In this document: one piece after another, positions 1 to 64,000 of the stretch | Layout: each line of letters opens with the position of its first letter | How positions within the stretch are numbered: position 1 is the first letter of the stretch | The notes under the pieces: model-generated | What the model saw: the letters and a program-made list of their open reading frames with translations, nothing else | Told to the model about the DNA's origin: nothing | Database searches by the model: none | Position numbers and translations under genes: made by a program | NCBI GenBank assembly: GCA_965279525.1 | Contig: CBDIIB010000005.1 | Span: forward strand, 1,407,018-1,471,017 | DNA: 64,000 nucleotides | Source of the DNA: Tagaea sp. | Lineage (GTDB): Bacteria; Pseudomonadota; Alphaproteobacteria; CACIAM-22H2 | Direction of reading: 5' to 3'

Positions 1-1
1 C

Positions 2-880
2 ACCCGCGCGAGCCAGGAAGCGTCCGCCGCGCGCAAGTCGGAGCGCCAGCGGCTGGCCGACGAATTCGAGCATGTGATCGGTTCGGTCGTATCCGGGATG
101 AGCGCGGCGACGGGCCAGCTGGAAACGTCATCCTGCTCGCTCAGCTCCAGCGCGCAACGGACCCGCGAGGAGGCCCACCGCGTGGCCGGCGCATGCGGCG
201 AGGCGTCCTCGAACGTCAATACCGTCGCGGCCGCGACGGAAGAACTGTCGGCGTCGGTGCGCGAGATCGCGCGGCAGGTGGTCGAGAGCAACAAGATCGC
301 GGGCGATGCCGTCCGGCAGGTCGAGTCCACCAACGGACGCATCCAGAGCCTGCTCGACGCTTCCCACCGGATCGGCGACGGCGTGAAGCTCATCAACGAA
401 GTCGCGAGCCAGACCAACCTGCTGGCGCTCAATGCGAGCATCGAAGCCGCGCGTGCGGGCGAAGCGGGCAAGGGCTTCGCGGTCGTCGCGGGCGAGGTCA
501 AGACGCTCGCCACGCAGACCGCGCGCGCGACCGACGAGATCCGCGAGCAGATCGGCGCCATCCGCGGGGCCACCGGGGCCGCCGTCGATGCGATCGCCGG
601 AATCGGCACCACGATCCGACGCATGCAGGAAATCGCGACGTCGATCGCTTCGGCGATCGACGAGCAGGGTGCAGCGACCCGCGAGATCGCGCGCAACATC
701 CAGGAAGCCTCGCAGGTTTCGGCTGGCGTCACGCGATCGATCGGCGAAGTCAGTTCGGCCGCCGCCTTGACCGGAACCGCCGCCAGCGAAGTCCAGGGCG
801 CCACCCAGTCGCTGTCGACCCAGGGCGGCGCCCTTCGCGAGGCGGCCGATCACTTCCTCGCGACCATCCGATCCACGTGA
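2..880 (+). CDS. Methyl-accepting chemotaxis protein, C-terminal signalling domain (5'-partial; the reading frame is open back to the window edge)
   Basis: The highly conserved MCP signalling motif [32 protein letters not shown] is present, and the in-frame translation continues upstream of the listed M at position 74. Confidence 0.85.
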
Positions 881-908
881 GTCCAGCCGCACAACCAGGG
901 AGACAGCC

Positions 909-1334
909 ATGATGACCGTCCGCCGCCTTGTCCTCGCCGCCTTTGCCCTCGCGTTCGCGGGAGTTTTGCCCGCCCACGCACAGGACGCCCCGATGTCGAT
1001 CGCCGGTGCCACCACCGTGAACGGCCAGCAGGTCGTCGACCTGATCACGAAGAATCCCGACATGGCGATCCTCGACAACCGCCAGCCGGCCGACTTCGCC
1101 GCCGGACACATCGAAGGTGCGGTGCGCCTGCTCGACACCGACACGAATGCGGAATCGCTCGCCCGCCACGTCAAGACGAAGGACGCCGTCGTCCTGTTCT
1201 ATTGCAACGGCCTCAAGTGCGGGCGCGCGGCCAAGGCCGCCGATGTCGCCGTGAAGCTCGGCTACACGAAGGTGCACTACTACGCGCTGGGCATGGAAGA
1301 ATGGCGCACGCTGGGCCTGCCGACCGTGCGCTAG
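909..1334 (+). CDS. Periplasmic rhodanese-domain (sulfurtransferase-like) protein
   Basis: The N-terminal signal peptide MMTVRRLVLAAFALAFAGVLPAHA is followed by a single rhodanese-like fold with a Cys loop (FYCNGLKCGRAAKAA). Confidence 0.6.
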   Translation: MMTVRRLVLAAFALAFAGVLPAHAQDAPMSIAGATTVNGQQVVDLITKNPDMAILDNRQPADFAAGHIEGAVRLLDTDTNAESLARHVKTKDAVVLFYCNGLKCGRAAKAADVAVKLGYTKVHYYALGMEEWRTLGLPTVR

Positions 1335-1356
1335 GTGCCGGCGGCCGTGCGGCAAG

Positions 1357-1446
1357 TGGCGGACAGGGTGAGATTCGAACTCACGATACCGTTGCCGGTA
1401 TTTCAGTTTTCGAGACTGACGCCTTCAGCCACTCGGCCACCTGTCC
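1357..1446 (-). tRNA. tRNA-Ser (anticodon CGA)
   Basis: The reverse complement folds as a class II tRNA: acceptor stem GGACAGG/CCTGTCC, D-loop AGTGGCTGAA, anticodon loop CTCGAAA (anticodon CGA), a long variable arm, T-loop GTTCGAATC, discriminator G and an encoded CCA. It is nearly identical in architecture to E. coli serU. Confidence 0.9.
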
Positions 1447-1517
1447 GCACGATCTGGCTGTCGAAGGGCGCGGAAGCTATCGCCAAACGGGCCGCCGCGC
1501 AAGTCCGGGCCGGCCGG

Positions 1518-2561
1518 TCAGCCGGATCGGCCCGTTTGGCCGTCATCCGCCGCCCGGTCGCGGGCGATCTGGCGGGGATCGAGGCCGTTGCGTAGCGTCC
1601 ACAGGCCGGCGACTGCCAGCCCCGTCGCCAGCGTCAGCGCGTGGGTCAGGAGTGCGAACGCCAGGGCCGCCTCCGCCGGGACGGCAAAGAACGACAAGGC
1701 GAACACGATCGCCGCGTGGAAGAGGCCCACTCCGCCGGGGGCCGCAGGCACCAGGAATGCCATTGCCGCAATGCCGACGGTAAAGGCGCCGGTCGAAAGT
1801 CCGACATCCGGCCAGACGGCGCCGATGCCGAACGTGAACGACGTCGCCGTCACGGTCCAGATCGCTGCCGTCAGAAGGACGGCCCGCACCAGCACCGCCG
1901 GCCGGGCCAGGACCGAAAGGCCCGACAGCAAGGCATCGAGGCGCGGAAGGATCTTGCCGTGCCAGCGCAGGGGCAGGAGCCGGCCGACCAGCATCACCGC
2001 GACGCCGCGCAGCCGCACGGAAACCATCAGGATCCCCACGCCCAGCAGCACTGTCGCGGTGACGGCGGCGAGCCCTTCCACGACGGCTTGCGGGCGCGAA
2101 GGAAGAGCAAGGATCGCCACGCCGAGCAGGCAGATGGCGCCGGCAAGGTCGCACAGGCGATCGAGCACCACCGCCGACAGGGCATTGGCGACGGGCACGT
2201 GCGCGCGCCGGTTCAGCACCCACAGCATCGCGAATTCGCCCGCCCGCATTGGCAGCAGTCCGTTGAGCGCGTTGCCGAGCGCATGCGCGCCGAACGCGTC
2301 GTTGTAGCTGACCGATGTATGAGGCGCGGTTGCGGCGAGGAGCATGCGCATGCGCACCGGACGCAAGGCAAGCCAGCAAAGCCAGGTCGCGAGCATCGCG
2401 CCGATGCGCCACGGATCGGCGGTGACCAGCTCGTGGCCGACGCGTTCGAGATCGACGACGCGCACGAGAATGGTGACGGCAATCGCCGTGACCGGGACCC
2501 ACGCCCAGCGCAGGGCAAGACGGGACCATTTCCGGTCGGACGAATCGGCGGGACGGCTCAT
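1518..2561 (-). CDS. Integral membrane protein, UPF0104 / lysylphosphatidylglycerol-synthase TM-region (flippase-like) family
   Basis: The 347-aa protein has about 8 predicted hydrophobic helices, and its conserved N-terminal region resembles the flippase-like domain family. Confidence 0.5.
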   Translation of the reverse strand: MSRPADSSDRKWSRLALRWAWVPVTAIAVTILVRVVDLERVGHELVTADPWRIGAMLATWLCWLALRPVRMRMLLAATAPHTSVSYNDAFGAHALGNALNGLLPMRAGEFAMLWVLNRRAHVPVANALSAVVLDRLCDLAGAICLLGVAILALPSRPQAVVEGLAAVTATVLLGVGILMVSVRLRGVAVMLVGRLLPLRWHGKILPRLDALLSGLSVLARPAVLVRAVLLTAAIWTVTATSFTFGIGAVWPDVGLSTGAFTVGIAAMAFLVPAAPGGVGLFHAAIVFALSFFAVPAEAALAFALLTHALTLATGLAVAGLWTLRNGLDPRQIARDRAADDGQTGRSG

Positions 2562-2793
2562 GGTCCGGGCGGTTTAGCAGGGGCCTCCCGGCCCGTCACG
2601 CCAAAGCACTGGAATTCACGGAAAATTCCGACTTTTTACGCGGCGCCGGGCGCCGCTTGACAGGGCGGGCGCTGTAAGTATATTGCGCGCTCTTCGTCCG
2701 GGGGCCGGTTCGGCTTCCGCGGCGATCCTCATTTGTGGGTTTCCTCGGCTTTTCAAAGGTTTGAGGCCGAAAGGGACCCGGGGGTACAAGAAC

Positions 2794-3108
2794 ATGTACG
2801 CAGTCATTCGCACGGGCGGCAAGCAGTACAAGGTCGCCAAGAACGACGTCATCGTCGTCGAGAAGCTCGAAGCCGAGGCCGGCAAGACGGTCGAACTGGG
2901 CGACGTGCTGATGGTCACCGATGGCGCCAAGGCCACGCTGGGCAGCCCGACGATCAAGGGCGCCACGGTCACCGCCACCGTGCTCGCGCAGGGCAAGGGC
3001 GAGAAGATCATCGTCTTCAAGAAGCGCCGCCGCCAGAATTACCGCCGCAAGAACGGGCACCGCCAGCCCGAGACGACGCTGCGGATCGTCGACATCAAGG
3101 TCGCCTGA
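2794..3108 (+). CDS. rplU: 50S ribosomal protein L21
   Basis: [25 protein letters not shown] is a canonical L21 N-terminus. The start was chosen at the internal ATG at 2794 of ORF 2683-3108. Confidence 0.95.
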
Positions 3109-3120
3109 GGAGATCGCAGC

Positions 3121-5649
<2,529 letters not shown>

Positions 5650-5690
5650 TCGCCGGAACCCGCCGGACAGGATAGGATGCGACAAACGCG

Positions 5691-6986
5691 ATGAAGGCCC
5701 CCGCCGCGATGACTGATGCGACCGCCGATACGGAACTGAAGTCCGCGATCGAAGCGATGGGTGCTCGCGCCCGCGCCGCCGCCCGCCTGCTGGCCGTCGC
5801 ACCCGCCAAACGCAAGAGTGCCGCCCTGCGCGCCGCCGCCGACCGCTTGCGTGCCGCCACGCAGGACCTGCTCGACGCCAACGCCGCCGATGTCGCCTTC
5901 GCGGTCGATGCCGGCAACTCGGCTGCGATGGTCGACCGCACGCGCCTCGATCCCAAGCGCATCGACGCGATCGCGCGGGGGCTCGAGGATGTCGCGGCCC
6001 TTCCCGATCCGGTCGGCTCGATCCTGCAGGGCTGGACGCGTCCCAACGGCCTGCTCATCAGCCGCGTGGCCGTCCCCATCGGCGTGATCGGCATCATCTA
6101 TGAAGCGCGGCCCAACGTGACCGCCGACGCGGGCGCCTTGTGCATCAAGTCGGGCAACGCCGCGATCCTGCGCGGCGGGCAGGAGAGCTTCCTTTCTTCG
6201 CAGGTCATCGTCGCGGCGATCCGCGGTGCCCTTGCCGCACACGACCTGCCGGAGGACGCGATCCAGCTGATCCCCACGCGCGACCGTGCCGCCGTCGGGC
6301 ATCTGCTGGCCATGCACCAGCATGTCGACACGATCGTGCCGCGCGGCGGCCGGTCGCTGATCGAGCGCGTGATGAAGGAATCGCGCATCCCGGTGATCGC
6401 GCACCTGGAGGGGCTCTGCCATACCTATGTCCACGAATCGGCCGACATCGAGATGGCGCGAAAAGTGACGATGAACGCCAAGATGCGCCGCGTGTCGGTG
6501 TGCGGGGCGACCGAAACGCTGCTGATCGACCGGGCGGCGGCACCCACGCACCTGCCGGCGATCCTCGAAGATCTGTTTGCCGCTGGCTGCGAGATCCGCG
6601 GCGACGGCGACGTGCAGAAGCTCGACCGGCGCGTGGTGCCGGCCGTCGAGGCCGACTGGACGACCGAGTATCTCGACGCGATCCTCGCGGTGAAGATCGT
6701 CGACGGAATCGACGCGGCGATCGGGCACGTCAACACCTATGGCTCGCACCACACCGATGCGATCGTCGCGGGCGATCCGGCGGCGGCCGAGCAGTTCCTC
6801 GCGCGCGTCGATTCCGCGATCGTGCTGCACAACGCGTCGACCCAGTATGCCGATGGCGCCGAGTTCGGCTTCGGTGCCGAGATCGGCATTTCGACCGGTC
6901 GCCTGCCGCCGCGCGGGCCGGTGGGGGCCGAACAGCTCACGACCTACAAGTATGTCGTGCGCGGCGCTGGACAGACGCGGCCTTGA
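5691..6986 (+). CDS. proA: Gamma-glutamyl phosphate reductase
   Basis: The 431-aa protein belongs to the aldehyde dehydrogenase superfamily and sits in the conserved proB-proA order. An alternative start is possible at the second in-frame Met. Confidence 0.9.
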   Translation: MKAPAAMTDATADTELKSAIEAMGARARAAARLLAVAPAKRKSAALRAAADRLRAATQDLLDANAADVAFAVDAGNSAAMVDRTRLDPKRIDAIARGLEDVAALPDPVGSILQGWTRPNGLLISRVAVPIGVIGIIYEARPNVTADAGALCIKSGNAAILRGGQESFLSSQVIVAAIRGALAAHDLPEDAIQLIPTRDRAAVGHLLAMHQHVDTIVPRGGRSLIERVMKESRIPVIAHLEGLCHTYVHESADIEMARKVTMNAKMRRVSVCGATETLLIDRAAAPTHLPAILEDLFAAGCEIRGDGDVQKLDRRVVPAVEADWTTEYLDAILAVKIVDGIDAAIGHVNTYGSHHTDAIVAGDPAAAEQFLARVDSAIVLHNASTQYADGAEFGFGAEIGISTGRLPPRGPVGAEQLTTYKYVVRGAGQTRP

Positions 6987-7630
6987 TCGCACCACCGCTC
7001 CATCGTCTGGGCGTCGTACCCAAGCGCCGCATCGGCCTGTTCGGCGGTTCGTTCAATCCGGCCCATGAGGGGCACGCGCATATCGCGCGCGAGGCGCTGA
7101 AGCGGCTTGCCCTCGACGAAGTGTGGCTCCTCGTCAGCCCGCAGAATCCGCTGAAGGCCGAAGCGGGAATGGCGCCGCTGGACGCGCGCCTTGCAAGCAC
7201 GCTTGGCGTATGCGGGCGCGATCCGCGCCTGAAGGCCGTGGCGCTCGAAAGCTGGCTGGGGACGCGCTACACGGCCGATACGCTCGCCGCTTGCCGCCGG
7301 CGCTTCCGCCGCACGCAGTTCGTCTGGATCATGGGGGCCGACAATCTCGGCCAGATCCATCGCTGGGGAAGATGGTCATCGATCTTTCGCACGATGGTCA
7401 TTGCCGTGTTCGCACGACCAGCGTATTCTACCAAAGCATTGGCCGGAAAGGCGGCGCGGGCGTTTTCCACAGCCCGGGTCGGATCCCGACGGGTCCGACG
7501 CCTGGCAACACTCGAGCCGCCGGCCTGGACGTTCTTTCCCGTCCGGCTGCATCCGGCCTCTGCGACGCGCATCCGCGCCGTCCGCAAGGATTGGTTCGGC
7601 GGCGCGTCAGGTACCAGGTCCAACCAGTGA
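6983..7630 (+). CDS. nadD: Nicotinate-nucleotide adenylyltransferase
   Basis: RIGLFGGSFNPAHEGH is the (H/T)xGH nucleotidyltransferase motif. A non-ATG (TTG) start overlapping the proA stop is inferred, and the exact start is uncertain. Confidence 0.8.
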   Translation: MIAPPLHRLGVVPKRRIGLFGGSFNPAHEGHAHIAREALKRLALDEVWLLVSPQNPLKAEAGMAPLDARLASTLGVCGRDPRLKAVALESWLGTRYTADTLAACRRRFRRTQFVWIMGADNLGQIHRWGRWSSIFRTMVIAVFARPAYSTKALAGKAARAFSTARVGSRRVRRLATLEPPAWTFFPVRLHPASATRIRAVRKDWFGGASGTRSNQ

Positions 7631-8052
7631 GTTCGCACGGTTTACCGACTTTTTTCAGCCCCGGGAGACACGCGATCGCCACAGCAAAGCGCAAGACCGT
7701 ATCCGCGCCCAAAACGGTCCTCAAACTCGTCGAAAAAACGCTCGACGACGACAAGGCGACAGATCCCGTCGTCATCGACCTCGCCGGCAAGAGCTCGATG
7801 GCGGACTACATGATCGTCGCAAGCGGCCTTTCCAGCCGCCACATCCAGTCCATGGCCCAGCATGTCGTCGAGAAGCTGGAAGCCAAGGGCCTGAAGAGCA
7901 TCCGCATCGAGGGTGCCGACCAGGGCGACTGGGTGCTCATCGACGGCGGCGACATCGTCGTCCACCTGTTCCGACCCGAAGTGCGCGCCCTCTACGGCCT
8001 CGAAAAGATGTGGGCCGACAGCTGGGACGAACCGGCGGTCGCACAGGCCTGA
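7627..8052 (+). CDS. rsfS: Ribosome silencing factor RsfS (Iojap)
   Basis: The C-terminal 110 aa match the RsfS fold (DDDKATDPVVIDLAGKSSMADYMIVASG ... VLIDGGDIVVHLF). The GTG start overlapping the nadD stop as GTGA is inferred. Confidence 0.75.
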   Translation: MSSHGLPTFFSPGRHAIATAKRKTVSAPKTVLKLVEKTLDDDKATDPVVIDLAGKSSMADYMIVASGLSSRHIQSMAQHVVEKLEAKGLKSIRIEGADQGDWVLIDGGDIVVHLFRPEVRALYGLEKMWADSWDEPAVAQA

Positions 8053-8095
8053 GGAAAGGCGGCGCCCGCCGAAAAAGCGGGAGCCGGCGAAGCAG

Positions 8096-8569
8096 ATGCG
8101 GATTTTTGTGGTCGCGGCGGGACGCGCGCGCGGCACGCCCGAAGACGCGCTGTTCGCCGAGTATGCGAAGCGCCTGAAAACCGCCCCGGCCGGCATCGGC
8201 CCGCTCGAATGCCGGGAGATCGAAACGAAGTCGAAGACGCCGGCGGCCCGCAAGACCGAGGAAGCCGAGAAGCTGCGCGCCCAGATCCCCGACGGGGCGC
8301 TGATGGTCGTTCTCGATCCGCGCGGCAAGCCGCTTTCCACCGAGGAGTTCGCCCGACAGCTCGCACGATGGCGTGACGAGTCGACCGGCACGCTCGCTTT
8401 CGTCATCGGCGGCGCCGACGGGCTCGACGAATCGCTGGTCGGCGAAGCGCGCTTCCGGCTGTCGCTCGGATCGATGACCTGGCCCCACATGCTGGCCCGC
8501 GCGATGCTGGCCGAGCAGCTGTGGCGGGCCGCCTCGATCCTCGCCGGGCACCCCTACCACCGGGCTTAG
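8096..8569 (+). CDS. rlmH: 23S rRNA (pseudouridine1915-N3)-methyltransferase RlmH
   Basis: The SPOUT-class protein has motifs LAFVIGGADGL and MTWPHMLAR and sits in the conserved position after rsfS. Confidence 0.85.
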   Translation: MRIFVVAAGRARGTPEDALFAEYAKRLKTAPAGIGPLECREIETKSKTPAARKTEEAEKLRAQIPDGALMVVLDPRGKPLSTEEFARQLARWRDESTGTLAFVIGGADGLDESLVGEARFRLSLGSMTWPHMLARAMLAEQLWRAASILAGHPYHRA

Positions 8570-8664
8570 GCCGGCTGCACTTGATCCGGGGGGCGCCCTC
8601 CCGCCAATATCAACCAACATGCCCCGAGTCGGGCCATGCATTCCCGCGCGAAAGACCGGATTCA

Positions 8665-9639
8665 ATGGCGGCCAGACAAGCCAAAAAACCGCGCAGCACA
8701 GGGACGGATGCCGAGCGTCTCTATGCCGCCTTGCGGCGCATCCGGCGCGCCGAAGAGGAAGTCGCGCGCATCTACCCGTCCGACAAGATCAAGAGCCCGG
8801 TCCACCTGTCGATCGGCCAGGAGGGCGTTGCCGTCGGCGTGTGCGACCCGCTCGAGCCACGCGATGCGGTCTCCGGCACGTATCGTGGTCATGCCACGTA
8901 CCTAGCAAAAGGCGGTTCCCTGCCTGCGATGATGGCCGAGCTCTACGGCAAGGATACCGGGTGTGCGCGCGGCAAGGGCGGCTCGATGCACCTGATCGAC
9001 ATGAAGGCCAACGTGCTGGGAACATCCGCCGTCGTCGGCACGACCGTTCCGGTCGCGGTCGGCTATGCGATGGCGCAGAAGATGCGCGGCACGGGTGCCG
9101 TCGTCGCCTGCTTCATGGGCGACGGTGCCACCGAAGAAGGCTGCTTTCCCGAAAGCCTGAATTTCGCGGCACTCCATAAGCTCCCCGTCATCTTCGTTTG
9201 CGAGAATAACGGATTCGCGATCCACGAGCCGATCGCCAAGCGCCAGGCGACCGACCGGATCTGCGCGCGCGTCGCGACCTACGGCATTCCCACGAAGCGC
9301 TTCGCCGATTCCGACACGAAGGCGATCCGCGCCCATGTCGCCAAGGCGTTGCCGAAGATGCGCAAGGGCGGTGGGCCCATCTTCCTCGAATGCATGACCT
9401 GGCGCTGGCGCGAACATGTCGGGCCGGGCGAAGACTACGACGCCGGATTTCGCAGCCGCTCGATGCTGCTGAAATGGCAGAAGAAGGATCCCGTCGCCAT
9501 CGCGGCGCGGGCCCTGACGGCCGCCGTGCGCGCGAAGATCGATGCGGCGGTGGAGGCCGAGGTCGCGGCCGCCGTGAAGTTCGCCGAAGAGTCGCCGTTC
9601 CCCGCCGTCCAGGAGCTGGTCACCGATGTCTTCGCATAA
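8665..9639 (+). CDS. Thiamine-diphosphate-dependent dehydrogenase E1 component, alpha subunit (pyruvate/acetoin dehydrogenase E1alpha-like)
   Basis: The TPP-binding motif GDGATEEG sits in a typical E1alpha context (HLSIGQEGVAVGV ... YRGHATYLAKG ... CENNGFAI). There is no adjacent E2 or E3 gene. Confidence 0.85.
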   Translation: MAARQAKKPRSTGTDAERLYAALRRIRRAEEEVARIYPSDKIKSPVHLSIGQEGVAVGVCDPLEPRDAVSGTYRGHATYLAKGGSLPAMMAELYGKDTGCARGKGGSMHLIDMKANVLGTSAVVGTTVPVAVGYAMAQKMRGTGAVVACFMGDGATEEGCFPESLNFAALHKLPVIFVCENNGFAIHEPIAKRQATDRICARVATYGIPTKRFADSDTKAIRAHVAKALPKMRKGGGPIFLECMTWRWREHVGPGEDYDAGFRSRSMLLKWQKKDPVAIAARALTAAVRAKIDAAVEAEVAAAVKFAEESPFPAVQELVTDVFA

Positions 9640-10717
9640 GCTCGTCTGGCCGGGGCGCATGGAAGACGGGCGGCGCGTGCTGCGCTATGTCGACGCGCTG
9701 TCCGAGGCCGTGGCGCTGGAGATGGCGCGCGATCCGGGCGTGTTCGTGTTCGGCCTCGATGTCGACGATCACAAGGCGATCCAGGGTTCCACGCGCGGCC
9801 TGCTCGAGAAGTTCGGCGCCGGGCGCGTCTTCACCACGCCGCTTTCGGAAGACGCGATGACGGGTGTCGCCATCGGTGCCGCCATGGCGGGCATGCGGCC
9901 GATCCATGTGCATATCCGCATGGACTTCCTGATGCTGTGCATGAACCAGCTCGTCAACATCGCGGCCAAGGCCCGCTACATGTACGGCGGCCAGGTGAAG
10001 GTGCCGCTGGTCGTCCGCTCGATCATCGGCAAATCGTGGGGGCAGGGCGCCCAGCACAGCCAGGGCCTGCATTCGATGTTCATGCATGTGCCCGGGCTCA
10101 AGGTCTGCGCGCCTTCGAACGCGCACGATGCCAAGGGTGCGATGATCGCCGCGATCCGCGACGACAATCCGGTCGTGTTCGTCGAGCATCGACTTCTCTA
10201 TGCGACCGAGGCGTTCGTCGCCGAAGGCGCCTATGTCGTGCCGCCCGGCCGTTCGCGCGTGTGCCGCTGGGGCCGCGACGTGACCGTCGTGGGCATCTCC
10301 AACATGGTCGTCGAGGCGCTGCGCGCCGCCGAGCTCCTGAAGGAAGCCGGCGTGTCGGCGGAGGTAATCGACCCGATCTGGCTGTCGCCGCTCGACAGCG
10401 ACACGATCGTCGAAAGCGTGCGGCGCACGCGCAAGCTGCTGATCGTCGACAACGGCTGGAACATGTGCGGTGCGGGTGCGGAGATCGCCGCGCGCGTCGC
10501 CGAAGCCTGCGGGGACCTGCAAGTGACGATCCGCCGGATGGGCTTCTCGCCCACGCCGTGCCCGCCCTCGCCGATCCTCGAAGCGGCGTTCTATCCCAAC
10601 CCCGCCACGATCGCGGCCGAAGCGCATGCGCTGGCACGTCCCGGCGCGGCCGCGTGGGCGCCCGATCCATCGAGCGCGCAGCTCGCCTATCAGCTCCAGT
10701 TCAAGGGCCCGTTCTGA
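9626..10717 (+). CDS. TPP-dependent dehydrogenase E1 component, beta subunit (transketolase-like), with a roughly 35-aa C-terminal extension
   Basis: E1beta motifs are present (VFGLDVDD ... GSTRGLLEKFG ... TPLSEDAMTGVAIGAAMAGMRP). It overlaps the E1alpha stop by 14 nt. Confidence 0.85.
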   Translation: MSSHKLVWPGRMEDGRRVLRYVDALSEAVALEMARDPGVFVFGLDVDDHKAIQGSTRGLLEKFGAGRVFTTPLSEDAMTGVAIGAAMAGMRPIHVHIRMDFLMLCMNQLVNIAAKARYMYGGQVKVPLVVRSIIGKSWGQGAQHSQGLHSMFMHVPGLKVCAPSNAHDAKGAMIAAIRDDNPVVFVEHRLLYATEAFVAEGAYVVPPGRSRVCRWGRDVTVVGISNMVVEALRAAELLKEAGVSAEVIDPIWLSPLDSDTIVESVRRTRKLLIVDNGWNMCGAGAEIAARVAEACGDLQVTIRRMGFSPTPCPPSPILEAAFYPNPATIAAEAHALARPGAAAWAPDPSSAQLAYQLQFKGPF

Positions 10718-11892
10718 TGTTCTACGAACTCGCGACCCCCTCGTGGGGACAGGAGGAGATCGACGCCCTCCAGTCCGTCATCGCGTCCGGCCGCTTCACG
10801 ATGGGCGAAAGGGTCGCCGCGATGGAAGCGGCGTTTGCCGCCTATCACGGCAAGAAATATGGGGTGATGGTCAATTCCGGTTCGTCGGCGAACCTGATCT
10901 GCATCGCGGCACTCGCCTATCATTCGTCGCGGCCACTGGCGCGCGGCGACGAGGTGATCGTGCCGGCGATCTCGTGGAGCACGACCTATCATCCGCTTCA
11001 GCAGTACGGGCTCAAATGCCGGTTCGTCGACGTCGAGCTCGAGACGCTCAACATGGACGTCTCGAAGCTCGAGCAGGCGCTGACGCCCAAGACCAAGGCG
11101 CTGCTCGCCGTCTCGATCCTGGGCAACCCGGCCAAGCTCGACGAAATGCGCGCCTTCTGCGACCGGCACGGCCTGTGGTTCATGGAAGACAACTGCGAAT
11201 CCATGGATGCGGTCCTGCCCTCGGGCCGCAAGGCCGGCACGCTCGGCGATCTCAACACGTTCAGCTTCTTCTTCTCGCACCACATTTCGACGATGGAAGG
11301 CGGGATGGTGCTGACGGACGATCTCGAGCTCTACCATCTGCTCAAATGCATGCGCGCGCACGGCTGGACGCGCGACATCCCGCCGGACTCGCCGCTGTTC
11401 AAGCGCACCGCCAGCGACCATTTCGAGGCCTACCGCTTCCTGTTCCCGGGCTACAACGTCCGCCCGCTGGAGATGGAGGCGGCCGTCGGCATCGAGCAGC
11501 TCAAGAAGCTGCCGGCGATGACCGCGGCCCGGCGCAAGAACCTTGCGCTGTTCCAGAAGCATTTCTCGGGCGACGAGAATTTCATCATCCAGAAGGAGCA
11601 CGGGCAGAGCTCGTCCTTCTGCTTCACGCTGATCCTCAATCCGAAGAAGGATCTCGATCGCGAGAAGATCTTCGCGACGCTGAAACAGGCCGACATCGGC
11701 TTCCGGATCATCACCGGCGGCTGCTTCCTGCGCCACGACACGATCAAATACTACGATTACGACATCGTCGGAAACGGCGTGCCGAATGCCGAGCTGGCGC
11801 ACGACCGCGGCTTCTTCGTCGGCAACCATCCGCAGGACCTGAGCGTCCAGATCGAGACGCTGCGCAAGGTGCTGGACGGCGCAGTGCGCTGA
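10717..11892 (+). CDS. DegT/DnrJ/EryC1/StrS-family nucleotide-sugar 3-dehydrase (ColD/DdhC-like, PMP-dependent)
   Basis: The protein has the aminotransferase class V fold. In the SF(H)xxK..EGG motif the PLP-lysine position is occupied by His (FFFSHHISTMEGG), the hallmark of 4-keto-6-deoxy-sugar 3-dehydrases. At about 391 aa it lacks a C-terminal Fe-S Cys cluster, so it is ColD-like. Its ATG overlaps the E1beta stop. Confidence 0.75.
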   Translation: MFYELATPSWGQEEIDALQSVIASGRFTMGERVAAMEAAFAAYHGKKYGVMVNSGSSANLICIAALAYHSSRPLARGDEVIVPAISWSTTYHPLQQYGLKCRFVDVELETLNMDVSKLEQALTPKTKALLAVSILGNPAKLDEMRAFCDRHGLWFMEDNCESMDAVLPSGRKAGTLGDLNTFSFFFSHHISTMEGGMVLTDDLELYHLLKCMRAHGWTRDIPPDSPLFKRTASDHFEAYRFLFPGYNVRPLEMEAAVGIEQLKKLPAMTAARRKNLALFQKHFSGDENFIIQKEHGQSSSFCFTLILNPKKDLDREKIFATLKQADIGFRIITGGCFLRHDTIKYYDYDIVGNGVPNAELAHDRGFFVGNHPQDLSVQIETLRKVLDGAVR

Positions 11893-11893
11893 G

Positions 11894-12898
11894 CTAGCGG
11901 CTCTCCGTCAGGTCCGGCTCGTAGACGACGATGCGGCTGCCGTCCGCACCCGTCTTCACGTCGACCTCGATCAGGTCCTTGAGACGCTCGCGGATCGCGG
12001 CGCGCTTTTCCGGCGGTGCCACGAACGCGATGAATCCGCCGCCGCCGGCCCCCAGCAGCTTGCCGCCGACCGCCCCTGCCGCGATTCCCGCCTCGTAGAT
12101 CTGGTCGATCGTCGAGGTCGACACGCCTTCGGCAAGCTCCTTCTTCAGGCGCCAGCCGTCATGCATCAGCGCGCCGAGATCGAGCATCTGCCGGCCGGGG
12201 CTGGAGATGATCGCCTCGGCCTCGTCGACCATCTCGCGCATGCGATGCAGGTTCTTCTCCTTGGCACCCATGTTGGCGATCTGCTTGCTCGCCATCGCCA
12301 TCGCGTAGCGCGACAGGCCGGTGAAGAACAGCATCAGTGAGCCCTCGAGTTCCTCGCGCCGGGCCAGCGTCAGGATCAGCGGCTTGACCGAGAAGCTGCC
12401 ATCGATGCGGAAATCGATCCGGTTGAGACCGCCATAGGCCGCCCAGACCTGGTCCTGGCTGCCGACCGGTTCGCGGATGACGTGCTGCTCGATGCGGATC
12501 GCCTCTTCGGCGAGTTTGTGCTTCGAGATCATCTGGCCGCGGAGCGCATAGAGCGCGTTGAGCAGGCCGACCGTGAAAGCGGACGACGAGCCCAGACCCG
12601 AACGCGCCGGAAGGTCGCCGTCATGATGGATCTCCAGACCGCGCCGCTCCTTCTGGTCGAGCAGGACGGCCCGCACGGCCGGGTGCTCGATCTCGAGCAG
12701 GTCGTTGACCAGCTCGATGCGCGACCACACCACCCGATAGCGGTGCTCGAAGAACGGCGGAAGACGGCGCAGCGAGATGTTGCAGTACTTGTCGATCGCC
12801 GTGCCGATCACGGCGCCGCCATGCTGCAGGTACCATTTCGGGTAATCGGTGCCGCCGCCGAAGAAGGAGAGGCGGTACGGGGTGCGCGAGATGATCAC
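11894..12898 (-). CDS. GHMP-family sugar kinase (HddA / D-glycero-D-manno-heptose-7-phosphate-kinase-like)
   Basis: The GHMP motif DLPARSGLGSSSAFTVGLLNAL (PxGSGLGSSAA) is present. The N-terminus MIISRTPYRLSFFGGGTDYP is typical of the HddA/fucokinase clade, and there is a C-terminal GHMP_C domain. Confidence 0.7.
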   Translation of the reverse strand: MIISRTPYRLSFFGGGTDYPKWYLQHGGAVIGTAIDKYCNISLRRLPPFFEHRYRVVWSRIELVNDLLEIEHPAVRAVLLDQKERRGLEIHHDGDLPARSGLGSSSAFTVGLLNALYALRGQMISKHKLAEEAIRIEQHVIREPVGSQDQVWAAYGGLNRIDFRIDGSFSVKPLILTLARREELEGSLMLFFTGLSRYAMAMASKQIANMGAKEKNLHRMREMVDEAEAIISSPGRQMLDLGALMHDGWRLKKELAEGVSTSTIDQIYEAGIAAGAVGGKLLGAGGGGFIAFVAPPEKRAAIRERLKDLIEVDVKTGADGSRIVVYEPDLTESR

Positions 12899-13015
12899 GG
12901 GCGGCGGACTCCATCGCGGGGCGAATCGAGACGATCAATTGCAAGGATAAGAAATATCACCTATATCAGTCGCTTACCAGTTCAGTTGCGGGTTCTGCAG
13001 AGGGAGTGACGGCAG

Positions 13016-13960
13016 ATGGCGGGCAAGACGCGCGTTCTGATTACCGGCGGTGCAGGCTATCTGGGCTCCACGCTGACACCGGCCCTGCTCGATGCCGGCT
13101 ACGCCGTGACGGTGCTCGACAGTTTCATGTTCAGGCAGATGCCGCTGGCCCATGTCTGCGCGCATCCGGATTTCGACGTCGCGCGCGGCGATGCCCGCGA
13201 CGAATCGGTCCTGAAGCCGCTTGTCGCGAAGGCCGACGCCGTCATCCCGCTTGCGGCACTGGTCGGCGCACCGCTGTGCAACGCCGACAAGCTGGGCGCC
13301 GAGTCGATCAATCGCGATGCGGTCAAGACGCTGCTGAAGCTGATGTCCCCGTCCCAGCGCGTGCTGATGCCGGTGACGAATTCCGGCTACGGCGTGGGCG
13401 AGAAGGGCAAGGAATGCACGGAAGACAGTCCGCTGCGGCCGATCTCGCTCTACGGGCGCACCAAGGTCGAGGCGGAGGAAGCGGTCCTCGCGCGCGGCAA
13501 CGCGATCTCGTTCCGGCTCGCGACCGTCTTCGGGATGAGTCCGCGCATGCGCATCGACCTGCTGGTCAACGATTTCGTGCACCGCGCCGTGACCGACCGT
13601 GCCGTCGTCCTGTTCGAGCCGCATTTCAAGCGCAACTATGTCCACGTGCGCGACGTGGCGAACGCCTTCATGCACGGCCTCTCGAAGTTCGATACGATGA
13701 AGGACCGTCCCTACAATGTCGGTCTTTCGGACGCGAACATCTCGAAATGGGAGCTGTGCGAACGGATCGCCAGGCACGTGCCCGGCTTCGTGTTCATCGA
13801 AGCGCCGATCGGCGAAGACCCGGACAAGCGCGACTATATCGTCTCGAATGCACGCATCGAGGCGACGGGCTTCAAGCCGAAATTCTCGCTCGATGACGGC
13901 ATCGTCGAGCTGATGAAGGGCTTCCGGATGATCCGCAACTCGGTCTACGGGAACGTATGA
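13016..13960 (+). CDS. NAD(P)-dependent epimerase/dehydratase-fold nucleotide-sugar reductase or epimerase (extended SDR)
   Basis: It has a Rossmann motif VLITGGAGYLGS and a YGRTK catalytic YxxxK. It lacks the TDE motif of 4,6-dehydratases, so a 4-keto reductase or epimerase is more likely. Confidence 0.7.
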   Translation: MAGKTRVLITGGAGYLGSTLTPALLDAGYAVTVLDSFMFRQMPLAHVCAHPDFDVARGDARDESVLKPLVAKADAVIPLAALVGAPLCNADKLGAESINRDAVKTLLKLMSPSQRVLMPVTNSGYGVGEKGKECTEDSPLRPISLYGRTKVEAEEAVLARGNAISFRLATVFGMSPRMRIDLLVNDFVHRAVTDRAVVLFEPHFKRNYVHVRDVANAFMHGLSKFDTMKDRPYNVGLSDANISKWELCERIARHVPGFVFIEAPIGEDPDKRDYIVSNARIEATGFKPKFSLDDGIVELMKGFRMIRNSVYGNV

Positions 13961-14490
13961 ACGTCGTCGATCTCGATCTGCCGGGCGTGAAGCTGGTCGA
14001 GCCGAAGGTCTTCGGCGACCCGCGCGGCCAGTTCCTCGAGACGTGGAATGCCGGGCGCTACGCGGCCGCCGGGATTCCGGGGCCGTTCGTGCAGGACAAC
14101 CTGTCGCGCTCGCGCCGGAACACGGTTCGCGGGCTGCACTGGCAGGACCCCAATCCGCAGGGCAAGCTCGTGTCGGTCGTCGCCGGTGCGGTCTGGGATG
14201 TGGTGGTCGACATCCGCCGCGACAGCGCGGCGTACGGGAAATGGTACGGCGTCGAGCTTTCGGCCGAGAACCGCCGGCAGCTCTGGGTGCCCGCCGGCCT
14301 TGCGCACGGCTTTGCCGTGCTCAGCGATTTCGCCGATTTCACGTACAAGGTCACCGGCCCCTACAGCCCGAAGGACGAACACGTGCTGCGCTGGAACGAT
14401 CCGGAAATCGGCATCGACTGGAAGATCGATCCGGCGGCTGCGATACTGTCCGAGCGCGACGCGACCGCATCGGGGCTTGCAGGCATATGA
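13957..14490 (+). CDS. rfbC: dTDP-4-dehydrorhamnose 3,5-epimerase
   Basis: RmlC cupin motifs are present (FGDPRGQFLETW ... RGLHWQ ... KLVSVVAGAVWDVVVDIR ... LWVPAGLAHGF). Confidence 0.9.
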   Translation: MNVVDLDLPGVKLVEPKVFGDPRGQFLETWNAGRYAAAGIPGPFVQDNLSRSRRNTVRGLHWQDPNPQGKLVSVVAGAVWDVVVDIRRDSAAYGKWYGVELSAENRRQLWVPAGLAHGFAVLSDFADFTYKVTGPYSPKDEHVLRWNDPEIGIDWKIDPAAAILSERDATASGLAGI

Positions 14491-15368
14491 ACGAGAGATT
14501 GGGCATCTTGCTGGCGGGCGGGGCAGGCACGCGCCTGCATCCTTCGACCCTCGCCACGTCGAAGCAGCTGCTGCCCGTCTACGACAAGCCAATGGTCTAC
14601 TACCCGCTGTCGACGCTGATGCTCGCGGGTATCCGGAAAGTGCTGCTGATTTCCACGCCGGTCGACATTCCAGGCTTCAAGCGCCTGTTCGGCGACGGGA
14701 AGGCGTGGGGCATCGATATTTCGTACGCCGAACAGCCCAAGCCCGAGGGAATCGCGCAGGCCTACCTGATCGCGGAGACCTATCTTGCCGGCCGTCCGTC
14801 GGCGCTGATACTCGGTGACAACATCTTCTATGGCGAAGGCCTGTCGCGCCGACTGCAGGCCGTCGCCGGCCGCGGCGACCCGGGGGCAAGCGTGTTCGCC
14901 TATACGGTTTCCGATCCCGAACGCTATGGCGTGATCGAGCTGGACGGTTCCGGAAAGCCGACGGGACTGGTCGAAAAGCCGGCCAGCCCGCGCTCGAATC
15001 TCGCCGTCACCGGACTCTATTTCTACGACGGCGACGCCTCGCGCAGGACGCGCGGTCTGCGGCCGAGTGCGCGCGGCGAACTCGAGATCACCGATCTGAA
15101 CCGGTCCTATCTGGACGACGGCCTCCTGACTGTCGAGACGCTGCGCCGCGGCAATGCCTGGCTCGATACCGGCACGCAGGACTCGCTCCTCGACGCGTCG
15201 AACTTCATCGCTGCGGTCGAACGCCGGCAGGGCCTCAAGATCGGCTGCCCGGAAGAGATCGCCTGGCGGCAGGGCTGGATCGACGATGCGGCCCTTGCGC
15301 GGCTCGCCGAGCCGCTGCGCAAGAGCGGCTATGGCGAGTATCTGCTGCGGCTGATCGGCAGGCGCTGA
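14487..15368 (+). CDS. rfbA: Glucose-1-phosphate thymidylyltransferase
   Basis: GILLAGGAGTRLHPSTLATSKQLLPVYDKPMVYYPLSTLMLAGI is a canonical RmlA N-terminus. Its ATG overlaps the rfbC stop as ATGA. Confidence 0.9.
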   Translation: MNERLGILLAGGAGTRLHPSTLATSKQLLPVYDKPMVYYPLSTLMLAGIRKVLLISTPVDIPGFKRLFGDGKAWGIDISYAEQPKPEGIAQAYLIAETYLAGRPSALILGDNIFYGEGLSRRLQAVAGRGDPGASVFAYTVSDPERYGVIELDGSGKPTGLVEKPASPRSNLAVTGLYFYDGDASRRTRGLRPSARGELEITDLNRSYLDDGLLTVETLRRGNAWLDTGTQDSLLDASNFIAAVERRQGLKIGCPEEIAWRQGWIDDAALARLAEPLRKSGYGEYLLRLIGRR

Positions 15369-15371
15369 GCC

Positions 15372-16427
15372 ATGCGGTCCATCCTCGTCACCGGCGGCTG
15401 CGGTTTCATCGGATCGGCATTCCTGCGCCACGTCGTGGGGCAGGGGCTTGCCCGGGCGGTCAATGTCGACAAGCTGACCTACGCCGCCAATCCCGATGCG
15501 GTCGCCGCACTCGCGGGCGGTGACTATGCTTTCGTGCAGGCCGATATCGGCGACAGGGACGCGATGCGCGCGGCATTCGCGAAGTACCGCCCGGAGGCCG
15601 TCGTGAATTTCGCGGCCGAGACGCATGTCGACCGCTCCATCGACGGACCGCTCGCCTTCGTGGAGACCAACGTCGCGGCGACCGCCCGCCTCCTCGTCGA
15701 GGCGCACGCCTACTGGCGGAGCCTGGATGGAACGGCGCGCGACGCGTTCCGCTTCCTGCACGTGTCGACCGATGAAGTCTTCGGGTCGCTCGACGCCGAC
15801 GATCCGCCCTTCACCGAGACGTCCGCCTACGCGCCGAATTCGCCCTATGCCGCGACGAAGGCTGCGTCCGACCATCTCGTGCGCGCGTGGAACCGGACCT
15901 ACGGCCTGCCCGTCCTCGTCACCAACTGCTCGAACAATTACGGGCCCTGGCAGTTCCCCGAGAAACTCATCCCGCTGATGATCGCCAAGGCGCGCGCTGG
16001 CGAGAAGCTGCCGGTCTACGGCGCCGGGACCAACGTGCGCGACTGGCTGCATGTCGAAGACCACGCGGCCGGACTATGGCTCGCCCTGACGCGCGGCAGG
16101 CCCGGCGAGACCTACGGCTTCGGCGGCGGGAGCGAGGTCGCAAACATCGATGTCGTCCACGCGATCTGCGATACGCTCGATTCGCGTCTGGGAATTCTGG
16201 CTGGCGGCCCGCGCCGGCGTCACGTCGAGTACGTGTCGGACCGACCGGGCCATGATTTCCGGTATGCGATCGATGCTGGAAAGGCGGCGGCAGAACTCGG
16301 CTGGCGTCCGGGCCGCGACTTCGCCACCGGTCTCGCCGCGACCGTCGACTGGTATCTTGCCAACGCCGCATGGGTCGATTCGATCCGCAGCCGCCTCTAC
16401 GCGCTCGAGCGCCTCGGAACGGGATGA
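15372..16427 (+). CDS. rfbB: dTDP-glucose 4,6-dehydratase
   Basis: The RmlB signature is present: ILVTGGCGFIGSAF, HVSTDEVFG and YAATKAASDHLVRAW. Confidence 0.9.
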   Translation: MRSILVTGGCGFIGSAFLRHVVGQGLARAVNVDKLTYAANPDAVAALAGGDYAFVQADIGDRDAMRAAFAKYRPEAVVNFAAETHVDRSIDGPLAFVETNVAATARLLVEAHAYWRSLDGTARDAFRFLHVSTDEVFGSLDADDPPFTETSAYAPNSPYAATKAASDHLVRAWNRTYGLPVLVTNCSNNYGPWQFPEKLIPLMIAKARAGEKLPVYGAGTNVRDWLHVEDHAAGLWLALTRGRPGETYGFGGGSEVANIDVVHAICDTLDSRLGILAGGPRRRHVEYVSDRPGHDFRYAIDAGKAAAELGWRPGRDFATGLAATVDWYLANAAWVDSIRSRLYALERLGTG

Positions 16428-17323
16428 TGCCGGTCGTCCTCGTGTTCGGCGCCGGCGGCCAGGTCGGCCGGGCGCTCGTCGAAGCAGGCCCGGCGCACGG
16501 CTGGACCGTGCGCGGCCTTGCACGCGACGCGGTCGACATCTGCGATGCCGCTTCGGTGAAGGCGGCCGTGGCCGCGACTGCGCCGGATGCCATCGTCAAC
16601 GCCGCCGCGTATACCGCCGTCGACAAGGCGGAAGCGGACGCCGAACAGGCGCAGCGCGTGAATGGCGAGGCACCCGGCACGATCGCGACGGCCGCCGCCG
16701 CCGCCGGCGTGCCCTTCGTGCATCTGTCGACCGACTACGTGTTCGACGGCACGTCGCGCGTTCCCTACAAGGAAGCCGATCCGGTCGGGCCGCCTTGTGT
16801 TTACGGGCGCACGAAGCGCGCCGGCGAGATCGCGGCCTACAAGGCCGGCGGGCGCAGCGTCATCTTGCGCACGTCGTGGGTCTTCGCGCCGTGGGGCGTC
16901 AATTTCGTGCGCACGATGCTGCACCATGCCGCCCTCAAGCCCGAACTGCGCGTCGTCGACGATCAGCGTGGCGGACCCACGCCGGCAACCGAGATCGCCG
17001 CGACAATCCTGAAGATCCTGCCGCGCCTGGCCGGCGAGGACGGCGCCAGCCGCACCGGGCTGTTCCACTATCAGGGTCGTCCGCCGGTCACCTGGGCGGC
17101 ATTCGCAGACGCGATCCTCGACGAAGGGGCGCTGCTCGGCCATCCGCGCCCGCCGGTCGTACGCATCGCGACATCGGACTGGCCGACGGCGGCAGCGCGT
17201 CCGGCCAACAGCGTGCTCGATTGCGCGCGCATCGCGCGCGATTACGACATCACTCCACCCGACTGGCGGCCGGCCCTGTCGCGGGCGGTGCGCGAGATCC
17301 TGTCGGAAGCGAAGGCCGGCTGA
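16424..17323 (+). CDS. rfbD: dTDP-4-dehydrorhamnose reductase
   Basis: The RmlD-like motifs VLVFGAGGQVGRAL and YGRTKRAGE are present. Its ATG overlaps the rfbB stop. Confidence 0.85.
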   Translation: MMPVVLVFGAGGQVGRALVEAGPAHGWTVRGLARDAVDICDAASVKAAVAATAPDAIVNAAAYTAVDKAEADAEQAQRVNGEAPGTIATAAAAAGVPFVHLSTDYVFDGTSRVPYKEADPVGPPCVYGRTKRAGEIAAYKAGGRSVILRTSWVFAPWGVNFVRTMLHHAALKPELRVVDDQRGGPTPATEIAATILKILPRLAGEDGASRTGLFHYQGRPPVTWAAFADAILDEGALLGHPRPPVVRIATSDWPTAAARPANSVLDCARIARDYDITPPDWRPALSRAVREILSEAKAG

Positions 17324-17327
17324 ACGC

Positions 17328-19235
17328 TCAGGCCGGCCGGTATTCCGGCACAAGGGCCCGCATTGCGGCGAGCGTGCCGGCGGCATCGCCACTGCGAGCC
17401 AGCATCTCGATCCGTGCCAGTTCCGTGCGAAGGGCCTCGAGTTCGGCGGCGCGCGAACGGGCGACCTTGATGCCGGCGATCGCGGTCGCCGTCGCCTGTT
17501 CTTCGGTATGGAACAGTTCCTCGAAAAGTTTCTCGCCGGGCCGCAGGCCGGTGAAAGCGACGGCGATGTCGATGTCCGGACGCTTGCCGGCGAGGCGGAT
17601 CATGCGCCGCGCCAGGTCCTGGATGCGGACAGGCTCGCCCATCTCGAGAACGAGGATGCCGCCGCGCGGGCCGGCGCTGCCGGACGTCGCGAGCACGCTT
17701 GCCTGCAGGACGAGCTCGACCGCCTCGCGGATCGTCATGAAATAGCGCACGACGTCCGGATGCGTGACCGTCAGCGGGCCGCCGCTCGCGAGCTGGCGCT
17801 GGAACAGGGGCACGACCGAACCGGACGAGCCGAGCACGTTGCCGAATCGTACCGTCACGAAGCGCGTGGCGCCTCCGGCGGCATCGAGGGTCTGGCACAG
17901 CATCTCGGCAATCCGCTTGCTGGCCCCCAGCACATTGGTCGGATTGACCGCCTTGTCGGTCGAGATGAGGACGACGGCCTGCACGTCCGCGGCGATCGCG
18001 GCGTCCGCGACATTGCGGGTTCCGACGGCATTGGTGAGTGCGCCTTCAGACGGGTTCGCCTCGAGGAGCGGGACGTGCTTGAGCGCTGCCGCGTGGAAGA
18101 CGATCTCCGGCCGGTGGGCCGACATCAGGCCTGCCAGCCGTCCGGCATCGCGGATGTCGGCGATCGCGGCTTCGCGCCGCAGGTTCGGCCAGCCTTCCTC
18201 GACTTCGCGGTCGATCGCATAGAGCTGGTATTCGGAGTTGTCGAGCAACACGAGGATCGCCGGATCGCGTGCCGCGATCTGGCGCACGAGCTCGGCGCCG
18301 ATGCTCCCGCCGGCACCCGTCACCAGCACGCGCCGTCCGCGCACGAGCCGGTCCATCGACTCGCGGTCGAGCACGGTCTGCGGCCGCCCGAGCAGGTCCT
18401 CGATCGCGATCGGGTTGACCTCGAGCGCCGCATCCGCCGAATTGCCGCCCGACAGCGCGTTGATGCGCGGCAGCCGCACGGCGGTCATGCCGCAGCGGTC
18501 GGCAAGATCGACGAGCGCGCTCAGCGCCTCGCCGTCGAGCTGGGGTGTCGCGATGACGAGACGCTGCGGACGAAGGCCGCGCTTCTTGAGGTCGGCGACG
18601 ATCGTCTCCAGCGCCTCGGGTGCACCGAGGACTTCGGTCCCGCCCATGCGTCGCCCCTGCCGGCGCGCGGCCTCATCGAGGATTCCCACGACGAAATAGG
18701 GAGCACGGCGGCGGCGGCGGTTGGCCTGCAGGAAAAGCTCTGCCCCGTCGTTGGCACCGACGATCAGCACCTGGACCTGGTCTTCGCGCGGGCCACCGAA
18801 CGTCAGGTCGAGCCGCCCCTCGCGCACGCTGCGATAGAGCAGGCGAGGTCCGATCAACAGCGCGAAAAGGACGAACCAATTGATCAGCAAGGCAGCGCGC
18901 GGAATCCCCGCAAGCCGCGACCACAGGAACATCGCAGGAAGGAACAGCAGGATCGCCAGCGTGACGGAGCGCGCGACCAGCACCATGTCGTCGATCGCGA
19001 CATAGCGCCACACGCCGCGTGGCAGTCCCGTCCAGTGGAACGCGACGGCGGAAGCAAGGGCGAACGTGATCGTGCCGCCGATCAGCAGGTCGTTCGAATA
19101 TTGCGTCAGTTCGTCGCCGACGCGCAGATAGAGCGCGATCTGGAACGACATCACCGCCATGAAGATGTCGTGGACCAGCGAGAGCGTGACGCGGTCGAAA
19201 CGCTGGATGAAGCGGGTCAGTCCGTTCGTGGCCAT
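17328..19235 (-). CDS. Membrane-anchored polysaccharide biosynthesis protein, CapD/WbpM/PglF family (UDP-GlcNAc 4,6-dehydratase-like)
   Basis: Four N-terminal TM helices precede a Rossmann domain (VLVTGAGGSIGAEL) and a catalytic region (ISTDKAVNPTNVLGASKRIAE). The start was chosen at internal Met 19235 to avoid overlap with the upstream gene. Confidence 0.8.
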   Translation of the reverse strand: MATNGLTRFIQRFDRVTLSLVHDIFMAVMSFQIALYLRVGDELTQYSNDLLIGGTITFALASAVAFHWTGLPRGVWRYVAIDDMVLVARSVTLAILLFLPAMFLWSRLAGIPRAALLINWFVLFALLIGPRLLYRSVREGRLDLTFGGPREDQVQVLIVGANDGAELFLQANRRRRRAPYFVVGILDEAARRQGRRMGGTEVLGAPEALETIVADLKKRGLRPQRLVIATPQLDGEALSALVDLADRCGMTAVRLPRINALSGGNSADAALEVNPIAIEDLLGRPQTVLDRESMDRLVRGRRVLVTGAGGSIGAELVRQIAARDPAILVLLDNSEYQLYAIDREVEEGWPNLRREAAIADIRDAGRLAGLMSAHRPEIVFHAAALKHVPLLEANPSEGALTNAVGTRNVADAAIAADVQAVVLISTDKAVNPTNVLGASKRIAEMLCQTLDAAGGATRFVTVRFGNVLGSSGSVVPLFQRQLASGGPLTVTHPDVVRYFMTIREAVELVLQASVLATSGSAGPRGGILVLEMGEPVRIQDLARRMIRLAGKRPDIDIAVAFTGLRPGEKLFEELFHTEEQATATAIAGIKVARSRAAELEALRTELARIEMLARSGDAAGTLAAMRALVPEYRPA

Positions 19236-19255
19236 CGTTTCCCGGTGCCCCAGCG

Positions 19256-20536
19256 TCAGAGCGTCAGGGAGGTGCAGCCCGCGGGCAGACTGGCCCCGCG
19301 CCACAGACCCTTGATGTCGAAAACGATCGCGCCGGGGGCCGCGAGGCCGGCGAGTCCGTTCGCCGGCAGATCTGCATATGCCGTATGCGCGACTGCCATC
19401 ACGACGGCATCGTAGCGCCTGCCGGCCGGAAGCGTCGTGTGGATCGACTGGCCGTACTCGTGTCGCGCGGCTTGCGGATCCACGATGGGATCATGCACGT
19501 CGACCCGATGGCCGAGAGCCTCGAGATCGCGCACCAGGTCAATCACCTTGGTGTTGCGCAGGTCCGGCACGTTCTCCTTGAAGGCGAGGCCGAGGACGAG
19601 GATGTCGGCGGGGCCGGGCTTGCGTGCGGTCAGCGCGCCGCCGATCTGGCTGGCGATATAGCCTGCCATGGCGTCGTTGATGCGTCGGCCGGCAAGGATG
19701 ATTTCGGGATGATGGCGAAAGCGCGCGGCGGCTTCGGCAAGGTAGTAGGGGTCGACGCTGATGCAGTGCCCGCCGACCAGGCCCGGCGTGAAGGGCAGGA
19801 AATTCCACTTGGTGCGCGCGGCGGCCAGCACGTCGTGCGCCGACAGCCCCATCTTGTTGAAGATCATCGTCACTTCGTTGATGAAGGCGATGTTGATGTC
19901 GCGCTGCGCGTTCTCGATCACCTTGGCGGCTTCGGCCGTGCGGATGTCGCGCGCGAGGAAGATGTTGCCGTTGTTGATCGCGCCATACATTTCGCCCAGC
20001 GCCTTGGTCACGTCGGGTGTCTGCCCGGCGACGACCTTGGTGATGTGCGCGATCGTGTGCGTCTTGTCGCCGGGGTTGATGCGTTCGGGGCTGTAGCCCA
20101 GATGGAAGTCGTGCCCGCACACGAGGCCCGAGGCCTTGGCCACTTCCGGCCCGACGATATCCTCGGTCACGCCGGGATAGACGGTGCTTTCGAGCACGAC
20201 GGTGGCGCCACGCCGGATCGCCTTGCCGACCGTGCGGCTTGCCGCGACCACGGCACCCAGATCGGGACGGTTGGCCGCGTCGACAGGCGTGGGAACGGTG
20301 ATGATGTAGACATCCGCACCGCCGATGGCGTCGGAATCCGCAGTTACGGCAAGCTTTGCTGCTTTGAGCGTGGGCTCGTCGATCTCCCCGGTCCGGTCCC
20401 TGCCGGCGGCAAGTTCGTCAATCCGGCCCCGGTCGAGATCGAATCCGGTGACCTGGAAGCGCATGGCAAGGCCCACGGCCAGAGGCAACCCGACATAGCC
20501 GAGGCCGACGACGACGATTCGCGAGGTAGGATTCAT
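19256..20536 (-). CDS. Nucleotide-sugar 6-dehydrogenase (UDP-GlcNAc/ManNAc dehydrogenase WbpA/WecC/Cap5O family)
   Basis: It has an N-terminal NAD-binding motif IVVVGLGYVGLPLAV, a catalytic Cys region GGHCISVDPYYL, and a C-terminal UDP-binding domain. The start is at the internal Met of ORF 19256-20707. Confidence 0.8.
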   Translation of the reverse strand: MNPTSRIVVVGLGYVGLPLAVGLAMRFQVTGFDLDRGRIDELAAGRDRTGEIDEPTLKAAKLAVTADSDAIGGADVYIITVPTPVDAANRPDLGAVVAASRTVGKAIRRGATVVLESTVYPGVTEDIVGPEVAKASGLVCGHDFHLGYSPERINPGDKTHTIAHITKVVAGQTPDVTKALGEMYGAINNGNIFLARDIRTAEAAKVIENAQRDINIAFINEVTMIFNKMGLSAHDVLAAARTKWNFLPFTPGLVGGHCISVDPYYLAEAAARFRHHPEIILAGRRINDAMAGYIASQIGGALTARKPGPADILVLGLAFKENVPDLRNTKVIDLVRDLEALGHRVDVHDPIVDPQAARHEYGQSIHTTLPAGRRYDAVVMAVAHTAYADLPANGLAGLAAPGAIVFDIKGLWRGASLPAGCTSLTL

Positions 20537-20693
20537 GTCATGTTCCCGGGTGCGACTATGCCCTTCGTAGCGGCCTTGGCAGGCTCGCGCAAGCGGCGGA
20601 AAGAAAGGGTGAATCTGCGCCGGTGATTTCTTGGCAACCGTGGCGTTGAAGCCGTACTGTCGCACCGGTCGCGACGTTCGGGCGGAGTGAAAT

Positions 20694-21698
20694 ATGCGCA
20701 ACCGCAAGCTGGGCCGGACCGGCCTCGTCGTGTCCGAGATCGGCTACGGCACCTGGGGCATTGGCGGCTTTGTGGCGGGCGCTTCGTATGGCGAAACCGA
20801 CGATGCGGTGTCGCGCGCGGCCCTGCGCCGGGCGCTCGAGCGCGGCGTCACTTTCTTCGATACGGCGGACGCCTATGGCGACGGACGCGCGGAGACGTTG
20901 CTGGGCGAATGCTTCGGCGCCGGATCGGGCGTTGCCGCCAGCGCGGTGGTCGTCGCCACCAAGGCCGGCCATCCGCGCTTCGGGGCCCCGCAGGACTTCA
21001 CACCCGCCAACCTTGCCCGCTCGGTCGAGGGTTCGCTGCGCCGGCTGCGTCGCGACCGGGTCGAACTGCTGCAACTTCACAGCCCGCCGCTCGACCTGCT
21101 GCGCGCGCGGCCCGAGATCCTCGGCGCCCTCGACGAGATGAAGCGGGCGGGCAAGATCGGCGCCTGGGGCCTGTCGACCAAGACACCGGCCGAAGCGGCC
21201 GTGGCGATCCGCGAGTTTGCGGCGGCCTGCGTGCAGGCCAACTTCAATCTCGCCGACCAGCGTGCCCTCGAAGACGGCCTGCTTGAACTGGCGCTGTCGA
21301 CGGATACGGGCCTGATTGCCCGCACGCCGCTCGCCTTCGGCTTCCTCTCCGGCAGGCTTTCGGCGGATGCCGAATTCCCGGAAGGCGATCACCGGCGCAA
21401 CTGGTCGAAGGAGCGTATCGCGCAGTGGGCCAGCGCCAGCCGCACGCTTGCCGGCGACATCGCCGCGCGCGACGGCCAGAGTCTTGCGCAGGTCGCCCTG
21501 CGCTTCTGCCTCTCGCATCCCGGCGTGTCGACGACGATCCCCGGCATGCTGACGCCTGCCGAGGTCGACGAAAATGCAGCCGTGTCGGCGCTCGCGCCGA
21601 TGCCGGCGGCTGATATCGCGAAGATCCGGGCGCTCTATGCCGGCAGCGTGTTCGCGGGTGTCCCGGTCGTCACGCCGAAGACGCCGGTGCGGCCATGA
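20694..21698 (+). CDS. Aldo/keto reductase
   Basis: The AKR N-terminus LGRTGLVVSEIGYGTWGIGG and DTADAYGDGRAE motifs are present. Confidence 0.8.
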   Translation: MRNRKLGRTGLVVSEIGYGTWGIGGFVAGASYGETDDAVSRAALRRALERGVTFFDTADAYGDGRAETLLGECFGAGSGVAASAVVVATKAGHPRFGAPQDFTPANLARSVEGSLRRLRRDRVELLQLHSPPLDLLRARPEILGALDEMKRAGKIGAWGLSTKTPAEAAVAIREFAAACVQANFNLADQRALEDGLLELALSTDTGLIARTPLAFGFLSGRLSADAEFPEGDHRRNWSKERIAQWASASRTLAGDIAARDGQSLAQVALRFCLSHPGVSTTIPGMLTPAEVDENAAVSALAPMPAADIAKIRALYAGSVFAGVPVVTPKTPVRP

Positions 21699-22606
21699 AC
21701 CCGTTCGGCCCTGTCGAGCGGATCGAGAGCCGCACCCATGCGCGCCTGCCGGACGTGTTCCGCGCGAAGCGGCGCACCGCTTGGGCGGATGCCAATCGCG
21801 CCGGCGCCCACGTCGATTCGTTCCTTGAAGGCCCGTGTTTCGATGCCGCCGGCAATCTCTTCGTCGTCGACGTCCCGTTCGGCCGCATCTTCCGCATCGC
21901 CCCCGCCGGCACGTGGAGCCTTGTGGCGGAGTATGAAGGCTGGCCCAACGGCATGAAGGTGCGTGCCGACGGCAGGCTCGTCGTCGCGGACTATCGCAAC
22001 GGAATCGTCGAGATCGATCCGGCGACCGGTGCGATGAAGCCGCTGTTGCGCGACTGGCGCTCGGAGAGCTTCAAGGGCGTCAACGACCTGAGCTTTGCCG
22101 CGAACGGCGATCTCTATTTCACCGATCAGGGCCAGACCGGCCTGCAGGATCCGACCGGGCGCGTCTTCCGGCAGGGCGTCGATGGCGCCATCGACCTGCT
22201 GGTCGATACGGTGCCAAGCCCCAACGGCCTCGCGCTCGATCTTGTCGAAAAGGCGCTCTATGTCGCCGTGACGCGCGCCAATGCCATCTGGCGCCTGCCG
22301 CTGTTCGAGCGCGGAAGGTCGTCGAAAGTCGGCACCTTCATCCAGCTTTCCGGCGGCGGCGGTCCGGACGGGATCGCGCTGGACGCGCAAGGCGGGCTCG
22401 TCGTCGCCCATCTTGGCACCGGGGTGTGGCGCTTCGACCGTCACGGCTTCGCCACGCATTTCGTCGGGCCGCTCGGCATGACGGTCACGAACGTCGCGTT
22501 CGGCGGACCGGATGGCCGCGATCTCTACATGACCGAAAGCGAAACGGGCGAGATAAGTGTCGCGCGGATGCCGTTCAGCGGCAGAGCGGTACCACGGCCG
22601 ACTTGA
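21695..22606 (+). CDS. SMP-30/gluconolactonase/LRE-family sugar lactonase
   Basis: The protein shows the six-bladed beta-propeller lactonase pattern (EGPCFDAAGNLFVVD ... NDLSFAANGDLYFTD ... PNGLALD ... PDGIALDAQGGLVVA). It overlaps the AKR stop as ATGA. Confidence 0.8.
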   Translation: MNPFGPVERIESRTHARLPDVFRAKRRTAWADANRAGAHVDSFLEGPCFDAAGNLFVVDVPFGRIFRIAPAGTWSLVAEYEGWPNGMKVRADGRLVVADYRNGIVEIDPATGAMKPLLRDWRSESFKGVNDLSFAANGDLYFTDQGQTGLQDPTGRVFRQGVDGAIDLLVDTVPSPNGLALDLVEKALYVAVTRANAIWRLPLFERGRSSKVGTFIQLSGGGGPDGIALDAQGGLVVAHLGTGVWRFDRHGFATHFVGPLGMTVTNVAFGGPDGRDLYMTESETGEISVARMPFSGRAVPRPT

Positions 22607-23702
22607 CCGTCTCGATGACTTTCGCCTGGTCTTCCTCGGGCATGCCCGGCCACAGGGGCAGCGAGATCTCGCCTTCGCCCCATTCCCAGGAATGCGGGAA
22701 GTCCTTCGCCGTGAAACCGTACTTCTCGCGATAGTAAGTGAGCGTGGGTACCGAACGGTAATTGACCGTGACCGGCACGCCCGCCGCGTTGAGCGCCGCG
22801 ATCGCGGCATCGCGCACTTCCGGCTTCACGTGGATCGGGAACAGGTGCTCGGCCGACACGCAGTTCGCATCGAGCCGCTGCAGGCGGATCGGCAGGTTGG
22901 CGAACTCGTCGCGATAGCGGTCGGCGAGCGCAATGCGCGCGGGCAGGCGCTGGCGGATCGTCTCGATCTGCGCGGGCAGCAATGCTGCGAGCAGGTCGGG
23001 CAGGTTCGCCTTCACGCCGAGCCGGCCCATGTCCCAGTGCCGGTACTGGCCCGCCTTGAAACGGTCGGCGGCGATGGCGCTCATGCCGTGCAGGCGCGTC
23101 TGCTGGAGCTTGCCGAACAGCTCGCCGTCCTTCAGCACGATGGCCCCGCCCTCGCCGCAGGTGACGTTCTTGGTGGCGTAGAACGAGAAGATCGACATCT
23201 CGGAATGGCGGCCCGGCAGCTCGCCGTCGCGCGTGCCCTCGAAGCAGTGCGCACAATCCTCGATCAGCGTCACGTGCGCCGGCAAAGCCGCGCGCAGGCC
23301 CTTCATGTCGCACATCAGCCCGTACATGTGGACCGGGATGCAGGCCTTCGTCCGCTTGGTGACGGCCGCCGCCGCCCCTTCGGGCGTGAGCAGCAATGTG
23401 TCGGGATCGACATCGACGAAGACCGGTTTCGCTCCGACCAGTTCGACCATGTTGGCCGTCGCGATGAAGGTCTGGGCGGGCACGATGACTTCGTCGCCTG
23501 GCCCCACGTCGAGTGCGAGCAGGGCCGCGAGCGCGCCGTTCGTCCAGGAATTGACGAGCAGGGCGTGCGGCGTGTCGAAGAACGCGCACAGCATGCCCTC
23601 GACCTTCTTGCCGACACCGCCCGACGTCAGGAAGGGCGTGTCGAGCACGTCGGCGATCGCCTTGGCGTCGGCGCCGGTCAGGCCGTGGCGGTAGAAATGC
23701 AT
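22575..23702 (-). CDS. DegT/DnrJ/EryC1/StrS-family nucleotide-sugar aminotransferase (PLP-dependent)
   Basis: The motif SFYATKNVTCGEGG retains the catalytic Lys, so this is a genuine aminotransferase, in contrast to the gene at 10717. Confidence 0.8.
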   Translation of the reverse strand: MHFYRHGLTGADAKAIADVLDTPFLTSGGVGKKVEGMLCAFFDTPHALLVNSWTNGALAALLALDVGPGDEVIVPAQTFIATANMVELVGAKPVFVDVDPDTLLLTPEGAAAAVTKRTKACIPVHMYGLMCDMKGLRAALPAHVTLIEDCAHCFEGTRDGELPGRHSEMSIFSFYATKNVTCGEGGAIVLKDGELFGKLQQTRLHGMSAIAADRFKAGQYRHWDMGRLGVKANLPDLLAALLPAQIETIRQRLPARIALADRYRDEFANLPIRLQRLDANCVSAEHLFPIHVKPEVRDAAIAALNAAGVPVTVNYRSVPTLTYYREKYGFTAKDFPHSWEWGEGEISLPLWPGMPEEDQAKVIETVKSAVVPLCR

Positions 23703-23782
23703 CGGTTCGGTTCCCGGAATGTGGCGGAAAGACGGGTCTTTGTCGGGTCCGCGCCGCCGGCTGTCAACATCTTAGACGGCCG

Positions 23783-24547
23783 TCACTCGAAGACGTTCTT
23801 CAGCGTGCCGATCCCGTCGATCGCGACCTCGACATTCGTGCCCGGGCGCATCGGCAGCACGCCCAGCGACGTGCCGCACGCGATCACGTCGCCCGGCTCG
23901 AGCGTCAGGTCGCGGCTGATCAGGCTTACGAGCTTCGCCGGCGCGAAGATCATGTCGGATACCGGATAGTTCTGCCGCTCGCGCCCGTTGACGAGCGTGC
24001 GCACGACGAGGCCGGCCGGGTCGATGCCCGTCGCCACGACGGGGCCGACGGGTGCGAACCCGTCGAAACCCTTGGCGCGCGTCCATTGCGGGAAACTCGG
24101 ATCGGCCGTCAGCAGGTCGAGCGCCGTCACGTCGTTGACGCAGGTGTAACCGAAGATGTGCGCGGCCGCGTCGGCTTGCGCCACGTTCCGGCAGGTGCGG
24201 CCGATCACGATGCCGAGCTCGCCCTCGTAGACCACCCGTCCGTCGAAGCCGACGGGTTTGCGCACCGGTGCGAGATGCGCGTTGAGGGCGCTGGTCGATT
24301 TCAGGAAATAGAGCGGCTCGGCGGGAATGGCCCAGCCGTTCTTCGCCGCCGCCGCGTGGAAGTTGTTCCAAAGCGCCACGATCTTGCCGGGCGTGCACGG
24401 GGCCAGCCACCTTGCGTCGGCAAGCGGGACCGTCTCACCGCTGGGCGCGGCACCGGCGAACATGTCGCCCTCGTGCACCGCCAGCATCCCGCCGTCGACA
24501 TGTCCGGCCAGCGTGCGGCCCTGATACTCGACCCGTCCCCAATGCAT
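23783..24547 (-). CDS. Fumarylacetoacetate hydrolase (FAH)-family hydrolase/hydratase
   Basis: The 254-aa protein has the FAH fold (KIVALWNNFH ... GELGIVIG ... GTPSGV-like C-terminus DVIACGTSLGV). Confidence 0.75.
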   Translation of the reverse strand: MHWGRVEYQGRTLAGHVDGGMLAVHEGDMFAGAAPSGETVPLADARWLAPCTPGKIVALWNNFHAAAAKNGWAIPAEPLYFLKSTSALNAHLAPVRKPVGFDGRVVYEGELGIVIGRTCRNVAQADAAAHIFGYTCVNDVTALDLLTADPSFPQWTRAKGFDGFAPVGPVVATGIDPAGLVVRTLVNGRERQNYPVSDMIFAPAKLVSLISRDLTLEPGDVIACGTSLGVLPMRPGTNVEVAIDGIGTLKNVFE

Positions 24548-24606
24548 GCGTACCTCTCCCTCCCGTGTGCGGATATGCTACAGGCTGGACAGGGAGGAAC
24601 AACACC

Positions 24607-24915
24607 ATGATTCACGTCGTCGCCATCATCACGGCCAAGCCGGGCATGCGCGCCAGCATCCTCGAGGCGTTCCGCGCCAACATGCCGGCCGTCCACGCCG
24701 AAAAAGGCTGCGTCGAATATACGCCCGTGATCGACGCCGAAGGCATCGGCCCGTTCCAGACAAAGTGCGGTCCCGACACGTTCATCGTCGTCGAAAAGTG
24801 GGAAGACGCCGCCACGCTTGCCGCACATGCCGCCGCCCCGCACATGAAGGCGTATGGCGCCAAGGTCGGCCAGTGGGTCGCCAATCGCGCGATCCACGTC
24901 CTGTCGCCGGCCTGA
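24607..24915 (+). CDS. Antibiotic-biosynthesis-monooxygenase (ABM) domain protein
   Basis: The 103-aa protein has a ferredoxin-like ABM fold (MIHVVAIITAKPG ... FIVVEKWEDAATLAAHAAAPHMKAY). Confidence 0.65.
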   Translation: MIHVVAIITAKPGMRASILEAFRANMPAVHAEKGCVEYTPVIDAEGIGPFQTKCGPDTFIVVEKWEDAATLAAHAAAPHMKAYGAKVGQWVANRAIHVLSPA

Positions 24916-25024
24916 GCCGAGGCCCGCAATTCGGCCGGCTCATGGAACGGATGCGGCGCGCGACCGTGCGCGTTAATATCCGACCGAACAGGCGAATCGA
25001 CGACAGCGAATCCGGGAGCGAAAG

Positions 25025-25819
25025 ATGCGCGCGAGCGACATGGAAGCCGTCATCCTCGCAGGGGGCATGGGAACGCGCCTTCGCGAGGAAACCGAGCTGC
25101 GGCCAAAGCCGATGGTCGAGATCGGCGGCGTGCCGATCCTCGTGCACATCATGCGCATCTACCGCCATTATGGCGTTCGCCGGTTCATCGTCTGCCTTGG
25201 TTACAAAGGCGACGTCATCCGCGACTATTTCATCAACTATCGGCTCCACAACGCCGACCTCGAGGTCGATCTTTCGACCAATGCCGTGCGCGTGCTGGGC
25301 GACGTGGCGCCACTCGACTGGACGGTCACGCTGGTCGAGACCGGTGCCGAATCGCAGACCGGCAGCCGGATCCGGCGGGCCTTGAAGCATGTGCGCGGCC
25401 AGACCTTCTTCGCCACCTACGGCGACGGGGTCGCCAATGTCGATGTCGCCGGACTTCTCGACACGCACGTGAAGTCGGGCAAACTCGGCACGGTCACGGC
25501 CGTGCACCCGCCCTCGCGCTTCGGCGAGATCGACATCGCCGGGACCGACGTGCGCACGTTCCGTGAAAAGCCGCAGATCGACGAAGGCTGGATCAACGGT
25601 GGCTTCCTGGTCCTCGACAAGCGCGCGGTCGACGGCGTGGCGCTCGACGACACGAAGAACAGCCTGGAGATCGACGTGCTGCCGAAGCTGGCGCACGCAG
25701 GCCATCTCGCCGTCCACCGGCACGGCGGATTCTGGCAATGCATGGACACCTATCGCGACATGACACTGCTCAACGAGATGTGGGCGGCCGGCAAGGCGCC
25801 CTGGAAGGTCTGGCAATGA
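25025..25819 (+). CDS. rfbF: Glucose-1-phosphate cytidylyltransferase
   Basis: AVILAGGMGTRLREETELRPKPMVEIGGVPILVHIMRIY is a canonical RfbF/DdhA N-terminus, and the protein length matches. An alternative start is possible at Met 25040. Confidence 0.9.
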   Translation: MRASDMEAVILAGGMGTRLREETELRPKPMVEIGGVPILVHIMRIYRHYGVRRFIVCLGYKGDVIRDYFINYRLHNADLEVDLSTNAVRVLGDVAPLDWTVTLVETGAESQTGSRIRRALKHVRGQTFFATYGDGVANVDVAGLLDTHVKSGKLGTVTAVHPPSRFGEIDIAGTDVRTFREKPQIDEGWINGGFLVLDKRAVDGVALDDTKNSLEIDVLPKLAHAGHLAVHRHGGFWQCMDTYRDMTLLNEMWAAGKAPWKVWQ

Positions 25820-26211
25820 GCGAAGCGACGATCCGGAAATACTACGCGGCATTCAACGCGCGCGATTGGGATGGCATGTGCGCGCTGCTGACCGACGATG
25901 TCGCCCACGACGTGTGCCAGGGCGGCCGCCAGACGGGTCGCGCAGCGTTCCGGACCTTCCTCGATCACATGGACCGCTGCTATCGCGAGCGCACGCGCGA
26001 TCTTGCGGTGATGGTGGAGGCGTCGGGAACACGTGCCGCTGCCGAGTTCGATCTCGACGGGACGTACCTTGCCACCGACGCGCCGCATCCGCCGGCGCGT
26101 GGGCAGACCTATACGCTGCGCGTGGGTGCCTTCTTCGACCTCCGCGACGGCAAGATCGCGCGCATTGCCAACCACTACAACGTCGCGGACTGGCTGGCGC
26201 AGGTGCGATGA
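25816..26211 (+). CDS. SnoaL-like / NTF2-fold (ketosteroid-isomerase-like) protein
   Basis: The 131-aa protein has the KYYAAFNARDWDGM motif typical of the SnoaL_2 family. Its ATG overlaps the rfbF stop as ATGA. Confidence 0.6.
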   Translation: MSEATIRKYYAAFNARDWDGMCALLTDDVAHDVCQGGRQTGRAAFRTFLDHMDRCYRERTRDLAVMVEASGTRAAAEFDLDGTYLATDAPHPPARGQTYTLRVGAFFDLRDGKIARIANHYNVADWLAQVR

Positions 26212-26798
26212 CCGGCGCCACGGTCGAGACGATCGCCGGCACGGCGGCCGCCCCGGTCATCGAGGATCTCGCCCGGCTGCGCGTCACGGTATTCCGCGAC
26301 TGGCCCTATCTCTACGAGGGCAGTCTCGACTACGAGCGGCGGTATCTCGCCAAATATCTGGTTCTCGACCGCTCGACGATCGTGCTGGCGCGTGCAGATG
26401 GCGCCGTTGTGGGTGCTTCGACCGCGCTGCCGCTTGAAAGCGCCGAGCCCGAGCTGCAGGCACCGTTCGTCGCCGCCGGTCTCGATCCGAAGGAATATTA
26501 CTACTACGGCGAATCGGTGCTGCTGCCGGCGTGGCGTCGCCGTGGCATCGGGGTCGCGTTTTTCGCAGCACGCGAAGCGCGCGCGCGCGAACTCGGCTAC
26601 CGGATCGGCACGTTCTGTGCGGTCGTCCGGCCCGACAACCATCCAGCCCGCCCGGGCGACTACGTTCCCCTCGACGCGTTCTGGGCCCGGCGCGGCTATG
26701 CAAAGGCGCCCGGCCTGACGGCCTCGTTCGGCTGGCGCGACGTGGGCGACGAGGCGACGAGCGCCAAGCCGATGGTGTTTTGGACCAAGCGGCTCTAG
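26208..26798 (+). CDS. GNAT-family N-acetyltransferase
   Basis: An acetyl-CoA binding motif AWRRRGIGVAFFAAR (Q/RxxGxG/A) is present. Its ATG overlaps the SnoaL stop as ATGA. Confidence 0.65.
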   Translation: MTGATVETIAGTAAAPVIEDLARLRVTVFRDWPYLYEGSLDYERRYLAKYLVLDRSTIVLARADGAVVGASTALPLESAEPELQAPFVAAGLDPKEYYYYGESVLLPAWRRRGIGVAFFAAREARARELGYRIGTFCAVVRPDNHPARPGDYVPLDAFWARRGYAKAPGLTASFGWRDVGDEATSAKPMVFWTKRL

Positions 26799-26864
26799 CC
26801 TTCTTCCACGCAGGCCGGGGCGGGCCTATTCTTCCTGCCGAGCGCCAGCCTCCGGAGTGCCGCC

Positions 26865-27800
26865 ATGCCCGCGATCGATATCCAGATTTCCGAAGTCGGC
26901 CCCCGCGACGGGCTGCAGAACACGAAAACCTTCATGCCGACCGAAGCGAAGAAGGCTTGGATCGCAGCACTTGCCGCCGCAGGCCTGCCCGAGATCGAGG
27001 TCTGCTCCTTCGTCAATCCGAAGATGATCGCGCAGTTTTCCGATGCGGCCGAAGTCGCCGCGTATTCGCTGACATTGCCGGACGTCTCGATCGTGGCGTT
27101 GATACCGAACCTCAAGGGAGCCGAGCGCGCGGTCGAGGTCGGCGTGCGGCGGATCTCGCTGCCGATCTCGGCAAGCGAGGCACATTCGCGCTCCAACGTG
27201 CGCAAATCGGTCGACGAACAACTGGATGAACTGGCGCGCATCGTGGCGCTGCGGAACTCGCTGCCCGCGGAAAGGCGCTTCCAGATCACGGCAGGCATTT
27301 CGACCGCCTTCGGCTGCACGCTGCAGGGCGAGGTGCCGGAGGCCGACGTGCTGAAGATCGCCGCGCGCGCGGTCGAGATCGATGCGGACTCGGTTTCGAT
27401 CGCCGACACGGTCGGCTACGCGAATCCCGCGCAGGTGCGTCGGCTGCTGTCGGCCGCGCGGGCCGAAATCGGCGGCAGGCTGGAAGCCGCACACTTCCAC
27501 AACACGCGCGGTCTCGGCCTTGCCAACTGCGTGGCGGCGATCGAGGCGGGCGTGCGTTCACTCGACAGCTCGATGGCGGGGCTGGGGGGCTGCCCCTATG
27601 CGCCCGGTGCTTCGGGCAACGTCATCACCGAGGATCTCGTGTTCATGCTCGAGGCGATGGGCCTGCGCACGGGCGTGGATATCGCCAAGCTGCTCGAAGC
27701 GCGCAAGTTCCTCGAGGTGGCGCTGCCGGGAGCCGATTTCTACGGGCATCTCGCCAAGGCAGGCGTGCCCAAGGGCTTCGCGCGTGCGGAGGCCGCCTGA
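26865..27800 (+). CDS. HMG-CoA lyase-like (citramalyl-CoA/HMG-CoA lyase family, DRE-TIM)
   Basis: The N-terminus ISEVGPRDGLQN and the motif CSFVNPK are present, along with C-terminal GLGGCPYAPGASGN, which is diagnostic of the HMGL-like family. Confidence 0.85.
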   Translation: MPAIDIQISEVGPRDGLQNTKTFMPTEAKKAWIAALAAAGLPEIEVCSFVNPKMIAQFSDAAEVAAYSLTLPDVSIVALIPNLKGAERAVEVGVRRISLPISASEAHSRSNVRKSVDEQLDELARIVALRNSLPAERRFQITAGISTAFGCTLQGEVPEADVLKIAARAVEIDADSVSIADTVGYANPAQVRRLLSAARAEIGGRLEAAHFHNTRGLGLANCVAAIEAGVRSLDSSMAGLGGCPYAPGASGNVITEDLVFMLEAMGLRTGVDIAKLLEARKFLEVALPGADFYGHLAKAGVPKGFARAEAA

Positions 27801-29005
27801 TGGGCGATCTGCCGCTCGCCGGACTGCGCGTCGTCGAGTTCGTCCACATGGTGATGGGACCGAGCTGCGGCCTCATCCTCGGGGACCTGGGCGCCGACGT
27901 GATCAAGGTCGAGCCGGTCCCCGCCGGCGACAACACGCGCCGTCTCACGTCGTCCGGCTCCGGCTTCTTCGTCGCGTTCAACCGCAACAAGCGCTCGTTC
28001 GCACTCGACATGAAGAGTGCGGAAGGCCTCGAGATCGCGCGCCGGCTGGTCGCGACCGCTGACATCGTCACCGAGAATTTTCGCCCCGGTGCCATGGACA
28101 AGTTGGGTCTGGGCTACGAAGCGGTGCACAAGCTCGACCCGCGCATCGTCTACTGCTCGCTCAAAGGTTTCCTCGAAGGCCCCTACGAGCACCGCACGGC
28201 CCTCGACGAGGTCGTGCAGATGATGGGCGGACTTGCCTACATGACCGGTCCCGCCGGGCGGCCGCTGCGCGCCGGCACGTCGGTCAACGACATCATGGGC
28301 GGCATGTTCGCGGTGATCGCGATCCTGGCCGCACTTGAAGAACGCCATCGCACCGGCAAGGGCCGCTACGTCAAATCCTCGCTCTACGAGAACTGCGCCT
28401 TCCTGTCGGCCCAGCACATCGCGCAGTACGGCATGACCGGCGAAGCGCCGCCGCCGATGCCGGTGCGCCGCGGGGCGTGGGGCATCTACGACGTGTTCGA
28501 CACGGCCGACAACGAGCAGCTTTTCGTCGCCGTGGTCAGCGACACGCAATGGGGGCCGTTCTGCGACGCCTTCGGGTTCGCGGCTCTCAAGTCCGATCCG
28601 AAGCTCGCGACCAATCCGCAGCGCTGTGCCGCACGCGACACACTGGTCCCGGCGGTGGCGGCCGCTTTGGGCAAGTTCACGAAGGTCGAGTTGGTGGCCA
28701 AGTGCGAAAAACTGGGCATCCCGTTCGCCCCCATCGTGCGCCCGGTCGAGCTGCTCGACGATCCGCATCTCAACGCAAGCAATGGCCTGGTCGACGTCGC
28801 CAGCCCGGATGGGAAGCGCGTGCGCATCCCCGGTCTGCCGATGAGCTTCGACGGCGAGCGCCTGCCGGTCCGCCGCGATGCGCCGGCCGTCGGCGCCCAC
28901 AGCCGGGAACTGCTCGTCGAGCTCGGCTACGGGCCGGCCGACATCGACCGGCTGTTCGCCGCCGGCACGCTGGTCGAGAACCGCCCCGCCAAAGCGGCCG
29001 AATAG
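27800..29005 (+). CDS. Family III CoA-transferase (CaiB/BaiF)
   Basis: LAGLRVVEFVHMVMGPSCGLILGDLGADVIKVEP is a canonical CaiB/BaiF N-terminus. Its start overlaps the lyase stop. Confidence 0.85.
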   Translation: MGDLPLAGLRVVEFVHMVMGPSCGLILGDLGADVIKVEPVPAGDNTRRLTSSGSGFFVAFNRNKRSFALDMKSAEGLEIARRLVATADIVTENFRPGAMDKLGLGYEAVHKLDPRIVYCSLKGFLEGPYEHRTALDEVVQMMGGLAYMTGPAGRPLRAGTSVNDIMGGMFAVIAILAALEERHRTGKGRYVKSSLYENCAFLSAQHIAQYGMTGEAPPPMPVRRGAWGIYDVFDTADNEQLFVAVVSDTQWGPFCDAFGFAALKSDPKLATNPQRCAARDTLVPAVAAALGKFTKVELVAKCEKLGIPFAPIVRPVELLDDPHLNASNGLVDVASPDGKRVRIPGLPMSFDGERLPVRRDAPAVGAHSRELLVELGYGPADIDRLFAAGTLVENRPAKAAE

Positions 29006-29121
29006 GCCTGCAACAGGCTCATTTCTTGACGCTTCGGCGACCGGCGGCCTAACCTCGGTCCCCAATCCCGGGACCAACCGGGTGCCAGCAATATCCATCC
29101 TTCCGACAGGGGACCCGCATC

Positions 29122-30123
29122 ATGAAGAAACTCTCCCGCCGCCAGTTCACGGGCGGCGTGGCCGCCGGCCTTGCCGCGGCCGCGATCGTCCGTCCGGCCG
29201 CCGCTCAGGCGAAATGGAAATGGGATCTGCCGTCCGGCTACGCGGCGTCGAATTTCCATTCGGTCAACCTGATCCAGTTCGCCAAGGACGTTAAGGACGC
29301 CTCGGGCGGCAAGCTCGAGATCACGGTCCATCCCGGCGCCTCGCTGTTCAAGGTCCCCGAGATCATGCGGGCCGTTCAGACCAACCAGGCGCAGGTCGGC
29401 GAGCTGCTGATGGTCGTGCTGGAGAACGAGGATCCGATCTTCGGCGCCGACAACGTGCCGTTCCTCGCGACGTCCTATGCGGACGCCCGCAAGCTCGCGA
29501 ACGTCCAGAAGCCGCTGGTCGAGAAGCGCCTGACGAGCCGCGGCCTGCGCCAGCTCTTCGCGGTGCCGTGGCCGCCGCAGGGCTTCTACAGCCCCAAGCC
29601 GCTTGCGGTTCCCGACGACCTCAAGGGACTGTCGTTCCGCTCCTACGGCGCTTCGGCCGGCCGCTTTGCCGAACTCGCCGGCATGCGCGTCACGACGATC
29701 CAGGCCGCCGAACTCGTCCAGGCGCTGGCCGCCGGCCGCGTCAATTCGATGATCACGTCGGGTGCGACGGGCTATGACTCGAAGGTCTGGGAGCACATCA
29801 AGTATTTCTACGACGTGCAGGCCTGGCTGCCGAAGAACCTGATCATGGTCAACCAGCGTTCGTGGGCGGCCCTCGACGATGCGACGAAGTCGGCCGTGAC
29901 CAAGGCGGCCGGAGTTGCCGAAGCGCGCGGCTGGGCCGAGTCCGAGCGCCTGTCGAACCATTTCCTGGGCGAACTCAAGAAGAACGGCATGACGGTCGAG
30001 GCGCCGTCGCCGGCCCTGAAAGCCGGGTTCCAGCGCTGGGGCGAAGAGCTGACGAAGGACTGGCTGGGGCGTGCCGGTGCCGACGGCCAGGCGCTCGTCG
30101 CGGCCTACAAGGCCAGCGCCTGA
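29122..30123 (+). CDS. dctP: TRAP transporter substrate-binding protein (DctP family)
   Basis: The protein has a Tat/Sec signal (RRQFTGGVAAGLAAAAIVRPAAAQ) and the DctP fold, and sits upstream of dctQ and dctM. Confidence 0.85.
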   Translation: MKKLSRRQFTGGVAAGLAAAAIVRPAAAQAKWKWDLPSGYAASNFHSVNLIQFAKDVKDASGGKLEITVHPGASLFKVPEIMRAVQTNQAQVGELLMVVLENEDPIFGADNVPFLATSYADARKLANVQKPLVEKRLTSRGLRQLFAVPWPPQGFYSPKPLAVPDDLKGLSFRSYGASAGRFAELAGMRVTTIQAAELVQALAAGRVNSMITSGATGYDSKVWEHIKYFYDVQAWLPKNLIMVNQRSWAALDDATKSAVTKAAGVAEARGWAESERLSNHFLGELKKNGMTVEAPSPALKAGFQRWGEELTKDWLGRAGADGQALVAAYKASA

Positions 30124-30169
30124 TCCGCGGCGCGATGTTTGCTTGAAGTGACTTGCGATTGACGCAATA

Positions 30170-30212
30170 GGGGGCGGTCGGACCGGTTCCGGTCCGGCCG
30201 CCCCTTTTCTAC
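30170..30212 (+). terminator. Intrinsic terminator or attenuator after dctP
   Basis: A GC-rich imperfect hairpin GGGCGGTCGGACCGG-TTCC-GGTCCGGCCGCCC is followed by TTTT. Confidence 0.55.
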
Positions 30213-30226
30213 TGACCGGCGGATCG

Positions 30227-30742
30227 ATGCGGCGTTTTCTCGACACACTCTACGAAGCGAGCGGCTGGGCAGCCGGCCTCGGCATGATCGCGATCCTGGT
30301 CGTCACACTCCTCCAGATTCTCGGCGGCGTGACCGACATCTATGTCCGCGGCACGGATGCCTATGCGGGCTACGCGATGGCGGCTTCGTCGTTCTTCGCG
30401 CTCGCCAGCACGCTCAAGCGCGGCGAGCACATCCGCGTGACGCTCATCATCCAGAAATTCAAGGGTGCCGCCCGGCGCTGGATCGAGTTCTGGTGCCTCG
30501 GCGTCGCGATCCTGCTGTCGGGCTTCTTCGCCTGGTATGCGTGGGACATGGTCTACTGGTCGTGGGAGTTCGAATCGCGCTCTGATGCGATGGACGCATC
30601 GCCGCTGTGGATCCCGCAATCGGCGATGGCGCTCGGCATGAGCGTCCTGTTCGTCGCGTTCGTCGACGAGTTCGTGCAGGTCCTGCAGGGCCGCGATCCG
30701 GCGCAGAGCGACCTGTCGGCCGAACTCCAGCACACCGAATAG
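30227..30742 (+). CDS. dctQ: TRAP transporter small permease (DctQ)
   Basis: The 171-aa protein has 4 TM helices and lies between dctP and dctM. Confidence 0.8.
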   Translation: MRRFLDTLYEASGWAAGLGMIAILVVTLLQILGGVTDIYVRGTDAYAGYAMAASSFFALASTLKRGEHIRVTLIIQKFKGAARRWIEFWCLGVAILLSGFFAWYAWDMVYWSWEFESRSDAMDASPLWIPQSAMALGMSVLFVAFVDEFVQVLQGRDPAQSDLSAELQHTE

Positions 30743-30757
30743 CGGCGGAAGCGAACG

Positions 30758-32056
30758 ATGCCCAGTCTCGAGATTGCCGGCCTTCTCATCGTCCTGATGT
30801 TCGTCATCCTCGGCTCCGGCGTGTGGATAGGTCTCGCCCTGCTGGGCACGGGCTGGCTGGCGATGGAGCTTTTCACGGGCCGCCCGGTCGGCACGTCGAT
30901 GGTGACCACGATCTGGGGGACCGCCTCGTCGTGGACATTGACGGCCCTGCCGATGTTCATCTGGATGGGCGAGATCCTGTTCCGCACGCGCCTGTCGCAG
31001 GACATGTTCCGCGGCCTCGCCCCGTGGATGCAGGCGCTGCCCGGCCGCCTGCTGCACACCAACGTCATCGGCTGCACGATCTTTGCCGCGATCTCCGGTT
31101 CGTCGGCGGCGACCTGCGCCACCATCGGCAAGATGTCGATTCCGGAGCTGCGCCGGCGCGGTTATCCCGAGAGCATGATCGTGGGCACGCTGGCGGGATC
31201 GGGCACGCTCGGCCTGCTGATCCCGCCCTCGCTGATCATGATCGTCTACGGCGTGCAGACCAACGTGTCGATCGCCCAGCTTTTCATCGCCGGGATCGTG
31301 CCGGGACTGGCGCTTGCCGGCCTGTTCATGGCCTGGGTCGTCGTCTGGTCGCTGTTCAATGCCGAAAAGATACCGCCGGCCGACCTGCGCATGACGTTTC
31401 TCCAGAAGGTCTATGCCGCCCGCTACCTGCTGCCGTCGGTCAGCCTGATCGTGATCGTGCTCGGCTCGATCTATGCCGGCCTCGCGACCGCCACCGAAGC
31501 GGCGGCGGTGGGCGTCGCCGGCGCGCTGCTGGTCTCGACGCTCCAGGGCGACATGAACCTGAAGGTCTTCAAGGAAAGCCTGATGGGCGCCACCCGGCTT
31601 TCCTGCATGATCGCCTTCATCCTCGCCGGCGCCTCGTTCCTGACGCTGGCGATGGGGTTCACGGGTCTGCCGCGGGCGCTGGCCGAATGGATCGACGCGC
31701 TCGATCTGGGGCCGGGGATGCTCATCGTCATCCTGACGGTGTTCTATGCGATCCTCGGCTGCTTTCTCGACGGGATCTCGATGGTCGTGCTGACCATGGC
31801 GGTCGTCATGCCGACGATCGAGCGGGCCGGCTTCGACCTGGTCTGGTTCGGCATCTTCATCGTCATCGTCGTCGAAATGGCCCAGATCACCCCGCCGGTC
31901 GGCTTCAACCTGTTCGTCCTGCAGGGCATGACCGGACACCAGATCACCTATATCGGCTGGGTCGCCTTCCCGTTCTTCCTGCTGATGTGCCTGATGGTCG
32001 CCCTGTTGTTCTTCGTGCCCGATCTGGCGCTCTGGCTGCCCAAAAAGATGATGTGA
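30758..32056 (+). CDS. dctM: TRAP transporter large permease (DctM)
   Basis: The 432-aa polytopic membrane protein has DctM-family architecture. Confidence 0.85.
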   Translation: MPSLEIAGLLIVLMFVILGSGVWIGLALLGTGWLAMELFTGRPVGTSMVTTIWGTASSWTLTALPMFIWMGEILFRTRLSQDMFRGLAPWMQALPGRLLHTNVIGCTIFAAISGSSAATCATIGKMSIPELRRRGYPESMIVGTLAGSGTLGLLIPPSLIMIVYGVQTNVSIAQLFIAGIVPGLALAGLFMAWVVVWSLFNAEKIPPADLRMTFLQKVYAARYLLPSVSLIVIVLGSIYAGLATATEAAAVGVAGALLVSTLQGDMNLKVFKESLMGATRLSCMIAFILAGASFLTLAMGFTGLPRALAEWIDALDLGPGMLIVILTVFYAILGCFLDGISMVVLTMAVVMPTIERAGFDLVWFGIFIVIVVEMAQITPPVGFNLFVLQGMTGHQITYIGWVAFPFFLLMCLMVALLFFVPDLALWLPKKMM

Positions 32057-32150
32057 AGCGCCTGCCGGGCAGCCGCCATGCCGATTCGGCGGATGACGTT
32101 CGCGCGTTCCCGCGTTAGAACCGGAGGGTCCTCCGTTTTAGGCGTGCGCA

Positions 32151-33164
32151 ATGGCGCGACTGGGTCGACGACAGGTGCTGGCCGGGTTGGGAAGTGCTGC
32201 GGCACTGGCGGGATACCTGCGTCCGGCCGCCGCCCAGGACGCCAATTTCTTCCGGATCGCCTCCGGCCCCACCGAATCGAGCATGTTCCAGGTCGCCTCG
32301 CTGATCGGCCAGGCCGTCAGCTCGCCCCCCGGTTCGCGGGACTGCGCGCGCGGCGGCCCCTGCGGCGTGCCCGGGCTGATCGTCGTCAACCAGACGACGG
32401 CAGGCTCGCTCGCCAATATCGATCTGGTCGCCAACGGACGCATCGATTCGGCTCTCTGCCAGGCGGATCTCGCCTATTGGGCGTTCCACGGCTCGGGGCC
32501 ATGGGCACGGCGCGATGCGGTGAAGAACCTGCGCGCGATCGCCAATCTCTATCCCGAGACCCTGCATCTGGTGGTCCGGCGCGCGGCCGGCATTGCCGAC
32601 GTGAAGGCCCTTCGCGGCAAGGCCGTGGCGCTGGGCGAACGGGAATCGGGCACGGCGATCGCCGCCCGCGCGGTGCTGCAGGCGGCGGGGCTTGGCGAGC
32701 GGGACGTGCGCGCGCAGTACGTGACGGCCGCCCAGGCGGTCGAGGCGATGGCGGAGAACAAGCTCGACGCCTTCTTCCTGACCGCCGGCGTGCCTTCGCA
32801 GTTCATCGCCGACCTTGCCGAGCAGTTCGAGATCGCGATCCTGCCGCTCAACGCCCATGCCGCGCGCCTTCGCGCCACGCAGCCCTTCCTGACCGAATCG
32901 GTCATCCCGGCCGGGAGCTATCGCGGCGTGCCGGTGGTGCTGTCGCTGTCGATCGGCATCGTCTGGATCGTGGGCGAGTCGGCCGACGAGCAGATCGTGC
33001 ACGGGCTGACGCGCGCCCTCTGGCATCCGAACAACCGGCGCACGCTCGACGCCAATGCCGGGATCGGCCGGTTCCTGCGCCCTGAATCGGCGATCGACGG
33101 ACTGGGCTTCCAGCTCCATCCCGGTGCGGCACTTTATTATACGGAAAGCGGCCTGCTGCGCTGA
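32151..33164 (+). CDS. TAXI-family TRAP-transporter solute receptor (orphan)
   Basis: It has a signal peptide plus TAXI motifs (FFRIASGPTESSMFQVASLIGQ ... TAGSLANIDLV ... ALYYTESG). Confidence 0.75.
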   Translation: MARLGRRQVLAGLGSAAALAGYLRPAAAQDANFFRIASGPTESSMFQVASLIGQAVSSPPGSRDCARGGPCGVPGLIVVNQTTAGSLANIDLVANGRIDSALCQADLAYWAFHGSGPWARRDAVKNLRAIANLYPETLHLVVRRAAGIADVKALRGKAVALGERESGTAIAARAVLQAAGLGERDVRAQYVTAAQAVEAMAENKLDAFFLTAGVPSQFIADLAEQFEIAILPLNAHAARLRATQPFLTESVIPAGSYRGVPVVLSLSIGIVWIVGESADEQIVHGLTRALWHPNNRRTLDANAGIGRFLRPESAIDGLGFQLHPGAALYYTESGLLR

Positions 33165-33177
33165 AGGCGGCGGTGTC

Positions 33178-33903
33178 TCAGTCCTCGGCCGCAACGTGCC
33201 CTGCGCGCGCGCGCAGGGCTTCGAGCACCATGCGCCAGTGGCCGACGCCCGGCCGGTCGCCACGCGTCTCGGCGATGTCGAGCTGCTGGCCCGCATAAGG
33301 CCGCGCCTTGGCGCCGAGGCGATCGGCGATCAGGCTGGCGGCCCGCGCGGCCGCCAGCCAACGCGCATCGCAGCCGAACGTGTCGAATGCCGGGTCCGGT
33401 TCCCGGATGGGTGCGCCCCGCCGGTGCAGCTGCACGACCAGATACTCGAAAGGCACAGGCAGACCCGCCTCGGCCGTTCCCGGCAGCAGCAGGCCCGGGC
33501 GATCCGCCAGATGCGCCACGAGCGCCTGTCCGGTCCCGCGCGACTCCGCGACGATCTCCAGCCGGTCGATCTGCGACCATGCCAGGGGCGGCAGATCGGC
33601 GGCCGCGTCGTGGATGCCATGGCGGTCGAACGCGACATAGGCGGTCAACCCGCGCGTCGTACACCAGACCAGCCCGCCCGCCGACCCCAGGACGAGCGAG
33701 GCCAGCAGCATCGGCGTCAGGTTCGCATCGACAGCGACCGACAGTCCGGCAGCCAGAAGTCCGGCGAGCGAAGCAAGGCCGACCGCCAGGCGGGTCGTGC
33801 GGCGTAGCGGTCGCACGCGGATGCGCATTCCATCCTCGGGAAGGTCCAGTTCGAGGGCGGACTGTTCGCGGCCGGTTGCCGGTGCTTGCGGCGGGGAAAT
33901 CAT
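33178..33903 (-). CDS. Hypothetical two-TM membrane protein (possible bacterial PH-domain protein)
   Basis: The 241-aa protein has hydrophobic segments LAVGLASLAGLLAAGLSVAV and MLLASLVLGSAGGLVW. Its ATG overlaps the GST stop as ATGA. Confidence 0.45.
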   Translation of the reverse strand: MISPPQAPATGREQSALELDLPEDGMRIRVRPLRRTTRLAVGLASLAGLLAAGLSVAVDANLTPMLLASLVLGSAGGLVWCTTRGLTAYVAFDRHGIHDAAADLPPLAWSQIDRLEIVAESRGTGQALVAHLADRPGLLLPGTAEAGLPVPFEYLVVQLHRRGAPIREPDPAFDTFGCDARWLAAARAASLIADRLGAKARPYAGQQLDIAETRGDRPGVGHWRMVLEALRARAGHVAAED

Positions 33904-34568
33904 CGAGCCCGATCCGGATCCTCGTATTTCGCGATCGTCCATGGTTCGGCTTCGGCGGCCTTGACCCATTCGATCATGAAGGGATGGGTCCAGACGGCCT
34001 CGACATAGGCCTTCGTCGCCGGTGCGATTTCCGGCTCCCACGTCCGCAGGCGCGCCACGACCGGGGCATACATCGCATCGGCAAAGCCGAACCTTGCCCC
34101 GAAAAGGAATGGCCCGCCGGCGCCGTAGCGCTTGCGTGTATCGCCCCACAGCGCTTCGAGACGCGCGATGTCGGCAAGGGCATCCGGCGTGCCGCCCTTG
34201 CCGGGGAAACGGCGCCGCACATTCATCCACATCGCCTTGCGAAGCTCGCCGAAGCCGGCGTGCATTTCTGCGGAGATCGAGCGTGCGTACGCCCGCGCCG
34301 CGGCATCCGCTGGCCAGAAAGCAGCGGGGGAGAGTTCTGCCAGATGCTCGCCGATCGCCAGCGACTCCCACAGGGGTGCGCCATCCACCGTCACATAGGG
34401 AACCTTGCCCGTCGGGCTGCGCGCGGCGATCCATGCCTTCCAGTCTGGCGTGTCCATCGGATGGACTTCCTCGCGGAACGGCAGGCCGGTGAGCTTGCAG
34501 GCGAGCCAGCCGCGCAAGGACCACGACGAATAGGCCTTGTTGCCGAGATAGATCACGATGTCGGGCAT
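33900..34568 (-). CDS. Glutathione S-transferase
   Basis: It has a thioredoxin-like N-domain (IYLGNKAYSSWSLRGWLA) and a GST C-terminal domain. The start is at the internal Met of ORF 33900-34586. Confidence 0.8.
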   Translation of the reverse strand: MPDIVIYLGNKAYSSWSLRGWLACKLTGLPFREEVHPMDTPDWKAWIAARSPTGKVPYVTVDGAPLWESLAIGEHLAELSPAAFWPADAAARAYARSISAEMHAGFGELRKAMWMNVRRRFPGKGGTPDALADIARLEALWGDTRKRYGAGGPFLFGARFGFADAMYAPVVARLRTWEPEIAPATKAYVEAVWTHPFMIEWVKAAEAEPWTIAKYEDPDRAR

Positions 34569-34615
34569 GGCCCGGAGCCTCCACAAATCTTACGCGAAGG
34601 CGCAGCTTTCCAGTC

Positions 34616-36085
<1,470 letters not shown>

Positions 36086-36102
36086 CGGTGCTTGCCCGGC
36101 GT

Positions 36103-36537
36103 TCAGAGCCGGGCGAGATCCTCGATCGCGTCCAGCACCATGCCTGTCCCGGCGGCGATGAGCAGGACGTCGAGGCCGACACGGACCAGCTTCGCGCCGA
36201 TCGGCACGTCGAGCCGGGAGCGCAGGTCGGACGGCAGATCGAAAAAGACGACGTCGCCGGGCAGACGTTGCCCCTTGGCCCATTTCTTCGCCTGCCCGGG
36301 CGGCTGGCAGCCGTTGTTCTTCTTGGCAAGACCGGGCGGGCACCGGCCGCTCTTCAGCACCGAGCCGAAATATTCGCGTATCAGCGCCTGGTCGGACGCG
36401 CCGATGGTGATGCTGACCGACGTGCCTTGGGTACCTGCCCGCCCGGCATTTCCCTTGCCGCGGCCGGGCTGGTCGGCGAAGGCCGACCCGGCAACAAGCA
36501 GCGCAAGCGCAAGCATCGCGGCGAATGACTTCGGCAT
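36103..36537 (-). CDS. RcnB/YohN-like periplasmic protein
   Basis: A signal peptide is followed by the C-terminal pattern G.RLP ... PPG ... WvRvG.DvlLIAaaTG.VlDai, typical of the RcnB family. Confidence 0.5.
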   Translation of the reverse strand: MPKSFAAMLALALLVAGSAFADQPGRGKGNAGRAGTQGTSVSITIGASDQALIREYFGSVLKSGRCPPGLAKKNNGCQPPGQAKKWAKGQRLPGDVVFFDLPSDLRSRLDVPIGAKLVRVGLDVLLIAAGTGMVLDAIEDLARL

Positions 36538-36683
36538 GGTGTCTCCTCGCTCCTCGGAGCGTCAACTGGCCGGAATAGAACGTATCTGCCGCGACTTTGT
36601 TCCGGCGGGAACGGTCGCGGCATCGATGCCGGGAATTTGCGTTCGCCTGGGATCAGGCGGGCGTCTGCGTGCCGGTCCGCGCC

Positions 36684-37673
36684 TCAGCGCGTCAGGCTCC
36701 ACTCCGAATCCTGCGGGAAGTGGCGGGCGATGAAACGGTAGGTAATGCGCACGAGCTTGTCCATGCGGCCGTCGCGCTCGAGCGCCACGCCTTCCCATGC
36801 GACGAGGATCTCGTCCCACAGCATGAAGCGCTGGTGCAGCTCGTCGCGCTTCGAGCGGATGTAGTTGATCGTCTCGCGCAGGCGCTTCAGCGCGTTGAAG
36901 ACTTCGCCCGTGTTGGCGTCGATCTGCAGGAAGATGCCGGAAATGTCCTCGACCGGCTTCTTCATCAGGATGCGGATGCGGCCGACTTCGTCCTGCACGC
37001 CGCGCTCGCGCTTGTAGGCCGCGAACAGCACGTTGAAGCCGCCATAGATCTTCTGGATCTTCTGGAAGCGCTCGCGCAGGGCCTCGATATAGGACGTCTC
37101 GCGCGCCAGCTGCTCGATCATCTCGACGATCTGGTTCTTGTTGGCGCGCCCGAGACCGAGCTTCTCGGCCAGAAGCTCGAAGGCTTCCTGGATCTTCTTC
37201 TTGGTTTCCGGGTTGTTGGCGAGCCCGTCCAGCTCGGTACCGTCGCCGACCTCGACCGGCTTGCCCGACATCCAGCTGATGATCTGCATGGAGATGCGTG
37301 CGTTGGCGCGCGCGATATGGTGCGGTTCGACGCGCCACGAGGCCGTGCCGTCGAGGATCTCGGCCGGGATGCAGTCGCCGGGCAGGATGCGCTTGACGAA
37401 CTTCATCGACTTCTCGGCGATGTCGAGAAGCTTGGCGTCCTCGCTGTCCTTGGGGATCTGGAACTGGATCTTGACCGCTTCGATCGGCAGGGCGGCCATG
37501 ATGTCGCCCAGCGGCACGTGCAGGCAGACCGAATCGCCATCCTTGCCGAATCCGAAATACGCCCCCTTCACCTGGAAGACCGCATGGTCGAAGGAAAAGA
37601 CCTTCGACTTGTCGGCTTTCTTGGGTGGAGGAAGTTCGCTTGGAACTTCCGCTTTTGCTTCGGCCTCAGACAT
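36684..37673 (-). CDS. Conserved hypothetical cytoplasmic protein (no recognisable domain)
   Basis: This is a 329-aa hydrophilic ORF predicted to be helical, with host-like codon usage and no TM segment or signal peptide. Confidence 0.5.
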   Translation of the reverse strand: MSEAEAKAEVPSELPPPKKADKSKVFSFDHAVFQVKGAYFGFGKDGDSVCLHVPLGDIMAALPIEAVKIQFQIPKDSEDAKLLDIAEKSMKFVKRILPGDCIPAEILDGTASWRVEPHHIARANARISMQIISWMSGKPVEVGDGTELDGLANNPETKKKIQEAFELLAEKLGLGRANKNQIVEMIEQLARETSYIEALRERFQKIQKIYGGFNVLFAAYKRERGVQDEVGRIRILMKKPVEDISGIFLQIDANTGEVFNALKRLRETINYIRSKRDELHQRFMLWDEILVAWEGVALERDGRMDKLVRITYRFIARHFPQDSEWSLTR

Positions 37674-37754
37674 CAGGACTGACGATTTTCTCCGCTATGA
37701 CGAGGATATAGCCCCCTTTTTGCCTTGGTACAATGCCGCGCCGCCGGTGCCCGT

Positions 37755-38680
37755 TCAATAGCCGTTGGCCCGGTCGACGCGGTTGAGCAGCGGCTGCCCG
37801 GCAATAAAGCGGCGGATATTGTCGACGACCTGCGGGACGGCCGTGCGCGGATCGGTCAGGCTTGCAATATGCGGGGTCAGCGTGACCTGCGGATGGCTCC
37901 AGTAGGGGTGTCCGGCAGGGAGCGGCTCGGGCGACGTCACGTCGAGGGTGGCATGCGCCAAATGGCCGCTGTCGAGGGCCGAAAGCAGGTCGCCGTCCAC
38001 GACATGGCCGCCGCGGGCGATGTTGACGACATACGCACCCTTCGGCAGTGCGGCAAAGGCGCGGGCGTCGAGGACACCCCTTGTGGCGTCGGTCAGCGGC
38101 AGCACGCAGATCAGGATGTCGGTGCGCGCCAGGAAAGGCTGCCAGCCCATGGCGCCCGCGAAAGACGCGATCCCCGGGATTGTATGTCCGCCGCGCGACC
38201 AGCCGGCGACATCGAATCCGAGGCCGGCGATCGCCCGGGCAATGGCCCCGCCGATCTCGCCGACCCCGGCGATGCCGACGCGCCGGTTGGCGGTCGACGG
38301 CGCCTGCATCGGGTGCCAGTCGCCGGCACGCTGGAAGGCGTCGTACTCGACCATCTGCCGGTGGTAGCGCAGCGTGGCCCACAGCGCGTACTCGACCATG
38401 CCGGTCGTCAGCGAGGGATCGACGAGCCGCACGAAAGGCAGATGCGTCGGGAACTCCGGATCGCCGAGCAGGTGGTCGATGCCGGCGCCGAGCGACGAGA
38501 CGAGCTTCAGGTTCGGAAACTGGCGAAGCGTCCCCGGCGGGTACTTCCATACGGCCGCGAACTCGATCGATGCGGGATCGCCCACATCGGGGAATGCGAC
38601 GAATTCGATGTCGGGTGCCAGTTCGGCGAAGGCGGCCCGCCAGGGTTCGACGCGGTCGGTCGAGGAAATGAACAGCAGCT

Positions 38681-38684
<4 letters not shown>
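37755..38684 (-). CDS. D-isomer-specific 2-hydroxyacid dehydrogenase (GhrA-like glyoxylate/hydroxypyruvate reductase)
   Basis: It has the NAD motif IAGVGEIGGAIA and catalytic residues NIARG and HIAS. The GTG start overlaps the yejF stop as GTGA. Confidence 0.8.
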
Positions 38685-40317
<1,633 letters not shown>

Positions 40318-40321
<4 letters not shown>

Positions 40322-41358
40322 TTGTCGAGGTCGATCCGGAAGGTCTTGCGGGGGTCGAAGGCGTCGCGCACCGCCTCGCCGACGAATACCAGCAGCGACA
40401 GCATGATGGCGAGCGTGAAGAAGGCGGTAAGACCGAGCCACGGCGCGCTCAGGTTGGATTTACCCTGCGCCAGCAGTTCGCCGAGCGAGGCCGAGCCGAC
40501 CGGCAGGCCGAAGCCGAGGAAGTCGAGCGAGGTCAGCGCCACCACCGAACCCGACAAGATGAAGGGCATGAAGGTCAGCGTGGCGACCATCGCGTTGGGC
40601 AGGACATGGCGGAACATGATGAGCGCGTCGGAAGCACCCAACGCCCGCGCCGCGCGCACATAGTCGAAGTTGCGCGCGCGCAGGAACTCCGCGCGCACGA
40701 CGCCGACCAGCCCCATCCAGCCGAACAGCAGCAGCAGGCCGAGCAGCCAGCCGAAGGTCGGCTCGACGAACGCGGCGAGAATGATCAGCATGTAGAGCTG
40801 CGGCAGCCCGTCCCAGATCTCGATGAAGCGCTGGAAGGCGAGATCGACCCACCCGCCGTAATAGCCCTGGATGGCGCCGGCGATGACGCCGACGATCGAG
40901 GAAAGGATCGTCAGCGTCAGGCCGAAAAGCACCGAGATGCGGAAACCGTAGATCAGGCGCGCGACGACGTCGCGCCCCTGGTCGTCGGTTCCCAGCCAGT
41001 TTTCGGCCGATGGCGGGGCCGGGGCGGGGACCGGCAGGTCGAGATTGACGGTGCGGTAGGAGAAACGCACCGGCGGCCACAGGATCCAGCCTTTCGCATC
41101 GATCAGTGCGGCGACTTCCGGGTCGCGGTAGTCGGCCGCCGTCTCGAATTCGCCGCCGAAAGCCGTCTCCGGATAGGCTTTCGCGAACGGGAAATAGAAG
41201 GCGCCGTCGTAGCGCACGAGAACGGGCCGGTCGTTGGCGATCAGCTCGCCGGCCAGCGACAGCCCGAACAGCGCCAGGAAGATCCACAGCGACCACCAGC
41301 CGCGCCGGTTGGCGCGGAAATTCGCGAACCGCCGGCGGTTGAGCTCGTCGAGCTTCAT
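40318..41358 (-). CDS. yejE: ABC transporter permease (YejE-like, peptide/opine type)
   Basis: This is a BPD-transporter-family permease. It is the C-terminal 346 aa of a longer frame-spanning ORF, and its ATG overlaps the yejB stop as ATGA. Confidence 0.8.
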
Positions 41359-42443
41359 TGGCGCCGCTCGAAATCGATGCGCGGATCGACGAACGTGTAG
41401 GCGACGTCCGACACGATCTTCATGACGAGGCCGAGCAGCGTGAAGAAATAGAGCGTGGCGAACATCAGCGGGTAGTCGCGGTTGATCGCCGCCTCGAAGC
41501 CGAGCAGGCCCAGCCCGTCGAGCGAGAAGATGATCTCGATCAGCAGGGAGCCCGTGAAGAAGATCGATACGAGGGCGGCCGGGAAGCCGGCGATGACGAT
41601 CAGCATCGCGTTGCGGAAGACGTGCCCGTAGAGCACGCGCCGCTCGGGCAGGCCCTTGGCGCGCGCGGTGATGACGTACTGCTTGCCGATCTCGTCGAGA
41701 AACGAGTTCTTGGTGAGCATGGTGAGGCTGGCGAAACCGCCGATGGTCATCGCCAGCACCGGCAGGACCATGTGCCACGCATAGTCCAGCGCCTGGCGCC
41801 ACCAGGGCATGTCCGCGAACCCTTCCGAAACGAGCCCGCGCAGCGGGAAGATGTCGAAGAACCGTCCGCCCGCGAACAGCACGATCAGCAGCACCGCGAA
41901 CAGGAAGCTCGGGATCGCGTAGCCCACGATGATGGCGCCGGACGTCCACACGTCGAAGCGCGTGCCGTCGCGCACGGCCTTGCGGATGCCCAGCGGGATC
42001 GACACGAGATAGACGATCAGCGTCGTCCACAGGCCCAGCGACAGCGAGACCGGCATCTTCTCGAGAACGAGGTCGACGATCGGCCGGTCCTTGAAGAACG
42101 AGCGGCCGAAATCGAATGTCGCGTACTTGCCGAGCATGGTGAGGAAACGCTCGACCGGCGGCCTGTCGAAGCCGAACTCGCGCTCGAGCTCCTTGATGAG
42201 CGCCGGGTCGATGCCGCGCGCCCCCCGGTAGCCCTGCTCGCCGGCGCGGGTCTCGCGCACCTGCACTTCCGAGCCGCCGCCGGAAACGCGCAAGGTCGGA
42301 TCGGTCGACACGCCGCGCAGCTCGGCCAGCACCACGTCGATCGGGCCGCCCGGTGCGGCCTGGATGATCGCGAAATTGACGACCATGATGCCCAGCAGCG
42401 TGGGCACGATCAGCAGCAGGCGTCGGAAGAGGTAGCCGATCAT
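41355..42443 (-). CDS. yejB: ABC transporter permease (YejB-like)
   Basis: [26 protein letters not shown] is a typical DppB/YejB N-terminus. Confidence 0.85.
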
Positions 42444-42452
42444 GCGTCTGCG

Positions 42453-44294
42453 TTACCGGCCGCGGCGCGCGCGAAGGGCGGCATCCTTGGCCGGGTCGAC
42501 CCACCAGGCCGTCCAGTCGTAACCGTTCTTGCTGGCCGTGGCAGGCCAGCCGAACCGGTCCCAGGCGGCCACGCGGTCGACGGCCATGTACCAGTTCGGG
42601 ATCACCCAATGGCCCCACTGCAGCGTGCGGTCGAGTGCGCGCGTGCGCTGGACAAGGCTCTCGCGGTCGGGAGCCGCGATCAGCAGCTCGACGAGCTCGT
42701 CGACGACGGGATCCTTGATGCCGACCGAGTTGCGCGAACCTTTCTGGTCGGCGCGGTCGGAACTCCAGAACTCGCGCTGCTCGTTGCCCGGCGACTCCGA
42801 CTGGCCCCAGCCGCCGACGATCATGTCGTAGTCGAAATCGTCGGTCCGGCTCTGGTACTGCGCGACGTCGATGCTGCGGATGCGCGCGTCGATGCCCAAG
42901 CGCTTGAGGTTCGCCACGAACGGGCCCAGCACGCGCTCGAAGGCGCTCTGGTTCTGGTAGATCAGGATCTCGAAGCCCATCTGCCGTCCGCTTGCGTCGA
43001 CCAGCTTCTGGTCGGCGATCCGCCAGCCGGCTTCGCGCAGCAGGCGCGTGGCTTCGCGGATGCCGTCGCGGATGTTGCCGGTCCCGTCCGTCTTCGGCGG
43101 CTGGTATTCGGTCGTGAAGATCTCCGGCGGCAGCTTGTCCTTGAAGCGCTCGAGGATCGCCTTTTCCTCGCCCTGCGGCAGCCCGCGCGCGGCAAGGTCG
43201 GAGTTGTCGAAATAGCTGCGCGTGCGCGTGTAGGAGTCGAAGAACAGGTTCTTGTTCGACCACTCGAAGTCGAACGCGTACCCCAGTGCCTGGCGCACGC
43301 GCCGGTCGTCGAAGGGCTTGCGCCGCGCGTTCATGACCAGCGCCTGCATGCCGGCCACGCGCTTTTCCGGGATCTCGATCTTGCGGAACAGCCCGTCGCG
43401 GAAGGCCGGCGTGTCATAGCCCTGCGCCCAGATGCGCGCGGTATTCTCCGCGCGCAGGTCGTAGTTGCCGGCAAGGAAGGCTTCCTGCGCGATGGTCGGA
43501 TCGCGGAACCATTCGTAGCGCAGCACGTCGAAATTATACCGGCCGCGGTTCGTCGCGAGATCGCGCGCCCAGTGATCTGCCACGCGGCGCAGGGCCACGG
43601 TGCGGCCCAGCTCGAAGCTCTCGATGCGGTAGGGGCCCGAGCCCAGCGGCGGCTCGGTCAGCGGCCGGTCGAACTCCTTGCCCTCCCACCATTTGCGCGA
43701 CAGCACGGGAACCTGGCCGACGATCAGCGCCAGCTCGCGGTTCACGCCGCTGCCGAAGACGAAGCGCACCTTGCGCGGCCCCGTCTTCTCCACCTTCGCG
43801 ACGTCGGCGTAGTAGGCGCGGTAGAACGGCCGGCCCTTGGACTTCAGCGTCTCGAATGTCCAGATGACGTCTTCGGGCTCGATGGCCGATCCGTCGTGGA
43901 ACCGCGCGCCGGGGCGAAGGGCAAACTCGACCCACGAGCGGTCGGCCGGTGTCTCGACCGTTTCGCAGATCAGGCAGTACATCGTGAAGGGCTCGTCGTC
44001 GGAGCCGACCATCAGCGTCTCGATCGTGAGGCCGACAACGCCCGAGGCCACGCCGCGGATGATCCACGGATTGAAGCTGTCGAAGGTGCCCACCGCGTGC
44101 TGGCGCACGTCGCCGCCCTTGGGGGCATCTGGATTGACGTGGTCGAAATTCCGGAAGCCGGCGGGATACTTGATGTCGCCGTGCATGGCGATCGCGTGCT
44201 TGGGGCCGGTGCCCGGCGCAAGGGTCTGGGCGCCCGCCGGCAGGGCGAACGACAGGGTCAGGGCGGCGGCAAGCAGGGGCAGGCGGACGGTCAA
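42453..44294 (-). CDS. yejA: Extracytoplasmic solute-binding protein, family 5 (YejA-like)
   Basis: The mature part is about 610 aa. A TTG start is inferred downstream of a GGGAG RBS, giving the signal peptide (M)TVRLPLLAAALTLSFALPAGAQT. Confidence 0.75.
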   Translation of the reverse strand: MTVRLPLLAAALTLSFALPAGAQTLAPGTGPKHAIAMHGDIKYPAGFRNFDHVNPDAPKGGDVRQHAVGTFDSFNPWIIRGVASGVVGLTIETLMVGSDDEPFTMYCLICETVETPADRSWVEFALRPGARFHDGSAIEPEDVIWTFETLKSKGRPFYRAYYADVAKVEKTGPRKVRFVFGSGVNRELALIVGQVPVLSRKWWEGKEFDRPLTEPPLGSGPYRIESFELGRTVALRRVADHWARDLATNRGRYNFDVLRYEWFRDPTIAQEAFLAGNYDLRAENTARIWAQGYDTPAFRDGLFRKIEIPEKRVAGMQALVMNARRKPFDDRRVRQALGYAFDFEWSNKNLFFDSYTRTRSYFDNSDLAARGLPQGEEKAILERFKDKLPPEIFTTEYQPPKTDGTGNIRDGIREATRLLREAGWRIADQKLVDASGRQMGFEILIYQNQSAFERVLGPFVANLKRLGIDARIRSIDVAQYQSRTDDFDYDMIVGGWGQSESPGNEQREFWSSDRADQKGSRNSVGIKDPVVDELVELLIAAPDRESLVQRTRALDRTLQWGHWVIPNWYMAVDRVAAWDRFGWPATASKNGYDWTAWWVDPAKDAALRARRGR

Positions 44295-44420
44295 GGCAAA
44301 GCTCCCTCGGGGCACGCAGGCGTTCCTTGTATCATGGCGCGAATGCACGGCAAAAAAAGGGCCGAATTGCATTCCCGGGGTATGCCATGCGACTTTCCGG
44401 GGCGGAGGAACTGCCCGGAA

Positions 44421-45191
44421 ATGACCCAGAAAGCACATGCGAACTACCCGAGCCTTGCCGGCCGGACCGTCTTCGTCACCGGCGGGGGTGGCGGTATCGG
44501 GGCCGCGACCGTCACCGCCTTTGCAGCACAGGGCGCCAAGGTCGGGTTCTGCGACATCCAGCCCGGCCCTTCGAAGGCGCTGGTCGCCGAGATCGCCGCC
44601 CGCGGCCAGACCGCCCATTTCGAGGAATGCGACCTTCGCGACATCGAAGCCTTGCGTCGGGCCGTCGCGGCCGTGCGCGCGAAGTTCGGGCCCGTCACGA
44701 TCCTCGTCAACAACGCGGCCCATGACGACCGGCACGATTTCCTCTCCGTCACGCCCGAATACTGGGACGACCGCATCGCGGTCAACCTGAAGCACGCCTA
44801 TTTCGCCGCCCAGGCCGCAATCCCCGACATGCGCGCGGCGGGCGGCGGCGCCATCGTCAATTTCGGCTCGGTCTCGTGGATGTCCGGCTCTGCCGATCTC
44901 TCGGCCTACGCGACGGCCAAATCGGCCGCGCACGGGCTGACGCGCGTGCTGGCCCGCGAGTTCGGGCCCGACAACATCCGCGTCAACTGCGTGGTGCCGG
45001 GCTGGATCATGACCCAGCGCCAGGTCGAGAAGTGGCTGACGCCGGAAGGCGAGAAGCTGATCGAGGAGCGCCAGTGCCTGAAGCGCAAGCTGGTGCCCGA
45101 CGACATCGCGCGCACGGTGCTGTTCCTGGCCTCCGACGAGGCGGGCGGGATCACCAACCAGTCGCTGATCGTCGATGGCGGCTGGGTCTAG
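44421..45191 (+). CDS. SDR-family oxidoreductase
   Basis: It has the motifs VFVTGGGGGIGAA, NNAA and YATAKSA (YxxxK). Confidence 0.85.
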   Translation: MTQKAHANYPSLAGRTVFVTGGGGGIGAATVTAFAAQGAKVGFCDIQPGPSKALVAEIAARGQTAHFEECDLRDIEALRRAVAAVRAKFGPVTILVNNAAHDDRHDFLSVTPEYWDDRIAVNLKHAYFAAQAAIPDMRAAGGGAIVNFGSVSWMSGSADLSAYATAKSAAHGLTRVLAREFGPDNIRVNCVVPGWIMTQRQVEKWLTPEGEKLIEERQCLKRKLVPDDIARTVLFLASDEAGGITNQSLIVDGGWV

Positions 45192-45974
45192 CTAGCCTGC
45201 CAGCAGACCCAGTGCCGCCGCGTGCGTGCGCCGGTCGCCGGCAGCGATCACGCGCCCGTCGCTCGAAAGATCGAGCCGCCGGCCGCGCCAGTCGGTCATG
45301 ATGCCGCCCGCACCTTCGATGACGGGGGCGACCGCCGCATAGTCGTAGACCTGCAGGCTGGCCTCGATGTCGAGATCGGCGAAGCCTGACGCGACGAGGC
45401 CGTAGGCGTAGCAGTCGCCGCCGTACATCGGCAGCTTGACCTTCTCGCGCACGCGCTCGAAGGCCGGGAAGTGTTCCTTGAACATCAGCGGCGACGAGCA
45501 ATAGAGCGTGGCGAGCTTCAGCTCCGCGCACGCGCGCACCTGCACGTCTTTCGTCGTGCCGTCGCGAAGGCGATGCGTCGTGCGCCGGCCCTTCACGCCC
45601 ACCCAGCGCTCGCCGACCGCCGAGCAGTCGATCACGCCAAGTTCGGGTACGCCGTCGATGGCGAGTGCGACCAGCGTGCCGAACATCGGCCGGCCGGAGA
45701 TGAACGACTTGGTGCCGTCGATCGGGTCGAGCACCCACACGCGGCCCGACGAAGCGCGCTCGCGCCCGAACTCCTCGCCGATGATGCCGTCTTCGGGGCG
45801 CTCGCGCGCGAGCATCTCGCGCATGGCCTGTTCGGCCCCGCGGTCGGCGATCGTCACGGGCGATTCGTCCGCCTTGTCGTCGACGGCGACGGCCGTGCGG
45901 AAATACTGGAGTGCGATCTTGCCGGCCGCGTCGGCAAGCCGGCCGGCAAGTTCGACGTCTGCGTCGGTGACCAT
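45192..45974 (-). CDS. Inositol-monophosphatase-family phosphatase (HisN-like histidinol-phosphatase / bisphosphate nucleotidase)
   Basis: IMPase motifs WVLDPIDGT and GGDCYAYGLVASG are present. Confidence 0.8.
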   Translation of the reverse strand: MVTDADVELAGRLADAAGKIALQYFRTAVAVDDKADESPVTIADRGAEQAMREMLARERPEDGIIGEEFGRERASSGRVWVLDPIDGTKSFISGRPMFGTLVALAIDGVPELGVIDCSAVGERWVGVKGRRTTHRLRDGTTKDVQVRACAELKLATLYCSSPLMFKEHFPAFERVREKVKLPMYGGDCYAYGLVASGFADLDIEASLQVYDYAAVAPVIEGAGGIMTDWRGRRLDLSSDGRVIAAGDRRTHAAALGLLAG

Positions 45975-47583
45975 ACTAACTAGCTCGATGCTTACGGTGG
46001 TTTGTCATGATTAGCAGTGAACCTTCGAATGTATGCTTCATGCGCTTTCGCAAGCAATGCTTAGATTGTGCTTCCCGCAATACTGAGTCATCGCGATCTA
46101 AAATCAACTGGCACCAACTAAAGTTGCGGGAAGGTAATTCGCAACGAGCAACAGGATAGTTAAGGAAACAGCGAGTATAGATAGCCCAACCGCAGACTCA
46201 GTTGCAGCGCTCTTGAGCCTGGATGTTCGCAAAATCCGCTGTCCAGTGTCAGATCGAACAGCTGCCGCAACCTCTTCTAACCAACCGCTGAGATTCCCAA
46301 TCGGTGGCGCAATGAGGTTGGATTTTTGAAATTTGGCGACTGCATCGCCATAAATATTCATTCTATTTAGTGCATGCTGTGCATTAAATGCGCGTTTGCG
46401 GATCCGCGGAGCGATTTCGCGGCGTATCAAACTGGCATCAACTTTATACTTAAGCGCGAGCATCGCTATACTTGGTGGTATGACGGATGAATCTAAGTCG
46501 ACGTCAAGGAGCCACGATACCGCCTCTTCAGGCTTTTCGTTGAGTAGCGCTGAGAGGAACCGTAGTATTTCATCGGTAAGTATAACTTCATCCGAATCGA
46601 CTGCGGACAATTCAATATCCCGGTAGTAGCGTGCCGACGGGATCTCAGATCCCACCTGAAACCTTTTCGACATTTCTGCACTATCAATTAGTCCGCGCAG
46701 AGCAGACCAAAATAGATCAGAAACACCTAACTTTATTTGCCTTGGCTCTTCTGATCTAGCAGTGTTGATGCCTTGGAGCGCTATTGCAATTCCTGCAATG
46801 AACGAAATCACCCCAGCAATAAACGTTAAGAACTTTGCCGGAAGCAGCACCGCTTCGGAAAGACCGATACGAGATGCAACAAGTGTGAATAGTGTTTTTT
46901 CGGTAGCAGCAACATCTGGGTAGGCAACCAAAGGCCAAGATATCCCCTCAATTCGTGCCGTAATCGATATCGTTCTTACGTCGATTCTTCCAGCAGCCAG
47001 AATTAAAAATGAAATCGAGTCATTCGAGTTTAGAAGGTTATGGGCAACTTCGATGCTCTTCTCATCATACTTCAATGAAGCGTCTAACCTTGGAGGATTG
47101 GTGCCAACTAGCTCCGCTTTAACAATGCGACCAGTCGAAAATTCTAACTTAACTGGCGCCTCGATTTCATTTTTACGGATTGATGATTTTCCGGTGTTTC
47201 TTAGGACAATATTGATTTGCGTCGGATCTTGGACGGGCTGCCCCAGATATCGAATCTCGATGTCAGCAGGCCGCGAAATCGCCGATGCCAAAAGGGACTG
47301 AGCTTGACTGATCTCGATAGTGATTTGCCGATTGGCGCTAAACTGATCTGCGACGTAGATATAAGCAGAGAAAATTAAAGTTAAAATTCCAGCCCATGCA
47401 CCTAACTTCTCAATCGACCGCTTGTCTATCGAGCTCCTGCCGGGTGCTGTTCCATTTTCGTCGGCCATCGATCACCGAGAAATTCTTATAGTTGTAACGT
47501 TATACTACAAAGTATTGAATGAAAATAGATATCGCCATTTCAAACCAAACCCGAAGAAATTATTTGATCGCAAAATTATCGAC
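45975..47583. other. Compositionally anomalous AT-rich island of about 1.6 kb, inserted between the hisN-like and hbd genes, carrying one orphan gene
   Basis: There is an abrupt drop in GC relative to both flanks, with AT-rich intergenic arms on both sides (46000-46100 and 47470-47580). No integrase or repeats were seen. Confidence 0.7.
46104..47468 (-). CDS. Orphan hypothetical membrane protein (3 predicted TM helices), low-GC, likely horizontally acquired
   Basis: The 454-aa ORF fills the island, and its codon usage is AT-rich unlike its neighbours. TM segments are near residues 22-43, 208-232 and 428-448. No known domain was recognised. Confidence 0.65.
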   Translation of the reverse strand: MADENGTAPGRSSIDKRSIEKLGAWAGILTLIFSAYIYVADQFSANRQITIEISQAQSLLASAISRPADIEIRYLGQPVQDPTQINIVLRNTGKSSIRKNEIEAPVKLEFSTGRIVKAELVGTNPPRLDASLKYDEKSIEVAHNLLNSNDSISFLILAAGRIDVRTISITARIEGISWPLVAYPDVAATEKTLFTLVASRIGLSEAVLLPAKFLTFIAGVISFIAGIAIALQGINTARSEEPRQIKLGVSDLFWSALRGLIDSAEMSKRFQVGSEIPSARYYRDIELSAVDSDEVILTDEILRFLSALLNEKPEEAVSWLLDVDLDSSVIPPSIAMLALKYKVDASLIRREIAPRIRKRAFNAQHALNRMNIYGDAVAKFQKSNLIAPPIGNLSGWLEEVAAAVRSDTGQRILRTSRLKSAATESAVGLSILAVSLTILLLVANYLPATLVGAS

Positions 47584-48456
47584 CTAGCGCGTTGGGACGG
47601 GCTTGGGCCCCGAATAGTCGTAGAAGCCGCGCTTGGTCTTGCGGCCGAGCCACCCGGCCTCGACATACTTCACCAGCAGCGGGCAGGGGCGGTACTTCGA
47701 ATCCGAAAGCCCGTCGTACAGCACATGCATGACGGCAAGGCAGGTATCCAGACCAATGAAGTCGGCAAGTTCGAGCGGGCCCATCGGATGGTTGGTGCCT
47801 AGCTTCATCGCCGTGTCGATCGATTCGACCGAACCCACGCCTTCGTACAGCGTGTAGACGGCCTCGTTGATCATCGGCAGCAGGATGCGGTTGACGATGA
47901 AGGCCGGGAAATCCTCGGCCGTGGCCGACGTCTTGCCGAGCTTGGCGGTCAGTTCCTTGACCTGCTCGTAGGTCTCGTTCGACGTGGCGATGCCGCGGAT
48001 CAGCTCGACCAGCTGCATGATTGGCACGGGGTTCATGAAGTGCATGCCCATGAACTGCGCGGGCCGGTCGGTGGAAGCACCCAGGCGCGTGATCGAGATC
48101 GAAGATGTATTGGAAGCTAGCAGCGCACTCTTCTTCAGGTGCGGGCAGAGCTTCTTGAAGATCTCGCGCTTGACCGCTTCGTTCTCGGTCGCCGCCTCGA
48201 TGACGAGGTCGGCATCGGAGAAGAGCGAGAAGTCGGTGCCTGTGGCGATATGCGCGAGCGCCGCGTCCTTCGCGGCCTGGGTCATGGCCCCCTTCTTGAT
48301 CTGGCGGTCCATGTTGCCGCCGATCGTCGCCAGCGCCTTGGGCAGCGCTTCGGGGTTGGCGTCGGCCAGCCGCACGTCGAAGCCGTTCATGGCGCAGACA
48401 TGGGCGATGCCGTTGCCCATCTGGCCCGCGCCGATCACACCGATCTTCTGGATCAT
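47584..48456 (-). CDS. hbd: 3-hydroxybutyryl-CoA dehydrogenase
   Basis: IGVIGAGQMGNGIAHV is an NAD Rossmann motif, and the 3HCDH N- and C-domains are present. Confidence 0.9.
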   Translation of the reverse strand: MIQKIGVIGAGQMGNGIAHVCAMNGFDVRLADANPEALPKALATIGGNMDRQIKKGAMTQAAKDAALAHIATGTDFSLFSDADLVIEAATENEAVKREIFKKLCPHLKKSALLASNTSSISITRLGASTDRPAQFMGMHFMNPVPIMQLVELIRGIATSNETYEQVKELTAKLGKTSATAEDFPAFIVNRILLPMINEAVYTLYEGVGSVESIDTAMKLGTNHPMGPLELADFIGLDTCLAVMHVLYDGLSDSKYRPCPLLVKYVEAGWLGRKTKRGFYDYSGPKPVPTR

Positions 48457-48478
48457 CTTGTTCCCCTGAAAAGTCGAA

Positions 48479-49420
48479 CTATTTGCGCGCCGGCAAGGCG
48501 GCCGTCAGCTCGGGCACGAGCTTGAAGAGATCGCCCACCACGCCGTAGTCGGCGATCTGGAAGATGGGCGCTTCCTCGTCCTTGTTGACCGCGACGATGA
48601 CCTTCGAGCCCGACATGCCGGCCAGATGCTGGATGGCGCCCGAAATGCCGATCGCCACGTAAAGATCCGGTGCAACTACCTTGCCGGTCTGGCCGACCTG
48701 GTAGTCGTTGGGCGCGAAGCCGGCATCCACGGCCGCGCGGCTGGCACCCACGGCGGCCCCCAGCTTGTCGGCGAGCGGCTCGAGATACGTCTTGAAGTTC
48801 TCGCCCGACGCCATGCCGCGTCCGCCCGAGACGACGATCTTGGCAGCCGTCAGTTCCGGGCGTTCGGACTTCGACAGTTCCTGCTTCACGAACTTCGTGA
48901 GGCCGCTTTCGGCGGCGCCCGCAGCCGCCTCGACCGGGGCCGAACCGCCGAGGGATGCGGCCGGGAACGCGGTCACGCGCACCGTGATGATCTTGATCGT
49001 GTCCTTGGACTGGACGGTCGCGAGTGCGTTGCCGGCATAGATCGGGCGCACGAAGGTGTCCGAACTCTCGACCGCGATGATGTCGGAGACCTGCATCACG
49101 TCGAGCAGGGCGGCCACGCGCGGCATCAGGTTCTTGCCCTGCGTCGTCGCGGCCATCAGCAGGTGCGTGCGGCCGGCGGCGAGCTTGACCAGCAGCGGCG
49201 CCATGTTTTCGGGCAGCGAATTGGCGAGCGACGCGTCGTCGGCATGCAGCACCTTGCCGATGCCGGCGATCTTCGCGGCTTGCTCGGCTACGGCGGAAGC
49301 ACCGGAACCGGCGACGAGCACGTCGACCGGCACGCCGAGTTTCAGGGCCGCGGAAACCGCGTTGAGCGTGGAGGGGCGCAGGGCCGAACCGTCATGCTCG
49401 GCGATCACGAGAGCGGACAT
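48479..49420 (-). CDS. etfA: Electron transfer flavoprotein subunit alpha
   Basis: The FAD-binding C-terminal domain ([15 protein letters not shown]) is present. Confidence 0.9.
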
Positions 49421-49421
49421 G

Positions 49422-50171
49422 TCAGATCACCTTCGCTTCGGTCTGCAGCTTCGTCACCAGCGTTGCGATGTCTGGCAGCTTGACGCCGCCGGCGCGCTTG
49501 GGCGGTTCCTCGACCTTGAGCGTGACGAGGCGGGGGGCGACGTCGACGCCGAGCGCATCGGGCGTCACCGTCTCGATCGGTTTCTTCTTCGCCTTCATGA
49601 TGTTGGGAAGGCTCGCGTAGCGCGGCTCGTTGAGGCGCAGGTCGGTCGTGACGACCGCCGGCAGCTTCGTGGAAATCGTCTCGAGGCCGCCGTCGACCTC
49701 GCGCACCACTTCCATTGTGTCGCCGGCGGGCGAGATCTTCGACGCGAACGTGCCCTGCGGCCAGCCCAGCAACGCGGCCAGCATCTGGCCCGTCTGGTTG
49801 CAGTCGTCGTCGATCGCCTGCTTGCCGAGGATGACGAGCCCGGGCTGCTCCTTGTCGACCAGCGCCTTCAGGCACTTGGCCACCGCGAGCGGTTGGAGTT
49901 CGCCGTCGCTCTGCACGAGGATGCCGCGGTCGGCCCCCATAGCGAGGGCGGTGCGCAGCGTCTCCTGGCACTGGGCAACACCCAGCGAGACCGCGACCAC
50001 TTCGGTCGCAATGCCCTTTTCCTTCAGGCGGACGGCTTCCTCGATCCCGATCTCGTCGAACGGGTTCATCGACATCTTGACGTTGGCGAGCTCGACGCCC
50101 GACTTGTCGGCCTTCACGCGGATCTTGACGTTGTAGTCGACAACCCGCTTGACCGCGACCAGCACTTTCAT
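49422..50171 (-). CDS. etfB: Electron transfer flavoprotein subunit beta
   Basis: [19 protein letters not shown] is a canonical EtfB N-terminus. The start is at the internal Met of ORF 49422-50186. Confidence 0.9.
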
Positions 50172-50255
50172 CTCGGAAATCCGCACCTTTCGAATGACGG
50201 CAGAAGGTGCCGGACAATAGGTGCTGGGCCGCTTTGCGTCAACGTGCCGGGCGGC

Positions 50256-50822
50256 TCAGGTGCGGTTCTTGCCGGGCACCCACAGCACGTCGCCCGCCCC
50301 GTCGCCGTTGGCATGGCGCGAGAGCACAAACAGATGGTCCGACAGGCGGTTGATGTAGCGGATCGCGGCGGGGTTGACTGTCTCGGTCGTGGCCAGGCGC
50401 ACGATCTCGCGCTCGGCACGCCGCGCCACGGTGCGCGCCAGATGCAGGTGGGTGGCGACGGCAGAGCCGCCGGGCAGGATGAAGGAGTCGAGCGGGGCGA
50501 GCTTCGCGTTCATCGCGTCGATCTCGCGCTCGAGACGCTCGACTTGCGCCTCGCTGACGCGCAGCGGCGGATATTTGGGATCGGCCACCTCGGGCGTGCA
50601 CAGGTCCGCCCCAAGGTCGAACAGGTCGTTCTGGATCGCAGCCAGCATCGCATCGATGCCGCCTTGCGCATGCAGGCGCGCGATGCCGATGCAGGCGTTG
50701 GCTTCGTCGACCGTGCCGTAGGCCGCCACGCGCGCGTCGAACTTCGGCACGCGCGTGCCGTCGCCAAGCGACGTCTGACCGGTGTCGCCGCCCTTGGTGT
50801 AGATGCGCGTGAGCTTAACCAT
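50256..50822 (-). CDS. ATP:cob(I)alamin adenosyltransferase, PduO type
   Basis: IYTKGGDTGQTSL is a canonical PduO N-terminal motif, and the protein is 188 aa. Confidence 0.85.
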   Translation of the reverse strand: MVKLTRIYTKGGDTGQTSLGDGTRVPKFDARVAAYGTVDEANACIGIARLHAQGGIDAMLAAIQNDLFDLGADLCTPEVADPKYPPLRVSEAQVERLEREIDAMNAKLAPLDSFILPGGSAVATHLHLARTVARRAEREIVRLATTETVNPAAIRYINRLSDHLFVLSRHANGDGAGDVLWVPGKNRT

Positions 50823-51033
50823 GGGTGTTGCGCAGCCAGGCGTAGAGGGCGAGCAGCGCCAGCGCCAATGCCTGCAGCCCCACGCGCCAGCGCATCATGC
50901 GGTTGCCGTGGCGGCGGTTGAAATCGCCGCCCTGCGCCACGCCGCCAAGGCCGGTGAACAGCGAGGCGACCACGCCAAGCACGACGAGGCCGATCACGTA
51001 GGGCAGGACCTTGAGGACGATCTCCATCGCCAA
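50815..51033 (-). CDS. Twin-transmembrane-helix small protein
   Basis: The 72-aa protein has two hydrophobic helices with an Arg-rich linker. Confidence 0.5.
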   Translation of the reverse strand: MAMEIVLKVLPYVIGLVVLGVVASLFTGLGGVAQGGDFNRRHGNRMMRWRVGLQALALALLALYAWLRNTHG

Positions 51034-51060
51034 TTACCTAGTGCGCGCCGGGCGCCGCGT

Positions 51061-51330
51061 CTAGCGCCGCTTGAAGCGGAAGTCGCCGCGCGCGTCCTCG
51101 AGCTCGCCCAGCAGGGCAAGCAGGGCCTTGAATTTGGGGCCGATCGCGGCACCGGCCTTTGCCGCACCCCGCCAGACGATCTCGAACGGGCCGGGCACGT
51201 CGCGCAGCAGCACGTCCCACAGTGCATCGAGATTGGACGAGAAATAAGCAGGGAACGCGAGGTCGGCAGCGAGCTTCGCGTAGACCTTCTCCATGCTGTC
51301 GTGGGTCTCGTCGAGCCGGGCGCGCTTCAT
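51061..51330 (-). CDS. Barstar (barnase inhibitor / immunity protein)
   Basis: LAFPAYFSSNLDALWDVLLRDVPGPFEIVW aligns to barstar [30 protein letters not shown]. Confidence 0.8.
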   Translation of the reverse strand: MKRARLDETHDSMEKVYAKLAADLAFPAYFSSNLDALWDVLLRDVPGPFEIVWRGAAKAGAAIGPKFKALLALLGELEDARGDFRFKRR

Positions 51331-51764
51331 CGCGGAACCTCGCGGAATGTGGCGTAGTGATCGACCGTGACATAGACAAGCCGGTCGCTGGAGAAGACGA
51401 GACGCCTGGCATTGCGCCGCCCGCAGTCGAAATCGAGATCAGCCTCGGTCCAGCGCCGGCCGGGCGCTGCCGGCAGGCGACCTTCGCGGTTGGAGAAGCG
51501 GTCGCCGCCGATGGCGCGGCCGTCCGCGACGCGGCACAGATCGTCGCCCGGCCGCCAGCCCAGCTTCGCGGCCGCGTTCTTGTCGATGTAGCGGGTGGCC
51601 GGAAGGCGGCCGGTCTCGCGCACGCTGCGAACCGTCTCGACGAAGCCGTCCACGTCGGAAAGCCGCATCTCGCGCGCGAAACGCCGCCAGTCGGCCTCGC
51701 CGGCCGATGCCGGCAGCGCCAACGCGACAAGTGCGGCGACGAGGACGGCGAGAAAGCGGCGCAT
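51327..51764 (-). CDS. Secreted ribonuclease, barnase / microbial RNase N1-T1 family
   Basis: A signal peptide is followed by the motif GGDRFSNREGRLP ... GRRWTEADLDF ... FSSDRLVYVTVDHYATFREV, which matches the barnase catalytic core (GGDIFSNREGKLP ... RTWREADINY ... YSSDWLIYKTTDHYQTF). It overlaps the barstar start as ATGA. Confidence 0.8.
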   Translation of the reverse strand: MRRFLAVLVAALVALALPASAGEADWRRFAREMRLSDVDGFVETVRSVRETGRLPATRYIDKNAAAKLGWRPGDDLCRVADGRAIGGDRFSNREGRLPAAPGRRWTEADLDFDCGRRNARRLVFSSDRLVYVTVDHYATFREVPR

Positions 51765-51765
51765 C

Positions 51766-53397
51766 TCAGTTCCGCTTCTCCAAGAGGCCGCGCACGATCA
51801 CCTGCGCCTGGATCTCGGCCGCCCCTTCGAAGATGTTGAGGATGCGCGCGTCGGCGAGCAGGCGCGAGGCGGCGTATTCCTCGGCATAGCCGTTGCCGCC
51901 GTGGATCTGCACGCAGTCGTCGGCGGCGGTCCAGGCCGCGCGCGCGGCGACGAGCTTGGCCATCCCGGCTTCCACGTCGCAGCGCTTGCCTTCGTCCTTG
52001 GCGCGCGCGGCGGCCCGGGTCAGCACGCGCGCGATCGTCGTCTCGACCGCCATCATCGCGATCTTGGCATGCACGCGCGGGAAGGCGACGATGGCCTTGC
52101 CGAACTGCTTGCGCTGGCGCGCGTAAGATAACGCTTCGAGCGTGGCGGCTTCCGCCACGCCCACGGCGCGCGCGGCCGTCTGGATGCGCGCGGATTCGAA
52201 CGTCGCCATCAGCTGGCGGAAGCCTTCGCCCTCGGTCCCGCCGAGCAGGCCGTCTGCCGGTACGGCGAATCCGTCGAAGGCAAGCTCGTATTCCTTCATG
52301 CCGCGATAGCCGAGCGTGCGGATCTCGCTGCCCGTCAGGCCCGCGACGGGGAAGGGATCGGTATCGGTGCCACGGGGCTTGGGTGCCAGGAACATCGAAA
52401 GCCCGCGATGGTCCTTCGATGCCGGATCAGTGCGTGCCAGCACGGTCATCAGGTCGGCGCGTGCGGCATGCGTGATCCAGGTCTTGGCACCCGTGATGCG
52501 CCACACGGCCCCGTCGCGCACCGCGCGCGTGCGAATCGAGCCGAGATCGGAACCGGTATCCGGCTCGGTGAACACGGCCGTGGGCAGGCACGAGCCGTCG
52601 GCGATCTTCGGCAGCCAGTGCGCGCGCTGCGAATCCGTGCCGCCCAGCCGCACCAGTTCGCTGGCGATCTCCGAGCGCGTGGCAAGCGAACCGGTGGCGA
52701 GGTGGGCGCGCGACAGCTCCTCGCTCGTCGTGCACATCGCGATCTTGCCCAGCCCCGATCCGCCGTACTCTTCGGGCACGCACAGGCCGAACACGCCCAG
52801 CTCCGCCAATCCTTCGACGACCGACAGCGGGATGATCGCGTCGTCGCGGTGCCAGGCTTGGGCAAACGGATCGATCTTCGCCGCGGCGAAGCGCCGCAGC
52901 TGGCTGCGCATCTCGGCCAGTGTTTCGTCCGCTTCGTCGGCATCCGGTGCGATCGAACCGTCGAGAAGGGCGACAAGTGCCGCGCGCGCCGCGGCAAGAT
53001 CGTCGCCGGCCAGGAACGAGGCGACCGCCGGGTCGGCGGCAAGTGCAGCCGCCTCGGCGGCGAGGCCCATTTCGGCGGGGCGCAGCGTCTCGTTCTGCGC
53101 CAGCGGCAGGCCGAAGGCGAGGCGGGCGAGATATTCGCCGAATCCCAGCCGAAGGATCGCAGGCACGCGCGCGTCGCTGCGGCCCTGGCCGGCAAGCGTG
53201 TCGGCCCACCGCGCCAGGCCGTCGAGGGCGGCCACGCTCGCGGCAAGCCACGCGAAGCCGTGTGCCGCACTCTGGTGGGTTTCCAGTATTGCCGGATCGA
53301 CCCGGCCGTCGCGCACGAGCAGGTGCACGAACCGCGCGCGGGCGGCGGATTCGTAGCGGCGGGCGGCGGCAAGCGCCTCTTCGGTGCGGCGATCCAT
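51766..53397 (-). CDS. Acyl-CoA dehydrogenase (long form with N-terminal extension)
   Basis: ACAD middle and C-terminal domains are present (TEPDTGSDLGSIRTRA ... QIHGGNGYAEEY). Confidence 0.85.
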   Translation of the reverse strand: MDRRTEEALAAARRYESAARARFVHLLVRDGRVDPAILETHQSAAHGFAWLAASVAALDGLARWADTLAGQGRSDARVPAILRLGFGEYLARLAFGLPLAQNETLRPAEMGLAAEAAALAADPAVASFLAGDDLAAARAALVALLDGSIAPDADEADETLAEMRSQLRRFAAAKIDPFAQAWHRDDAIIPLSVVEGLAELGVFGLCVPEEYGGSGLGKIAMCTTSEELSRAHLATGSLATRSEIASELVRLGGTDSQRAHWLPKIADGSCLPTAVFTEPDTGSDLGSIRTRAVRDGAVWRITGAKTWITHAARADLMTVLARTDPASKDHRGLSMFLAPKPRGTDTDPFPVAGLTGSEIRTLGYRGMKEYELAFDGFAVPADGLLGGTEGEGFRQLMATFESARIQTAARAVGVAEAATLEALSYARQRKQFGKAIVAFPRVHAKIAMMAVETTIARVLTRAAARAKDEGKRCDVEAGMAKLVAARAAWTAADDCVQIHGGNGYAEEYAASRLLADARILNIFEGAAEIQAQVIVRGLLEKRN

Positions 53398-53446
53398 GCG
53401 CGCATGCTATAGAGCGTTTTCGCGTTCCACCACAAGCGGACCCGCC

Positions 53447-54292
53447 ATGTCGTTTCTCGACCGAATCGCCGAGTGCAATGCCCACGATCCCGCCGCCTAC
53501 CGCCCGCTGACCTGTGCGGGTCACGCGATCGGCGCTGTCCGGCATCGGCTGGCCGAGCGACTGCGCGACTTCCCGAACGTCTTCGCGGTCTCGCAAAGTG
53601 CCGTCCATCTGTCGGATGCGTTCAAGGATGCCGACCAGCGCAGCCAGGCGGTCGAGCGCGTGGTGCGCGTGCTGGAAGCCGACGGCATCGTGCGCGGCCG
53701 GCGCGACGAGGCCTATCCGGTGCTGGTCAATTGGGGCGAGGCGCCGCTGCTGCGAATCGAGCGCGCGGCGGCCCCGCATTTCGGGATCCGTTCGTATGGC
53801 GTGCACATGACGGGATATGTGCGCACGCAAGACGGCCCGCTGATCTGGGTGGCGCGGCGTGCCAGGAACAAGCCCACATATCCCGGCATGCTCGACAACA
53901 CGGTCGCCGGGGGGCAGCCCGTCGGTCTCGGGCTCCACGACAACATGGTCAAGGAGTGTTGGGAGGAAGCCGGCATCCCCGAGGAACTCGCGCGCAAGGC
54001 GGTGTGCACGGGTGCCATCACCTACCGGATGGATGCCGAGGACGGCCTGAAGCCCGATGTGCAGTTCTGCTTCGATCTGGAACTGCCCGCCGATTTCGTG
54101 CCGCGCAACACCGACGGCGAGATCGACGAGTTCTTCGCGTGGCCGTGGCGCAAGGCCGCCGAGGTCGTTTCCGAGACGCGCGAATTCAAGTTCAACTGCA
54201 ATCTCGTGCTGATCGATTTCTTCGTGCGCCACGGGCTGGTCGATCCGGGTCGTGCCGACTATCTCGACATTGTCGCCGGTCTGCGTCGCTGA
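53447..54292 (+). CDS. NUDIX hydrolase with N-terminal DUF4743-like domain
   Basis: The Nudix box GGQPVGLGLHDNMVKECWEEAGI is present. Confidence 0.75.
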   Translation: MSFLDRIAECNAHDPAAYRPLTCAGHAIGAVRHRLAERLRDFPNVFAVSQSAVHLSDAFKDADQRSQAVERVVRVLEADGIVRGRRDEAYPVLVNWGEAPLLRIERAAAPHFGIRSYGVHMTGYVRTQDGPLIWVARRARNKPTYPGMLDNTVAGGQPVGLGLHDNMVKECWEEAGIPEELARKAVCTGAITYRMDAEDGLKPDVQFCFDLELPADFVPRNTDGEIDEFFAWPWRKAAEVVSETREFKFNCNLVLIDFFVRHGLVDPGRADYLDIVAGLRR

Positions 54293-54320
54293 TAGCTTTC
54301 CGGCAATCCTGGAGGAACGC

Positions 54321-55151
54321 ATGCCCGTCGCCGACATGAGCCTGACCGAGGCGGAGATCGCCGCGTTCCATCGCGACGGCTACGTGCTGCGCCGCGCGCT
54401 GTTCGCGCCCGAAGAGATCGCGATGCTCTCCGACGCGATCGTCAACGATCCGGCGATCGCGAAGAACACCTATGTGCGGCCCGACAGCAAGGGGGCATCG
54501 ACCGAGCTCGCGTTGTGGAACCATCCCGGCGACGACGTGTTCGGCGCCGTCGCGCGCTCGGCGCGAATCGTCGATTCGATGGAGAAGCTTCTCGGCGGCG
54601 AGGTCTATCACTGGCATTCGAAGCTGACGATGAAGCGTCCGAAAGTCGGCGGTGCGTGGGATTGGCACCAGGATTACGGCTACTGGTACAAGAACAACTG
54701 CCTGTTCCCGCTGATGGCGAGCGTGTTCATCTCGGTCGATCCGTCGACACGCGAGAACGGCTGCCTCGAGGTGCTGAAGGGTTCGCACCATCTGGGGCGG
54801 CTCGAGCATGGCGTCGTCGGCGGGCAGGTGGGTGCCGACATGGAGCGCGTCGAGGCGGCGCTGAAGGTGCTCGAGCACGTTTACGTCGAGCAGGCGCCGG
54901 GCGACGCGCTGTTCTTCCATTCCAACACGCTGCACACGTCGGGGCAGAACAGGTCGGACAAGTCGCGCAACGTTCTGCTGTGCTGCTACAACGCGGCGCG
55001 CAACAGCCCGTTCCGCGAGACCTCGCACCCGTCGTATCGCAAACTCCACAAGCTGCCCGACGGCGCCGTCCTCGCGTCGGCCGCGCGCACGACGGTCGGG
55101 CAGGATTTCTACCGGCCGGCCCCGCGCGTGCCGGCACCGGCCAAGGGCTGA
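54321..55151 (+). CDS. Phytanoyl-CoA dioxygenase (PhyH)-family Fe(II)/2-oxoglutarate oxygenase
   Basis: It has a WHQDYGYW (HxD) facial triad and a distal His (FFHSNTLHTS). Confidence 0.75.
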   Translation: MPVADMSLTEAEIAAFHRDGYVLRRALFAPEEIAMLSDAIVNDPAIAKNTYVRPDSKGASTELALWNHPGDDVFGAVARSARIVDSMEKLLGGEVYHWHSKLTMKRPKVGGAWDWHQDYGYWYKNNCLFPLMASVFISVDPSTRENGCLEVLKGSHHLGRLEHGVVGGQVGADMERVEAALKVLEHVYVEQAPGDALFFHSNTLHTSGQNRSDKSRNVLLCCYNAARNSPFRETSHPSYRKLHKLPDGAVLASAARTTVGQDFYRPAPRVPAPAKG

Positions 55152-55333
55152 GACGATAGCCGCGCAAGCGGGATCGGGACGCGGGCTTCCTGCGATGCCG
55201 CCGGGTCGGGCGCAGGCGGCCCGTGGATCAGCCATGCGAGTCCGTCGACGAGCACACGCAGCGTGACCGCCAGAGTTCCGATGCCGAACGGCAGGGCGAA
55301 ATAGATCGCGATGGCGACAAGGAAATTGGACAT
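55109..55333 (-). CDS. Small hypothetical membrane protein (74 aa, N-terminal TM)
   Basis: This ORF begins immediately beside an AT-rich 55-bp element and overlaps the 3' end of the PhyH gene on the opposite strand. It may be spurious. Confidence 0.25.
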   Translation of the reverse strand: MSNFLVAIAIYFALPFGIGTLAVTLRVLVDGLAWLIHGPPAPDPAASQEARVPIPLARLSSQPLAGAGTRGAGR

Positions 55334-55394
55334 TGGCGAGCCTTTCGGCAGGCAGAATAGTAAAATTTACAATTAATTTTAATCAAACTCAATT

Positions 55395-56231
55395 TTATAT
55401 CGTAAACCCAAGATCGATAACGATTTTCCGGGGATCTTCGCCTGCTGCCCGTAGGTCGGCGAGGCGGGTCGAACCAAGGCGCTTGGCCAGCCGCTTGCCG
55501 TCGGCGTCGAGCAGCAACCGATGGTGCTGATAGGCCGGCACGTCGAGGCCCAGCAGGGCCTGTAGCAGGCGATGCAGGTGGGTGGCGACGAACAGGTCGG
55601 TGCCGCGCGTGACGAGGTCGATGCCCTGTACATGGTCGTCGTGCACGACGGCCAGATGATAGCTCGCCGGGAATTCCTTGCGCGCGAGCACGGCATCGCC
55701 GAGTGCTTCGGGCGTGGCGCGCTGCGTGCCTGCATCGCGGTCGTGCCAGTCGAGCGGCCCGGTCTGCGAAACAGCCTTCGCGACATCGAGGCGCAGCGCA
55801 TAGGCGGCCCCCGATGCCACGCGCGTGGCGACATCGTCGGCACTGCGGTGCCGGCAGGTGCCCGGATAGATCGCGCCATCGCCGTGCGGGGCGCCGCCGG
55901 CCGCCTCGATCTCGCGCGCGATGTCGGCGCGCGTGCAGAAGCATTTGTAGAGAAGCCCCTTGGCCTCGAGTTTGGCTAGTGCTGCGGCATACTCGGCCAT
56001 GTGGTCGGACTGGCGGCGCACCGGGCGCTCCCAGTCGAGCCCGAGCCAGGCGAGATCCTCGAGGATGCCGGCCTCGAACTCCGGCCGGCAGCGCGTGCGG
56101 TCGGTATCCTCGATCCGCAGCAGGAAACGCCCGCCGGCGTCGCGCGCGGCCTGCCGCGCGAACAGCGCCGAGAAGGCGTGGCCGCGATGCAGCCGTCCGG
56201 TGGGCGAGGGGGCGAATCGCGTGACGGTCAT
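55395..56231 (-). CDS. gluQ: tRNA glutamyl-Q(34) synthetase
   Basis: The HIGH-like motif FAPSPTGRLHRGHAF is present, and at 278 aa it is a truncated GluRS paralog. Confidence 0.85.
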   Translation of the reverse strand: MTVTRFAPSPTGRLHRGHAFSALFARQAARDAGGRFLLRIEDTDRTRCRPEFEAGILEDLAWLGLDWERPVRRQSDHMAEYAAALAKLEAKGLLYKCFCTRADIAREIEAAGGAPHGDGAIYPGTCRHRSADDVATRVASGAAYALRLDVAKAVSQTGPLDWHDRDAGTQRATPEALGDAVLARKEFPASYHLAVVHDDHVQGIDLVTRGTDLFVATHLHRLLQALLGLDVPAYQHHRLLLDADGKRLAKRLGSTRLADLRAAGEDPRKIVIDLGFTI

Positions 56232-56275
56232 TGCGTTCTCGACAGTAGCATGGCCGCACTGGTACCAAATCGCGC

Positions 56276-56947
56276 ATGGCGTTTTTCGAACTCGACGGGC
56301 CGCGACTGGCCCCGCAGGCCGGCGGCAAGGCGAAAAGCCTTGTCGTGTTGCTGCATGGGCTGGGAGCGGACGGCAACGATCTCATCTCGCTGGCACCCTT
56401 GTGGGCGCGCGTGCTGCCGAACACGGCATTCGTCTCACCGCATGCACCCTTCCCGTGCGACATGGCGCCCTATGGCCGGCAATGGTTCAGCCTTCTCGAC
56501 CGCACGCCCGCACGCGTGCTGGCGGGCGTCCAGGCGGCAGCCCCCATCCTCGATTCGTTCCTCGATGCCGAACTGGCGCGTCACGACCTGCCGCCCGAAC
56601 GCATGGCGCTGGTGGGATTCAGCCAGGGCACGATGATGTCGCTGTTCGTCGCCCCGCGCCGCGCGGTCGCGATCGCCGGCGTGGTCGGATTCTCGGGCGC
56701 CCTCGTCGGCGCCGAACTGATGGCGACCGAAGCGCGTTCGCGTCCGCCCGTCCTGCTCGTGCATGGCGACGCCGATCCGGTCGTGCCGTTCGAGCGCATG
56801 GCGCAGGCGGCCTCGGCGCTCGACGCCGCGGGCATCGCGGTCGAGACGCTGGCCTGCCCCGATCTCCCGCATTCGATCGACGAGGCGGGCCTGCAGGCGG
56901 GTGCCGAATTCCTGGTCGAGCGGCTGGGCACCACGCTCGCCGCGTGA
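56276..56947 (+). CDS. Phospholipase/carboxylesterase-family alpha/beta hydrolase
   Basis: LLHGLGADGNDL and a GFSQG nucleophile elbow are present. Confidence 0.8.
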   Translation: MAFFELDGPRLAPQAGGKAKSLVVLLHGLGADGNDLISLAPLWARVLPNTAFVSPHAPFPCDMAPYGRQWFSLLDRTPARVLAGVQAAAPILDSFLDAELARHDLPPERMALVGFSQGTMMSLFVAPRRAVAIAGVVGFSGALVGAELMATEARSRPPVLLVHGDADPVVPFERMAQAASALDAAGIAVETLACPDLPHSIDEAGLQAGAEFLVERLGTTLAA

Positions 56948-57109
56948 GCGCCGACGTCATCGCGCTGCAACATGCTGGATATTGTGTTCCGTCGCCGGAT
57001 CGCCTATCAATTGATTGATAGTTTTGCGTCGAATCTCGTGCCGTGGCTCGCCCGGACCTGAACGACAAGGGCGGCTGCCGCACCGGAAACGGAGGCGGAG
57101 GGGTCGCGC

Positions 57110-57748
57110 GTGAGTCTGCAATCGTTTCATCCGCTGAGCGAGCCGCTCGATCCGGCGCATGTGCCGTTCGTTCCCGTGAACGGCCATTCGGTCAATGCCG
57201 AAGCCTGCCCCGCCCTCGTCCTCAACGCCGATTTCCGCCCGCTCTCGTATTTCCCGCTGTCGGTCTGGTCGTGGCAGGACGCGATCAAGGCGGTCTACCA
57301 GGACCGCGTCAACGTCGTGCACGAGTACGACCGCATCGTGCGCTCGCCTTCCCAGGCGTTCCGGCTGCCGTCGGTCATCTCGCTGAAAGAGTACGTGCCC
57401 GCCGCGCGCCGCCCGGCCTTCACGCGCTTCAACGTGTTCCTGCGCGACCGCTTCGAGTGCCAATATTGCGGTGACGGGTTCCCTGCCCCCGAGCTCACCT
57501 TCGACCACGTGATCCCGCGCTCGCGTGGCGGCCGCACGACATGGACGAACGTCGTGACGGCCTGTTCGTGCTGCAATCTGGTCAAGGGCAGCCGGCTGCC
57601 GAACGAGGCGAAGATGTTCCCGCGCAACAAGGCGGTGCAGCCGACCTCGACCGAGCTGCAGGAAAACGGCCGCGCCTTCCCGCCCAACTACCTGCACGAG
57701 AGCTGGCGCGACTTCCTCTACTGGGACACGGAACTGGATCCGATCTAG
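57110..57748 (+). CDS. HNH endonuclease-domain protein
   Basis: CQYCG ... FDHVIPRSRGG ... W.N ... CSCCN is the HNH zinc-finger / beta-beta-alpha-metal motif. It has a GTG start. Confidence 0.75.
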   Translation: MSLQSFHPLSEPLDPAHVPFVPVNGHSVNAEACPALVLNADFRPLSYFPLSVWSWQDAIKAVYQDRVNVVHEYDRIVRSPSQAFRLPSVISLKEYVPAARRPAFTRFNVFLRDRFECQYCGDGFPAPELTFDHVIPRSRGGRTTWTNVVTACSCCNLVKGSRLPNEAKMFPRNKAVQPTSTELQENGRAFPPNYLHESWRDFLYWDTELDPI

Positions 57749-59172
57749 CGCTTCACCGGGCCGAAGCGCAGCGTCAGGTTTCCGCCGAGCCAGGTCGACG
57801 CGAGTGCACGGCCGCGCACGCGGTCGACCGTGGCGGCGAGTTTCTCGTCTTCGTGGCGGGCGAGATAGATCTCGGCCCACGCGTAGGCGGACGGCGACAC
57901 GAGTTCCGAACCCACGCCCTCTTGGGCAACGCCCGCGCGCTTCGCGATCGGCTCGGGATCCTCGAGACCGTCGCGCGTGAAGGCGGCGAGCCTTGCCAGC
58001 GCATCGCCGGCCTGTTCCGAAAGCTCGATGCCGTTGGCCGCGGCAAGCGCGTCGGCCAGCACCAGCGGCTCCAGCGCGAAGCGGTGATAGTGGAGAGCCT
58101 TCGAGCGGCGCGCCAGTTCGCGCGGCAGCGAACCGTCGGCGGCGACGGCGGACAGCGCACCCTTGGTGGCGGCGATGCCCCAGTCGAACAGGGCCGCGTC
58201 GTCCGTCGCGATCGCGGCGGCAAGTACGGCGAGGGCGGCCCAGTTCAGGTGGTTGTTCTGCTCGGCGAAGGGCTTTCGCGCATAGTCGGGAACCGTCGCC
58301 CAGGCGAGGTCGCGCAGCCAGCCCTCGATGCGGGCGCGCGTGTCGGCTTCGATTTCGGGCGCGTCGGCCAGCAGCGCGTAGTTAAGCGCTAGCGTGGCGA
58401 GCGTCCATTTGCGCTCGAAAGCCCCCTGCATCGTGGCCCGGCCCAGCAGGGCGCCTTCGCCGGCCCACCGGTCGAGCCAGCCGGCCATGCACGCGGCGAC
58501 CGCCGGGTTGCGCGGGCTGGCACCAAGATAGCGGTCGCCCATGCGCGCTATGCCACTGGCAAGTGCGGCCAGCGGCGCCGCGGCGCGGTTGCGCGCGGCG
58601 AGCGCTTCGGGATCGACGATCGAAAAGCTCGGATCGTCGCGCCGGTAGAACGTCTCGACCGTCACGTCGCGCAACGGGGCCGGCGGTTCGGCGCACACGA
58701 AGGTTCCCGCGATCCGGCCGCCGACGGCTTCGCGGCGCGAGTCGATCACCGGCAGTCGCGTGAAGGGCGGCTCGATGCCCGCCGCGGGTGCGCCATCGAG
58801 CGCCACCTTGCATCTGCGCGGGCCGCGCATGCCTTCGGCGCGCAGGCGGCCATCTTCGACCCGGCCCTCGTAGAGGACGGACTTGACGGTGTCGGCGCGA
58901 TAGCTGCCCTCGATGCGCACGCCGCCGTCGGGGTCGACGCTGCCGGAGAGAGCTTCCGAGCCGTCCTCGTCCGGAATGCCGCGCTGGAGGGTGAAGCGCC
59001 CGTCGCGCACGACGACCGCGATGGTCTGCCGGAAGCCGGGTCCCGAACCGATGCCGGCACATTCGACGGTGCCGCGATAGGCCCCGTCGCCGGACGACGC
59101 GGCCTGCGCGCCCGTGGCGGCAAGCGACATCAGCATGGCAATGGCGGCGGGTGCCCGGATCATGGCGGCCAA
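57745..59172 (-). CDS. Alginate-lyase-family (polysaccharide lyase) protein, secreted
   Basis: It has a signal peptide and the motif NNHLNW, which matches the alginate lyase NNHSYW signature in the alpha/alpha toroid domain. Confidence 0.6.
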   Translation of the reverse strand: MAAMIRAPAAIAMLMSLAATGAQAASSGDGAYRGTVECAGIGSGPGFRQTIAVVVRDGRFTLQRGIPDEDGSEALSGSVDPDGGVRIEGSYRADTVKSVLYEGRVEDGRLRAEGMRGPRRCKVALDGAPAAGIEPPFTRLPVIDSRREAVGGRIAGTFVCAEPPAPLRDVTVETFYRRDDPSFSIVDPEALAARNRAAAPLAALASGIARMGDRYLGASPRNPAVAACMAGWLDRWAGEGALLGRATMQGAFERKWTLATLALNYALLADAPEIEADTRARIEGWLRDLAWATVPDYARKPFAEQNNHLNWAALAVLAAAIATDDAALFDWGIAATKGALSAVAADGSLPRELARRSKALHYHRFALEPLVLADALAAANGIELSEQAGDALARLAAFTRDGLEDPEPIAKRAGVAQEGVGSELVSPSAYAWAEIYLARHEDEKLAATVDRVRGRALASTWLGGNLTLRFGPVKR

Positions 59173-59196
59173 GTTAGCCGGCCGGGCGCCACCGGT

Positions 59197-59370
59197 CTAT
59201 GCCTCGAGCGCGACCAGCTTTGCCTGTGCGGCCGCGATGTGTTCGAGAAGTTCCTCGCGCGTCACGCCGTCGCGGGCCATCACGGCCCGGGTGAGGGGAT
59301 CGTCGAGAAGTTCGCCGAGGTGGGGTTCCTCGTCGAGACGCAGTTTTCTGTTCGGTTCCGGCTTCGACAT
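59197..59370 (-). CDS. Small hypothetical protein (57 aa)
   Basis: This is the C-terminal part of ORF 59197-59622, taken from internal Met MSKPEPNRKLRLDEEPHLGELLDD. It is charged and helical. Confidence 0.35.
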   Translation of the reverse strand: MSKPEPNRKLRLDEEPHLGELLDDPLTRAVMARDGVTREELLEHIAAAQAKLVALEA

Positions 59371-59440
59371 GCCCGCGTTATCGCCGCCAAGCGTGGCGAA
59401 ATCGGGGCGGTTCCGGGAATTTATTGTCTCAGTACGATGC

Positions 59441-60001
59441 TCAGATCCGCGACGAGAGCCAGATCGCCAGCCGCGAGCCGGCCTTGATGGCGCCGGAGAG
59501 CACCTCGTAGCCCGGTGCGCCGAGCGCGTCATGCGAAAGGGCCTCGTCGCGATGCTCGACTTCCTCGCGGCGGAACTCCTCGAGCGTGGCCTTGAGGGCG
59601 GCTTCGGTCTCGGGCAGCGCATCGATCTGCTCGCGATAATGCTCGTCGATCACTTCCTCGACCGCGACCGTGCAGGCCATCGCGGCCTTGGGGCCCAGCA
59701 GGGCGGTCGCCGCCCCCAGCGCGAAGCCGGCAGCGTGCCAGAAAGGCTGCAGCAGCGTGGGGCGCGCGTGGCGCTCGGGCAGCAGCTTCTCGAATGTGTC
59801 GAGATGGCGGCGTTCCTGCTGGACCATGTGCGCGATGGCGGCACCGGCAGCGCTGTCGCGGCCGAGCACGGCAAGCTGGCCTTCGTAGATGCGCACGGCG
59901 CCGTACTCGCCGGCATGGTCGACGCGCAGCACGCGGTCGACCAGCTTGTCGCCGGCCGGCTCGCCGGGCAGTCCCATCGTGCGGGCGTGGTCCATCTTCA
60001 A
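59441..60001 (-). CDS. coq7: Demethoxyubiquinone hydroxylase (COQ7 family, di-iron)
   Basis: Ferritin-like di-iron motifs (EERRHLDTFEKLL, EEVEHRDEAL) are present. Confidence 0.8.
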   Translation of the reverse strand: MKMDHARTMGLPGEPAGDKLVDRVLRVDHAGEYGAVRIYEGQLAVLGRDSAAGAAIAHMVQQERRHLDTFEKLLPERHARPTLLQPFWHAAGFALGAATALLGPKAAMACTVAVEEVIDEHYREQIDALPETEAALKATLEEFRREEVEHRDEALSHDALGAPGYEVLSGAIKAGSRLAIWLSSRI

Positions 60002-60501
60002 TCTCCGTCGCGTGCGCGGGCGGCGCCCAGGGCTGCGAGTGCCGCAAGACCAAGGGCCGCGAAGAAATTGTAGCCTGCCATCGACAGGCCGAACAGCGTC
60101 CAGGCCGGCTCGTCGCAGCGCACGACGGGTGCGCTGAGCAGGCGCGCGCGCAGTTCCTCGAGGCTAGCCGATGCAGGCCTTGTCCCGCCGCATTCGGATG
60201 TCCCTTCCCACCATTTGGACTCGACCCCGACATGGAAGGCGGCGATGCCGGCATCGACGACGAGGCACGCGGCTGCCAGCGCCAGCAGGGCCGCGGCGAG
60301 GCGCCGGTTGGAGCCGGCGACGAGTGCTGCGACGAGGGCGAGCGGGATCGCTGCCCAGTAGGGATAGCGCTGCCAGTAGCACAGCACGCATGGTGCGAGC
60401 CCGCCCAGATGCTGGAAGGCGAGAGCGGTGCCGAGCACGGCGGCACTGCCGAGGGCGACGGCGGCGGCAAGCGTGCGGGCGGGCAGGTCGGGGACGATCA
60501 T
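59998..60501 (-). CDS. dsbB: Disulfide bond formation protein B
   Basis: CVLCYWQRYPYW is a DsbB first-periplasmic-loop Cys pair, and the protein has 4 TM helices. The start is at internal Met 60501, which avoids running antisense through tRNA-Leu, and the gene overlaps the coq7 start as ATGA. Confidence 0.75.
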   Translation of the reverse strand: MIVPDLPARTLAAAVALGSAAVLGTALAFQHLGGLAPCVLCYWQRYPYWAAIPLALVAALVAGSNRRLAAALLALAAACLVVDAGIAAFHVGVESKWWEGTSECGGTRPASASLEELRARLLSAPVVRCDEPAWTLFGLSMAGYNFFAALGLAALAALGAARARDGD

Positions 60502-60602
60502 GCCTCCGGAACATAGGCCGGATGCGCCCCGCCGCCCAAGCCCGTCGGCAGTTGACCCGGGCGATTTGGCCCCTATGATCCGCGCCGACCGTCCGGCCCG
60601 GT

Positions 60603-60688
60603 GCCCCAGTGGCGAAACGGTAGACGCGGCAGACTCAAAATCTGTTGCCCGCAAGGGCATGTTGGTTCAAGTCCGACCTGGGGCACCA
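60603..60688 (+). tRNA. tRNA-Leu (anticodon CAA)
   Basis: The acceptor stem is GCCCCAG/CTGGGGC, the D-loop is GAAACGGTAGAC, the anticodon loop is CTCAAAA, and there is a long variable arm, a T-loop GTTCAAGTC and a 3' ACCA. Confidence 0.9.
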
Positions 60689-60727
60689 CCGGCTACCGCC
60701 GCCCTTCGAGTGTGGCGGCAGACGGCA

Positions 60728-61303
60728 ATGCGGAATAATCTCGACGGCAAGATCAATCGCCCCGGTGCGAATTCGTTGAACGGTCCGTCGATCCAGATTC
60801 CGGAGCTTCCGGCCGCGGCCGTCCATCCGGACTTCCGCGTCTTCTACGACTATTGGCGCAAGGCAGCGCCGCCGGCTTCACTGCCCGGCCGCCAGCACAT
60901 CGACCCGCTGGTCGACATCCCGCAGATCATCGCCAGCGTCGTGCTCTACGACGTGGTTCCCGACGAAGCGGGACCGCGCTTCCGCATCCGCGTGGCGGGC
61001 GAGATGCTGGTCGACATCATGGGCTCGGCCCCCGCCGGCCGCTTCATCGACGAGTTCGTGCTGCCTGCGCGCCGCGCCCAGGTCAACGCGGCGCTGGCCG
61101 AGGTCGCGCGCGAGCGCATCGCGCATTACTGGGAAAACCAGATGTGGACCGCCGGGCGCCAGTACATCCGCATGCAGCGGCTGGCGCTGCCGCTGGCGCG
61201 CGACGGGTGCAATGTCGACATGGTCTTTTCGTGCCACGTGCGCGTCGAGGCGACCGCCGACGAGGCCGACGCGGCGCGTGCACTCGCCGGACTTGGCGGC
61301 TAA
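60728..61303 (+). CDS. PAS-like domain protein (single domain, 191 aa)
   Basis: The conserved core HPDFRVFYDYWRKAAP ... RFRIRVAGEMLVDIMG resembles small stand-alone PAS-fold proteins of alphaproteobacteria. Confidence 0.5.
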   Translation: MRNNLDGKINRPGANSLNGPSIQIPELPAAAVHPDFRVFYDYWRKAAPPASLPGRQHIDPLVDIPQIIASVVLYDVVPDEAGPRFRIRVAGEMLVDIMGSAPAGRFIDEFVLPARRAQVNAALAEVARERIAHYWENQMWTAGRQYIRMQRLALPLARDGCNVDMVFSCHVRVEATADEADAARALAGLGG

Positions 61304-61335
61304 AGTCCGTCGGAATTTTCCAGCAGGACGGACAG

Positions 61336-62415
61336 ATGAAAAATCGCAACTACCGCATCGCGGTGATTCCCGGCGACGGGATCGGCAAGGAAGTCGTGCC
61401 CGAAGGCGTGCGGGCACTGCGCGCGGCTTCCGCGAAATTCGGCTTCGACCTGAAGCTCGACGATTTCGGTTTCGCGAGCTGCGACTATTGGGCCAAGCAC
61501 GGCAAGATGATGCCGGACGACTGGAAGGCGCAGATCGGTGGCCATGATGCGCTGTTCTTCGGCGCCGTGGGCTGGCCCGACATCGTGCCCGACCACGTTT
61601 CGCTGTGGGGATCGCTGCTGCAGTTCCGCCGCGAGTTCGACCAGTACGTGAACCTGCGCCCGGTGCGCCTGATGCCCGGCGTGCCGTGCCCGCTGGCCGG
61701 CCGCAAGCCCGGCGACATCGACATGTACGTGGTGCGCGAGAACACCGAGGGCGAGTACACGTCGCTGGGCGGCACGATCTTCCCGGGCACCGAGCGCGAG
61801 ATGGTCGTCCAGGAAACCGTGTTCACGCGCATCGGCGTCGACCGCATCCTGCGCTACGCGTTCGAACTGGCGAAGAAGCGCAAGCGCAAGAAACTCACGT
61901 CCGCCACCAAGTCGAACGGCATCTCGATCTCGATGCCGTACTGGGACAGCCGCGTGAAGGAGATGTCGAAGGCGTATCCCGAAATCGCCGTCGACCAGTA
62001 CCATATCGACATCCTGACCGCGCACTTCGTGCTCAATCCCGACCGCTTCGACGTGGTCGTGGCGTCGAACCTGTTCGGCGACATCCTCTCCGATCTCGGG
62101 CCCGCCTGCACCGGCACGATCGGCATCGCCCCCTCGGCCAACATCAACCCGGAGCGCAAGTTCCCCTCGCTGTTCGAGCCGGTGCATGGTTCCGCCCCCG
62201 ACATCGCGGGCAAGGGCATCGCCAATCCGGTCGGCCAGATCTGGACGGCCGCGATGATGCTCGAGCATCTGGGTGAGAGCGAAGCGGCACAGGCCATCGA
62301 GAAGGCGGTCGAGAAATCGCTATCCGATCCCGCCACGCGCACGCGCGACCTTGGCGGAAAACTTGGGACGGAAGAGTGCGGCAAGGCGGTCGCCGCGTTG
62401 ATCGGGAGCGCATGA
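61336..62415 (+). CDS. Tartrate dehydrogenase/decarboxylase (isocitrate/isopropylmalate dehydrogenase family)
   Basis: YRIAVIPGDGIGKEV is a canonical family N-terminus, and the NLFGDILSDL motif is present. Confidence 0.85.
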   Translation: MKNRNYRIAVIPGDGIGKEVVPEGVRALRAASAKFGFDLKLDDFGFASCDYWAKHGKMMPDDWKAQIGGHDALFFGAVGWPDIVPDHVSLWGSLLQFRREFDQYVNLRPVRLMPGVPCPLAGRKPGDIDMYVVRENTEGEYTSLGGTIFPGTEREMVVQETVFTRIGVDRILRYAFELAKKRKRKKLTSATKSNGISISMPYWDSRVKEMSKAYPEIAVDQYHIDILTAHFVLNPDRFDVVVASNLFGDILSDLGPACTGTIGIAPSANINPERKFPSLFEPVHGSAPDIAGKGIANPVGQIWTAAMMLEHLGESEAAQAIEKAVEKSLSDPATRTRDLGGKLGTEECGKAVAALIGSA

Positions 62416-63359
62416 TGGCGGGCGAAGCGAAGAAGGGCCGCAAGGTCATCATCACCTGTGCGGTCACGGGGGCCATCCACACGCCATCGATGTCGCCCTA
62501 TCTGCCGGTGACGCCGCAGGAGATCGCGGAGGCGGCACTGGGCGCGGTCGAGGCGGGGGCGGCGATCGTCCATCTGCACGCGCGCGATCCCAAGACCGGC
62601 AAGCCCGACCAGTCGCCCGAGGCGTTCGCCCCCTTCCTCAAGGTCATCAAGCAGTCGTCGAACTGCGTGGTGAACCTGACGACCGGCGGCTCGCCGACGA
62701 TGCTGGTGGAAGAGCGGCTGAAGCCGGCGGCCACGTTCAGGCCGGAAGTCGCCTCGCTCAACATGGGCACGATGAACTTCGCACTGTTTCCCATGCTGGA
62801 GCGCTTCAAGGACCTGAAGCACGACTGGGAGCGCCCCTATCTGGAAGGCTCGCGCACCGGCTTCTTCAAGAACACGTTCGCGGACATCGAGCTCATCCTG
62901 CGCACCTGCGCGGACAACGGCACGCGCTTCGAGATCGAGTGCTACGACATCGGGCATCTCTACACGCTGGCGCACTTCGTCGAGAAGGGCCTGGTGAAGC
63001 CGCCGTTCTTCGTGCAGTCGGTGTTCGGCATCCTGGGCGGCATCGGCACGCATCCCGAGGACGTGCTGCACATGAAGCGCACCGCCGACCGGCTGTTCGG
63101 CGATGCCTATCGCTGGTCTGTGCTGGGGGCCGGGCGCCACCAGTTGGCAATCGCCGCACAGGCCGCCGCGATGGGCGGCAACGTGCGCGTCGGCCTCGAG
63201 GACTCGCTGTGGATCGGCCCGGGCCAGCTTGCGAAAACCAACGCCGAGCAGGTGACGCGCGTGCGCGGAATCATCGAGGGGCTGGGCCTGTCGGTCGCGA
63301 CGCCCGACGAGGCCCGCGAGATCCTCGCCCTCAAGGGCGGCGACAAGGTGGGGTTCTGA
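62412..63359 (+). CDS. 3-keto-5-aminohexanoate cleavage enzyme family (BKACE / DUF849)
   Basis: VIITCAVTGAIHTPSMSPYLPVTPQEIAEAALGAVEAGAAIVHLHARD is a canonical BKACE TIM-barrel N-terminus. Coordinates follow the ORF track. Confidence 0.8.
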   Translation: MMAGEAKKGRKVIITCAVTGAIHTPSMSPYLPVTPQEIAEAALGAVEAGAAIVHLHARDPKTGKPDQSPEAFAPFLKVIKQSSNCVVNLTTGGSPTMLVEERLKPAATFRPEVASLNMGTMNFALFPMLERFKDLKHDWERPYLEGSRTGFFKNTFADIELILRTCADNGTRFEIECYDIGHLYTLAHFVEKGLVKPPFFVQSVFGILGGIGTHPEDVLHMKRTADRLFGDAYRWSVLGAGRHQLAIAAQAAAMGGNVRVGLEDSLWIGPGQLAKTNAEQVTRVRGIIEGLGLSVATPDEAREILALKGGDKVGF

Positions 63360-63361
63360 CG

Positions 63362-64000
63362 ATGGCCGAGTTCCGCCCGTCCGCGCGCGTGGCGTGCGTG
63401 CAGTACGGCCAGGGTGCCATCGACAGCTACGAGGCGTTCGAGGAGAAGCTCGGCTATTTCGTGCGCGTGGCGGCAAGCTACCGCGCCGATTTCGTCGTGT
63501 TCCCCGAGATGTTCACGCTGCAGCTTTTGACCGTGAAGCATCGCGGCGTGCCGCCCGCACAGGTCGTCGCGGGCCTCGACGCCTACACCGCGCGTTTCAA
63601 GACGAGCCTTGCCACGCTTGCCAAGCGCCACAAGATCCATATCTGCGGCGGCTCGCACTTCCTGCGCGACGAGAAGGGCGTGCCCCGCAACGTGTCGTTC
63701 CTCGCGATGCCCGACGGCAATCTCCACGCACAAGCCAAGATCCACGCCACGCCGAGCGAGCGCGAGACCTGGGGCATCGTCGGCGGCGACACGGCGATGC
63801 CGGTGATGACCGCGTTCGGCCCGGTCGCCGTCACGGTCTGCTACGACGTCGAGTTCCCCGAGCTGCAGCGCCATCTGGTCGACGAGGGCGCACGGCTGAT
63901 CCTCGTGCCGTTCTGCACCGACGATCGTCGCGGCTACATGCGCGTGCGCCACTGTGCGCAGGCGCGCGCGGTCGAGAACCAGTGCTATCTGGCGCTGGCC
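63362..64000 (+). CDS. Carbon-nitrogen hydrolase (nitrilase superfamily), 3'-partial
   Basis: The catalytic Glu is in FPEMF and the Cys is in VTVCYDVEFPE. The gene runs off the window end. Confidence 0.75.
   Translation, partial: MAEFRPSARVACVQYGQGAIDSYEAFEEKLGYFVRVAASYRADFVVFPEMFTLQLLTVKHRGVPPAQVVAGLDAYTARFKTSLATLAKRHKIHICGGSHFLRDEKGVPRNVSFLAMPDGNLHAQAKIHATPSERETWGIVGGDTAMPVMTAFGPVAVTVCYDVEFPELQRHLVDEGARLILVPFCTDDRRGYMRVRHCAQARAVENQCYLALA

Follow-up and report, generated by a model that had tools for sequence, protein, structure and literature searches.

A conserved E1alpha/E1beta gene pair coupled to a ColD-type dehydratase in Tagaea sp. as a candidate sugar-branching enzyme of a GDP-heptose pathway

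Background

The window, the whole 64,000 nt stretch of the Tagaea sp. genome analysed here, contains genes for the two subunits of an E1-type ThDP-dependent enzyme immediately upstream of a DegT-family 3-dehydrase gene, which raises the question of what reaction such a pair performs within a sugar locus. A sequence-only reading had suggested a two-component enzyme of the AviB1/AviB2 type, placing a two-carbon branch on a CDP- or other NDP-linked 3,6-dideoxy-4-keto-hexose.

Results and discussion

Organisation and conservation of the gene trio

Translation of the window placed the E1alpha ORF, which carries the GDGATEEG...CENN motif, between an ATG at 8665 and a TAA at 9639, and the E1beta ORF between an ATG at 9626 and a TGA at 10717, giving a 14 nt overlap; the ATG of the DegT-like ORF at 10717 begins with the last base of the E1beta stop codon (TGATG, 1 nt overlap). 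Both overlaps were as first read from the sequence, and the Pfam domains of the three proteins are E1_dh, Transket_pyr with Transketolase_C, and DegT_DnrJ_EryC1, respectively (Table 1). The 14 nt overlap was seen again in four other loci (L086, L088, L089 and L094). In 18 loci the E1beta and ColD-like genes overlap by precisely 1 nt, and these two genes are separated by 50 nt or less in approximately 58 of 72 loci; because these overlaps and short gaps recur, the arrangement is not due to chance.

Table 1. Position of the gene trio and of other annotated features in the window.
Feature	Position	Strand	Support
E1alpha-like ThDP-binding subunit, 324 aa; proposed carboligase subunit of an E2-less alpha/beta enzyme	8665..9639	+	PF00676, 2.5e-60
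E1beta-like subunit, 363 aa	9626..10717	+	PF02779 and PF02780
ColD-type PLP/PMP-dependent GDP-4-keto-sugar 3-dehydratase, 391 aa	10717..11892	+	PDB ColD match, His188 aligned
HddA-like GHMP sugar kinase, 334 aa; probably D-glycero-D-manno-heptose-7-phosphate 1-kinase	11894..12898	-	NCBIfam and PDB matches
Cj1427-type GDP-heptose C4-dehydrogenase	13016..13960	+	PDB 6VO6/6VO8, E=5e-114, residues 6-313
rmlC-rmlA-rmlB-rmlD (dTDP-L-rhamnose), context only	13957..17323	+	TIGR01221, TIGR01207, TIGR01181 and TIGR01214, all above cutoffs
Aldo/keto reductase (AKR), 334 aa; tentative branch-ketone reductase (weak assignment)	20694..21698	+	PF00248
rfbF, glucose-1-phosphate cytidylyltransferase	25025..25819	+	TIGR02623, 333 bits (cutoff 300)

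The core of E1alpha, E1beta, ColD-like and Cj1427-like genes, usually joined by a kinase gene, is present in Rhodospirillales, Hyphomicrobiales, Acidobacteria, Myxococcota and Desulfovibrionia, with up to 367 related stretches among GTDB species genomes. The description of the module as unusual for a Gram-negative polysaccharide locus thus holds for the literature but not for genomes, where it is not rare. Within the 41 genome loci that have at least 6 kb on each side, E1alpha was found in 41 and ColD in 39, followed by Cj1427-like (38), HddA-like (33) and HddC-like (21) genes, and the tight coupling of the E1 pair to a PLP/PMP-dependent 3-dehydratase of the DegT family is conserved. Fuller cassettes add an HddC-like nucleotidyltransferase, GmhA/GmhB, a NUDIX protein, an Fcl-like reductase and a B12 radical-SAM enzyme, and unbiased ORF clustering recovered the same core together with the radical-SAM (28 loci), Fcl-like (19 loci), NUDIX and GmhB-like genes. 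The operon on plasmid pDMC1 of Solidesulfovibrio magneticus has the whole set, with an Fcl-like epimerase/reductase gene between E1beta and ColD, plus a SIS/GmhA-like gene and an L-2-hydroxyglutarate oxidase; the oxidase is the only hint that bound NADH may be recycled in a 2-oxoglutarate-dependent ping-pong mechanism, and would fit the conversion of 2-oxoglutarate to L-2-hydroxyglutarate by Cj1427. An acetolactate synthase-like gene near three of the loci (L003-L005) shows no conserved association with the cassette.

Two variants are informative on the place of the E1 pair. S. fredii has the Cj1427-like/HddA-like/HddC-like heptose set but neither ColD nor a ThDP enzyme, and because of this the E1 pair appears to be an add-on tied to ColD rather than a general need of heptose pathways. 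In cassettes of Azospirillum argentinense Az39 (p5) and Azospirillum sp. B510 (pAB510f), the same Cj1427-like, HddA-like, B12 radical-SAM, AKR and NUDIX genes are accompanied by a split transketolase replacing E1alpha/E1beta and ColD, and therefore two different ThDP-dependent enzymes that form C-C bonds seem to have been recruited to the same 4-keto-heptose maker. The branch expected from the transketolase halves is hydroxyacetyl and not acetyl; transketolases were also proposed for miharamycin and amipurimycin, which we group with these cassettes as a related system.

The E1 pair is distinct from E2-linked dehydrogenases

The window pair shares its fold, ThDP motif and catalytic histidines with the E1 components of pyruvate, acetoin and branched-chain 2-oxo-acid dehydrogenases (35–46% identity, with human PDH E1alpha at approximately 35%), and the closest solved structures for both subunits are pyruvate dehydrogenase E1s. 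The catalytic residues are intact: GDG(A)(T/S)EEG...ENN and His251 of E1alpha are invariant in 92 relatives, and in E1beta the 'AQHSQ' motif is present and the Glu and His residues are conserved. In contrast to the PDH-type enzymes, both subunits score below the NCBIfam equivalog cutoffs (E1alpha 290 bits against TIGR03182, cutoff 394; E1beta 298 bits against NF006667, cutoff 321; with a further score of 290 against NF008854, cutoff 454), and the motif of the clade is GDGA(T/S)EEG where human PDH E1alpha has GDGAANQG. Furthermore, E1beta has a clade-specific C-terminal tail of approximately 35 aa (...LAYQxQF(K/R)GPF), conserved in 90 sequences and absent from PDH E1beta, since the E1beta chains of PDH and BCKDH in the PDB (324–342 aa) align with the window protein only to residues 313–332 or thereabouts.

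Searches with three E2 and one E3 queries (tblastn, E<=1e-5) gave no matches in the 64 kb window or in the related loci, which amount to 1.56 Mb, and E2/E3 domains were absent from the Pfam tables of eight loci, whereas the three control loci (L095-L097) all have E2 immediately downstream. In phylogenetic analysis, the clade fell among biosynthetic E1s that likewise lack E2, and was separated from AcoAB, PdhAB and a Brevibacillus E1 with 100% bootstrap support; the closest E2-less relatives inspected in Streptomyces are located in non-sugar clusters. The view that this is not a pyruvate or acetoin dehydrogenase complex is upheld by these data, and the clustering with catabolic enzymes that would have spoken against it was the opposite of what was seen.

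The scaffold is predicted to be a GDP-heptose

The DegT-family protein matches ColD over its full length (PDB 2GMS/3GR9, E=8e-116), and its SHHISTMEGG sequence aligns with SHHIATMEGG of ColD, where His188, marked by the H188N and H188K mutant entries, replaces the Schiff-base Lys; this His is invariant across 83 orthologues. Matches to RfbH/E1 are far weaker (258 with the RfbH model, cutoff 423), and the protein is 391 aa long, compared to 437 aa for E1, and lacks the Fe-S E1/DdhC features. Its sequence thus identifies it as a ColD-type GDP-sugar 3-dehydratase with a catalytic His for Lys, and the earlier assignment of a ColD/DdhC-like dehydrase to a CDP pathway has to be revised. In GDP-colitose synthesis, ColD, a GDP-4-keto-6-deoxy-D-mannose 3-dehydratase, has Gmd and ColC as its partners; here the partner is Cj1427-like, with Gmd found neither in the window nor in the cassettes, and an Fcl/ColC-like gene in some loci only.

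The protein encoded at 13016, previously read as an SDR-fold reductase, is approximately 60% identical to Cj1427, the Campylobacter jejuni GDP-heptose C4-dehydrogenase (PMC10680097); we take PDB 6VO6 to be Cj1427 because its chain contains RAFKMMKV, which is encoded by the published Cj1427 primer. The adjacent kinase is divergent, with HddA as best NCBIfam match (2e-34, 120 bits, cutoff 600), and its top PDB matches are heptose-phosphate kinases (WcbL 4USK, 3K85 and 4N3O, 1e-35 to 1e-29). Because the dehydratase is of the GDP-sugar ColD type and the adjoining kinase is HddA-like, these matches indicate that the scaffold is GDP-heptose and not a CDP-3,6-dideoxyhexose. The reading as an NDP-linked branched sugar is therefore supported for a two-carbon branching role but not for the CDP-3,6-dideoxy-4-keto-hexose. 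The predicted acceptor is GDP-D-glycero-3-deoxy-4-keto-heptose with the C6 hydroxyl kept, based on the ColD-type dehydratase, the Cj1427-type SDR and the HddA-like kinase, together with the HddC-like, GmhB, GmhA and NUDIX genes of other cassettes; Cj1427 and a ColD-family C3-dehydratase yield this compound in vitro (PMC10680097).

The kinase is the only GDP-heptose supply gene in the window, where no cassette-type nucleotidyltransferase, GmhA/GmhB or glycosyltransferase was found; other cassettes have HddC-like and SIS genes as well as a GmhB-like gene, which is fused in some of them. The rfbF gene was correctly annotated, but is located 13 kb from the module as the sole Ddh/Rfb pathway gene for CDP-3,6-dideoxyhexoses, the window being devoid of rfbG, rfbH and E3 genes, and its product has only 25–31% identity to the HddC/ManC-like nucleotidyltransferases of the cassettes. 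It is probably unrelated to the module, since cassettes elsewhere carry HddC-like, GmhB, GmhA and NUDIX genes and not rfbF, rfbG and E3. The rml genes share an operon with the Cj1427-like gene, but outside the Tagaea-like group they neither adjoin the cassette nor belong to the module.

Proposed route and comparison with known systems

We infer the substrate order, the pyruvate donor, the C4 site and the final structure as follows. GDP-heptose would be made by the HddA-like kinase together with GmhA/GmhB and an HddC-like guanylyltransferase, whose genes would lie in another part of the genome, and oxidised at C4 by the Cj1427-like dehydrogenase (the oxidant of the Campylobacter enzyme is 2-oxoglutarate). 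The ColD-like enzyme would then remove the 3-hydroxyl, converting glutamate to 2-oxoglutarate and ammonia, and releasing the predicted acceptor. We consider it likely that pyruvate is then decarboxylated on the ThDP of the E1alpha/beta heterotetramer, which lacks E2, and that the resulting hydroxyethyl carbanion attacks the ketone at C4, giving a 4-C-acetyl tertiary alcohol and thus a nine-carbon branched sugar. The acetyl group may be reduced to 1-hydroxyethyl, possibly by the AKR at 20694 in the window and by the Fcl-like SDR in other genomes, before glycosyltransferases encoded elsewhere would join the sugar to a surface glycan. The AKR is 48% identical over its full length (E=3e-102) to that of the Azospirillum sp. 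B510 split-transketolase cassette, with copies of approximately 60% identity in Tagaea-type islands (L001, L018, L020-22), and there is a precedent in paulomycin, where reduction of the acetyl branch at C4' is carried out by an AKR, Pau7 (PMC4753412).

Of the known systems, the actinomycete alphaKADH2 enzymes (AviB1/AviB2 of avilamycin, Pau11/Pau12 of paulomycin, the aldgamycin enzyme and KbDH-alpha/beta of kibdelomycin) are closest, by architecture and gene context: they share two E1 subunits without E2/E3, a nucleotide-sugar pathway yielding a deoxy-keto sugar, and a proposed chemistry in which pyruvate-derived hydroxyethyl-ThDP attacks a ketone of the sugar ring, forming a tertiary alcohol with an acetyl branch. 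They place a C2 branch from pyruvate onto keto sugars (PMC12247030, PMC4753412), and the window pair likewise has a heteromeric E1alpha and E1beta with an intact ThDP site, a cluster without E2/E3 and a keto-sugar context, so that a branching role like that of AviB1/AviB2 is the best-fitting function. Their products are antibiotics built on dTDP-hexoses or -pentoses, whereas the module would serve Gram-negative surface or protein glycans on GDP-heptose, has a ColD-type dehydratase and a Cj1427-type dehydrogenase as fixed partners, and has the E1beta tail.

YerE/YerF of yersiniose A biosynthesis and ErwE-like enzymes of branched LPS sugars share the logic: a 4-keto nucleotide sugar is first deoxygenated at C3, a ThDP enzyme then adds an acyl group at C4, and the branch is finally reduced. 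Their product is likewise destined for a Gram-negative surface polysaccharide. YerE differs as a single-chain enzyme of the acetolactate synthase type (TPP_enzyme_N/M/C) whose substrate, CDP-3,6-dideoxy-4-keto-glucose, is supplied by DdhA-D using an Fe-S E1/E3 system. All known C4-branched LPS sugars arise from 3-deoxy-4-keto acceptors (PMC12247030, PMC9306805, PMC4753412). The capsular GDP-heptose pathways of C. jejuni (HddA/HddC, Cj1427, the HS:5 C3-dehydratase and Cj1428/Cj1430) have a homologous kinase, C4-dehydrogenase and ColD-family C3-dehydratase, but lack a ThDP enzyme, do not naturally combine Cj1427 with the C3-dehydratase, and give unbranched heptoses.

Alternative explanations

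It is possible, though unlikely, that the pair performs another ThDP reaction on the same scaffold, with a different 2-oxo-acid donor (hydroxypyruvate, a keto acid of greater length, or the 2-oxoglutarate that ColD sets free), at another carbonyl, or forming a C-C bond later rearranged by a radical-SAM enzyme. Sequence cannot reveal the donor, YerE-like enzymes vary widely in this respect (PMC9306805), 2-oxoglutarate is made and used locally, and the transketolase of the sister cassettes would transfer hydroxyacetyl. Conversely, KbDH-alpha/beta, an alphaKADH2 enzyme tested in vitro, is restricted to pyruvate, the known products of the class all bear a C2 branch (PMC12247030), and the nearest solved relatives of both subunits act on pyruvate as PDH E1s.

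A clearly improbable alternative is that the cassette makes an unbranched, colitose-like GDP-3-deoxy-heptose via the Cj1427-like and ColD-like enzymes and a 4-reductase, with E1alpha/beta as an auxiliary in 2-oxo-acid disposal or supply. An Fcl-like epimerase/reductase is indeed present in at least 19 cassettes, as between E1beta and ColD in S. magneticus, and Raushel's group obtained GDP-3-deoxy-heptoses with just such enzyme types (PMC10680097). This Fcl-like 4-reductase also counts against C4 branching, since the C4 ketone is then gone and the reductase must therefore act on the branch carbonyl or on side flux. Yet the window and all Tagaea-type cassettes lack the Fcl-like gene and retain E1alpha/beta, which is the most conserved cassette member and translationally coupled to ColD, oxidative decarboxylation by an E1 without E2 has no acceptor, and the S. 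fredii heptose set does without both ColD and the ThDP enzyme.

The original proposal of a yersiniose-like sugar, branched on a CDP- or other NDP-3,6-dideoxy-4-keto-hexose made via rfbF, is very improbable: rfbF is a genuine cytidylyltransferase gene with an orthologue approximately 8 kb from the cassette in one other locus (L018), but a CDP-glucose 4,6-dehydratase and the Fe-S E1/E3 pair are absent, the dehydratase is of the GDP-type ColD class, the Cj1427-type SDR is neither a 4,6-dehydratase nor a reductase, and the HddC/ManC-like nucleotidyltransferases (sometimes GmhB-fused), NUDIX and SIS genes of other cassettes fit GDP-heptose. Finally, an E1 of a normal pyruvate or acetoin dehydrogenase serving catabolism, beside sugar genes by accident and with its E2/E3 elsewhere, would agree with the intact ThDP motif, alpha-His251 and beta 'AQHSQ' and with PDH E1 subunits as best NCBIfam names, but is scarcely credible given the sub-cutoff scores, the 100% bootstrap split, the E1beta extension, and synteny with ColD and Cj1427-like genes kept across phyla without E2/E3 at any of the searched loci.

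Conclusions

Branching of GDP-3-deoxy-4-keto-heptose by E1alpha/beta would make this pair a novel form of the sugar-branching alphaKADH2 enzymes (AviB/KbDH) known from actinomycetes. A C4-branched heptose is unreported in the literature for Tagaea, Azospirillum and Magnetospirillum, and the product is most likely a nine-carbon branched cell-surface sugar that is so far undescribed.

Genes and feature positions in the window, with the number of loci carrying each gene among 41 loci flanked by ≥6 kb at each end
Feature	Position	Strand	Characteristics	Loci (of 41)
E1alpha	8665–9639	+	324 aa; GDGATEEG...CENN; Pfam E1_dh	41
E1beta	9626–10717	+	363 aa; Pfam Transket_pyr and Transketolase_C	
ColD orthologue	10717–11892	+	391 aa; Pfam DegT_DnrJ_EryC1	39
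GHMP kinase (HddA-like)	11894–12898	-	convergent; closest to heptose-7-phosphate kinases	33
Extended SDR (Cj1427-like)	13016–13960	+	PDB 6VO6/6VO8 at 5e-114; translationally coupled to rmlC	38
HddC/ManC-like nucleotidyltransferase (not in the window)				21
Second sugar pathway	17328–23702			
rfbF, glucose-1-phosphate cytidylyltransferase	25025–25819	+	above NCBIfam cutoff; 13 kb from cassette	
ORF in low-GC stretch	46104–47468	-	454 aa	

Gene structure and sequence features of the E1 pair

Direct translation showed that the E1alpha and E1beta reading frames have 14 nt in common, and that the E1beta stop codon and the start of the DegT-family gene share a TGATG with a 1-nt overlap. A long ORF in another frame (10626–11897) was discarded as a spurious high-GC artefact. 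The GC3 of the cassette (0.82–0.89) is the same as that of its housekeeping neighbours, and hence a recent horizontal gain was ruled out; the block upstream consists of obg-proB-proA-nadD-rsfS-rlmH. A scan of positions 8300–13200 for σ70 promoters gave no site, such a scan being uninformative in this high-GC genome.

An alignment of the cassette clade with pyruvate dehydrogenase (PDH) E1 showed conservation of the ThDP motif, alpha-His251 and the beta AQHSQ motif, and the pair should therefore be catalytically competent, as predicted from these residues. The alpha and beta histidines are also kept relative to human PDH E1, a comparison in which a carboligase and a dehydrogenase E1 look alike, while the motif variant GDGA(T/S)EEG is invariant throughout the cassette clade. 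E1beta carries a C-terminal extension of about 35 residues (about 326–363, W.PD....LAYQxQF(K/R)GPF) which is kept across the clade (90 relatives) and is not present in PDH E1beta: alignments with PDB chains of PDH and BCKDH E1beta end at about residue 330. The tblastn alignments of the more distant Solidesulfovibrio magneticus and Azospirillum oryzae E1beta proteins likewise stop at residues 323–329. The end of the tail coincides exactly with the start point of the ColD gene. The free E1beta C-terminus reportedly helps to dock E2 in the G. stearothermophilus E1-PSBD structure, and an extension at this place could thus block E2 binding, or serve as a docking element.

Relation to dehydrogenase-complex E1 proteins

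Neither the window nor any of the cassette loci (1.56 Mb in total) yielded an E2 or E3 homologue, which agrees with the sequence-only reading of the pair as lacking an E2. In control loci with AcoAB, PdhAB and the Brevibacillus E1, the E2 gene was directly downstream in 3/3, and both subunits encoded in the window score under the NCBIfam PDH cutoffs. A neighbour-joining tree of concatenated E1alpha and E1beta (549 columns, 100 bootstraps) contained a split with 100% support, which placed the cassette clade together with the S. magneticus version, the HldE-type heptose cassette of A. oryzae and two E1s from Streptomyces biosynthetic clusters, and all three E2-linked E1s on the other side. Since the tree has few references, and the characterised sugar-branching enzymes are not among them, it excludes an ordinary PDH better than it proves an AviB-type enzyme. 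The nearest E2-less Streptomyces relatives, on plasmids pSALBX2 (S. albogriseolus) and pSGRIFU1 (S. griseofuscus), were rejected as references for sugar branching, because their E1 loci are non-sugar clusters with transporters, an AMP-ligase and PKS/NRPS parts.

Partner enzymes and the sugar nucleotide

The sequence-only reading had proposed an AviB-type two-carbon branching of a CDP- or NDP-linked 3,6-dideoxyhexose, with contributions from rfbF and an SDR-fold reductase. The CDP nucleotide and the dideoxyhexose scaffold are judged to be wrong, as the pair is instead accompanied by a ColD-type dehydratase, a Cj1427-like SDR and an HddA-like kinase. The ColD-like protein matches PDB entries 2GMS, 3GR9, 3B8X and 2R0T over its full length (E ~1e-115), with SHHISTMEGG opposite the ColD sequence SHHIATMEGG, in which the catalytic histidine can be located from the mutant entries H188N and H188K. 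This histidine, in place of the usual lysine, is invariant in 83 ColD-like orthologues, whereas the match to the Fe-S CDP-sugar dehydrase E1/RfbH is far weaker (1e-46; NCBIfam 258 bits versus a cutoff of 423). The supposed reductase at 13016 turned out to match Cj1427 of Campylobacter jejuni; the identity of 6VO6 was established from a published primer, the reverse complement of which encodes RAFKMMKV, present at the C-terminus of the chain. The kinase is divergent in sequence, with its best matches being NCBIfam HddA and the PDB entries for WcbL 4USK, 3K85 and 4N3O. ColD-family C3-dehydratases accept GDP-4-keto-heptoses (PMC10440746), and together with Cj1427 have yielded GDP-D-glycero-3-deoxy-4-keto-heptose in vitro, a compound that the authors deemed non-natural (PMC10680097).

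The annotation of rfbF held, but its assignment to the module is unlikely, as it is not accompanied by a CDP-glucose 4,6-dehydratase, rfbG, rfbH, E3 or other CDP-sugar genes. The genes behind it are GNAT-like, HMGL-like, CoA-transferase III and TRAP-transporter genes. It is also an unlikely nucleotidyltransferase for the module, given its isolated position and its identity of only 25–31% to the nucleotidyltransferases of the cassettes.

Conservation of the cassette

Up to 367 related stretches turned up in a scan with E1beta over one genome per GTDB species. A set of 80 was compared by tblastn of the window proteins and by independent clustering of all locus ORFs, with agreement between the two approaches. 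The co-localisation of the pair with a DegT-family dehydratase seen in the window is conserved (Table), and so is their coupling: E1beta and ColD overlap by 1 nt in 18 loci, and the gap is ≤50 nt in about 58/72. The cassette occurs in Azospirillum, Magnetospirillum, Niveispirillum, Elstera and Desertibaculum, in one Hyphomicrobiales isolate, and in MAGs of Acidobacteria, Bryobacterales and Myxococcales, among others. The carriers in culture include Azospirillum lipoferum 4B (plasmid AZO_p6), A. thermophilum, Magnetospirillum sp. LM-5 and Niveispirillum lacus. The closest genomes are Tagaea sp. MAGs (Rhodospirillales; E1beta 97–98% identical). An E1beta 70–88% identical to that of the window was also seen on a 2.4-kb locus from an Opitutia MAG (L019) and in two Asaia bogorensis MAGs (L015 and L047), surprising taxon labels that are likely due to mis-binning.

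Genes that often accompany the core encode a B12-binding radical-SAM protein (in about 30 loci; best NCBIfam matches HpnJ and BchE, both weak), an Fcl-like epimerase/reductase (in about 19; NF047922, 460 bits) and NUDIX hydrolases. Also common are GmhB-like HAD phosphatases, some of them as fusions with the nucleotidyltransferase, genes of the SIS/GmhA type, and glycosyltransferases of the GT2, NodZ-like or TPR-GT41 type, the last in multiple copies. Paralogous TPR-GT41 (OGT/FlmG-like) genes flank the cassette in several genomes (loci L087, 1–9929 and 18457–21008; L089, 4226–7815; and L048), an arrangement that points to a protein such as flagellin, and not LPS, as the possible target of the sugar. 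Metagenomic locus L088 has four B12-binding radical-SAM genes around E1alpha/E1beta (74–3280, 8442–9941 and 14051–17254), an acyltransferase_3 gene and a KR-type SDR, hinting at extensive tailoring of the branched sugar.

Variant cassettes

The most complete single-operon cassette is a distant version (E1beta 49% identical) on plasmid pDMC1 of S. magneticus RS-1 (L090, ~4000–20900), which encodes, in this order, two GT2 proteins, radical SAM, NUDIX, kinase, E1alpha, E1beta, Fcl-like, ColD-like and Cj1427-like proteins, nucleotidyltransferase, a PMT-like glycosyltransferase ('protein O-glycosylation'), L-2-hydroxyglutarate oxidase and a protein with a SIS domain. The SIS protein fits a sedoheptulose-7-phosphate isomerase, and the oxidase fits the by-product of Cj1427. 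As a general cassette member the oxidase was rejected, since outside S. magneticus the one similar protein was a 26%-identical DAO in loci L003–L005, and we take it as a hint only. A third variant, on a plasmid of A. oryzae KACC 14407 (L093, 3780–16135; E1alpha/E1beta 48% identical), combines an HldE-like PfkB kinase and SIS, which would point to ADP-heptose, with three SDRs, two DegT, radical-SAM and NUDIX genes, followed by GT4 genes.

In Azospirillum argentinense Az39 (plasmid p5, L098) and Azospirillum sp. B510 (pAB510f, L099), a split transketolase (N and C halves) replaces E1alpha/E1beta and ColD next to a Cj1427-like dehydrogenase and a kinase, with IS elements surrounding both cassettes. 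The Az39 cassette additionally has a B12 radical-SAM gene (52% identical to that of the E1alpha/E1beta cassettes), a cobalamin-dependent protein and a methyltransferase, and that of B510 an AKR, an SDR, a NUDIX gene and an O-methyltransferase. These sister cassettes are a second line of evidence for a ThDP-dependent C-C step on a 4-keto-heptose; transketolases have been proposed to place hydroxyacetyl branches on keto sugars in miharamycin and amipurimycin (PMC12247030). In S. fredii, a Cj1427-like/HddA-like/HddC-like set occurs with ordinary DegT aminotransferases and without a ThDP enzyme, so that E1alpha/E1beta and ColD resemble a sub-module plugged into a GDP-heptose base.

Surroundings of the cassette in the window

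The SDR gene is followed by rmlC and then rmlA, rmlB and rmlD, and further downstream lies a second sugar pathway, with minus-strand genes for a PglF/WbpM-like 4,6-dehydratase (658 aa) and a UDP-sugar dehydrogenase, followed by an aldo/keto reductase (AKR), an SMP-30/gluconolactonase-like protein and a true, Lys-type DegT aminotransferase. The SMP-30-like gene (start 21695) overlaps the AKR gene (stop 21698) and is translationally coupled to it. Over its full length, the AKR (20694) shows 48% identity to its counterpart in the B510 cassette, and in paulomycin the reductase of the C4' acetyl branch is likewise an AKR, Pau7 (PMC4753412); we therefore tentatively consider it a sixth member of the module. 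The 64-kb window contains no glycosyltransferase (including NodZ-like), flippase or polymerase genes, nor HddC-like, GmhA/GmhB or radical-SAM genes. Elsewhere in the window, a stretch of about 2 kb with a GC content of 0.47–0.49 (versus about 0.67 elsewhere) harbours an ORF without a Pfam match (Table), flanked by genes for an inositol monophosphatase and a 3-hydroxyacyl-CoA dehydrogenase on either side, and looks like a small foreign insertion.

Proposed pathway

We propose that the ColD-like enzyme would remove the oxygen from C3 of a 4-keto-heptose, after which E1alpha/E1beta would decarboxylate pyruvate and the hydroxyethyl-ThDP carbanion would attack the isolated ketone at C4. The product would be a tertiary alcohol with a 4-C-acetyl group, which a reductase may afterwards convert to the 1-hydroxyethyl form. 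The steps up to and including the 3-deoxygenation are backed by strong homology and by published biochemistry of homologues, whereas the carboligation is suggested by genomic context and by analogy with the E1-type alphaKADH2 enzymes. The original suggestion of a candidate two-carbon branching module holds.

In literature searches, no branched sugars were found for Azospirillum or Magnetospirillum. A 2024 in-silico survey by Krug et al. in Angew reportedly describes about 120 alphaKADH2 clusters, and some of the loci compared here may already be listed there. The YerE/YerF route to yersiniose and all other known C4-branched sugars of LPS likewise use a 3-deoxy-4-keto acceptor (PMC9306805), but differ in their catalyst, which here would be of the alphaKADH2 type. 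So far, such catalysts are known only from the secondary metabolism of actinomycetes, and KbDH-alpha/beta, when assayed in vitro, proved to be limited to pyruvate (PMC12247030). The C-branched sugars of Gram-negative surface glycans have been credited only to YerE-like single-chain enzymes.

An acetyl group on C4 of GDP-3-deoxy-4-keto-heptose would give the exact carbon skeleton of caryose (4,8-cyclo-3,9-dideoxy-nonose), matching its 3-deoxy position, quaternary C4-OH, and C8 with OH and methyl; the biosynthetic origin of this Burkholderia caryophylli sugar was given as unknown in a 2022 review (PMC9092360). In the many cassettes with the HpnJ/BchE-like B12 radical-SAM enzyme, the cyclopentane ring might arise when that enzyme joins C7 to C8. 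Genetic evidence links HpnJ to the formation of a sugar-derived cyclopentane ring, and BchE is an oxidative cyclase by its NCBIfam name, with the cassette enzyme only distantly related to either. That the family is the source of both C4-branched and carbocyclic higher sugars, the caryose skeleton included, with ring closure by radical SAM, we nevertheless consider rather improbable. As the Tagaea window lacks a radical-SAM gene, its product would be an open-chain 3-deoxy-4-C-acetyl or 4-C-(1-hydroxyethyl) heptose, a nine-carbon sugar so far undescribed.

Implications

If the proposed carboligation is correct, the cassette would represent a second ThDP-dependent route into cell-surface glycans, and GDP-3-deoxy-4-keto-heptose, so far only an artificial compound from Raushel's group, would be a natural intermediate. 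It would also provide a defined set of genes with which to explain how caryose-type carbocyclic sugars are made, a problem still unsolved (PMC9092360), and new ketone-accepting ThDP carboligases for tertiary alcohol synthesis. Nine-carbon sugars of a new class would then be predicted in Azospirillum, Magnetospirillum and Tagaea, and in many bacteria not yet cultured, some of them associated with plants.

Follow-up and report, generated by a model that had tools for sequence, protein, structure and literature searches.

Does the DegT-family protein encoded at positions 10717-11892 of this Tagaea sp. locus transaminate a sugar, as its NCBI label of DegT-family "aminotransferase" implies, or deoxygenate one, and which pathway does it serve? 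The window analyzed here is the whole 64,000-nucleotide stretch of DNA, and the features discussed are collected in Table 1. A sequence-only reading of the window had placed a histidine at the position of the PLP lysine and assigned the protein a 3-dehydrase rather than an aminotransferase signature. The meaning of this Lys-to-His exchange is established, as are the two routes taken by enzymes carrying it, namely hydrolysis with glutamate-regenerated PMP in ColD, and an Fe-S cluster with a reductase in E1 and SpnQ (PMC8987622).

Table 1. Features of the window around the predicted 3-dehydratase gene
Feature	Position	Strand	Evidence
PDH-E1-alpha-like ThDP subunit	8665..9639	+	PF00676 E1_dh, E 4e-60
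PDH-E1-beta-like ThDP subunit	9626..10717	+	PF02779 and PF02780
ColD-family PMP-dependent nucleotide-sugar 3-dehydratase (predicted)	10717..11892	+	ColD 2gms full-length match, PF01041
Active-site motif SFFFSHHISTMEGG, Ser187-His188 in place of aminotransferase Asn/Thr-Lys	11263..11304	+	HMMER and MAFFT alignments
HddA/WcbL-like GHMP sugar kinase	11894..12898	-	PF00288 and PF08544
Cj1427-like SDR (C4-dehydrogenase homologue)	13016..13960	+	PDB 6vo6/6vo8, E 5e-114
rmlC, rmlA, rmlB, rmlD (dTDP-L-rhamnose genes)	13957..17323	+	NCBIfam equivalog models over cutoffs
Second DegT-family protein with normal PLP lysine (SFYATKNV)	22575..23702	-	PF01041, E 2e-91; Lys in His column
Glucose-1-P cytidylyltransferase (RfbF-type)	25025-25819		TIGR02623, 333 bits vs cutoff 300

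The gene encodes a protein of 391 amino acids, the length given in the earlier reading. Its start is the ATG at 10717; a longer in-frame ORF opening with GTG at 9937 was rejected because the extension overlaps the upstream E1-beta gene and is missing from all homologues. Residues 11-372 matched PF01041 (DegT/DnrJ/EryC1, aspartate aminotransferase type I fold) with an E-value of 1.6e-77, and the protein aligned end to end with ColD (PDB 2gms) at an E-value of 8e-116 and 49% identity. E1/DdhC was far more distant (E 1e-46, 32% identity).

The active-site motif spans residues 183-196, and His188 (codon CAC, 11278-11280) lies six positions before Glu194, in the column occupied by the PLP lysine of sugar aminotransferases and by the catalytic His188 of ColD. 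HMMER alignment placed the first His of the SHHI segment under the residue mutated in deposited ColD variants, which is Asn in 3b8x and Lys in 2r0t, while 3gr9 reads Asn-Lys; we take these entries to be ColD H188N, H188K, and S187N/H188K, respectively. The register of the alignment is thereby fixed. The dehydratase reads FSHH where ColD reads YSHH and 3gr9 YNKH, and the Ser before the His is kept. According to a study from the Holden laboratory, ColD reportedly becomes an aminotransferase only when Ser187 and His188 are both replaced. Across 76 sequences aligned with MAFFT, comprising the window dehydratase, ColD, E1, the second DegT protein of the window, and 72 relatives from other genomes, His occupied the PLP-lysine column in 75, which makes it a conserved family trait rather than a chance substitution, and the Ser-His pair was present in the dehydratase and all 72 relatives. 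The sole Lys belonged to the second DegT protein, whose motif SFYATKNVTCGEGG carries it in the column of His188, as the sequence-only reading had said; PseC and ArnB were the best NCBIfam models for this protein, which is predicted to be a true sugar aminotransferase. Alignment with ColD, E1, and this internal control thus puts His188, and no lysine from elsewhere in the protein, in register with the PLP lysine, and the 3-dehydrase signature holds. The equivalents of ColD Arg219 and Arg331 are also conserved (WTR and gfR in the alignment to ColD); in ColD these residues presumably hold the GDP pyrophosphate.

The earlier reading had further noted the lack of a C-terminal Cys cluster and concluded that the protein is ColD-like and would not need an E3 reductase. 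The absence of Fe-S cysteines and the likeness to ColD stood, but the location did not: the cysteine stretch of E1 (3bcx), RDCYCAPGCDNTCKKR, sits in a mid-protein loop, and the aligned dehydratase segment WTRDIPPDSPLFKRT contains no Cys. The CYCAPGCDNTC portion of the E1 stretch is taken as part of its [2Fe-2S] site. Neither an E3-like reductase of the FNR/ferredoxin type nor a CDP-glucose 4,6-dehydratase came to light when ~60 of the window's ORFs were compared with Pfam, so that none of the features of the E1/DdhC-E3 system (four-Cys [2Fe-2S] site, E3 of the AscD/DdhD kind, CDP-glucose 4,6-dehydratase) was seen in the protein or the window. E1/DdhC (CDP-6-deoxy-L-threo-D-glycero-4-hexulose 3-dehydrase), working with E3, and SpnQ share with the dehydratase the His-for-Lys exchange and PMP-dependent C3 deoxygenation; apart from its distance in sequence, the dehydratase differs from E1/DdhC in lacking the cysteine stretch and, within the window, an E3/ferredoxin-reductase partner. 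The ColD match, Ser187-His188, the missing Fe-S cysteines, and the His of all relatives together indicate, at the level of sequence, a ColD-like, PMP-dependent enzyme for which no E3 reductase would be required. The predicted product is thus a ColD-type sugar 3-deoxygenating enzyme and an ordinary member of a known family, and on this prediction the "aminotransferase" label is functionally misleading across the whole dehydratase clade.

ColD itself (E. coli O55/Y. pseudotuberculosis; 2gms, 3b8x, 2r0t, 3gr9) resembles the dehydratase in its length of ~390 aa, in Ser187-His188, and in having no Fe-S cysteines, and the expected chemistry would be the same, with PMP regenerated by glutamate and no reductase. 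The dehydratase differs in belonging to a separate clade, with 60-99% identity internally and 45-55% to ColD, whose genes never adjoin gmd or colC and are accompanied instead by a ThDP pair, a C4-dehydrogenase, and a kinase. The C3-dehydratases for GDP-6-deoxy-4-keto-heptose from C. jejuni HS:5, HS:11, and HS:45 are ColD-type enzymes that act on GDP-heptoses with PLP and L-glutamate (PMC10440746, PMC10680097), which is the reaction proposed for the dehydratase. A 4,6-dehydratase acts before the Campylobacter enzymes, compared here by description, and a C5-epimerase and a C4-reductase act after them, whereas the present dehydratase seems to come between a preceding C4-dehydrogenase and a subsequent ThDP carboligase.

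The genes around the dehydratase, comprising the overlapping ThDP pair, the kinase, and the Cj1427 homologue, had been passed over in the sequence-only reading. The E1-beta stop codon (TGA, 10715-10717) and the dehydratase start (ATG, 10717-10719) overlap in TGATG. Upstream, the E1-alpha ORF was called at 8521-9639 from a GTG, and comparison with orthologues makes the ATG near 8665 the probable start (the orthologue of locus L011 begins MAAKKAN...). Its translation contains a GDG-X26-NN ThDP motif, and its TIGR03182 score of 289 bits, against a cutoff of 394, marks it as a paralogue rather than the housekeeping PDH. PDH E1-beta chains were the best PDB matches of E1-beta (E about 3e-62). The kinase and dehydratase genes converge, their stop codons separated by 1 nt. 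The best NCBIfam model for the kinase was HddA at 120 bits, far under the cutoff of 600, and PDB matches were to 4usk/4usm (a putative sugar kinase, which we take to be WcbL) and 4n3o, with E-values of 1e-36 to 1e-30. With 29% identity to C. jejuni HddA, it is a probable D-glycero-D-manno-heptose 7-phosphate kinase. The SDR shares 56.5% identity over 308 aa with Cj1427. Organism and gene context identified the 6vo6 entry as C. jejuni Cj1427: its sequence matches a cluster of C. jejuni proteins at 96% identity, and the gene concerned lies between fcl-like and hddA/gmhA2/hddC genes of the capsule locus. The SDR gene heads a tightly spaced same-strand run with rmlC, rmlA, rmlB, and rmlD, which scored 229, 441, 430, and 280 bits against NCBIfam cutoffs of 156, 361, 365, and 224, respectively. 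In Tagaea the Cj1427-like gene runs directly into rmlCABD, which makes a dTDP-hexose substrate conceivable.

The linkage is not peculiar to this genome. We surveyed 72 loci encoding a ColD-like protein at 59% identity or more, of which 19 were Tagaea-type and 53 came from other lineages. A ThDP pair was present in 66 of these loci (60 of the E1 type and six split transketolases), a Cj1427-like SDR homologue in 62, and a kinase in 53, and in 55 of 59 cassette loci the gene immediately upstream of the ColD-like one encoded E1-beta. The split transketolase takes the position of the E1 pair in the six loci that have it, and this exchange at the same site speaks for two-carbon transfer by ThDP as an integral part of the pathway. 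The cassette ranges from Alphaproteobacteria through Acidobacteria, Nitrospirota, and Chlamydiae (Simkania) to candidate division WWE3. Cultured carriers include Azospirillum, Niveispirillum lacus, and Pseudoalteromonas peptidolytica DSM 14001. All four parts (ThDP pair, ColD-like protein, SDR, and kinase) are present in the window and are 61-79% identical to those of locus L001 from Azospirillum doebereinerae, which has a full cassette, with 63% for E1-alpha, 76% for E1-beta, and 61% for the kinase. The rmlCABD adjacency is confined to Tagaea and lies outside the conserved cassette. Accessory genes outside Tagaea encode ManC/HddC-like, GmhA, GmhB, Fcl-like, and Nudix proteins, typical of GDP-sugar and heptose pathways; among the 53 other-lineage loci, a ManC/HddC-like nucleotidyltransferase was found in 32 and a B12-binding radical SAM enzyme, closest among named families to the ring-forming HpnJ and BchE, in 26. 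The last two were absent from the 64-kb window and from all 19 Tagaea-type loci, and no gmhA or gmhB lay within reach in the window or in any of these 19. A tblastn search of the window with the B12-radical SAM, NTP-transferase, GmhA, and GmhB proteins of the cassette gave only weak matches to rmlA and rfbF. The ThDP/ColD-like/Cj1427-like cassette is widespread, and its pathway appears undescribed; no published description was found in the literature searched, which is weak evidence of novelty because most subscription journals fall outside the coverage.

Cj1427 oxidizes GDP-heptose at C4 with alpha-ketoglutarate (PMC10680097, PMC7949155), and PDH-E1-like pairs place two-carbon branches on 4-ketosugars (PMC4425429). 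We consider it rather likely that the protein is a ColD-type dehydratase acting on a GDP-4-keto-heptose that is then branched at C4 by ThDP-dependent two-carbon transfer. The sequences themselves show the family, the catalytic motif, the lack of Fe-S ligands, and the conserved linkage of the genes. We infer the substrate, the order of the steps, and the product of such a pathway as follows. The HddA-like kinase, judging from gene context, would supply the heptose, and the Cj1427-like enzyme would oxidize the GDP-heptose at C4. By analogy with ColD, PMP would condense with the keto group at C4 of the GDP-4-keto sugar to a Schiff base, His188 would take the C4' proton of PMP with expulsion of the 3-OH, and hydrolysis of the enamine would yield the 3-deoxy-4-keto sugar and ammonia. 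L-Glutamate would return PLP to PMP, with neither an Fe-S cluster nor an E3 reductase involved, and the alpha-ketoglutarate formed from glutamate in this half-reaction could be used by the Cj1427-like enzyme for its alpha-ketoglutarate-dependent recycling of NADH. The 3-deoxy-4-keto product would serve as acceptor for the PDH-E1-like alpha/beta enzyme, giving a two-carbon branch at C4, and a surface glycan would in the end receive a 3-deoxy-4-C-acetyl (or 1-hydroxyethyl) heptose. The earlier reading had allowed a GDP- or CDP-4-keto-6-deoxyhexose; the choice of a 4-keto sugar survives, whereas linkage to the ThDP pair, the Cj1427-like C4-dehydrogenase, and the HddA-like kinase makes a GDP-4-keto-heptose that keeps its 6-OH, rather than a 6-deoxyhexose, the probable substrate, with C-branching to come later. 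The probable output of the cassette is a seven-carbon sugar of the cell surface that is both 3-deoxy and carbon-branched, although its exact identity is speculative. Where the matter is made explicit, the E1-like enzymes of paulomycin and avilamycin biosynthesis are proposed to act after glycosyl transfer and not on a nucleotide sugar (PMC4425429). This proposal counts against a heptose pathway, as do the match of the kinase to HddA at family level only, the lack of ManC/HddC-like nucleotidyltransferase, gmhA, and gmhB genes in the window and the Tagaea-type loci, and the run of the Cj1427-like gene into rmlCABD.

Other readings of the gene were weighed against this one. Transamination, either by a sugar 4-aminotransferase or by an enzyme supplying an amino sugar, would agree with the DegT fold, and SpnQ, which also bears the His, does transaminate when its reductase is left out; ColD and E1 show no such activity in the same conditions (PMC8987622). 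With Ser-His kept in the dehydratase and all 72 relatives, and a normal Lys-bearing DegT protein elsewhere in the locus, we regard this reading as highly improbable. A genuine ColD belonging to a colitose-type pathway, converting GDP-4-keto-6-deoxy-D-mannose to a 3,6-dideoxyhexose, is suggested by the fact that ColD is the closest solved and characterized relative and by the conserved Ser-His pair and putative GDP-binding arginines. Yet gmd, colC, and manC were absent from the ~60 scanned ORFs of the 64-kb window, and what nearly always accompanies the clade is a ThDP pair plus a Cj1427-like SDR. The identity to ColD is also low beside the 63-64% of the ColD-like proteins of L070 and L072, which have an Fcl/ColC-like gene directly upstream, and the 62-67% of the C. 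jejuni heptose 3-dehydratases (PMC10440746). We infer that the gene does not serve colitose biosynthesis, a role to which we give little credence.

Somewhat less remote, though still unlikely, is a substrate derived from rmlA and rmlB (or from RfbF), in which case dTDP- or CDP-4-keto-6-deoxy-D-glucose would be converted, after the E1 pair, to a yersiniose-like 3,6-dideoxy-4-C-branched hexose. Such a route is favored by the closely spaced or overlapping rml genes that continue from the SDR gene in the same direction (13016-17323), by the glucose-1-P cytidylyltransferase gene, and by the lack of an HddC-like gene in the window, and the chemistry of yersiniose, in which a 3,6-dideoxy-4-keto sugar meets a ThDP enzyme, provides a precedent (PMC9306805). 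The rml linkage is, however, restricted to Tagaea, while the 53 other loci have the ManC/HddC-like, GmhA/GmhB, Fcl-like, and Nudix accessory genes; with a 4,6-dehydratase route, neither the conserved kinase nor the conserved Cj1427-like C4-dehydrogenase would be needed; the scan of the window yielded no CDP-glucose 4,6-dehydratase; and the closest characterized relatives all use GDP-sugars. The GDP-4-keto-heptose pathway therefore remains our preferred reading.

Branching of this kind has parallels. AviB1/AviB2 (avilamycin), Pau11/Pau12 (paulomycin), and YerE/ErwE (yersiniose and erwiniose) transfer a ThDP acyl carbanion equivalent to the ketone at C4 in a (3-)deoxy-4-keto sugar, and the first two are PDH-E1 alpha/beta pairs like the one overlapping the dehydratase gene. 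YerE is an acetolactate-synthase-type flavoprotein, unlike the PDH-E1-like pair of the cassette. These systems work on dTDP- or CDP-hexoses or on attached sugars, in actinomycete antibiotics or enterobacterial O-antigens, and no heptose-based or ColD-coupled example of two-carbon branching was found in the literature searched. Erwiniose and caryophyllose were discarded as heptose-derived products, as they come from CDP-3,6-dideoxy-4-keto-hexose and long alpha-keto acids through YerE-like enzymes of a different ThDP family (PMC9306805). Bradyrhizose (C10 = 7+2+1) was discarded as well; it is not known to be a 3-deoxy sugar and would leave the ColD-type step without a role. Caryose is a 4,8-cyclo-3,9-dideoxy-nonose. 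We tentatively propose that the cassette represents an undescribed, widespread pathway in which GDP-heptose undergoes C4 oxidation, C3 deoxygenation, and ThDP two-carbon branching to a C9 sugar, a branched 3-deoxyheptose. It is a long shot that, outside Tagaea, the B12-radical SAM enzyme could join C7 and the branch carbonyl into a carbocycle and so give a caryose-type sugar; the Tagaea version, which has no such enzyme, would end at the open 3-deoxy-4-C-acetyl or 1-hydroxyethyl heptose. The literature search on caryose returned reviews only. When the radical SAM protein of a Burkholderiales cassette was used as query, the best 120 matches were from uncultured Beta-/Burkholderiales at 75-92% identity, and Trinickia (Burkholderia) caryophylli was not among them.

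Taken alone, the His-for-Lys signature re-identifies a textbook enzyme type, and the greater value lies in the gene context. The dehydratase adds to a known kind of enzyme, and the pathway around it appears to be undescribed. From Alphaproteobacteria to Acidobacteria, Chlamydiae, and WWE3, a ColD-type dehydratase has been kept together with a C4-dehydrogenase of the Cj1427 type and a carboligase of the PDH-E1 type, a combination which suggests that nature makes, and then branches, such sugars. If confirmed, the cassette would constitute a third genetic route to C-branched sugars, would suggest a source, open to testing, of the carbocyclic or higher-carbon sugars of bacteria, and would provide enzymes for the chemo-enzymatic synthesis of rare heptose derivatives.

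The ColD-like gene of the Tagaea sp. window encodes a protein of 391 aa, in which residues 183-196 read SFFFSHHISTMEGG and His188 stands six positions before Glu194. The ORF listing also gave a longer reading in the same frame, starting at a GTG at 9937 and overlapping the upstream gene; this extension was found in no homologue, and the orthologues begin MFYEL. In a MAFFT alignment of 76 sequences (the query, ColD, E1, the second DegT protein of the window and 72 relatives from other genomes), His occupied the His188 column in 75, the sole Lys being that of the second DegT protein, which reads SFYATKNVTCGEGG. The register is fixed independently by deposited ColD variants that are altered exactly there: in phmmer alignments they deviate from wild type at the residue matching the first His of SHHI in the query, with or without the preceding Ser (Asn in 3b8x, Lys in 2r0t, Asn-Lys in 3gr9). 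The sequence-only reading, which had placed His at the PLP-lysine position and Lys in the same column of the second DegT protein, was correct in both respects. In 3-dehydratases, His replaces the catalytic Lys, abstracts the C4' proton of PMP and expels the 3-OH (PMC8987622). The conserved catalytic Ser-His pair contradicts an assignment as aminotransferase, as does the way ColD and E1 behave (PMC8987622).

The protein belongs to PF01041 (Pfam, E 1.6e-77). Searches of PDB sequences with phmmer gave ColD chains as best matches (2gms, E 8.4e-116; query residues 3-386 aligned with 6-389 of the chain), with E1/DdhC far behind (3bcx, E 1.4e-46), followed by the true sugar aminotransferases (ArnB, perosamine synthase, PseC-like; E no better than 1e-35). 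Identity in the MAFFT alignment was 49% to ColD and 32% to E1, and no NCBIfam equivalog model reached its cutoff (RfbH, 258 bits versus 423). In ColD the enamine undergoes hydrolysis and PMP is restored by means of glutamate; Fe-S clusters and reductases are required by E1 and SpnQ (PMC8987622). Opposite the cysteine-rich segment RDCYCAPGCDNTCKKR of E1 stand WTRDIPPDSPLFKRT in the query and WTRNLPKKNKV in ColD; neither of these contains cysteine, and the Fe-S ligands are absent. A missing C-terminal Cys cluster had earlier been taken as the mark of a ColD-like enzyme; the position was wrong, as the motif lies mid-protein, but the lack of Cys was borne out at the E1-aligned stretch. The conclusion that the enzyme is ColD-like and needs neither an Fe-S cluster nor an E3 reductase stands.

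The enzyme being a true colitose ColD is contradicted by its separate clade and by the gene content of the window, where gmd and colC, as well as manC, hddC, gmhA, gmhB, a CDP-glucose 4,6-dehydratase and an E3-type reductase, were not found among about 60 Pfam-scanned ORFs across 64 kb. Dehydratases of the clade are 60-99% identical among themselves and 45-55% to ColD. The C. jejuni heptose dehydratases share 62-67% identity with ColD (PMC10440746), and those of loci L070 and L072, whose immediate upstream neighbour is instead an Fcl/ColC-like gene and which are read as colitose-type, share 63-64%. The lower identity of the query clade thus marks it as a distinct sister clade of ColD. The His substitution is real and its interpretation supported; as an enzyme, the protein is a member of a sister clade of known ColD-type 3-dehydratases, ordinary by itself.

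The window (GC ~67%) derives from a member of the Rhodospirillales; at the protein level, locus L005 shows 99% identity. Both PDH-E1-like subunits scored under the NCBIfam cutoffs for genuine PDH; the ThDP motif GDG-X26-NN was seen in the alpha-subunit translation and the conserved glutamate of TPLSE in that of beta. The stop codon of E1-beta and the start of the dehydratase gene overlap in TGATG, which suggests translational coupling. The GHMP kinase best matched heptose-7-phosphate kinases (NCBIfam HddA; PDB 4usk/4usm, a putative sugar kinase, and 4n3o). For the SDR, the best PDB match was 6vo6/6vo8 (E 5e-114), deposited as "putative sugar-nucleotide epimerase/dehydratase". Its identity as Cj1427 was established indirectly, from chain sequence and gene neighbourhood: the 6vo6 chain shares 96% identity with a C. 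jejuni protein cluster of 313 aa, and the gene of that cluster is flanked by rfbC-like and fcl-like genes in one direction and by hddA, gmhA2, hddC and kps genes in the other, where Cj1427 is located. Over 308 residues, the window SDR and Cj1427 share 56.5% identity.

Elsewhere in the window, the cytidylyltransferase gene is isolated; an NTF2-like ORF and a GNAT protein come after it. At 46000-47600 the GC content drops to 0.47-0.51 against ~0.67, in what looks like a foreign insertion; it holds a single ORF, assigned to no family and containing hydrophobic segments, between inositol monophosphatase and 3-hydroxyacyl-CoA dehydrogenase genes. At gathering threshold, Rfam matched nothing in the window but two tRNA genes, and a PAS_5-scanned ORF is doubtful because the second of them lies inside it.

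Features of the Tagaea sp. window and of related loci
Feature	Position	Strand	Remarks
tRNA gene	1360-1446	-	
obg, proA, rsfS, rlmH			housekeeping; upstream of ThDP pair
PDH-E1-alpha-like gene	about 8665-9639		NCBIfam PDH model 289 bits, cutoff 394
E1-beta-like gene	9626-10717		NCBIfam PDH model 298, cutoff 321
ColD-like dehydratase	10717-11892	+	
SFFFSHHISTMEGG segment	11263-11304		
His188 codon	11278-11280		CAC
GHMP kinase	11894-12898	-	convergent with dehydratase, 1 nt between stop codons
SDR	13016-13960		314 aa; divergent from kinase; rmlC, rmlA, rmlB, rmlD directly after
WbpM/PglF-like dehydratase, TviB-like dehydrogenase			farther along window
Second DegT (Lys-bearing; farther along window)	22575-23702	-	
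Glucose-1-phosphate cytidylyltransferase (RfbF/DdhA type)	25025-25819	+	TIGR02623 333 bits, cutoff 300
ORF of low-GC island	46104-47468	-	454 aa
PAS_5-scanned ORF	60428-61303		
tRNA gene	60603-60685	+	
Insertions and nearby ORF, other Tagaea genomes	L008 11173-12084; L011 13216-14085; L008 16522-17580		
Cassette flanks, Azospirillum doebereinerae	L001 2305-9886; 17974-18615		
B12-binding radical SAM gene	L001 12207-13760		
Nudix hydrolase	L022 7281-7862		~192 aa
Split transketolase	L042 240-2977		

Close homologues of the dehydratase (70-76% identical) are many in Azospirillum, Magnetospirillum and Kiloniellales. A recurring gene set emerged from gene neighbourhoods and from a scan that took a single genome for each species (79 loci). 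In the 72 cassette-clade loci, with a ColD-like protein at least 59% identical, the linkage is conserved: a ThDP pair was present in 66 (60 PDH-E1 type, six split transketolase), the Cj1427-like SDR in 62 and the HddA-like kinase in 53, many loci lacking a part being on short contigs. E1-beta lay directly upstream of the dehydratase in 55 of 59. Hosts of this cassette include Alpha-, Beta-, Gamma- and Deltaproteobacteria, Acidobacteria, Nitrospirota, Simkania and a WWE3 bin. Among 53 non-Tagaea loci, 32 carry a small nucleotidyltransferase (best NCBIfam models mannose-1-P guanylyltransferase and HddC) and 26 a B12-binding radical SAM protein of ~500 aa; some also have GmhA, GmhB, an Fcl-like reductase (GDP-fucose synthase model, 453 bits) or a Nudix hydrolase. 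The latter, within the cassette in ten loci, recalls the GDP-mannose mannosyl hydrolase of GDP-sugar clusters. Radical SAM and ManC/HddC-like genes were absent within 10 kb in all 19 Tagaea-type loci, and the nucleotide carrier in the Tagaea sp. of the window is putative.

Other Tagaea genomes have a GT2 glycosyltransferase inserted between dehydratase and kinase, or an extra SDR between kinase and Cj1427-like gene, and one has a nearby multi-span membrane ORF, taken from its translation for a Wzm-type ABC-2 permease. These insertions indicate a variable locus, which may be an ABC-transporter-dependent polysaccharide locus. In A. doebereinerae the flanks encode a 677-aa TPR protein, a PseG-like half-protein and a 1580-aa protein for which Pfam gave no hit, hinting at a glycan target (possibly flagellin) different from the O-antigen-like setting in Tagaea.

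In the pathway we propose, the ColD-like enzyme would remove the 3-OH through PMP, and the E1 alpha/beta ThDP enzyme would transfer two carbons of pyruvate to C4 of the 3-deoxy-4-keto product. PDH-E1-like pairs are genetically established two-carbon branching agents for avilamycin and paulomycin sugars (PMC4425429), and YerE and ErwE perform such branching on CDP-3,6-dideoxy-4-keto-glucose (PMC9306805). The dehydratase would convert glutamate to alpha-ketoglutarate, the oxidant for Cj1427-type enzymes, a possible economy. In Tagaea, a dTDP- or CDP-hexose substrate, from the rml genes adjacent to the cassette SDR or from RfbF in the window, is possible; the rml linkage is lineage-specific, however, and the conserved kinase and C4-dehydrogenase would be left without a role.

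The radical SAM protein, found at L001 and 25 other loci, was closest to HpnJ (169 bits) and BchE (142 bits), all scores being far below family cutoffs. As these are ring-forming enzymes and not C-methyltransferases, one idea is a carbocycle of the caryose type, with 7 + 2 carbons, 3-deoxy and a tertiary C4.

An integral role for ThDP-dependent two-carbon transfer in the proposed pathway is supported by the split transketolase (N and C halves; L002, L042, L045, L050, L054 and L067), which replaces the E1 pair at the same position and, in all but L002, is directly followed by a D-2-hydroxyacid dehydrogenase. The latter could supply hydroxypyruvate as donor and so give a glycolyl instead of an acetyl branch. 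The added interest of the dehydratase lies in this cassette, which is widely distributed, apparently undescribed and proposed to serve heptose branching.

Follow-up and report, generated by a model that had tools for sequence, protein, structure and literature searches.

A one-gene AT-rich islet between hbd and hisN in Tagaea sp. encodes a divergent member of an unannotated three-TM membrane protein family

The Tagaea sp. genome carries a recent, self-contained one-gene insertion exactly between the stop codon of hbd and the start codon of hisN; its acquisition by horizontal transfer is well supported. The inserted gene encodes P0001, a membrane protein which belongs to a large, hyper-diverse and unannotated family (900 or more clusters at the 50% identity level). 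P0001 may act in conflict at the cell envelope as a stand-alone protein, by superinfection exclusion or abortive infection. The evolutionary and structural parts of this explanation are held with high confidence. The functional part is tentative, and the explanation taken whole (insertion, family, topology and conflict function) is no firmer than that part.

The insert and its junction

The window is the whole stretch of DNA analysed here, 64 kb in length. Its sole marked dip in GC content lies at 45975-47583, where GC falls from about 0.68 to 0.44-0.50; the profile reads 0.43-0.51 over 45900-47700 and 0.64-0.72 in the rest of the window. The insert, its parts and its flanking genes are as follows.

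45192..45974, minus strand: hisN-like gene of the inositol-monophosphatase family, flanking the insert (Pfam Inositol_P was found on the ortholog in the distant genome L091)
45975..47583, no strand: AT-rich insert of 1609 nt, which stands in place of a spacer of 1 nt from the hbd stop to the hisN start (GC profile, empty sites in L001-L013, blastn breakpoints)
45975..46103, minus strand: 3' non-coding part of the insert, 129 nt
45980..45989, no strand: edge motif CTAGCTCGAT, which includes CTAGC, a 5-nt direct repeat, and matches the opposite edge in inverted orientation (9/10)
46104..47468, minus strand: P0001 CDS, encoding a 454 aa membrane protein, a divergent full-length member of an unannotated three-TM family (GC3, HMMER relatives, family HMM, hhalign)
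47469..47583, minus strand: 5' non-coding part of the insert, 115 nt, AT-rich, presumed to be the gene's own promoter region
47578..47587, no strand: edge motif ATCGACCTAG, which overlaps the TAG stop codon of hbd
47584..48456, minus strand: hbd (3-hydroxyacyl-CoA dehydrogenase), flanking the insert
48479-49420, minus strand: etfA, which precedes hbd
49422-50186, minus strand: etfB, which precedes etfA and hbd

The flanks align to the nearest relative (L001) at ~93% nucleotide identity, and the alignment breaks at 45978 and 47584 (blastn). Both this and the GC profile confirm the sharp AT-rich island that was described in an earlier note on this DNA. The junction is bracketed by hbd and hisN in 15 genomes, of which 13 are empty there and two are occupied. 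In all 13 of the related Tagaea-like genomes (L001-L013) the hbd stop lies 1-10 nt from the hisN start; the islet is therefore a strain-specific insertion. GC3 is 0.44 in the islet ORF versus 0.88-0.91 in hisN, hbd, etfA and etfB, in agreement with the high-GC flanks and A/T-rich codons of the ORF reported earlier. The horizontal acquisition proposed in the same note is borne out by the 13 empty sites, by the foreign codon usage, and by the sampled family loci, in all 14 of which gene GC is below that of the surroundings (mean -12.9 points).

The islet gene is co-directional with etfB-etfA-hbd and with hisN, as the ORF list had indicated. A promoter scan found no consensus sigma-70 match in the 115-nt 5' part, and a terminator scan found no intrinsic terminator in the 129-nt 3' part, between the islet gene and hisN; read-through into hisN is thus possible. 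It is proposed that hisN stays expressed because of the co-directional orientation and the lack of a terminator. Nothing in Rfam matched the non-coding edges of the islet.

The earlier note recognised no integrase, tRNA or direct repeats at the edges. This stands for the integrase, as there is no second gene, and for tRNAs, the nearest of which are at 1357 and 60603. It does not stand for repeats: the 5-nt CTAGC occurs at both edges, and the edge repeats CTAGCTCGAT and ATCGACCTAG are of borderline significance (chance 1-4%). CTAG is rare beyond the islet (0.24/kb). An IS- or MITE-like element moved by a transposase would have terminal inverted repeats and a target-site duplication, for which these edge repeats are borderline candidates. 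There is no second islet copy within the window and no transposase in the insert; exact-sequence look-up of P0001 and of hisN returned no further contigs. Two classes of element were considered and rejected. An integrase-mediated genomic island does not fit a sole ORF that is not an integrase, tRNAs more than 13 kb away, and a 5-nt CTAGC as the only repeat. An integron gene cassette at a secondary site does not fit either, since the attC cores RYYYAAC/GTTRRRY are absent from the 129-nt 3' and 115-nt 5' regions.

A homolog, P0002, lies at the hbd|hisN junction of L091 as well, is oriented alike, and is equally AT-rich. Between the window genome and L091 the hbd proteins are 86% identical and the hisN proteins 60%; P0001 and P0002 are only 30% identical. 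The two genes have GC3 of 0.42-0.44 versus 0.82-0.91 in their hosts. P0002 adjoins a HepT/MNT toxin-antitoxin pair, of which MNT matches the PADLOC candidate PDC-S09. The L091 arrangement is seen again in an independent Logan assembly (L092). The non-coding parts of the window and L091 islets have no nucleotide-level similarity. According to the earlier note, conservation of the gene at this position, with the same composition, throughout the family would speak against its reading; one distant genome shares the site and 13 closer relatives are empty there.

The islet protein and its family

The P0001 ORF is the only long ORF in the insert; 454 stop-free codons would arise by chance at the same composition with a probability of ~9e-12. 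It has hydrophobic segments at residues 22-40, 203-221 (with the helix modelled to 238) and 425-443 (hydropathy and AF2), which agrees with the single three-TM ORF described previously. Its parts, in order from the N-terminus, are listed here together with the arms of an inverted repeat which lies inside the gene.

47349..47405, minus strand: TM1, residues 22-40 (AF2 helix 14-43; hydropathy, K/R counts)
46914..47336, minus strand: beta-sandwich domain, residues 45-185, predicted periplasmic, with both family motifs
47160..47175, no strand: inverted-repeat arm 2, in the CDS; encodes KNEIE, family motif 1
47004..47019, no strand: inverted-repeat arm 1, in the CDS; encodes DSISFL, family motif 2
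46755..46862, minus strand: TM2, residues ~203-238 (hydropathy, AF2)
46209..46754, minus strand: variable alpha-helical region, residues 239-420, predicted cytoplasmic, 19% identical to P0002 (AF2 pLDDT 40-85, K/R bias before TM3)
46131..46208, minus strand: TM3 and short C-terminal tail, residues ~421-446 (hydropathy, AF2, K/R counts)

The N-terminus of P0001 is predicted to be cytoplasmic. There are four K/R residues before TM1 and one after it, and four versus none around TM3; the family means around TM3 are 2.4 versus 0.8, and the positive-inside signal is ambiguous family-wide for TM1 and TM2. These data are consistent with a topology in which the N-terminus is cytoplasmic, a CBM/cohesin-like sandwich (residues 45-185) is periplasmic between TM1 and TM2, and the helical region is cytoplasmic and followed by TM3. 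The AF2 model was built on an alignment of 148 sequences and has a pLDDT of 77, with the beta domain above 94; single-sequence AF2 gave a pLDDT of only 35.7. The top fold matches are mostly extracytoplasmic binding modules and generic beta-sandwiches, and the sandwich resembles CBM2/CBM3, cohesin, adhesin and RsgI biomass-sensor modules. A structure search of BFVD returned only uncharacterised viral proteins, and in the PDB neither sequence nor profile searches yielded anything beyond TM-segment noise. Nothing in Pfam or PADLOC matched P0001, as expected from the earlier statement that it has no recognisable domain.

P0001 had also been called an orphan, and this proved wrong. An exhaustive HMMER search from P0001 gives 911 representatives at E<=1e-3 and 35 at E<=1e-10, among them one full-length homolog, P0002 (E=2e-52, 30% identity). 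The pair P0001 and P0002 matches a 16-member subfamily with an hhalign probability of 99.8% over residues 19-446, and the family HMM matches P0001 at E=9e-60. A word-indexed search returned P0001 alone, and family alignments used as queries returned almost nothing. The second-ranked HMMER match, P0003 (6458 aa), is an artefact of ~25 near-identical tandem repeats at ~5 bits each.

The relatives have a common layout of TM1, beta-sandwich, TM2, helical region and TM3 (hydropathy of 68 members). Members are 277-454 aa long, and the beta domain is about 150 aa in the family. The beta-domain motifs are N[TS]GxxPIxxxD[IVF]ExP and HxLLNPGDxIxF, of which the P0001 versions are NTGKSSIRKNEIEAP and HNLLNSNDSISF; P0001 keeps N91, G93, I97, L145, N147, D150 and R172, with degeneracy at the PI and PG positions. 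Across very different hosts the family conserves its periplasmic domain and varies in its cytoplasmic part. Pfam, NCBIfam and PADLOC give no assignment for the family, and PADLOC-DB v2 matched none of the 68 members. PHROG 29378, which has no functional annotation, matches 47 of the 68 from the beta-sandwich to TM2 (best E=1.9e-15); it matches P0001 only weakly (E=0.05). At the 90% clustering level, 26 of the 30 members looked up stand alone and four fall in clusters of two.

The two arms of the inverted repeat match perfectly (16/16 nt) across a 140-nt spacer, which has P=2e-4 when the encoded protein is kept constant. Inversion of the 140-nt segment leaves the frame open, as do 12-35% of arbitrary inversions. 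The inverted isoform would break the core of the beta-sandwich, and it is absent from a collection of 5.8 billion proteins (word-indexed search); the homologs of P0001 do not have the repeat. A MITE within the gene was discarded as the source of the repeat, as the DNA between the arms codes for the conserved core of the sandwich. Recoding intragenic invertons have been validated with repeats down to 11 nt (Chanin et al., bioRxiv 10.1101/2023.03.11.532203). P0001, a candidate at most, is like these in having a perfect 16-nt repeat pair wholly within the CDS.

Genomic contexts and rival explanations

No partner gene is conserved among the 14 sampled family loci. Four are solitary insertions inside housekeeping clusters (L083, L094 and L101 among them), and many family loci are without any phage genes. 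Four adjoin toxin-antitoxin modules (L091 with HepT/MNT, L095, L098 and L099) and three adjoin mobility genes (IS, integrase/Rep and Y1 transposase genes); it should be noted that any flexible region commonly has such toxin-antitoxin and IS genes nearby, and that these are only 14 contexts, with no background set compared. One of 50,697 phage records contains a family member at tblastn sensitivity, and P0001 as query matched none. This member (HMM E=1e-48) is a lone opposite-strand gene in the Microcystis phage Mae-JY22, with a GC content 10 points below that of the phage genome; it adjoins an N-acetylmuramoyl-L-alanine amidase gene and is divergent from it. A literature search on Mae-JY22 and on beta-sandwich exclusion proteins found nothing. 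No family member was found in 72,556 plasmids at tblastn sensitivity (queries P0001 and P0004), and IMG/VR gave no match to the patterns of subfamily A3 or of the phage protein.

The defence or exclusion role suggested in the earlier note is plausible and the case for it is circumstantial. The toxin-antitoxin neighbours and the moron-like phage copy speak for it; the PADLOC result (0 of 68), a fold search that yields only generic binding sandwiches, and the absence from the plasmids and near-absence from the phages searched speak against it. Under the proposed mechanism, a ligand, either of the envelope or incoming, would be bound by the conserved sandwich in the periplasm, and the protein would then block entry of a genome or MGE at the inner membrane; alternatively, a signal passed through the TM bundle and the helical region would compromise the membrane. 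The genes would spread as recombination places them at permissive junctions within housekeeping operons. That the periplasmic part is conserved and the cytoplasmic part variable is in keeping with a generic envelope ligand; a simple receptor arms race would leave the opposite pattern.

Other functions have to be weighed against the conflict role. P0001 could be an accessory envelope protein without any part in phage or MGE conflict. It might be a carbohydrate- or peptidoglycan-binding module tethered to the membrane, which serves in envelope sensing, in anchoring or in adaptation to a niche, and is found in flexible regions only because it is dispensable. This is rather unlikely. In its favour are a sandwich that resembles CBM2/CBM3, cohesin, adhesin and RsgI modules, a periplasmic domain that is the conserved part in very different hosts, the failure of any defence model to match, and the several loci with housekeeping flanks only. 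Sensor signalling would have no sigma factor, kinase or transporter partner gene, however; extreme sequence turnover, persistent AT-richness and presence/absence polymorphism are more typical of conflict genes than of housekeeping genes of the envelope, and there is the moron-like member in a phage. An improbable reading is that a prophage or mobile element decayed and left this gene behind, encoding a lysis-associated or holin-like protein, or else orphan immunity against a membrane-acting toxin, and perhaps silent in its host. PHROG 29378 relatives exist, the phage copy adjoins an amidase gene, one member weakly matches a holin PHROG, and no consensus promoter was found upstream. Against this, the P0001 ORF is intact over 454 codons and P0002 likewise, the phage gene and its amidase neighbour are divergent, no other remnants of an element accompany the exact boundaries of the insert, and many loci lack phage genes. 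A holin as such was rejected: members of 277-454 aa with a 150-aa sandwich are far above the usual size of <150 aa, and holins have 1-4 TM segments and are co-oriented beside an endolysin gene.

The recent insertion itself has two competitors. The junction gene could be ancestral, with vertical descent, fast divergence and precise loss in most lineages; the shared junction and orientation in two genomes whose hbd and hisN proteins are 86% and 60% identical speak for it. Such a history is improbable, slightly more so than a relic. It needs several independent base-precise deletions that restore a stop-N-start arrangement in 13 genomes, one of them 93% identical in nucleotide sequence; GC3 has remained at 0.42-0.44 in hosts of 0.82-0.91, with no amelioration in either lineage, and P0001 and P0002 are 30% identical versus 60-86% for the flanking proteins. 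An assembly artefact, in which low-GC DNA was joined chimerically into a high-GC contig, is very improbable indeed. The source may be a metagenome-derived assembly, and a 1277-nt contig with an identical hbd protein ends 4 nt past the hbd stop, which shows that assemblers break at this junction. Chimeric DNA is nonetheless hard to reconcile with boundaries set exactly by a stop and a start codon on a 1.87-Mb contig, with the repetition of the L091 arrangement in the independent assembly L092, and with an ORF that is a genuine family member by the family HMM.

Relation to known systems and significance

Phage morons and superinfection-exclusion membrane proteins, such as those of the Sie or Imm type, are encoded by solitary AT-rich genes and need no partner. 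The family resembles them in the Mae-JY22 member, a lone opposite-strand gene of low GC in a tailed phage. It differs from characterised exclusion proteins in that PADLOC and the fold searches found no sequence or fold similarity, and it is rare in sequenced phages. As in the RsgI-type anti-sigma sensors (PDB 4b97, 4b9p), a membrane-anchored CBM3-like sandwich is predicted to lie outside the cytoplasm; unlike RsgI, P0001 has no anti-sigma domain and no adjacent sigma factor gene, and has three TMs with the sandwich clamped between two of them. The similarity is at the generic fold level only (E ~5e-4, identity 9-16%).

The cDHS1 and cDHS2 loci of Pseudomonas aeruginosa hold variable cargo between core genes; much of it is of unknown function, mobility genes are often missing, and the median size is 6-26 kb (Johnson et al. 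2023, PMC10250203). The hbd|hisN junction is like these in its core-gene flanks and variable occupancy (13 empty and two filled, once with HepT/MNT). It is unlike them in having two occupied cases only, a cargo of 1.6-2.4 kb, and no validated defence system.

A wider reading, which is unlikely as it stands, is that the relatives form an undescribed and widespread family of single-gene envelope immunity proteins, which would exclude phages and MGEs by means of a membrane-clamped sandwich and travel in AT-rich one-gene islets, with hbd|hisN used at least twice; inversion at the 16-nt repeat may switch the expression or form of P0001.

Whatever the function, the family suggests two discovery heuristics: gene GC below that of the surroundings (14 of 14 loci), and solitary genes wedged into tight housekeeping operons. 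It is also a cautionary case, as a seeming orphan by word-indexed search and curated libraries has more than 900 relatives by exhaustive profile search. If the exclusion role is true, this would be a large single-gene family of membrane-level defence that annotation tools have missed (there is no Pfam, NCBIfam or PADLOC model), and the hbd|hisN junction in Tagaea-like Rhodospirillales would be a core-gene-flanked hotspot in which more cargo may be found.

The AT-rich islet between hbd and hisN

GC content across the window is 0.63-0.72 in 1-kb steps, except for one dip to 0.47-0.51 at 46001-48000, which bears out the AT-rich islet described in the earlier note. At 300-nt resolution, the fall from 0.71 to 0.50 comes near 45900; GC then remains within 0.43-0.50 until it rises again past 47550. 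The features involved are:

45192-45974, minus strand: hisN
45975-47583: AT-rich islet, 1609 nt
46104-47468, minus strand: coding sequence of the islet protein P0001 (454 aa), the sole long ORF within the GC dip
47004-47019 and 47160-47175: perfect 16-nt inverted repeat with a 140-nt spacer, inside the P0001 coding sequence
47584-48456, minus strand: hbd

The chance of 454 stop-free codons at islet base composition is about 9e-12 and real homologs exist; the ORF is therefore a genuine gene. It has the A/T-rich codons that had been noted for it (GC at codon positions 1/2/3 of 0.53/0.44/0.44, vs a GC3 of 0.88-0.91 in hisN, hbd, etfA and etfB). It also lies, as described, in a co-directional housekeeping run, with etfB-etfA-hbd upstream and hisN downstream. 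No terminator-like site was found in a scan between the P0001 gene and hisN; given this and the shared orientation, hisN may still be transcribed. At 40318-45191, both strands hold very long ORFs that overlap (981, 1277 and 826 aa); they are the usual stop-poor artefacts of 68% GC DNA. The one stretch among them that looks real is the C-terminal part of the 1277-aa ORF; by eye it is of short-chain-dehydrogenase type (GGGGIG dinucleotide-binding motif), and it ends at 45191, convergent with hisN.

The source organism is a Tagaea-like member of Rhodospirillales. Eighty loci encoding hisN relatives, from species-representative genomes, were compared. In the 13 closest (hisN 73-98% identical), hbd is immediately upstream of hisN, with only 1-10 nt between the hbd stop and the hisN ATG. 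The nearest locus, L001, has about 93% nucleotide identity in both flanks and aligns with the window up to breaks at 45978 and 47584; the junction reads cgcTAG-C-atg in L001 vs CGCTAG-[1609 nt]-ATG in the window. The islet was thus inserted between two tightly coupled genes, and the insertion is specific to the strain or lineage. Together with the foreign composition, the 13 empty junctions make its horizontal acquisition, proposed earlier from composition, well supported. No second family member was found across the 80 loci or the rest of the 64-kb window.

The route of entry is less distinct. The earlier note had recognised no integrase, tRNA or direct repeats at the edges. The first two absences hold: searches of the islet for an integrase, tRNA target, attC core or Rfam element found none, and the window has just two tRNAs, at 1357 and 60603. 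The third needs qualifying: the edges carry CTAGCTCGAT and ATCGACCTAG, a 9/10 inverted match with a common CTAGC direct repeat (chance 1-4%). One CTAGC copy overlaps the hbd TAG stop, and CTAG is rare outside the islet (0.24 per kb). These repeats would fit a target duplication of 3-5 nt, or insertion mediated by microhomology, but are not conclusive. Identity to L001 is 89-90% in the 100 nt on each side of the junction vs 91-98% in most windows further out; this dip may reflect a short tract of recombination that came in with the islet, or merely relaxed constraint. When 47584-47760 and 45875-45974 are compared with L001-L009, L001 is no longer clearly closest, L004 being 96% identical at the 3' end of hbd. 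A 1277-nt ENA/JGI contig with an identical hbd protein stops 4 nt past the hbd stop codon; a contig break exactly there hints that natural populations may be polymorphic for the presence of the islet.

Protein family and predicted structure

No domain was recognisable in P0001 from the sequence, and curated libraries agree: Pfam and PADLOC (anti-phage defence models) give no match, and NCBIfam and PHROGs (phage protein families) only noise-level ones. A word-indexed search of 5.8 billion proteins returned P0001 itself and nothing else. The protein is nevertheless not the orphan it was taken for, as HMMER, run exhaustively on 1.84 billion cluster representatives, recovers 911 relatives at E<=1e-3 (35 at E<=1e-10). 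One of them, P0002 (459 aa, 30% identity, E=2e-52), is homologous over the full length. P0003, which ranked second, was rejected: it is a 6458-aa protein of about 25 near-identical 229-aa tandem repeats whose 5-bit matches are summed, and is a caution for interpreting summed HMMER scores.

Relatives have a common layout, in which a beta domain of roughly 150 aa lies between TM1 and TM2, and a helical stretch that varies in length separates TM2 from a C-terminal TM. Hydropathy places the three TM segments claimed for P0001 at residues 22-40, 203-221 and 425-443. The family motifs, N[TS]GxxPIxxxD[IVF]ExP and HxLLNPGDxIxF, are both degenerate in P0001. In a profile-profile comparison, P0001 and P0002 align with a 16-member subfamily across residues 19-446 at 99.8% probability, which indicates full-length homology. 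Among 68 scanned members none is assigned by Pfam, NCBIfam or PADLOC; PHROG 29378 (function unknown) matches 47. Of 30 members looked up in 90%-identity clusters, 26 are singletons and four have two members, on one to four contigs each; the family is thus extremely diverse and sparsely distributed. On these comparisons, P0001 belongs, as a divergent member, to a family of predicted membrane proteins that is large, hyper-variable and unannotated.

An AF2 model built on a 148-sequence alignment (mean pLDDT 77) shows a beta-sandwich at residues 45-185 (pLDDT >94). After it come a long helix for TM2, a helical region with pLDDT 40-85, and TM3. In the PDB, Foldseek matches the model to CBM2, CBM3 and RsgI biomass-sensor modules at E ~1e-4; in BFVD it finds uncharacterised viral proteins only. 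The top matches to the model are mostly extracytoplasmic binding modules, but the likeness is at the generic fold level. P0001 has four K/R before vs one after TM1, and four vs none around TM3; the family mean around TM3 is 2.4 vs 0.8, the family-wide signal at TM1 and TM2 being ambiguous. These counts favour a topology in which the N-terminus would be inside, the beta-sandwich periplasmic and the helical region cytoplasmic. Identity between P0001 and P0002 is 43% in the beta domain and 19% in the helical region.

A second occupied junction and family contexts

The P0002 gene occupies the same hbd|hisN junction in a more distant genome, GCA_006365155.1 (L091). The order there is etfB-etfA-hbd-[P0002]-[HepT/MNT, convergent]-hisN, and an independent Logan assembly (L092) has the same arrangement. 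Protein identity to the window is 86% for hbd and 60% for hisN; the cargo proteins are only 28-30% identical. P0002 is encoded at a GC of 0.454 and a GC3 of 0.42, vs a GC3 of 0.82-0.90 in surrounding genes. The non-coding parts of the two islets have no similarity to each other. Two lineages thus carry un-ameliorated, homologous and highly divergent genes at one junction between core genes, which is empty in 13 closer relatives. Vertical descent would entail many base-precise losses; recurrent acquisition, or exchange, at a hotspot is the better explanation.

Fourteen independent family loci were sampled. Member GC is below the surroundings in 14/14 (mean difference 12.9 points), and no partner gene is conserved across them. 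Some members are solitary inside housekeeping clusters, as in the window; others adjoin toxin-antitoxin (TA) modules or mobile elements.

Contexts of family members outside the window (locus coordinates)
L083, 299-1504: solitary, low-GC; after a putative ribonucleotide-reductase-like ORF (Cys-rich C-terminus), before a putative alpha/beta-hydrolase gene; housekeeping
L094, 8001-9230: solitary, low-GC; 15 nt after a sucC-like gene; housekeeping
L101 (also L102), 8001-9251: solitary; between plsY and pyrC-pyrB, GC 25 points below surroundings; housekeeping
L091: adjoins HepT-like toxin and MNT nucleotidyltransferase antitoxin (11403-12253, VFQN01000067.1; host-like GC, between the P0002 islet and hisN); TA
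L095: adjoins PIN, Phd and RHH genes and a C5 methylase; TA
L098: adjoins TacA/GNAT, with integrase and Rep_trans; TA
L099/L100: adjoins Gp49/HI1420, with Y1 transposase; TA
L081: adjoins IS transposases
L093, 6935-7768 (PP438414.1 7298-8131), plus strand: 277 aa, Microcystis phage Mae-JY22, annotated hypothetical protein; family HMM E=1e-48

The L091 MNT matches PADLOC candidate system PDC-S09. The Mae-JY22 member is the sole plus-strand gene amid a minus-strand run, adjoins an N-acetylmuramoyl-L-alanine amidase gene and has a GC of 0.57 vs 0.67 for the phage (10 points lower). It is the only member found among 50,697 phage records at tblastn sensitivity; plasmid searches found none. At L096, two genes from the family member P0010, an 898-aa protein (10088-12784) combines a PHP domain with weak SMC_N/AAA_21 ATPase matches, an architecture that is reminiscent of nuclease-ATPase defence proteins.

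The intragenic repeat and possible functions

Each arm of the 16-nt inverted repeat encodes one of the two family motifs (KNEIE or DSISFL in P0001). Candidate explanations for the repeat are an inverton, an mRNA stem (-18 kcal/mol), a template-switch mutation with the repeat as its by-product, and coincidence. A 16-nt repeat arose in none of 2000 codon shuffles (maximum 14 nt), and at P=2e-4 when synonymous codons were resampled with the protein held fixed. The frame stays open when the segment is inverted in place, a property of the 'recoding' intragenic invertons described by Chanin et al. (bioRxiv 10.1101/2023.03.11.532203); 12-35% of arbitrary inversions leave it open likewise. The inverted isoform drops half of the family HMM score, and inversion would wreck the beta-sandwich. 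The repeat is absent from six homologous genes.

The most likely function of P0001, put forward tentatively, is envelope-level exclusion or abortive infection. That it is an envelope protein with a function outside conflict is nearly as likely, and is put forward no less tentatively. Family members behave as accessory genes that are self-contained: they often lie in regions that are flexible, rich in TA modules or associated with MGEs, and at times sit alone in housekeeping operons. The islet would be a new instance of hotspot cargo; it is the protein family itself that is undescribed.

Follow-up and report, generated by a model that had tools for sequence, protein, structure and literature searches.

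A predicted secreted barnase-type RNase and its barstar-type inhibitor at a conserved energy-metabolism locus of an alphaproteobacterium

A 64-kb window of a Tagaea sp. genome (by window we mean the whole stretch of DNA that was analysed) carries, on its minus strand, two small overlapping genes, which we assign to a barnase-type guanyl-preferring RNase precursor and a barstar-type RNase inhibitor. The two very likely constitute a classical, intact barnase/barstar module, here in a diderm alphaproteobacterium, whose RNase may serve in scavenging, the likeliest of the roles considered. The pair is maintained by purifying selection and occupies a position among energy-metabolism genes that is conserved across related bacteria. 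Below we describe the two proteins, their export signals and their genomic setting, and then weigh the roles that such a pair could play in its host.

Results

The RNase and its predicted active site

The RNase gene (51327..51764, minus strand) encodes a precursor of 145 amino acids, identified by Pfam, PDB and Foldseek comparisons and an AF2 model, in which a signal peptide is followed by a short conserved N-terminal helix and then by the barnase fold. The match to PF00545 reached 44.3 bits (E=2.7e-11), against a curated Pfam cut-off of 24 bits, and a phmmer comparison with the PDB returned binase and barnase at E = 2e-28 to 6e-25, with approximately 46-52% identity across the core. The AF2 model (mean pLDDT 88.4) led to the same proteins: binase and barnase were the best PDB matches in Foldseek (TM 0.84-0.87, rmsd 1.6 Å over 102-105 residues), and every one of the top 49 PDB entries was a barnase or a binase (target-normalised TM 0.82-0.87, rmsd 1.5-1.9 Å). 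As modelled, the RNase has the alpha+beta barnase fold, with N-terminal helices packed on an antiparallel sheet. NCBIfam yielded zero models for either the RNase or the barstar. An initial annotation, made from the sequence, had described a 145-residue barnase-type RNase at this locus; its coordinates, strand and length proved right, and the RNase peptides that it quoted (GGDRFSNREGRLP, RRWTEADLDF and SDRLVYVTVDHYATF) were located in the open reading frames of the window.

Alignment with barnase places the general base Glu73 at Glu107 (codon 51444..51446, minus strand) and the general acid His102 at His136 (codon 51357..51359, minus strand). Both residues are kept in 81 of the 82 sequences compared (the window RNase and 81 relatives). 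The RNase has therefore not lost its catalytic Glu/His equivalents, a loss that the initial annotation had said would refute its reading. Barnase Lys27, Arg83, Arg87 and Tyr103 correspond to Lys62, Arg117, Arg121 and Tyr137, and each of these six catalytic residues is retained in 81-82 of the 82 sequences. Barnase Asp54 and Phe56-Glu60 also map to identical residues; the guanine-recognition loop FSNRE (residues 90-94) is thus identical to Phe56-Ser57-Asn58-Arg59-Glu60 of barnase. With the exception of the Ser57 position, which is variable, the active-site and guanine-loop set is the same in 80-82 of the 82 sequences. The protein is predicted to act as a metal-independent, guanine-preferring endoribonuclease.

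The cysteine pair and the export signal

Two cysteines, Cys77 (codon 51534..51536, minus strand) and Cys114 (codon 51423..51425, minus strand), are predicted to be the two halves of a disulfide. They align with the cysteines of PDB entry 1bne, at barnase positions 43 and 80, and fall exactly at the A43C/S80C disulfide that was engineered into barnase and verified crystallographically (1bne and 6pqk; the identity of the mutants was taken from the PDB entry titles, that of 1bne being 'barnase A43C/S80C disulfide mutant'). The two positions covary, as both cysteines are present in 73 of the 82 sequences and neither is present in 9. The location of the pair at positions 43 and 80, together with this covariation, fits oxidative folding outside the cytoplasm, and a Cys77-Cys114 disulfide probably locks the RNase fold.

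The N-terminus suggests how the RNase could leave the cytoplasm. Residues 1-21 (51702..51764, minus strand) form a predicted Sec signal peptide, whose n-, h- and c-regions (MRR, FLAVLVAALVALAL and PASA) were read by eye, and export is predicted to end with cleavage between Ala21 and Gly22. The hydrophobic core between MRR and PASA spans 14 residues by this heuristic reading, and the Kyte-Doolittle profile (12 residues per average) peaks at 3.15 over residues 4-15. A hydrophobic N-terminus is kept in an alignment of 17 sequences and, by a count that relied on naive start calling, in at least 67 of 81 loci. The signal peptide that had been proposed earlier is a prediction, now accompanied by its three regions and by a conserved hydrophobic N-terminus. 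Tat export, which could be read from the opening MRRFL, was rejected because the twin arginine is not conserved (relatives carry KR, HR, RK or RQ) and because the signal is short, with a very hydrophobic h-region. Sec export plus periplasmic oxidation would also suit the conserved cysteine pair. In a diderm bacterium, Sec delivers proteins to the periplasm only.

The barstar and the junction between the two genes

The second gene (51061..51330, minus strand) encodes a barstar-type RNase inhibitor of 89 amino acids, recognised through Pfam, PDB and residue alignment. It is assigned to the cytoplasm as a protein without a signal peptide; a hydropathy search for a hydrophobic N-terminal segment in the barstar found none. 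The protein matches PF01337 with 58 bits (E=9.4e-16; curated Pfam cut-off 23.4 bits) and barstar in the PDB at E=4e-6, and the peptides by which it had first been recognised (FPAYFSSNLDALWDVL and FEIVW) lie in an open reading frame of the window. Tyr29, Asn33, Asp35, Trp38, Asp39, Trp53 and Glu76 are the same-numbered residues of Bacillus amyloliquefaciens barstar. The acidic inhibitory surface is retained, comprising a DxxxD motif on helix 2 (Asp35 and Asp39) together with Tyr29, Trp38 and Glu76. Among 77 barstar sequences (that of the window and 76 relatives), Asp35 is invariant (77/77), 76 retain Asp39, 76 retain Asn33, and 68 have an acidic residue at position 76. Judging from these sequence comparisons, the barstar is predicted to inhibit the RNase.

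The two genes overlap by the four bases ATGA (51327..51330, minus strand; tcat on the plus strand), where the TGA stop of the RNase gene shares three bases with the barstar gene that begins at this ATG, as had been described initially. Of the 78 related loci with a barstar, approximately 22 show the identical 4-nt overlap. A candidate Shine-Dalgarno-like motif, GAGG (51338..51341, minus strand), lies 7 nt upstream of the barstar ATG, within the end of the RNase gene. The overlap is consistent with translational coupling of the RNase and the barstar.

Genomic neighbourhood

Upstream of the RNase gene lies a gene for an acyl-CoA dehydrogenase (ACAD) of 543 amino acids (51766..53397, minus strand), which contains all three ACAD Pfam domains and an N-terminal extension of approximately 157 residues without a Pfam match. 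At the junction (51765..51768, minus strand), the TGA stop of the ACAD gene (51766-51768) is followed by a single spacer base and then by the RNase ATG, so that the pair does sit immediately downstream of this gene, as first stated; the same spacing is seen in two related loci (L002 and L003). Downstream of the barstar, on the same strand, runs a conserved cluster (47584..51033, minus strand), whose members were identified with Pfam and NCBIfam: a twin-TM-helix small protein (50815..51033), a PduO-type cob(I)alamin adenosyltransferase (50256..50822), etfB (49422..50186), etfA (48479..49420) and hbd (47584..48456). The twin-TM protein and PduO, which separate the barstar from etfB, were absent from the initial annotation. 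A consensus terminator scan of positions 47000-55500 found none, and a consensus promoter scan returned a lone promoter-like site within the cluster, preceding etfB; in DNA of 68% GC both scans are uninformative.

The pair heads the twin-TM/PduO/etfBA/hbd cluster in many Rhodospirillales-like genomes. Approximately 25 related loci are syntenic, and the synteny holds across RNase identities from 92% down to approximately 53%. Azospirillum thermophilum has the cluster without the barnase/barstar pair. The ACAD gene is a variable neighbour: it is present in nine syntenic loci and missing from approximately seven, that is, about half, and it is missing even from other Tagaea genomes. The initial annotation found it odd that the pair should lie inside a beta-oxidation block made up of ACAD, etfAB and hbd. 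All of these genes are present, with etfB, etfA and hbd downstream on the same strand, but the arrangement is not peculiar to this genome, and the genes that stay beside the pair are those for the twin-TM protein, PduO, etfBA and hbd rather than ACAD. The position of the pair among energy-metabolism genes is a case of conserved synteny, inherited across related bacteria. A functional link between the pair and ACAD was not supported, since ACAD is gone from about half of the syntenic loci.

Distribution, selection and origin

Relatives occur in at least 518 species-representative genomes, the nearest being those of Tagaea sp. (92% and 85% identity), and Rhodospirillales-like and Geminicoccaceae genomes commonly carry the pair. 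A barstar lies directly downstream of the RNase in 78 of the 81 loci fetched, as counted by an HMM search of stop-to-stop translations. A six-frame HMM search of the 64-kb window itself returned a single copy each of the RNase and the barstar. Such pairs had been called sparsely characterised in Proteobacteria. This stands as far as the literature is concerned, where our search for barnase homologues characterised in Gram-negative bacteria or in Alphaproteobacteria found only a comparative-genomics survey from 2012 (Zhang et al., 2012), but the pair itself is not rare.

Against seven orthologues, dN/dS was 0.07-0.34 for the RNase and the barstar, with similar values in adjacent housekeeping genes; both genes are under purifying selection. 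The GC content of the pair equals that of its neighbourhood, a search for phage relatives of the pair gave zero matches, and 53 of 55 plasmid matches fell in Firmicutes, the other 2 in Proteus. We rejected an origin by horizontal transfer or as part of a genomic island on the grounds of the flank-like GC content, the conserved synteny, the lack of phage matches and the finding that only the two Proteus plasmid matches lay outside Firmicutes.

Two of the syntenic relatives (L039 and L046) have lost the barstar and also carry substitutions in the guanine-recognition loop. These loci amount to a small natural experiment and are consistent with an inhibitor that is indispensable only as long as the RNase is active.

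Discussion

We propose that the 145-residue precursor would be made in the cytoplasm, exported unfolded through Sec by means of its 21-residue signal and cleaved between ASA and G. The RNase would then fold outside the cytoplasm, where Glu107 could act as the general base and His136 as the general acid. The transition state would be stabilised by Lys62, Arg117 and Arg121, and guanine would be recognised by the FSNRE loop. The barstar would remain cytoplasmic and, through the ATGA overlap, be translationally coupled to the RNase. Should an RNase molecule fold before it is exported, the barstar would block its active site, with the acidic Asp35/Asp39/Glu76 surface facing the Lys/Arg/His site. 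As to the role of the module, we see an even chance that the RNase, retained in the periplasm or released, scavenges extracellular RNA for nucleotides and phosphate and is not a weapon. We infer this role by exclusion. Two observations count against it: we saw no Pho-type regulation, and the RNase gene appears to be co-oriented and tightly packed with genes of central metabolism, not with genes for nucleotide uptake.

Active barnase is lethal in the cytoplasm, and the RNase studied here bears a predicted secretion signal. Both points would suit a bacteriocin-like toxin/immunity pair, in which the secreted RNase enters and kills competing bacteria and the barstar confers immunity. Moreover, the barnase domain is a recognised module of polymorphic toxins, and the order of toxin followed by immunity gene is typical (Zhang et al., 2012; PMC3482391). 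We nevertheless consider such a role unlikely. The mature RNase, of approximately 124 residues, would consist of the barnase fold and one short helix alone; it has no receptor-binding or translocation domains, no RHS or filamentous repeats and no T5, T6 or T7SS marker, and the 64-kb window holds no further toxin or immunity cassettes. The dN/dS values give no hint of the diversification that an arms race would bring, and the vertical inheritance of the pair at a fixed core-genome position, with no phage relatives and two plasmid relatives from Proteus, also speaks against a weapon. A cytoplasmic inhibitor would be needed equally under scavenging and hence does not discriminate between the two. 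Of the two roles that the initial annotation offered, interbacterial antagonism is thus the less likely one, because of the purifying selection, the lack of a delivery domain and the core-genome synteny. A polymorphic toxin system (CDI, Rhs, T6SS or T7SS delivery) was rejected as well. Its toxin domain would close a large protein with trafficking, repeat or pre-toxin domains, and it would show orphan cassettes and diversifying evolution, whereas the RNase has 145 residues with a signal peptide alone ahead of its fold, and both genes are single-copy, under purifying selection and fixed in their syntenic position.

There is a slim chance that, in a Rhodospirillales clade, the pair has been domesticated to open a transcription unit of core energy metabolism, which would comprise ACAD (where present), barnase, barstar, the twin-TM/HIG1 protein and PduO, and would possibly extend into etfBA-hbd. 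If this were true, RNase export would be linked with how strongly fatty-acid/ETF catabolism is expressed, perhaps within a starvation programme in which a switch of carbon source is coupled to the breakdown of extracellular or periplasmic RNA or to the production of 2',3'-cyclic nucleotides. The stable synteny over approximately 50% protein divergence would then reflect function and not inertia.

Very improbable is an intracellular toxin-antitoxin or abortive-infection module, in which depletion of the barstar would leave the RNase active inside the producing cell. Small overlapping genes and a toxic RNase beside a tight-binding inhibitor are what such a module would look like, and RelE and the barnase fold are both placed in the BECR assemblage (Zhang et al., 2012; PMC3482391). 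However, the RNase has a conserved, cleavable signal-like N-terminus and a covarying cysteine pair suited to an oxidising compartment, its toxin-first gene order is the reverse of that in most type II toxin-antitoxin systems, and the locus is not set in a mobile or defence-island context. PADLOC defence models match neither protein, which also led us to reject membership of a defence system. It is hardly credible that an inactive RNase and a functionless partner have been kept by chance as a decaying relic: decay does occur in the lineage, as the lost barstar and altered guanine loop of L039 and L046 attest, but in the window all catalytic, substrate-binding and interface residues are intact, both reading frames are complete and dN/dS is well below 1 against the seven orthologues.

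In biological terms, the pair adds little that is new, being a textbook secreted-RNase/inhibitor pair in another lineage. Barnase (B. amyloliquefaciens) and binase (B. pumilus/intermedius) belong to the N1/T1 microbial RNase superfamily (PF00545) as extracellular, guanyl-preferring enzymes. The window RNase shares with them the predicted fold, the catalytic set and the FSNRE loop, as well as a predicted N-terminal secretion signal and a barstar-type inhibitor gene. It differs in that its host is a diderm alphaproteobacterium, where a protein exported by Sec would get no further than the periplasm without an additional step, and in that the ATGA overlap joins the inhibitor gene to that of the RNase. 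Unlike barnase, it also has an extra conserved helix (residues ~21-32, FAREMRL) ahead of barnase helix 1. Furthermore, wild-type barnase has Ala43 and Ser80, and both barnase and binase are without cysteine at these two positions, in contrast to the Cys77-Cys114 pair of the window RNase. Nature appears to use the 43-80 disulfide that engineers introduced into barnase, which provides natural sequence data for a model of protein folding and stability.

The inhibitor can be compared in the same manner. The window barstar has the same 89 residues in length as that of B. amyloliquefaciens (PF01337, 'Imm-Barstar'), and the two are in gapless register over residues 9-61. Identity is approximately 42% over the N-terminal 43-residue core, the C-terminal half is divergent, and Thr42, Trp44 and Glu80 are replaced by Leu, Asp and Ala, respectively. 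E. coli RNase I, a periplasmic, Sec-exported, metal-independent enzyme of the T2 family with broad specificity, is thought to be an RNA scavenger. It offers a functional analogy only, since its fold is unrelated and it has no barstar-type inhibitor co-encoded in an overlapping gene.

The 'simple barnase-barstar gene pairs' described by Zhang et al. (2012; Biol Direct 7:18, PMC3482391) resemble the window pair in consisting of a stand-alone secreted barnase followed by a barstar, without polymorphism (PMC3482391). The window pair differs from them in lying in a conserved core-metabolism neighbourhood and in being common in Rhodospirillales-like and Geminicoccaceae genomes. The phyletic list given for Tox-Barnase includes beta-, gamma-, delta- and epsilon-proteobacteria and leaves out alphaproteobacteria (PMC3482391). 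In Alphaproteobacteria, the group that is missing from the 2012 list, stand-alone pairs are common and are inherited vertically.

Results

The two genes lie on the minus strand, the RNase ORF at 51327..51764 (145 aa) and the barstar ORF at 51061..51330 (89 aa), and are joined by the plus-strand tcat at 51327-51330 (ATGA on the coding strand), in which the RNase TGA stop overlaps the barstar ATG; a GAGG motif is located 7 nt upstream of this ATG. At its other end, the RNase start codon (ATG, 51764-51762) lies a single spacer base away from the stop codon (TGA, 51768-51766) of the acyl-CoA dehydrogenase gene (ACAD; 51766..53397, minus strand, 543 aa, with three acyl-CoA dehydrogenase domains in Pfam). 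The window contains one copy each of the RNase and barstar genes, and no second copy of either.

The RNase scored 44.3 bits against Pfam PF00545 (cut-off 24), and its residues 52-143 matched binase and barnase PDB sequences (E = 2e-28 to 6e-25). A structure modelled with AlphaFold2 from 17 homologues (mean pLDDT 88.4) was compared with the PDB using Foldseek, and the top 49 matches were all barnase or binase (target-normalised TM 0.82-0.87, rmsd 1.5-1.9 Å, 102-105 columns). Moreover, barnase K27, D54, E73, R83, R87, H102 and Y103 correspond to identical residues K62, D88, E107, R117, R121, H136 and Y137, as does the F56-S57-N58-R59-E60 loop to F90-S91-N92-R93-E94, a mapping with which the alignment lines of the PDB matches agree. 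Thus, the catalytic Glu and His (E107 and H136), whose absence the initial annotation had named as evidence against its reading, are both present. A further conserved helix, helical in the model, spans residues ~21-32 (51669-51704, minus strand; consensus FAREMRL), after the signal peptide and ahead of the first barnase helix; its F29/A30/R31/L35 are nearly invariant within the clade. This helix lacks an equivalent in mature barnase and may belong to the mature enzyme or to a pro-segment.

The barstar ORF reached 58 bits against PF01337 Barstar (cut-off 23.4), and its residues 9-61 matched PDB barstar without gaps (E = 4e-6). Residues Y29, N33, D35, W38, D39 and W53 are identical with unchanged numbering, while E76 pairs with E76 in the multiple alignment. 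Among the window barstar and 76 relatives, D35 is found in 77/77 sequences, D39 and N33 in 76/77, and an acidic residue at position 76 in 68/77. Pfam, PDB matches and residue mapping therefore agree with the gene identities proposed in the initial annotation, and all the peptides it quoted were found in the window ORFs.

RNase residues 1-21 read MRR, FLAVLVAALVALAL and PASA, followed by GE, i.e., a positively charged n-region, a hydrophobic core of 14 residues (Kyte-Doolittle 3.15) and, at -3 and -1, small residues. This signal-like layout recurs in 17/17 aligned homologues and, despite crude start calling, in at least 67 of the 81 related loci; in barstar, no hydrophobic signal-like N-terminal segment was observed. 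Since the twin RR varies among homologues (KR, HR, RK, RQ), Tat export is disfavoured relative to Sec. The RNase also contains Cys77 (codon 51534-51536, minus strand) and Cys114 (51423-51425, minus strand), which are invariant in the close clade and correspond in the alignment to barnase residues 43 and 80, where a stabilising disulfide has been engineered (PDB 1bne, 6pqk); the best-scoring barnase entry among the PDB sequence matches was 1bne, titled 'barnase A43C/S80C disulfide mutant'. Both cysteines occur in 73 of 82 sequences (the window RNase and its 81 relatives) and the remaining nine lose both together, as expected for a structural disulfide. We infer that Cys77 and Cys114 form such a bond, which would fit an oxidising, extracytoplasmic folding compartment; the disulfide engineered into Bacillus barnase seems to occur naturally in proteobacterial barnases.

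A protein search returned 459 RNase relatives at E ≤ 0.001, many of them named 'ribonuclease T1' or 'ribonuclease domain-containing protein' by their sources, and two peptide patterns alone identified at least 518 (one genome per species). The best 80 of these at least 518 fall into Tagaea (at 92%, 85% and 76% identity), Geminicoccaceae, Telmatospirillum and further MAGs resembling Rhodospirillales; numerous Enterobacterales (Pantoea, Erwinia, Enterobacter, Providencia, Xenorhabdus, Serratia, Yersinia, Morganella); and Betaproteobacteria, Bacteroidota and Spirochaetota. A Tagaea-like alphaproteobacterium is thus the most probable source of the window. When the stretch downstream of each RNase gene was searched with an HMM, barstar was detected directly after the RNase gene at 78 of the 81 loci, and about 22 of these share the ATGA overlap. 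Two alphaproteobacterial MAGs of the same synteny (L039:6481-6861 and L046:4798-5148) carry the RNase gene without barstar within ±7 kb; in these RNases Glu73/His102 are kept and the guanine-recognition loop FSNRE is altered to FRDRA or YVNAD. Assembly error is possible, and the two loci are consistent with inhibitor loss being tolerated only once the RNase is weakened. In Pantoea sp. Mb-10 (L078:7001-7258), the barnase homologue appears intact, retaining both the catalytic residues and the Cys pair, and no barstar-like ORF was detected across the 14-kb locus; its inhibitor may have diverged beyond detection or have its gene at another site.

The minus strand of the window reads, tightly packed, ACAD, RNase, barstar, twin-TM, PduO, etfB, etfA and hbd. 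Barstar is followed after 27 nt by the gene for a twin-TM-helix small protein (HIG_1_N / NF033233), which overlaps the PduO-type cob(I)alamin adenosyltransferase gene by 8 nt; 69 nt then precede etfB. The upstream divergent gene encodes a DUF4743/NUDIX protein. The block with ACAD, etfAB and hbd is thus present as the initial annotation described, but the position of the pair in it, which that annotation called odd, is not peculiar to this genome, since about 25 alphaproteobacterial loci share this order, with RNase identity from 92% down to ~53% (tblastn against related loci). ACAD is present in nine syntenic loci and missing from about seven, where DUF4743 directly adjoins the RNase gene, and both states occur among Tagaea-labelled loci; in Azospirillum thermophilum, the genes from twin-TM through PduO, etfB and etfA to hbd are present but the pair is missing. 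Hence, the pair was inherited at the 5' border of a cluster that is older and conserved widely, with ACAD as a variable neighbour. In Geminicoccaceae and Gammaproteobacteria, the pair resides in other gene contexts. Consensus scans detected no terminator in the region and a single promoter-like site inside the cluster, in front of etfB. In the neighbourhood comparison, nothing indicated that the pair is functionally tied to beta-oxidation, and we regard it as unlikely that the RNase is functionally wired into the ETF/fatty-acid operon.

Several features of the surroundings were also observed. ACAD residues 1-157, a ~157-residue N-terminal extension, have no Pfam match, and ACAD reached no NCBIfam equivalog cut-off (best, acryloyl-CoA reductase, 273 bits vs 640). 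Called as longest ORFs, DUF4743/NUDIX begins at 53384 (plus strand) and ACAD at 53397 (minus strand), so that the two calls share 14 nt (53384-53397); translation of DUF4743 probably starts instead at an internal ATG near 53447 (MSFLDRIAE...), which leaves only ~50 bp for divergent promoters. Between hbd and the inositol-monophosphatase (IMPase) gene lies a low-GC island of ~1.5 kb (46000-47550; GC 0.44-0.48 vs ~0.68 elsewhere) with a 454-aa ORF (46104..47468, minus strand), which has stretches that look hydrophobic and membrane-like by eye and is without a Pfam or PADLOC match. Since IMPase directly follows hbd in three orthologous loci (L003, L007, L083), the island represents a strain-specific insertion of foreign origin.

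Discussion

Our results make quite probable a picture in which an exported RNase is produced with a coupled cytoplasmic barstar. The pre-RNase would leave the cytoplasm through Sec, lose its signal peptide by cleavage after A21 and fold outside, probably with the C77-C114 disulfide. Using E107/H136 as in the acid-base mechanism of barnase, it would cut RNA on the 3' side of guanosines. Barstar, translated from the RNase mRNA by coupled translation, would remain cytoplasmic and block prematurely folded RNase through D35/D39/E76. Within this picture, RNA scavenging in the periplasm or medium has an even chance of being the physiological role.

The initial annotation also considered interbacterial antagonism. 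The pair would then act as an arms-race toxin and immunity protein. We consider this improbable, because dN/dS against seven orthologues (RNase 0.10-0.30; barstar 0.07-0.34) falls in the range of PduO, ACAD and the twin-TM gene, the pair has the same GC (0.66-0.72) as its surroundings, and both genes are single-copy in the window. Moreover, a protein-level search gave no match among 50,697 phage records and 55 matches in 72,556 plasmids; 53 of these plasmid matches belong to Firmicutes, chiefly Bacillus and Clostridium, and the other two to Proteus. The same results, along with the lack of PADLOC defence-model matches for RNase or barstar, disfavour a mobile addiction module or a defence system. 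We favour a stably maintained, 'domestic' exported RNase with its inhibitor.

In the literature searched, we found no paper characterising a barnase/barstar pair in a Gram-negative host, and alpha-proteobacteria are absent from the Tox-Barnase phyletic list of a 2012 survey (PMC3482391). The finding is an ordinary one, a further member of a known system: the pair matches Bacillus barnase/barstar in all defining sequence features, but differs in its diderm host, a natural predicted 43-80 disulfide, one extra conserved N-terminal helix in the RNase and a fixed position in front of a core-metabolism cluster.
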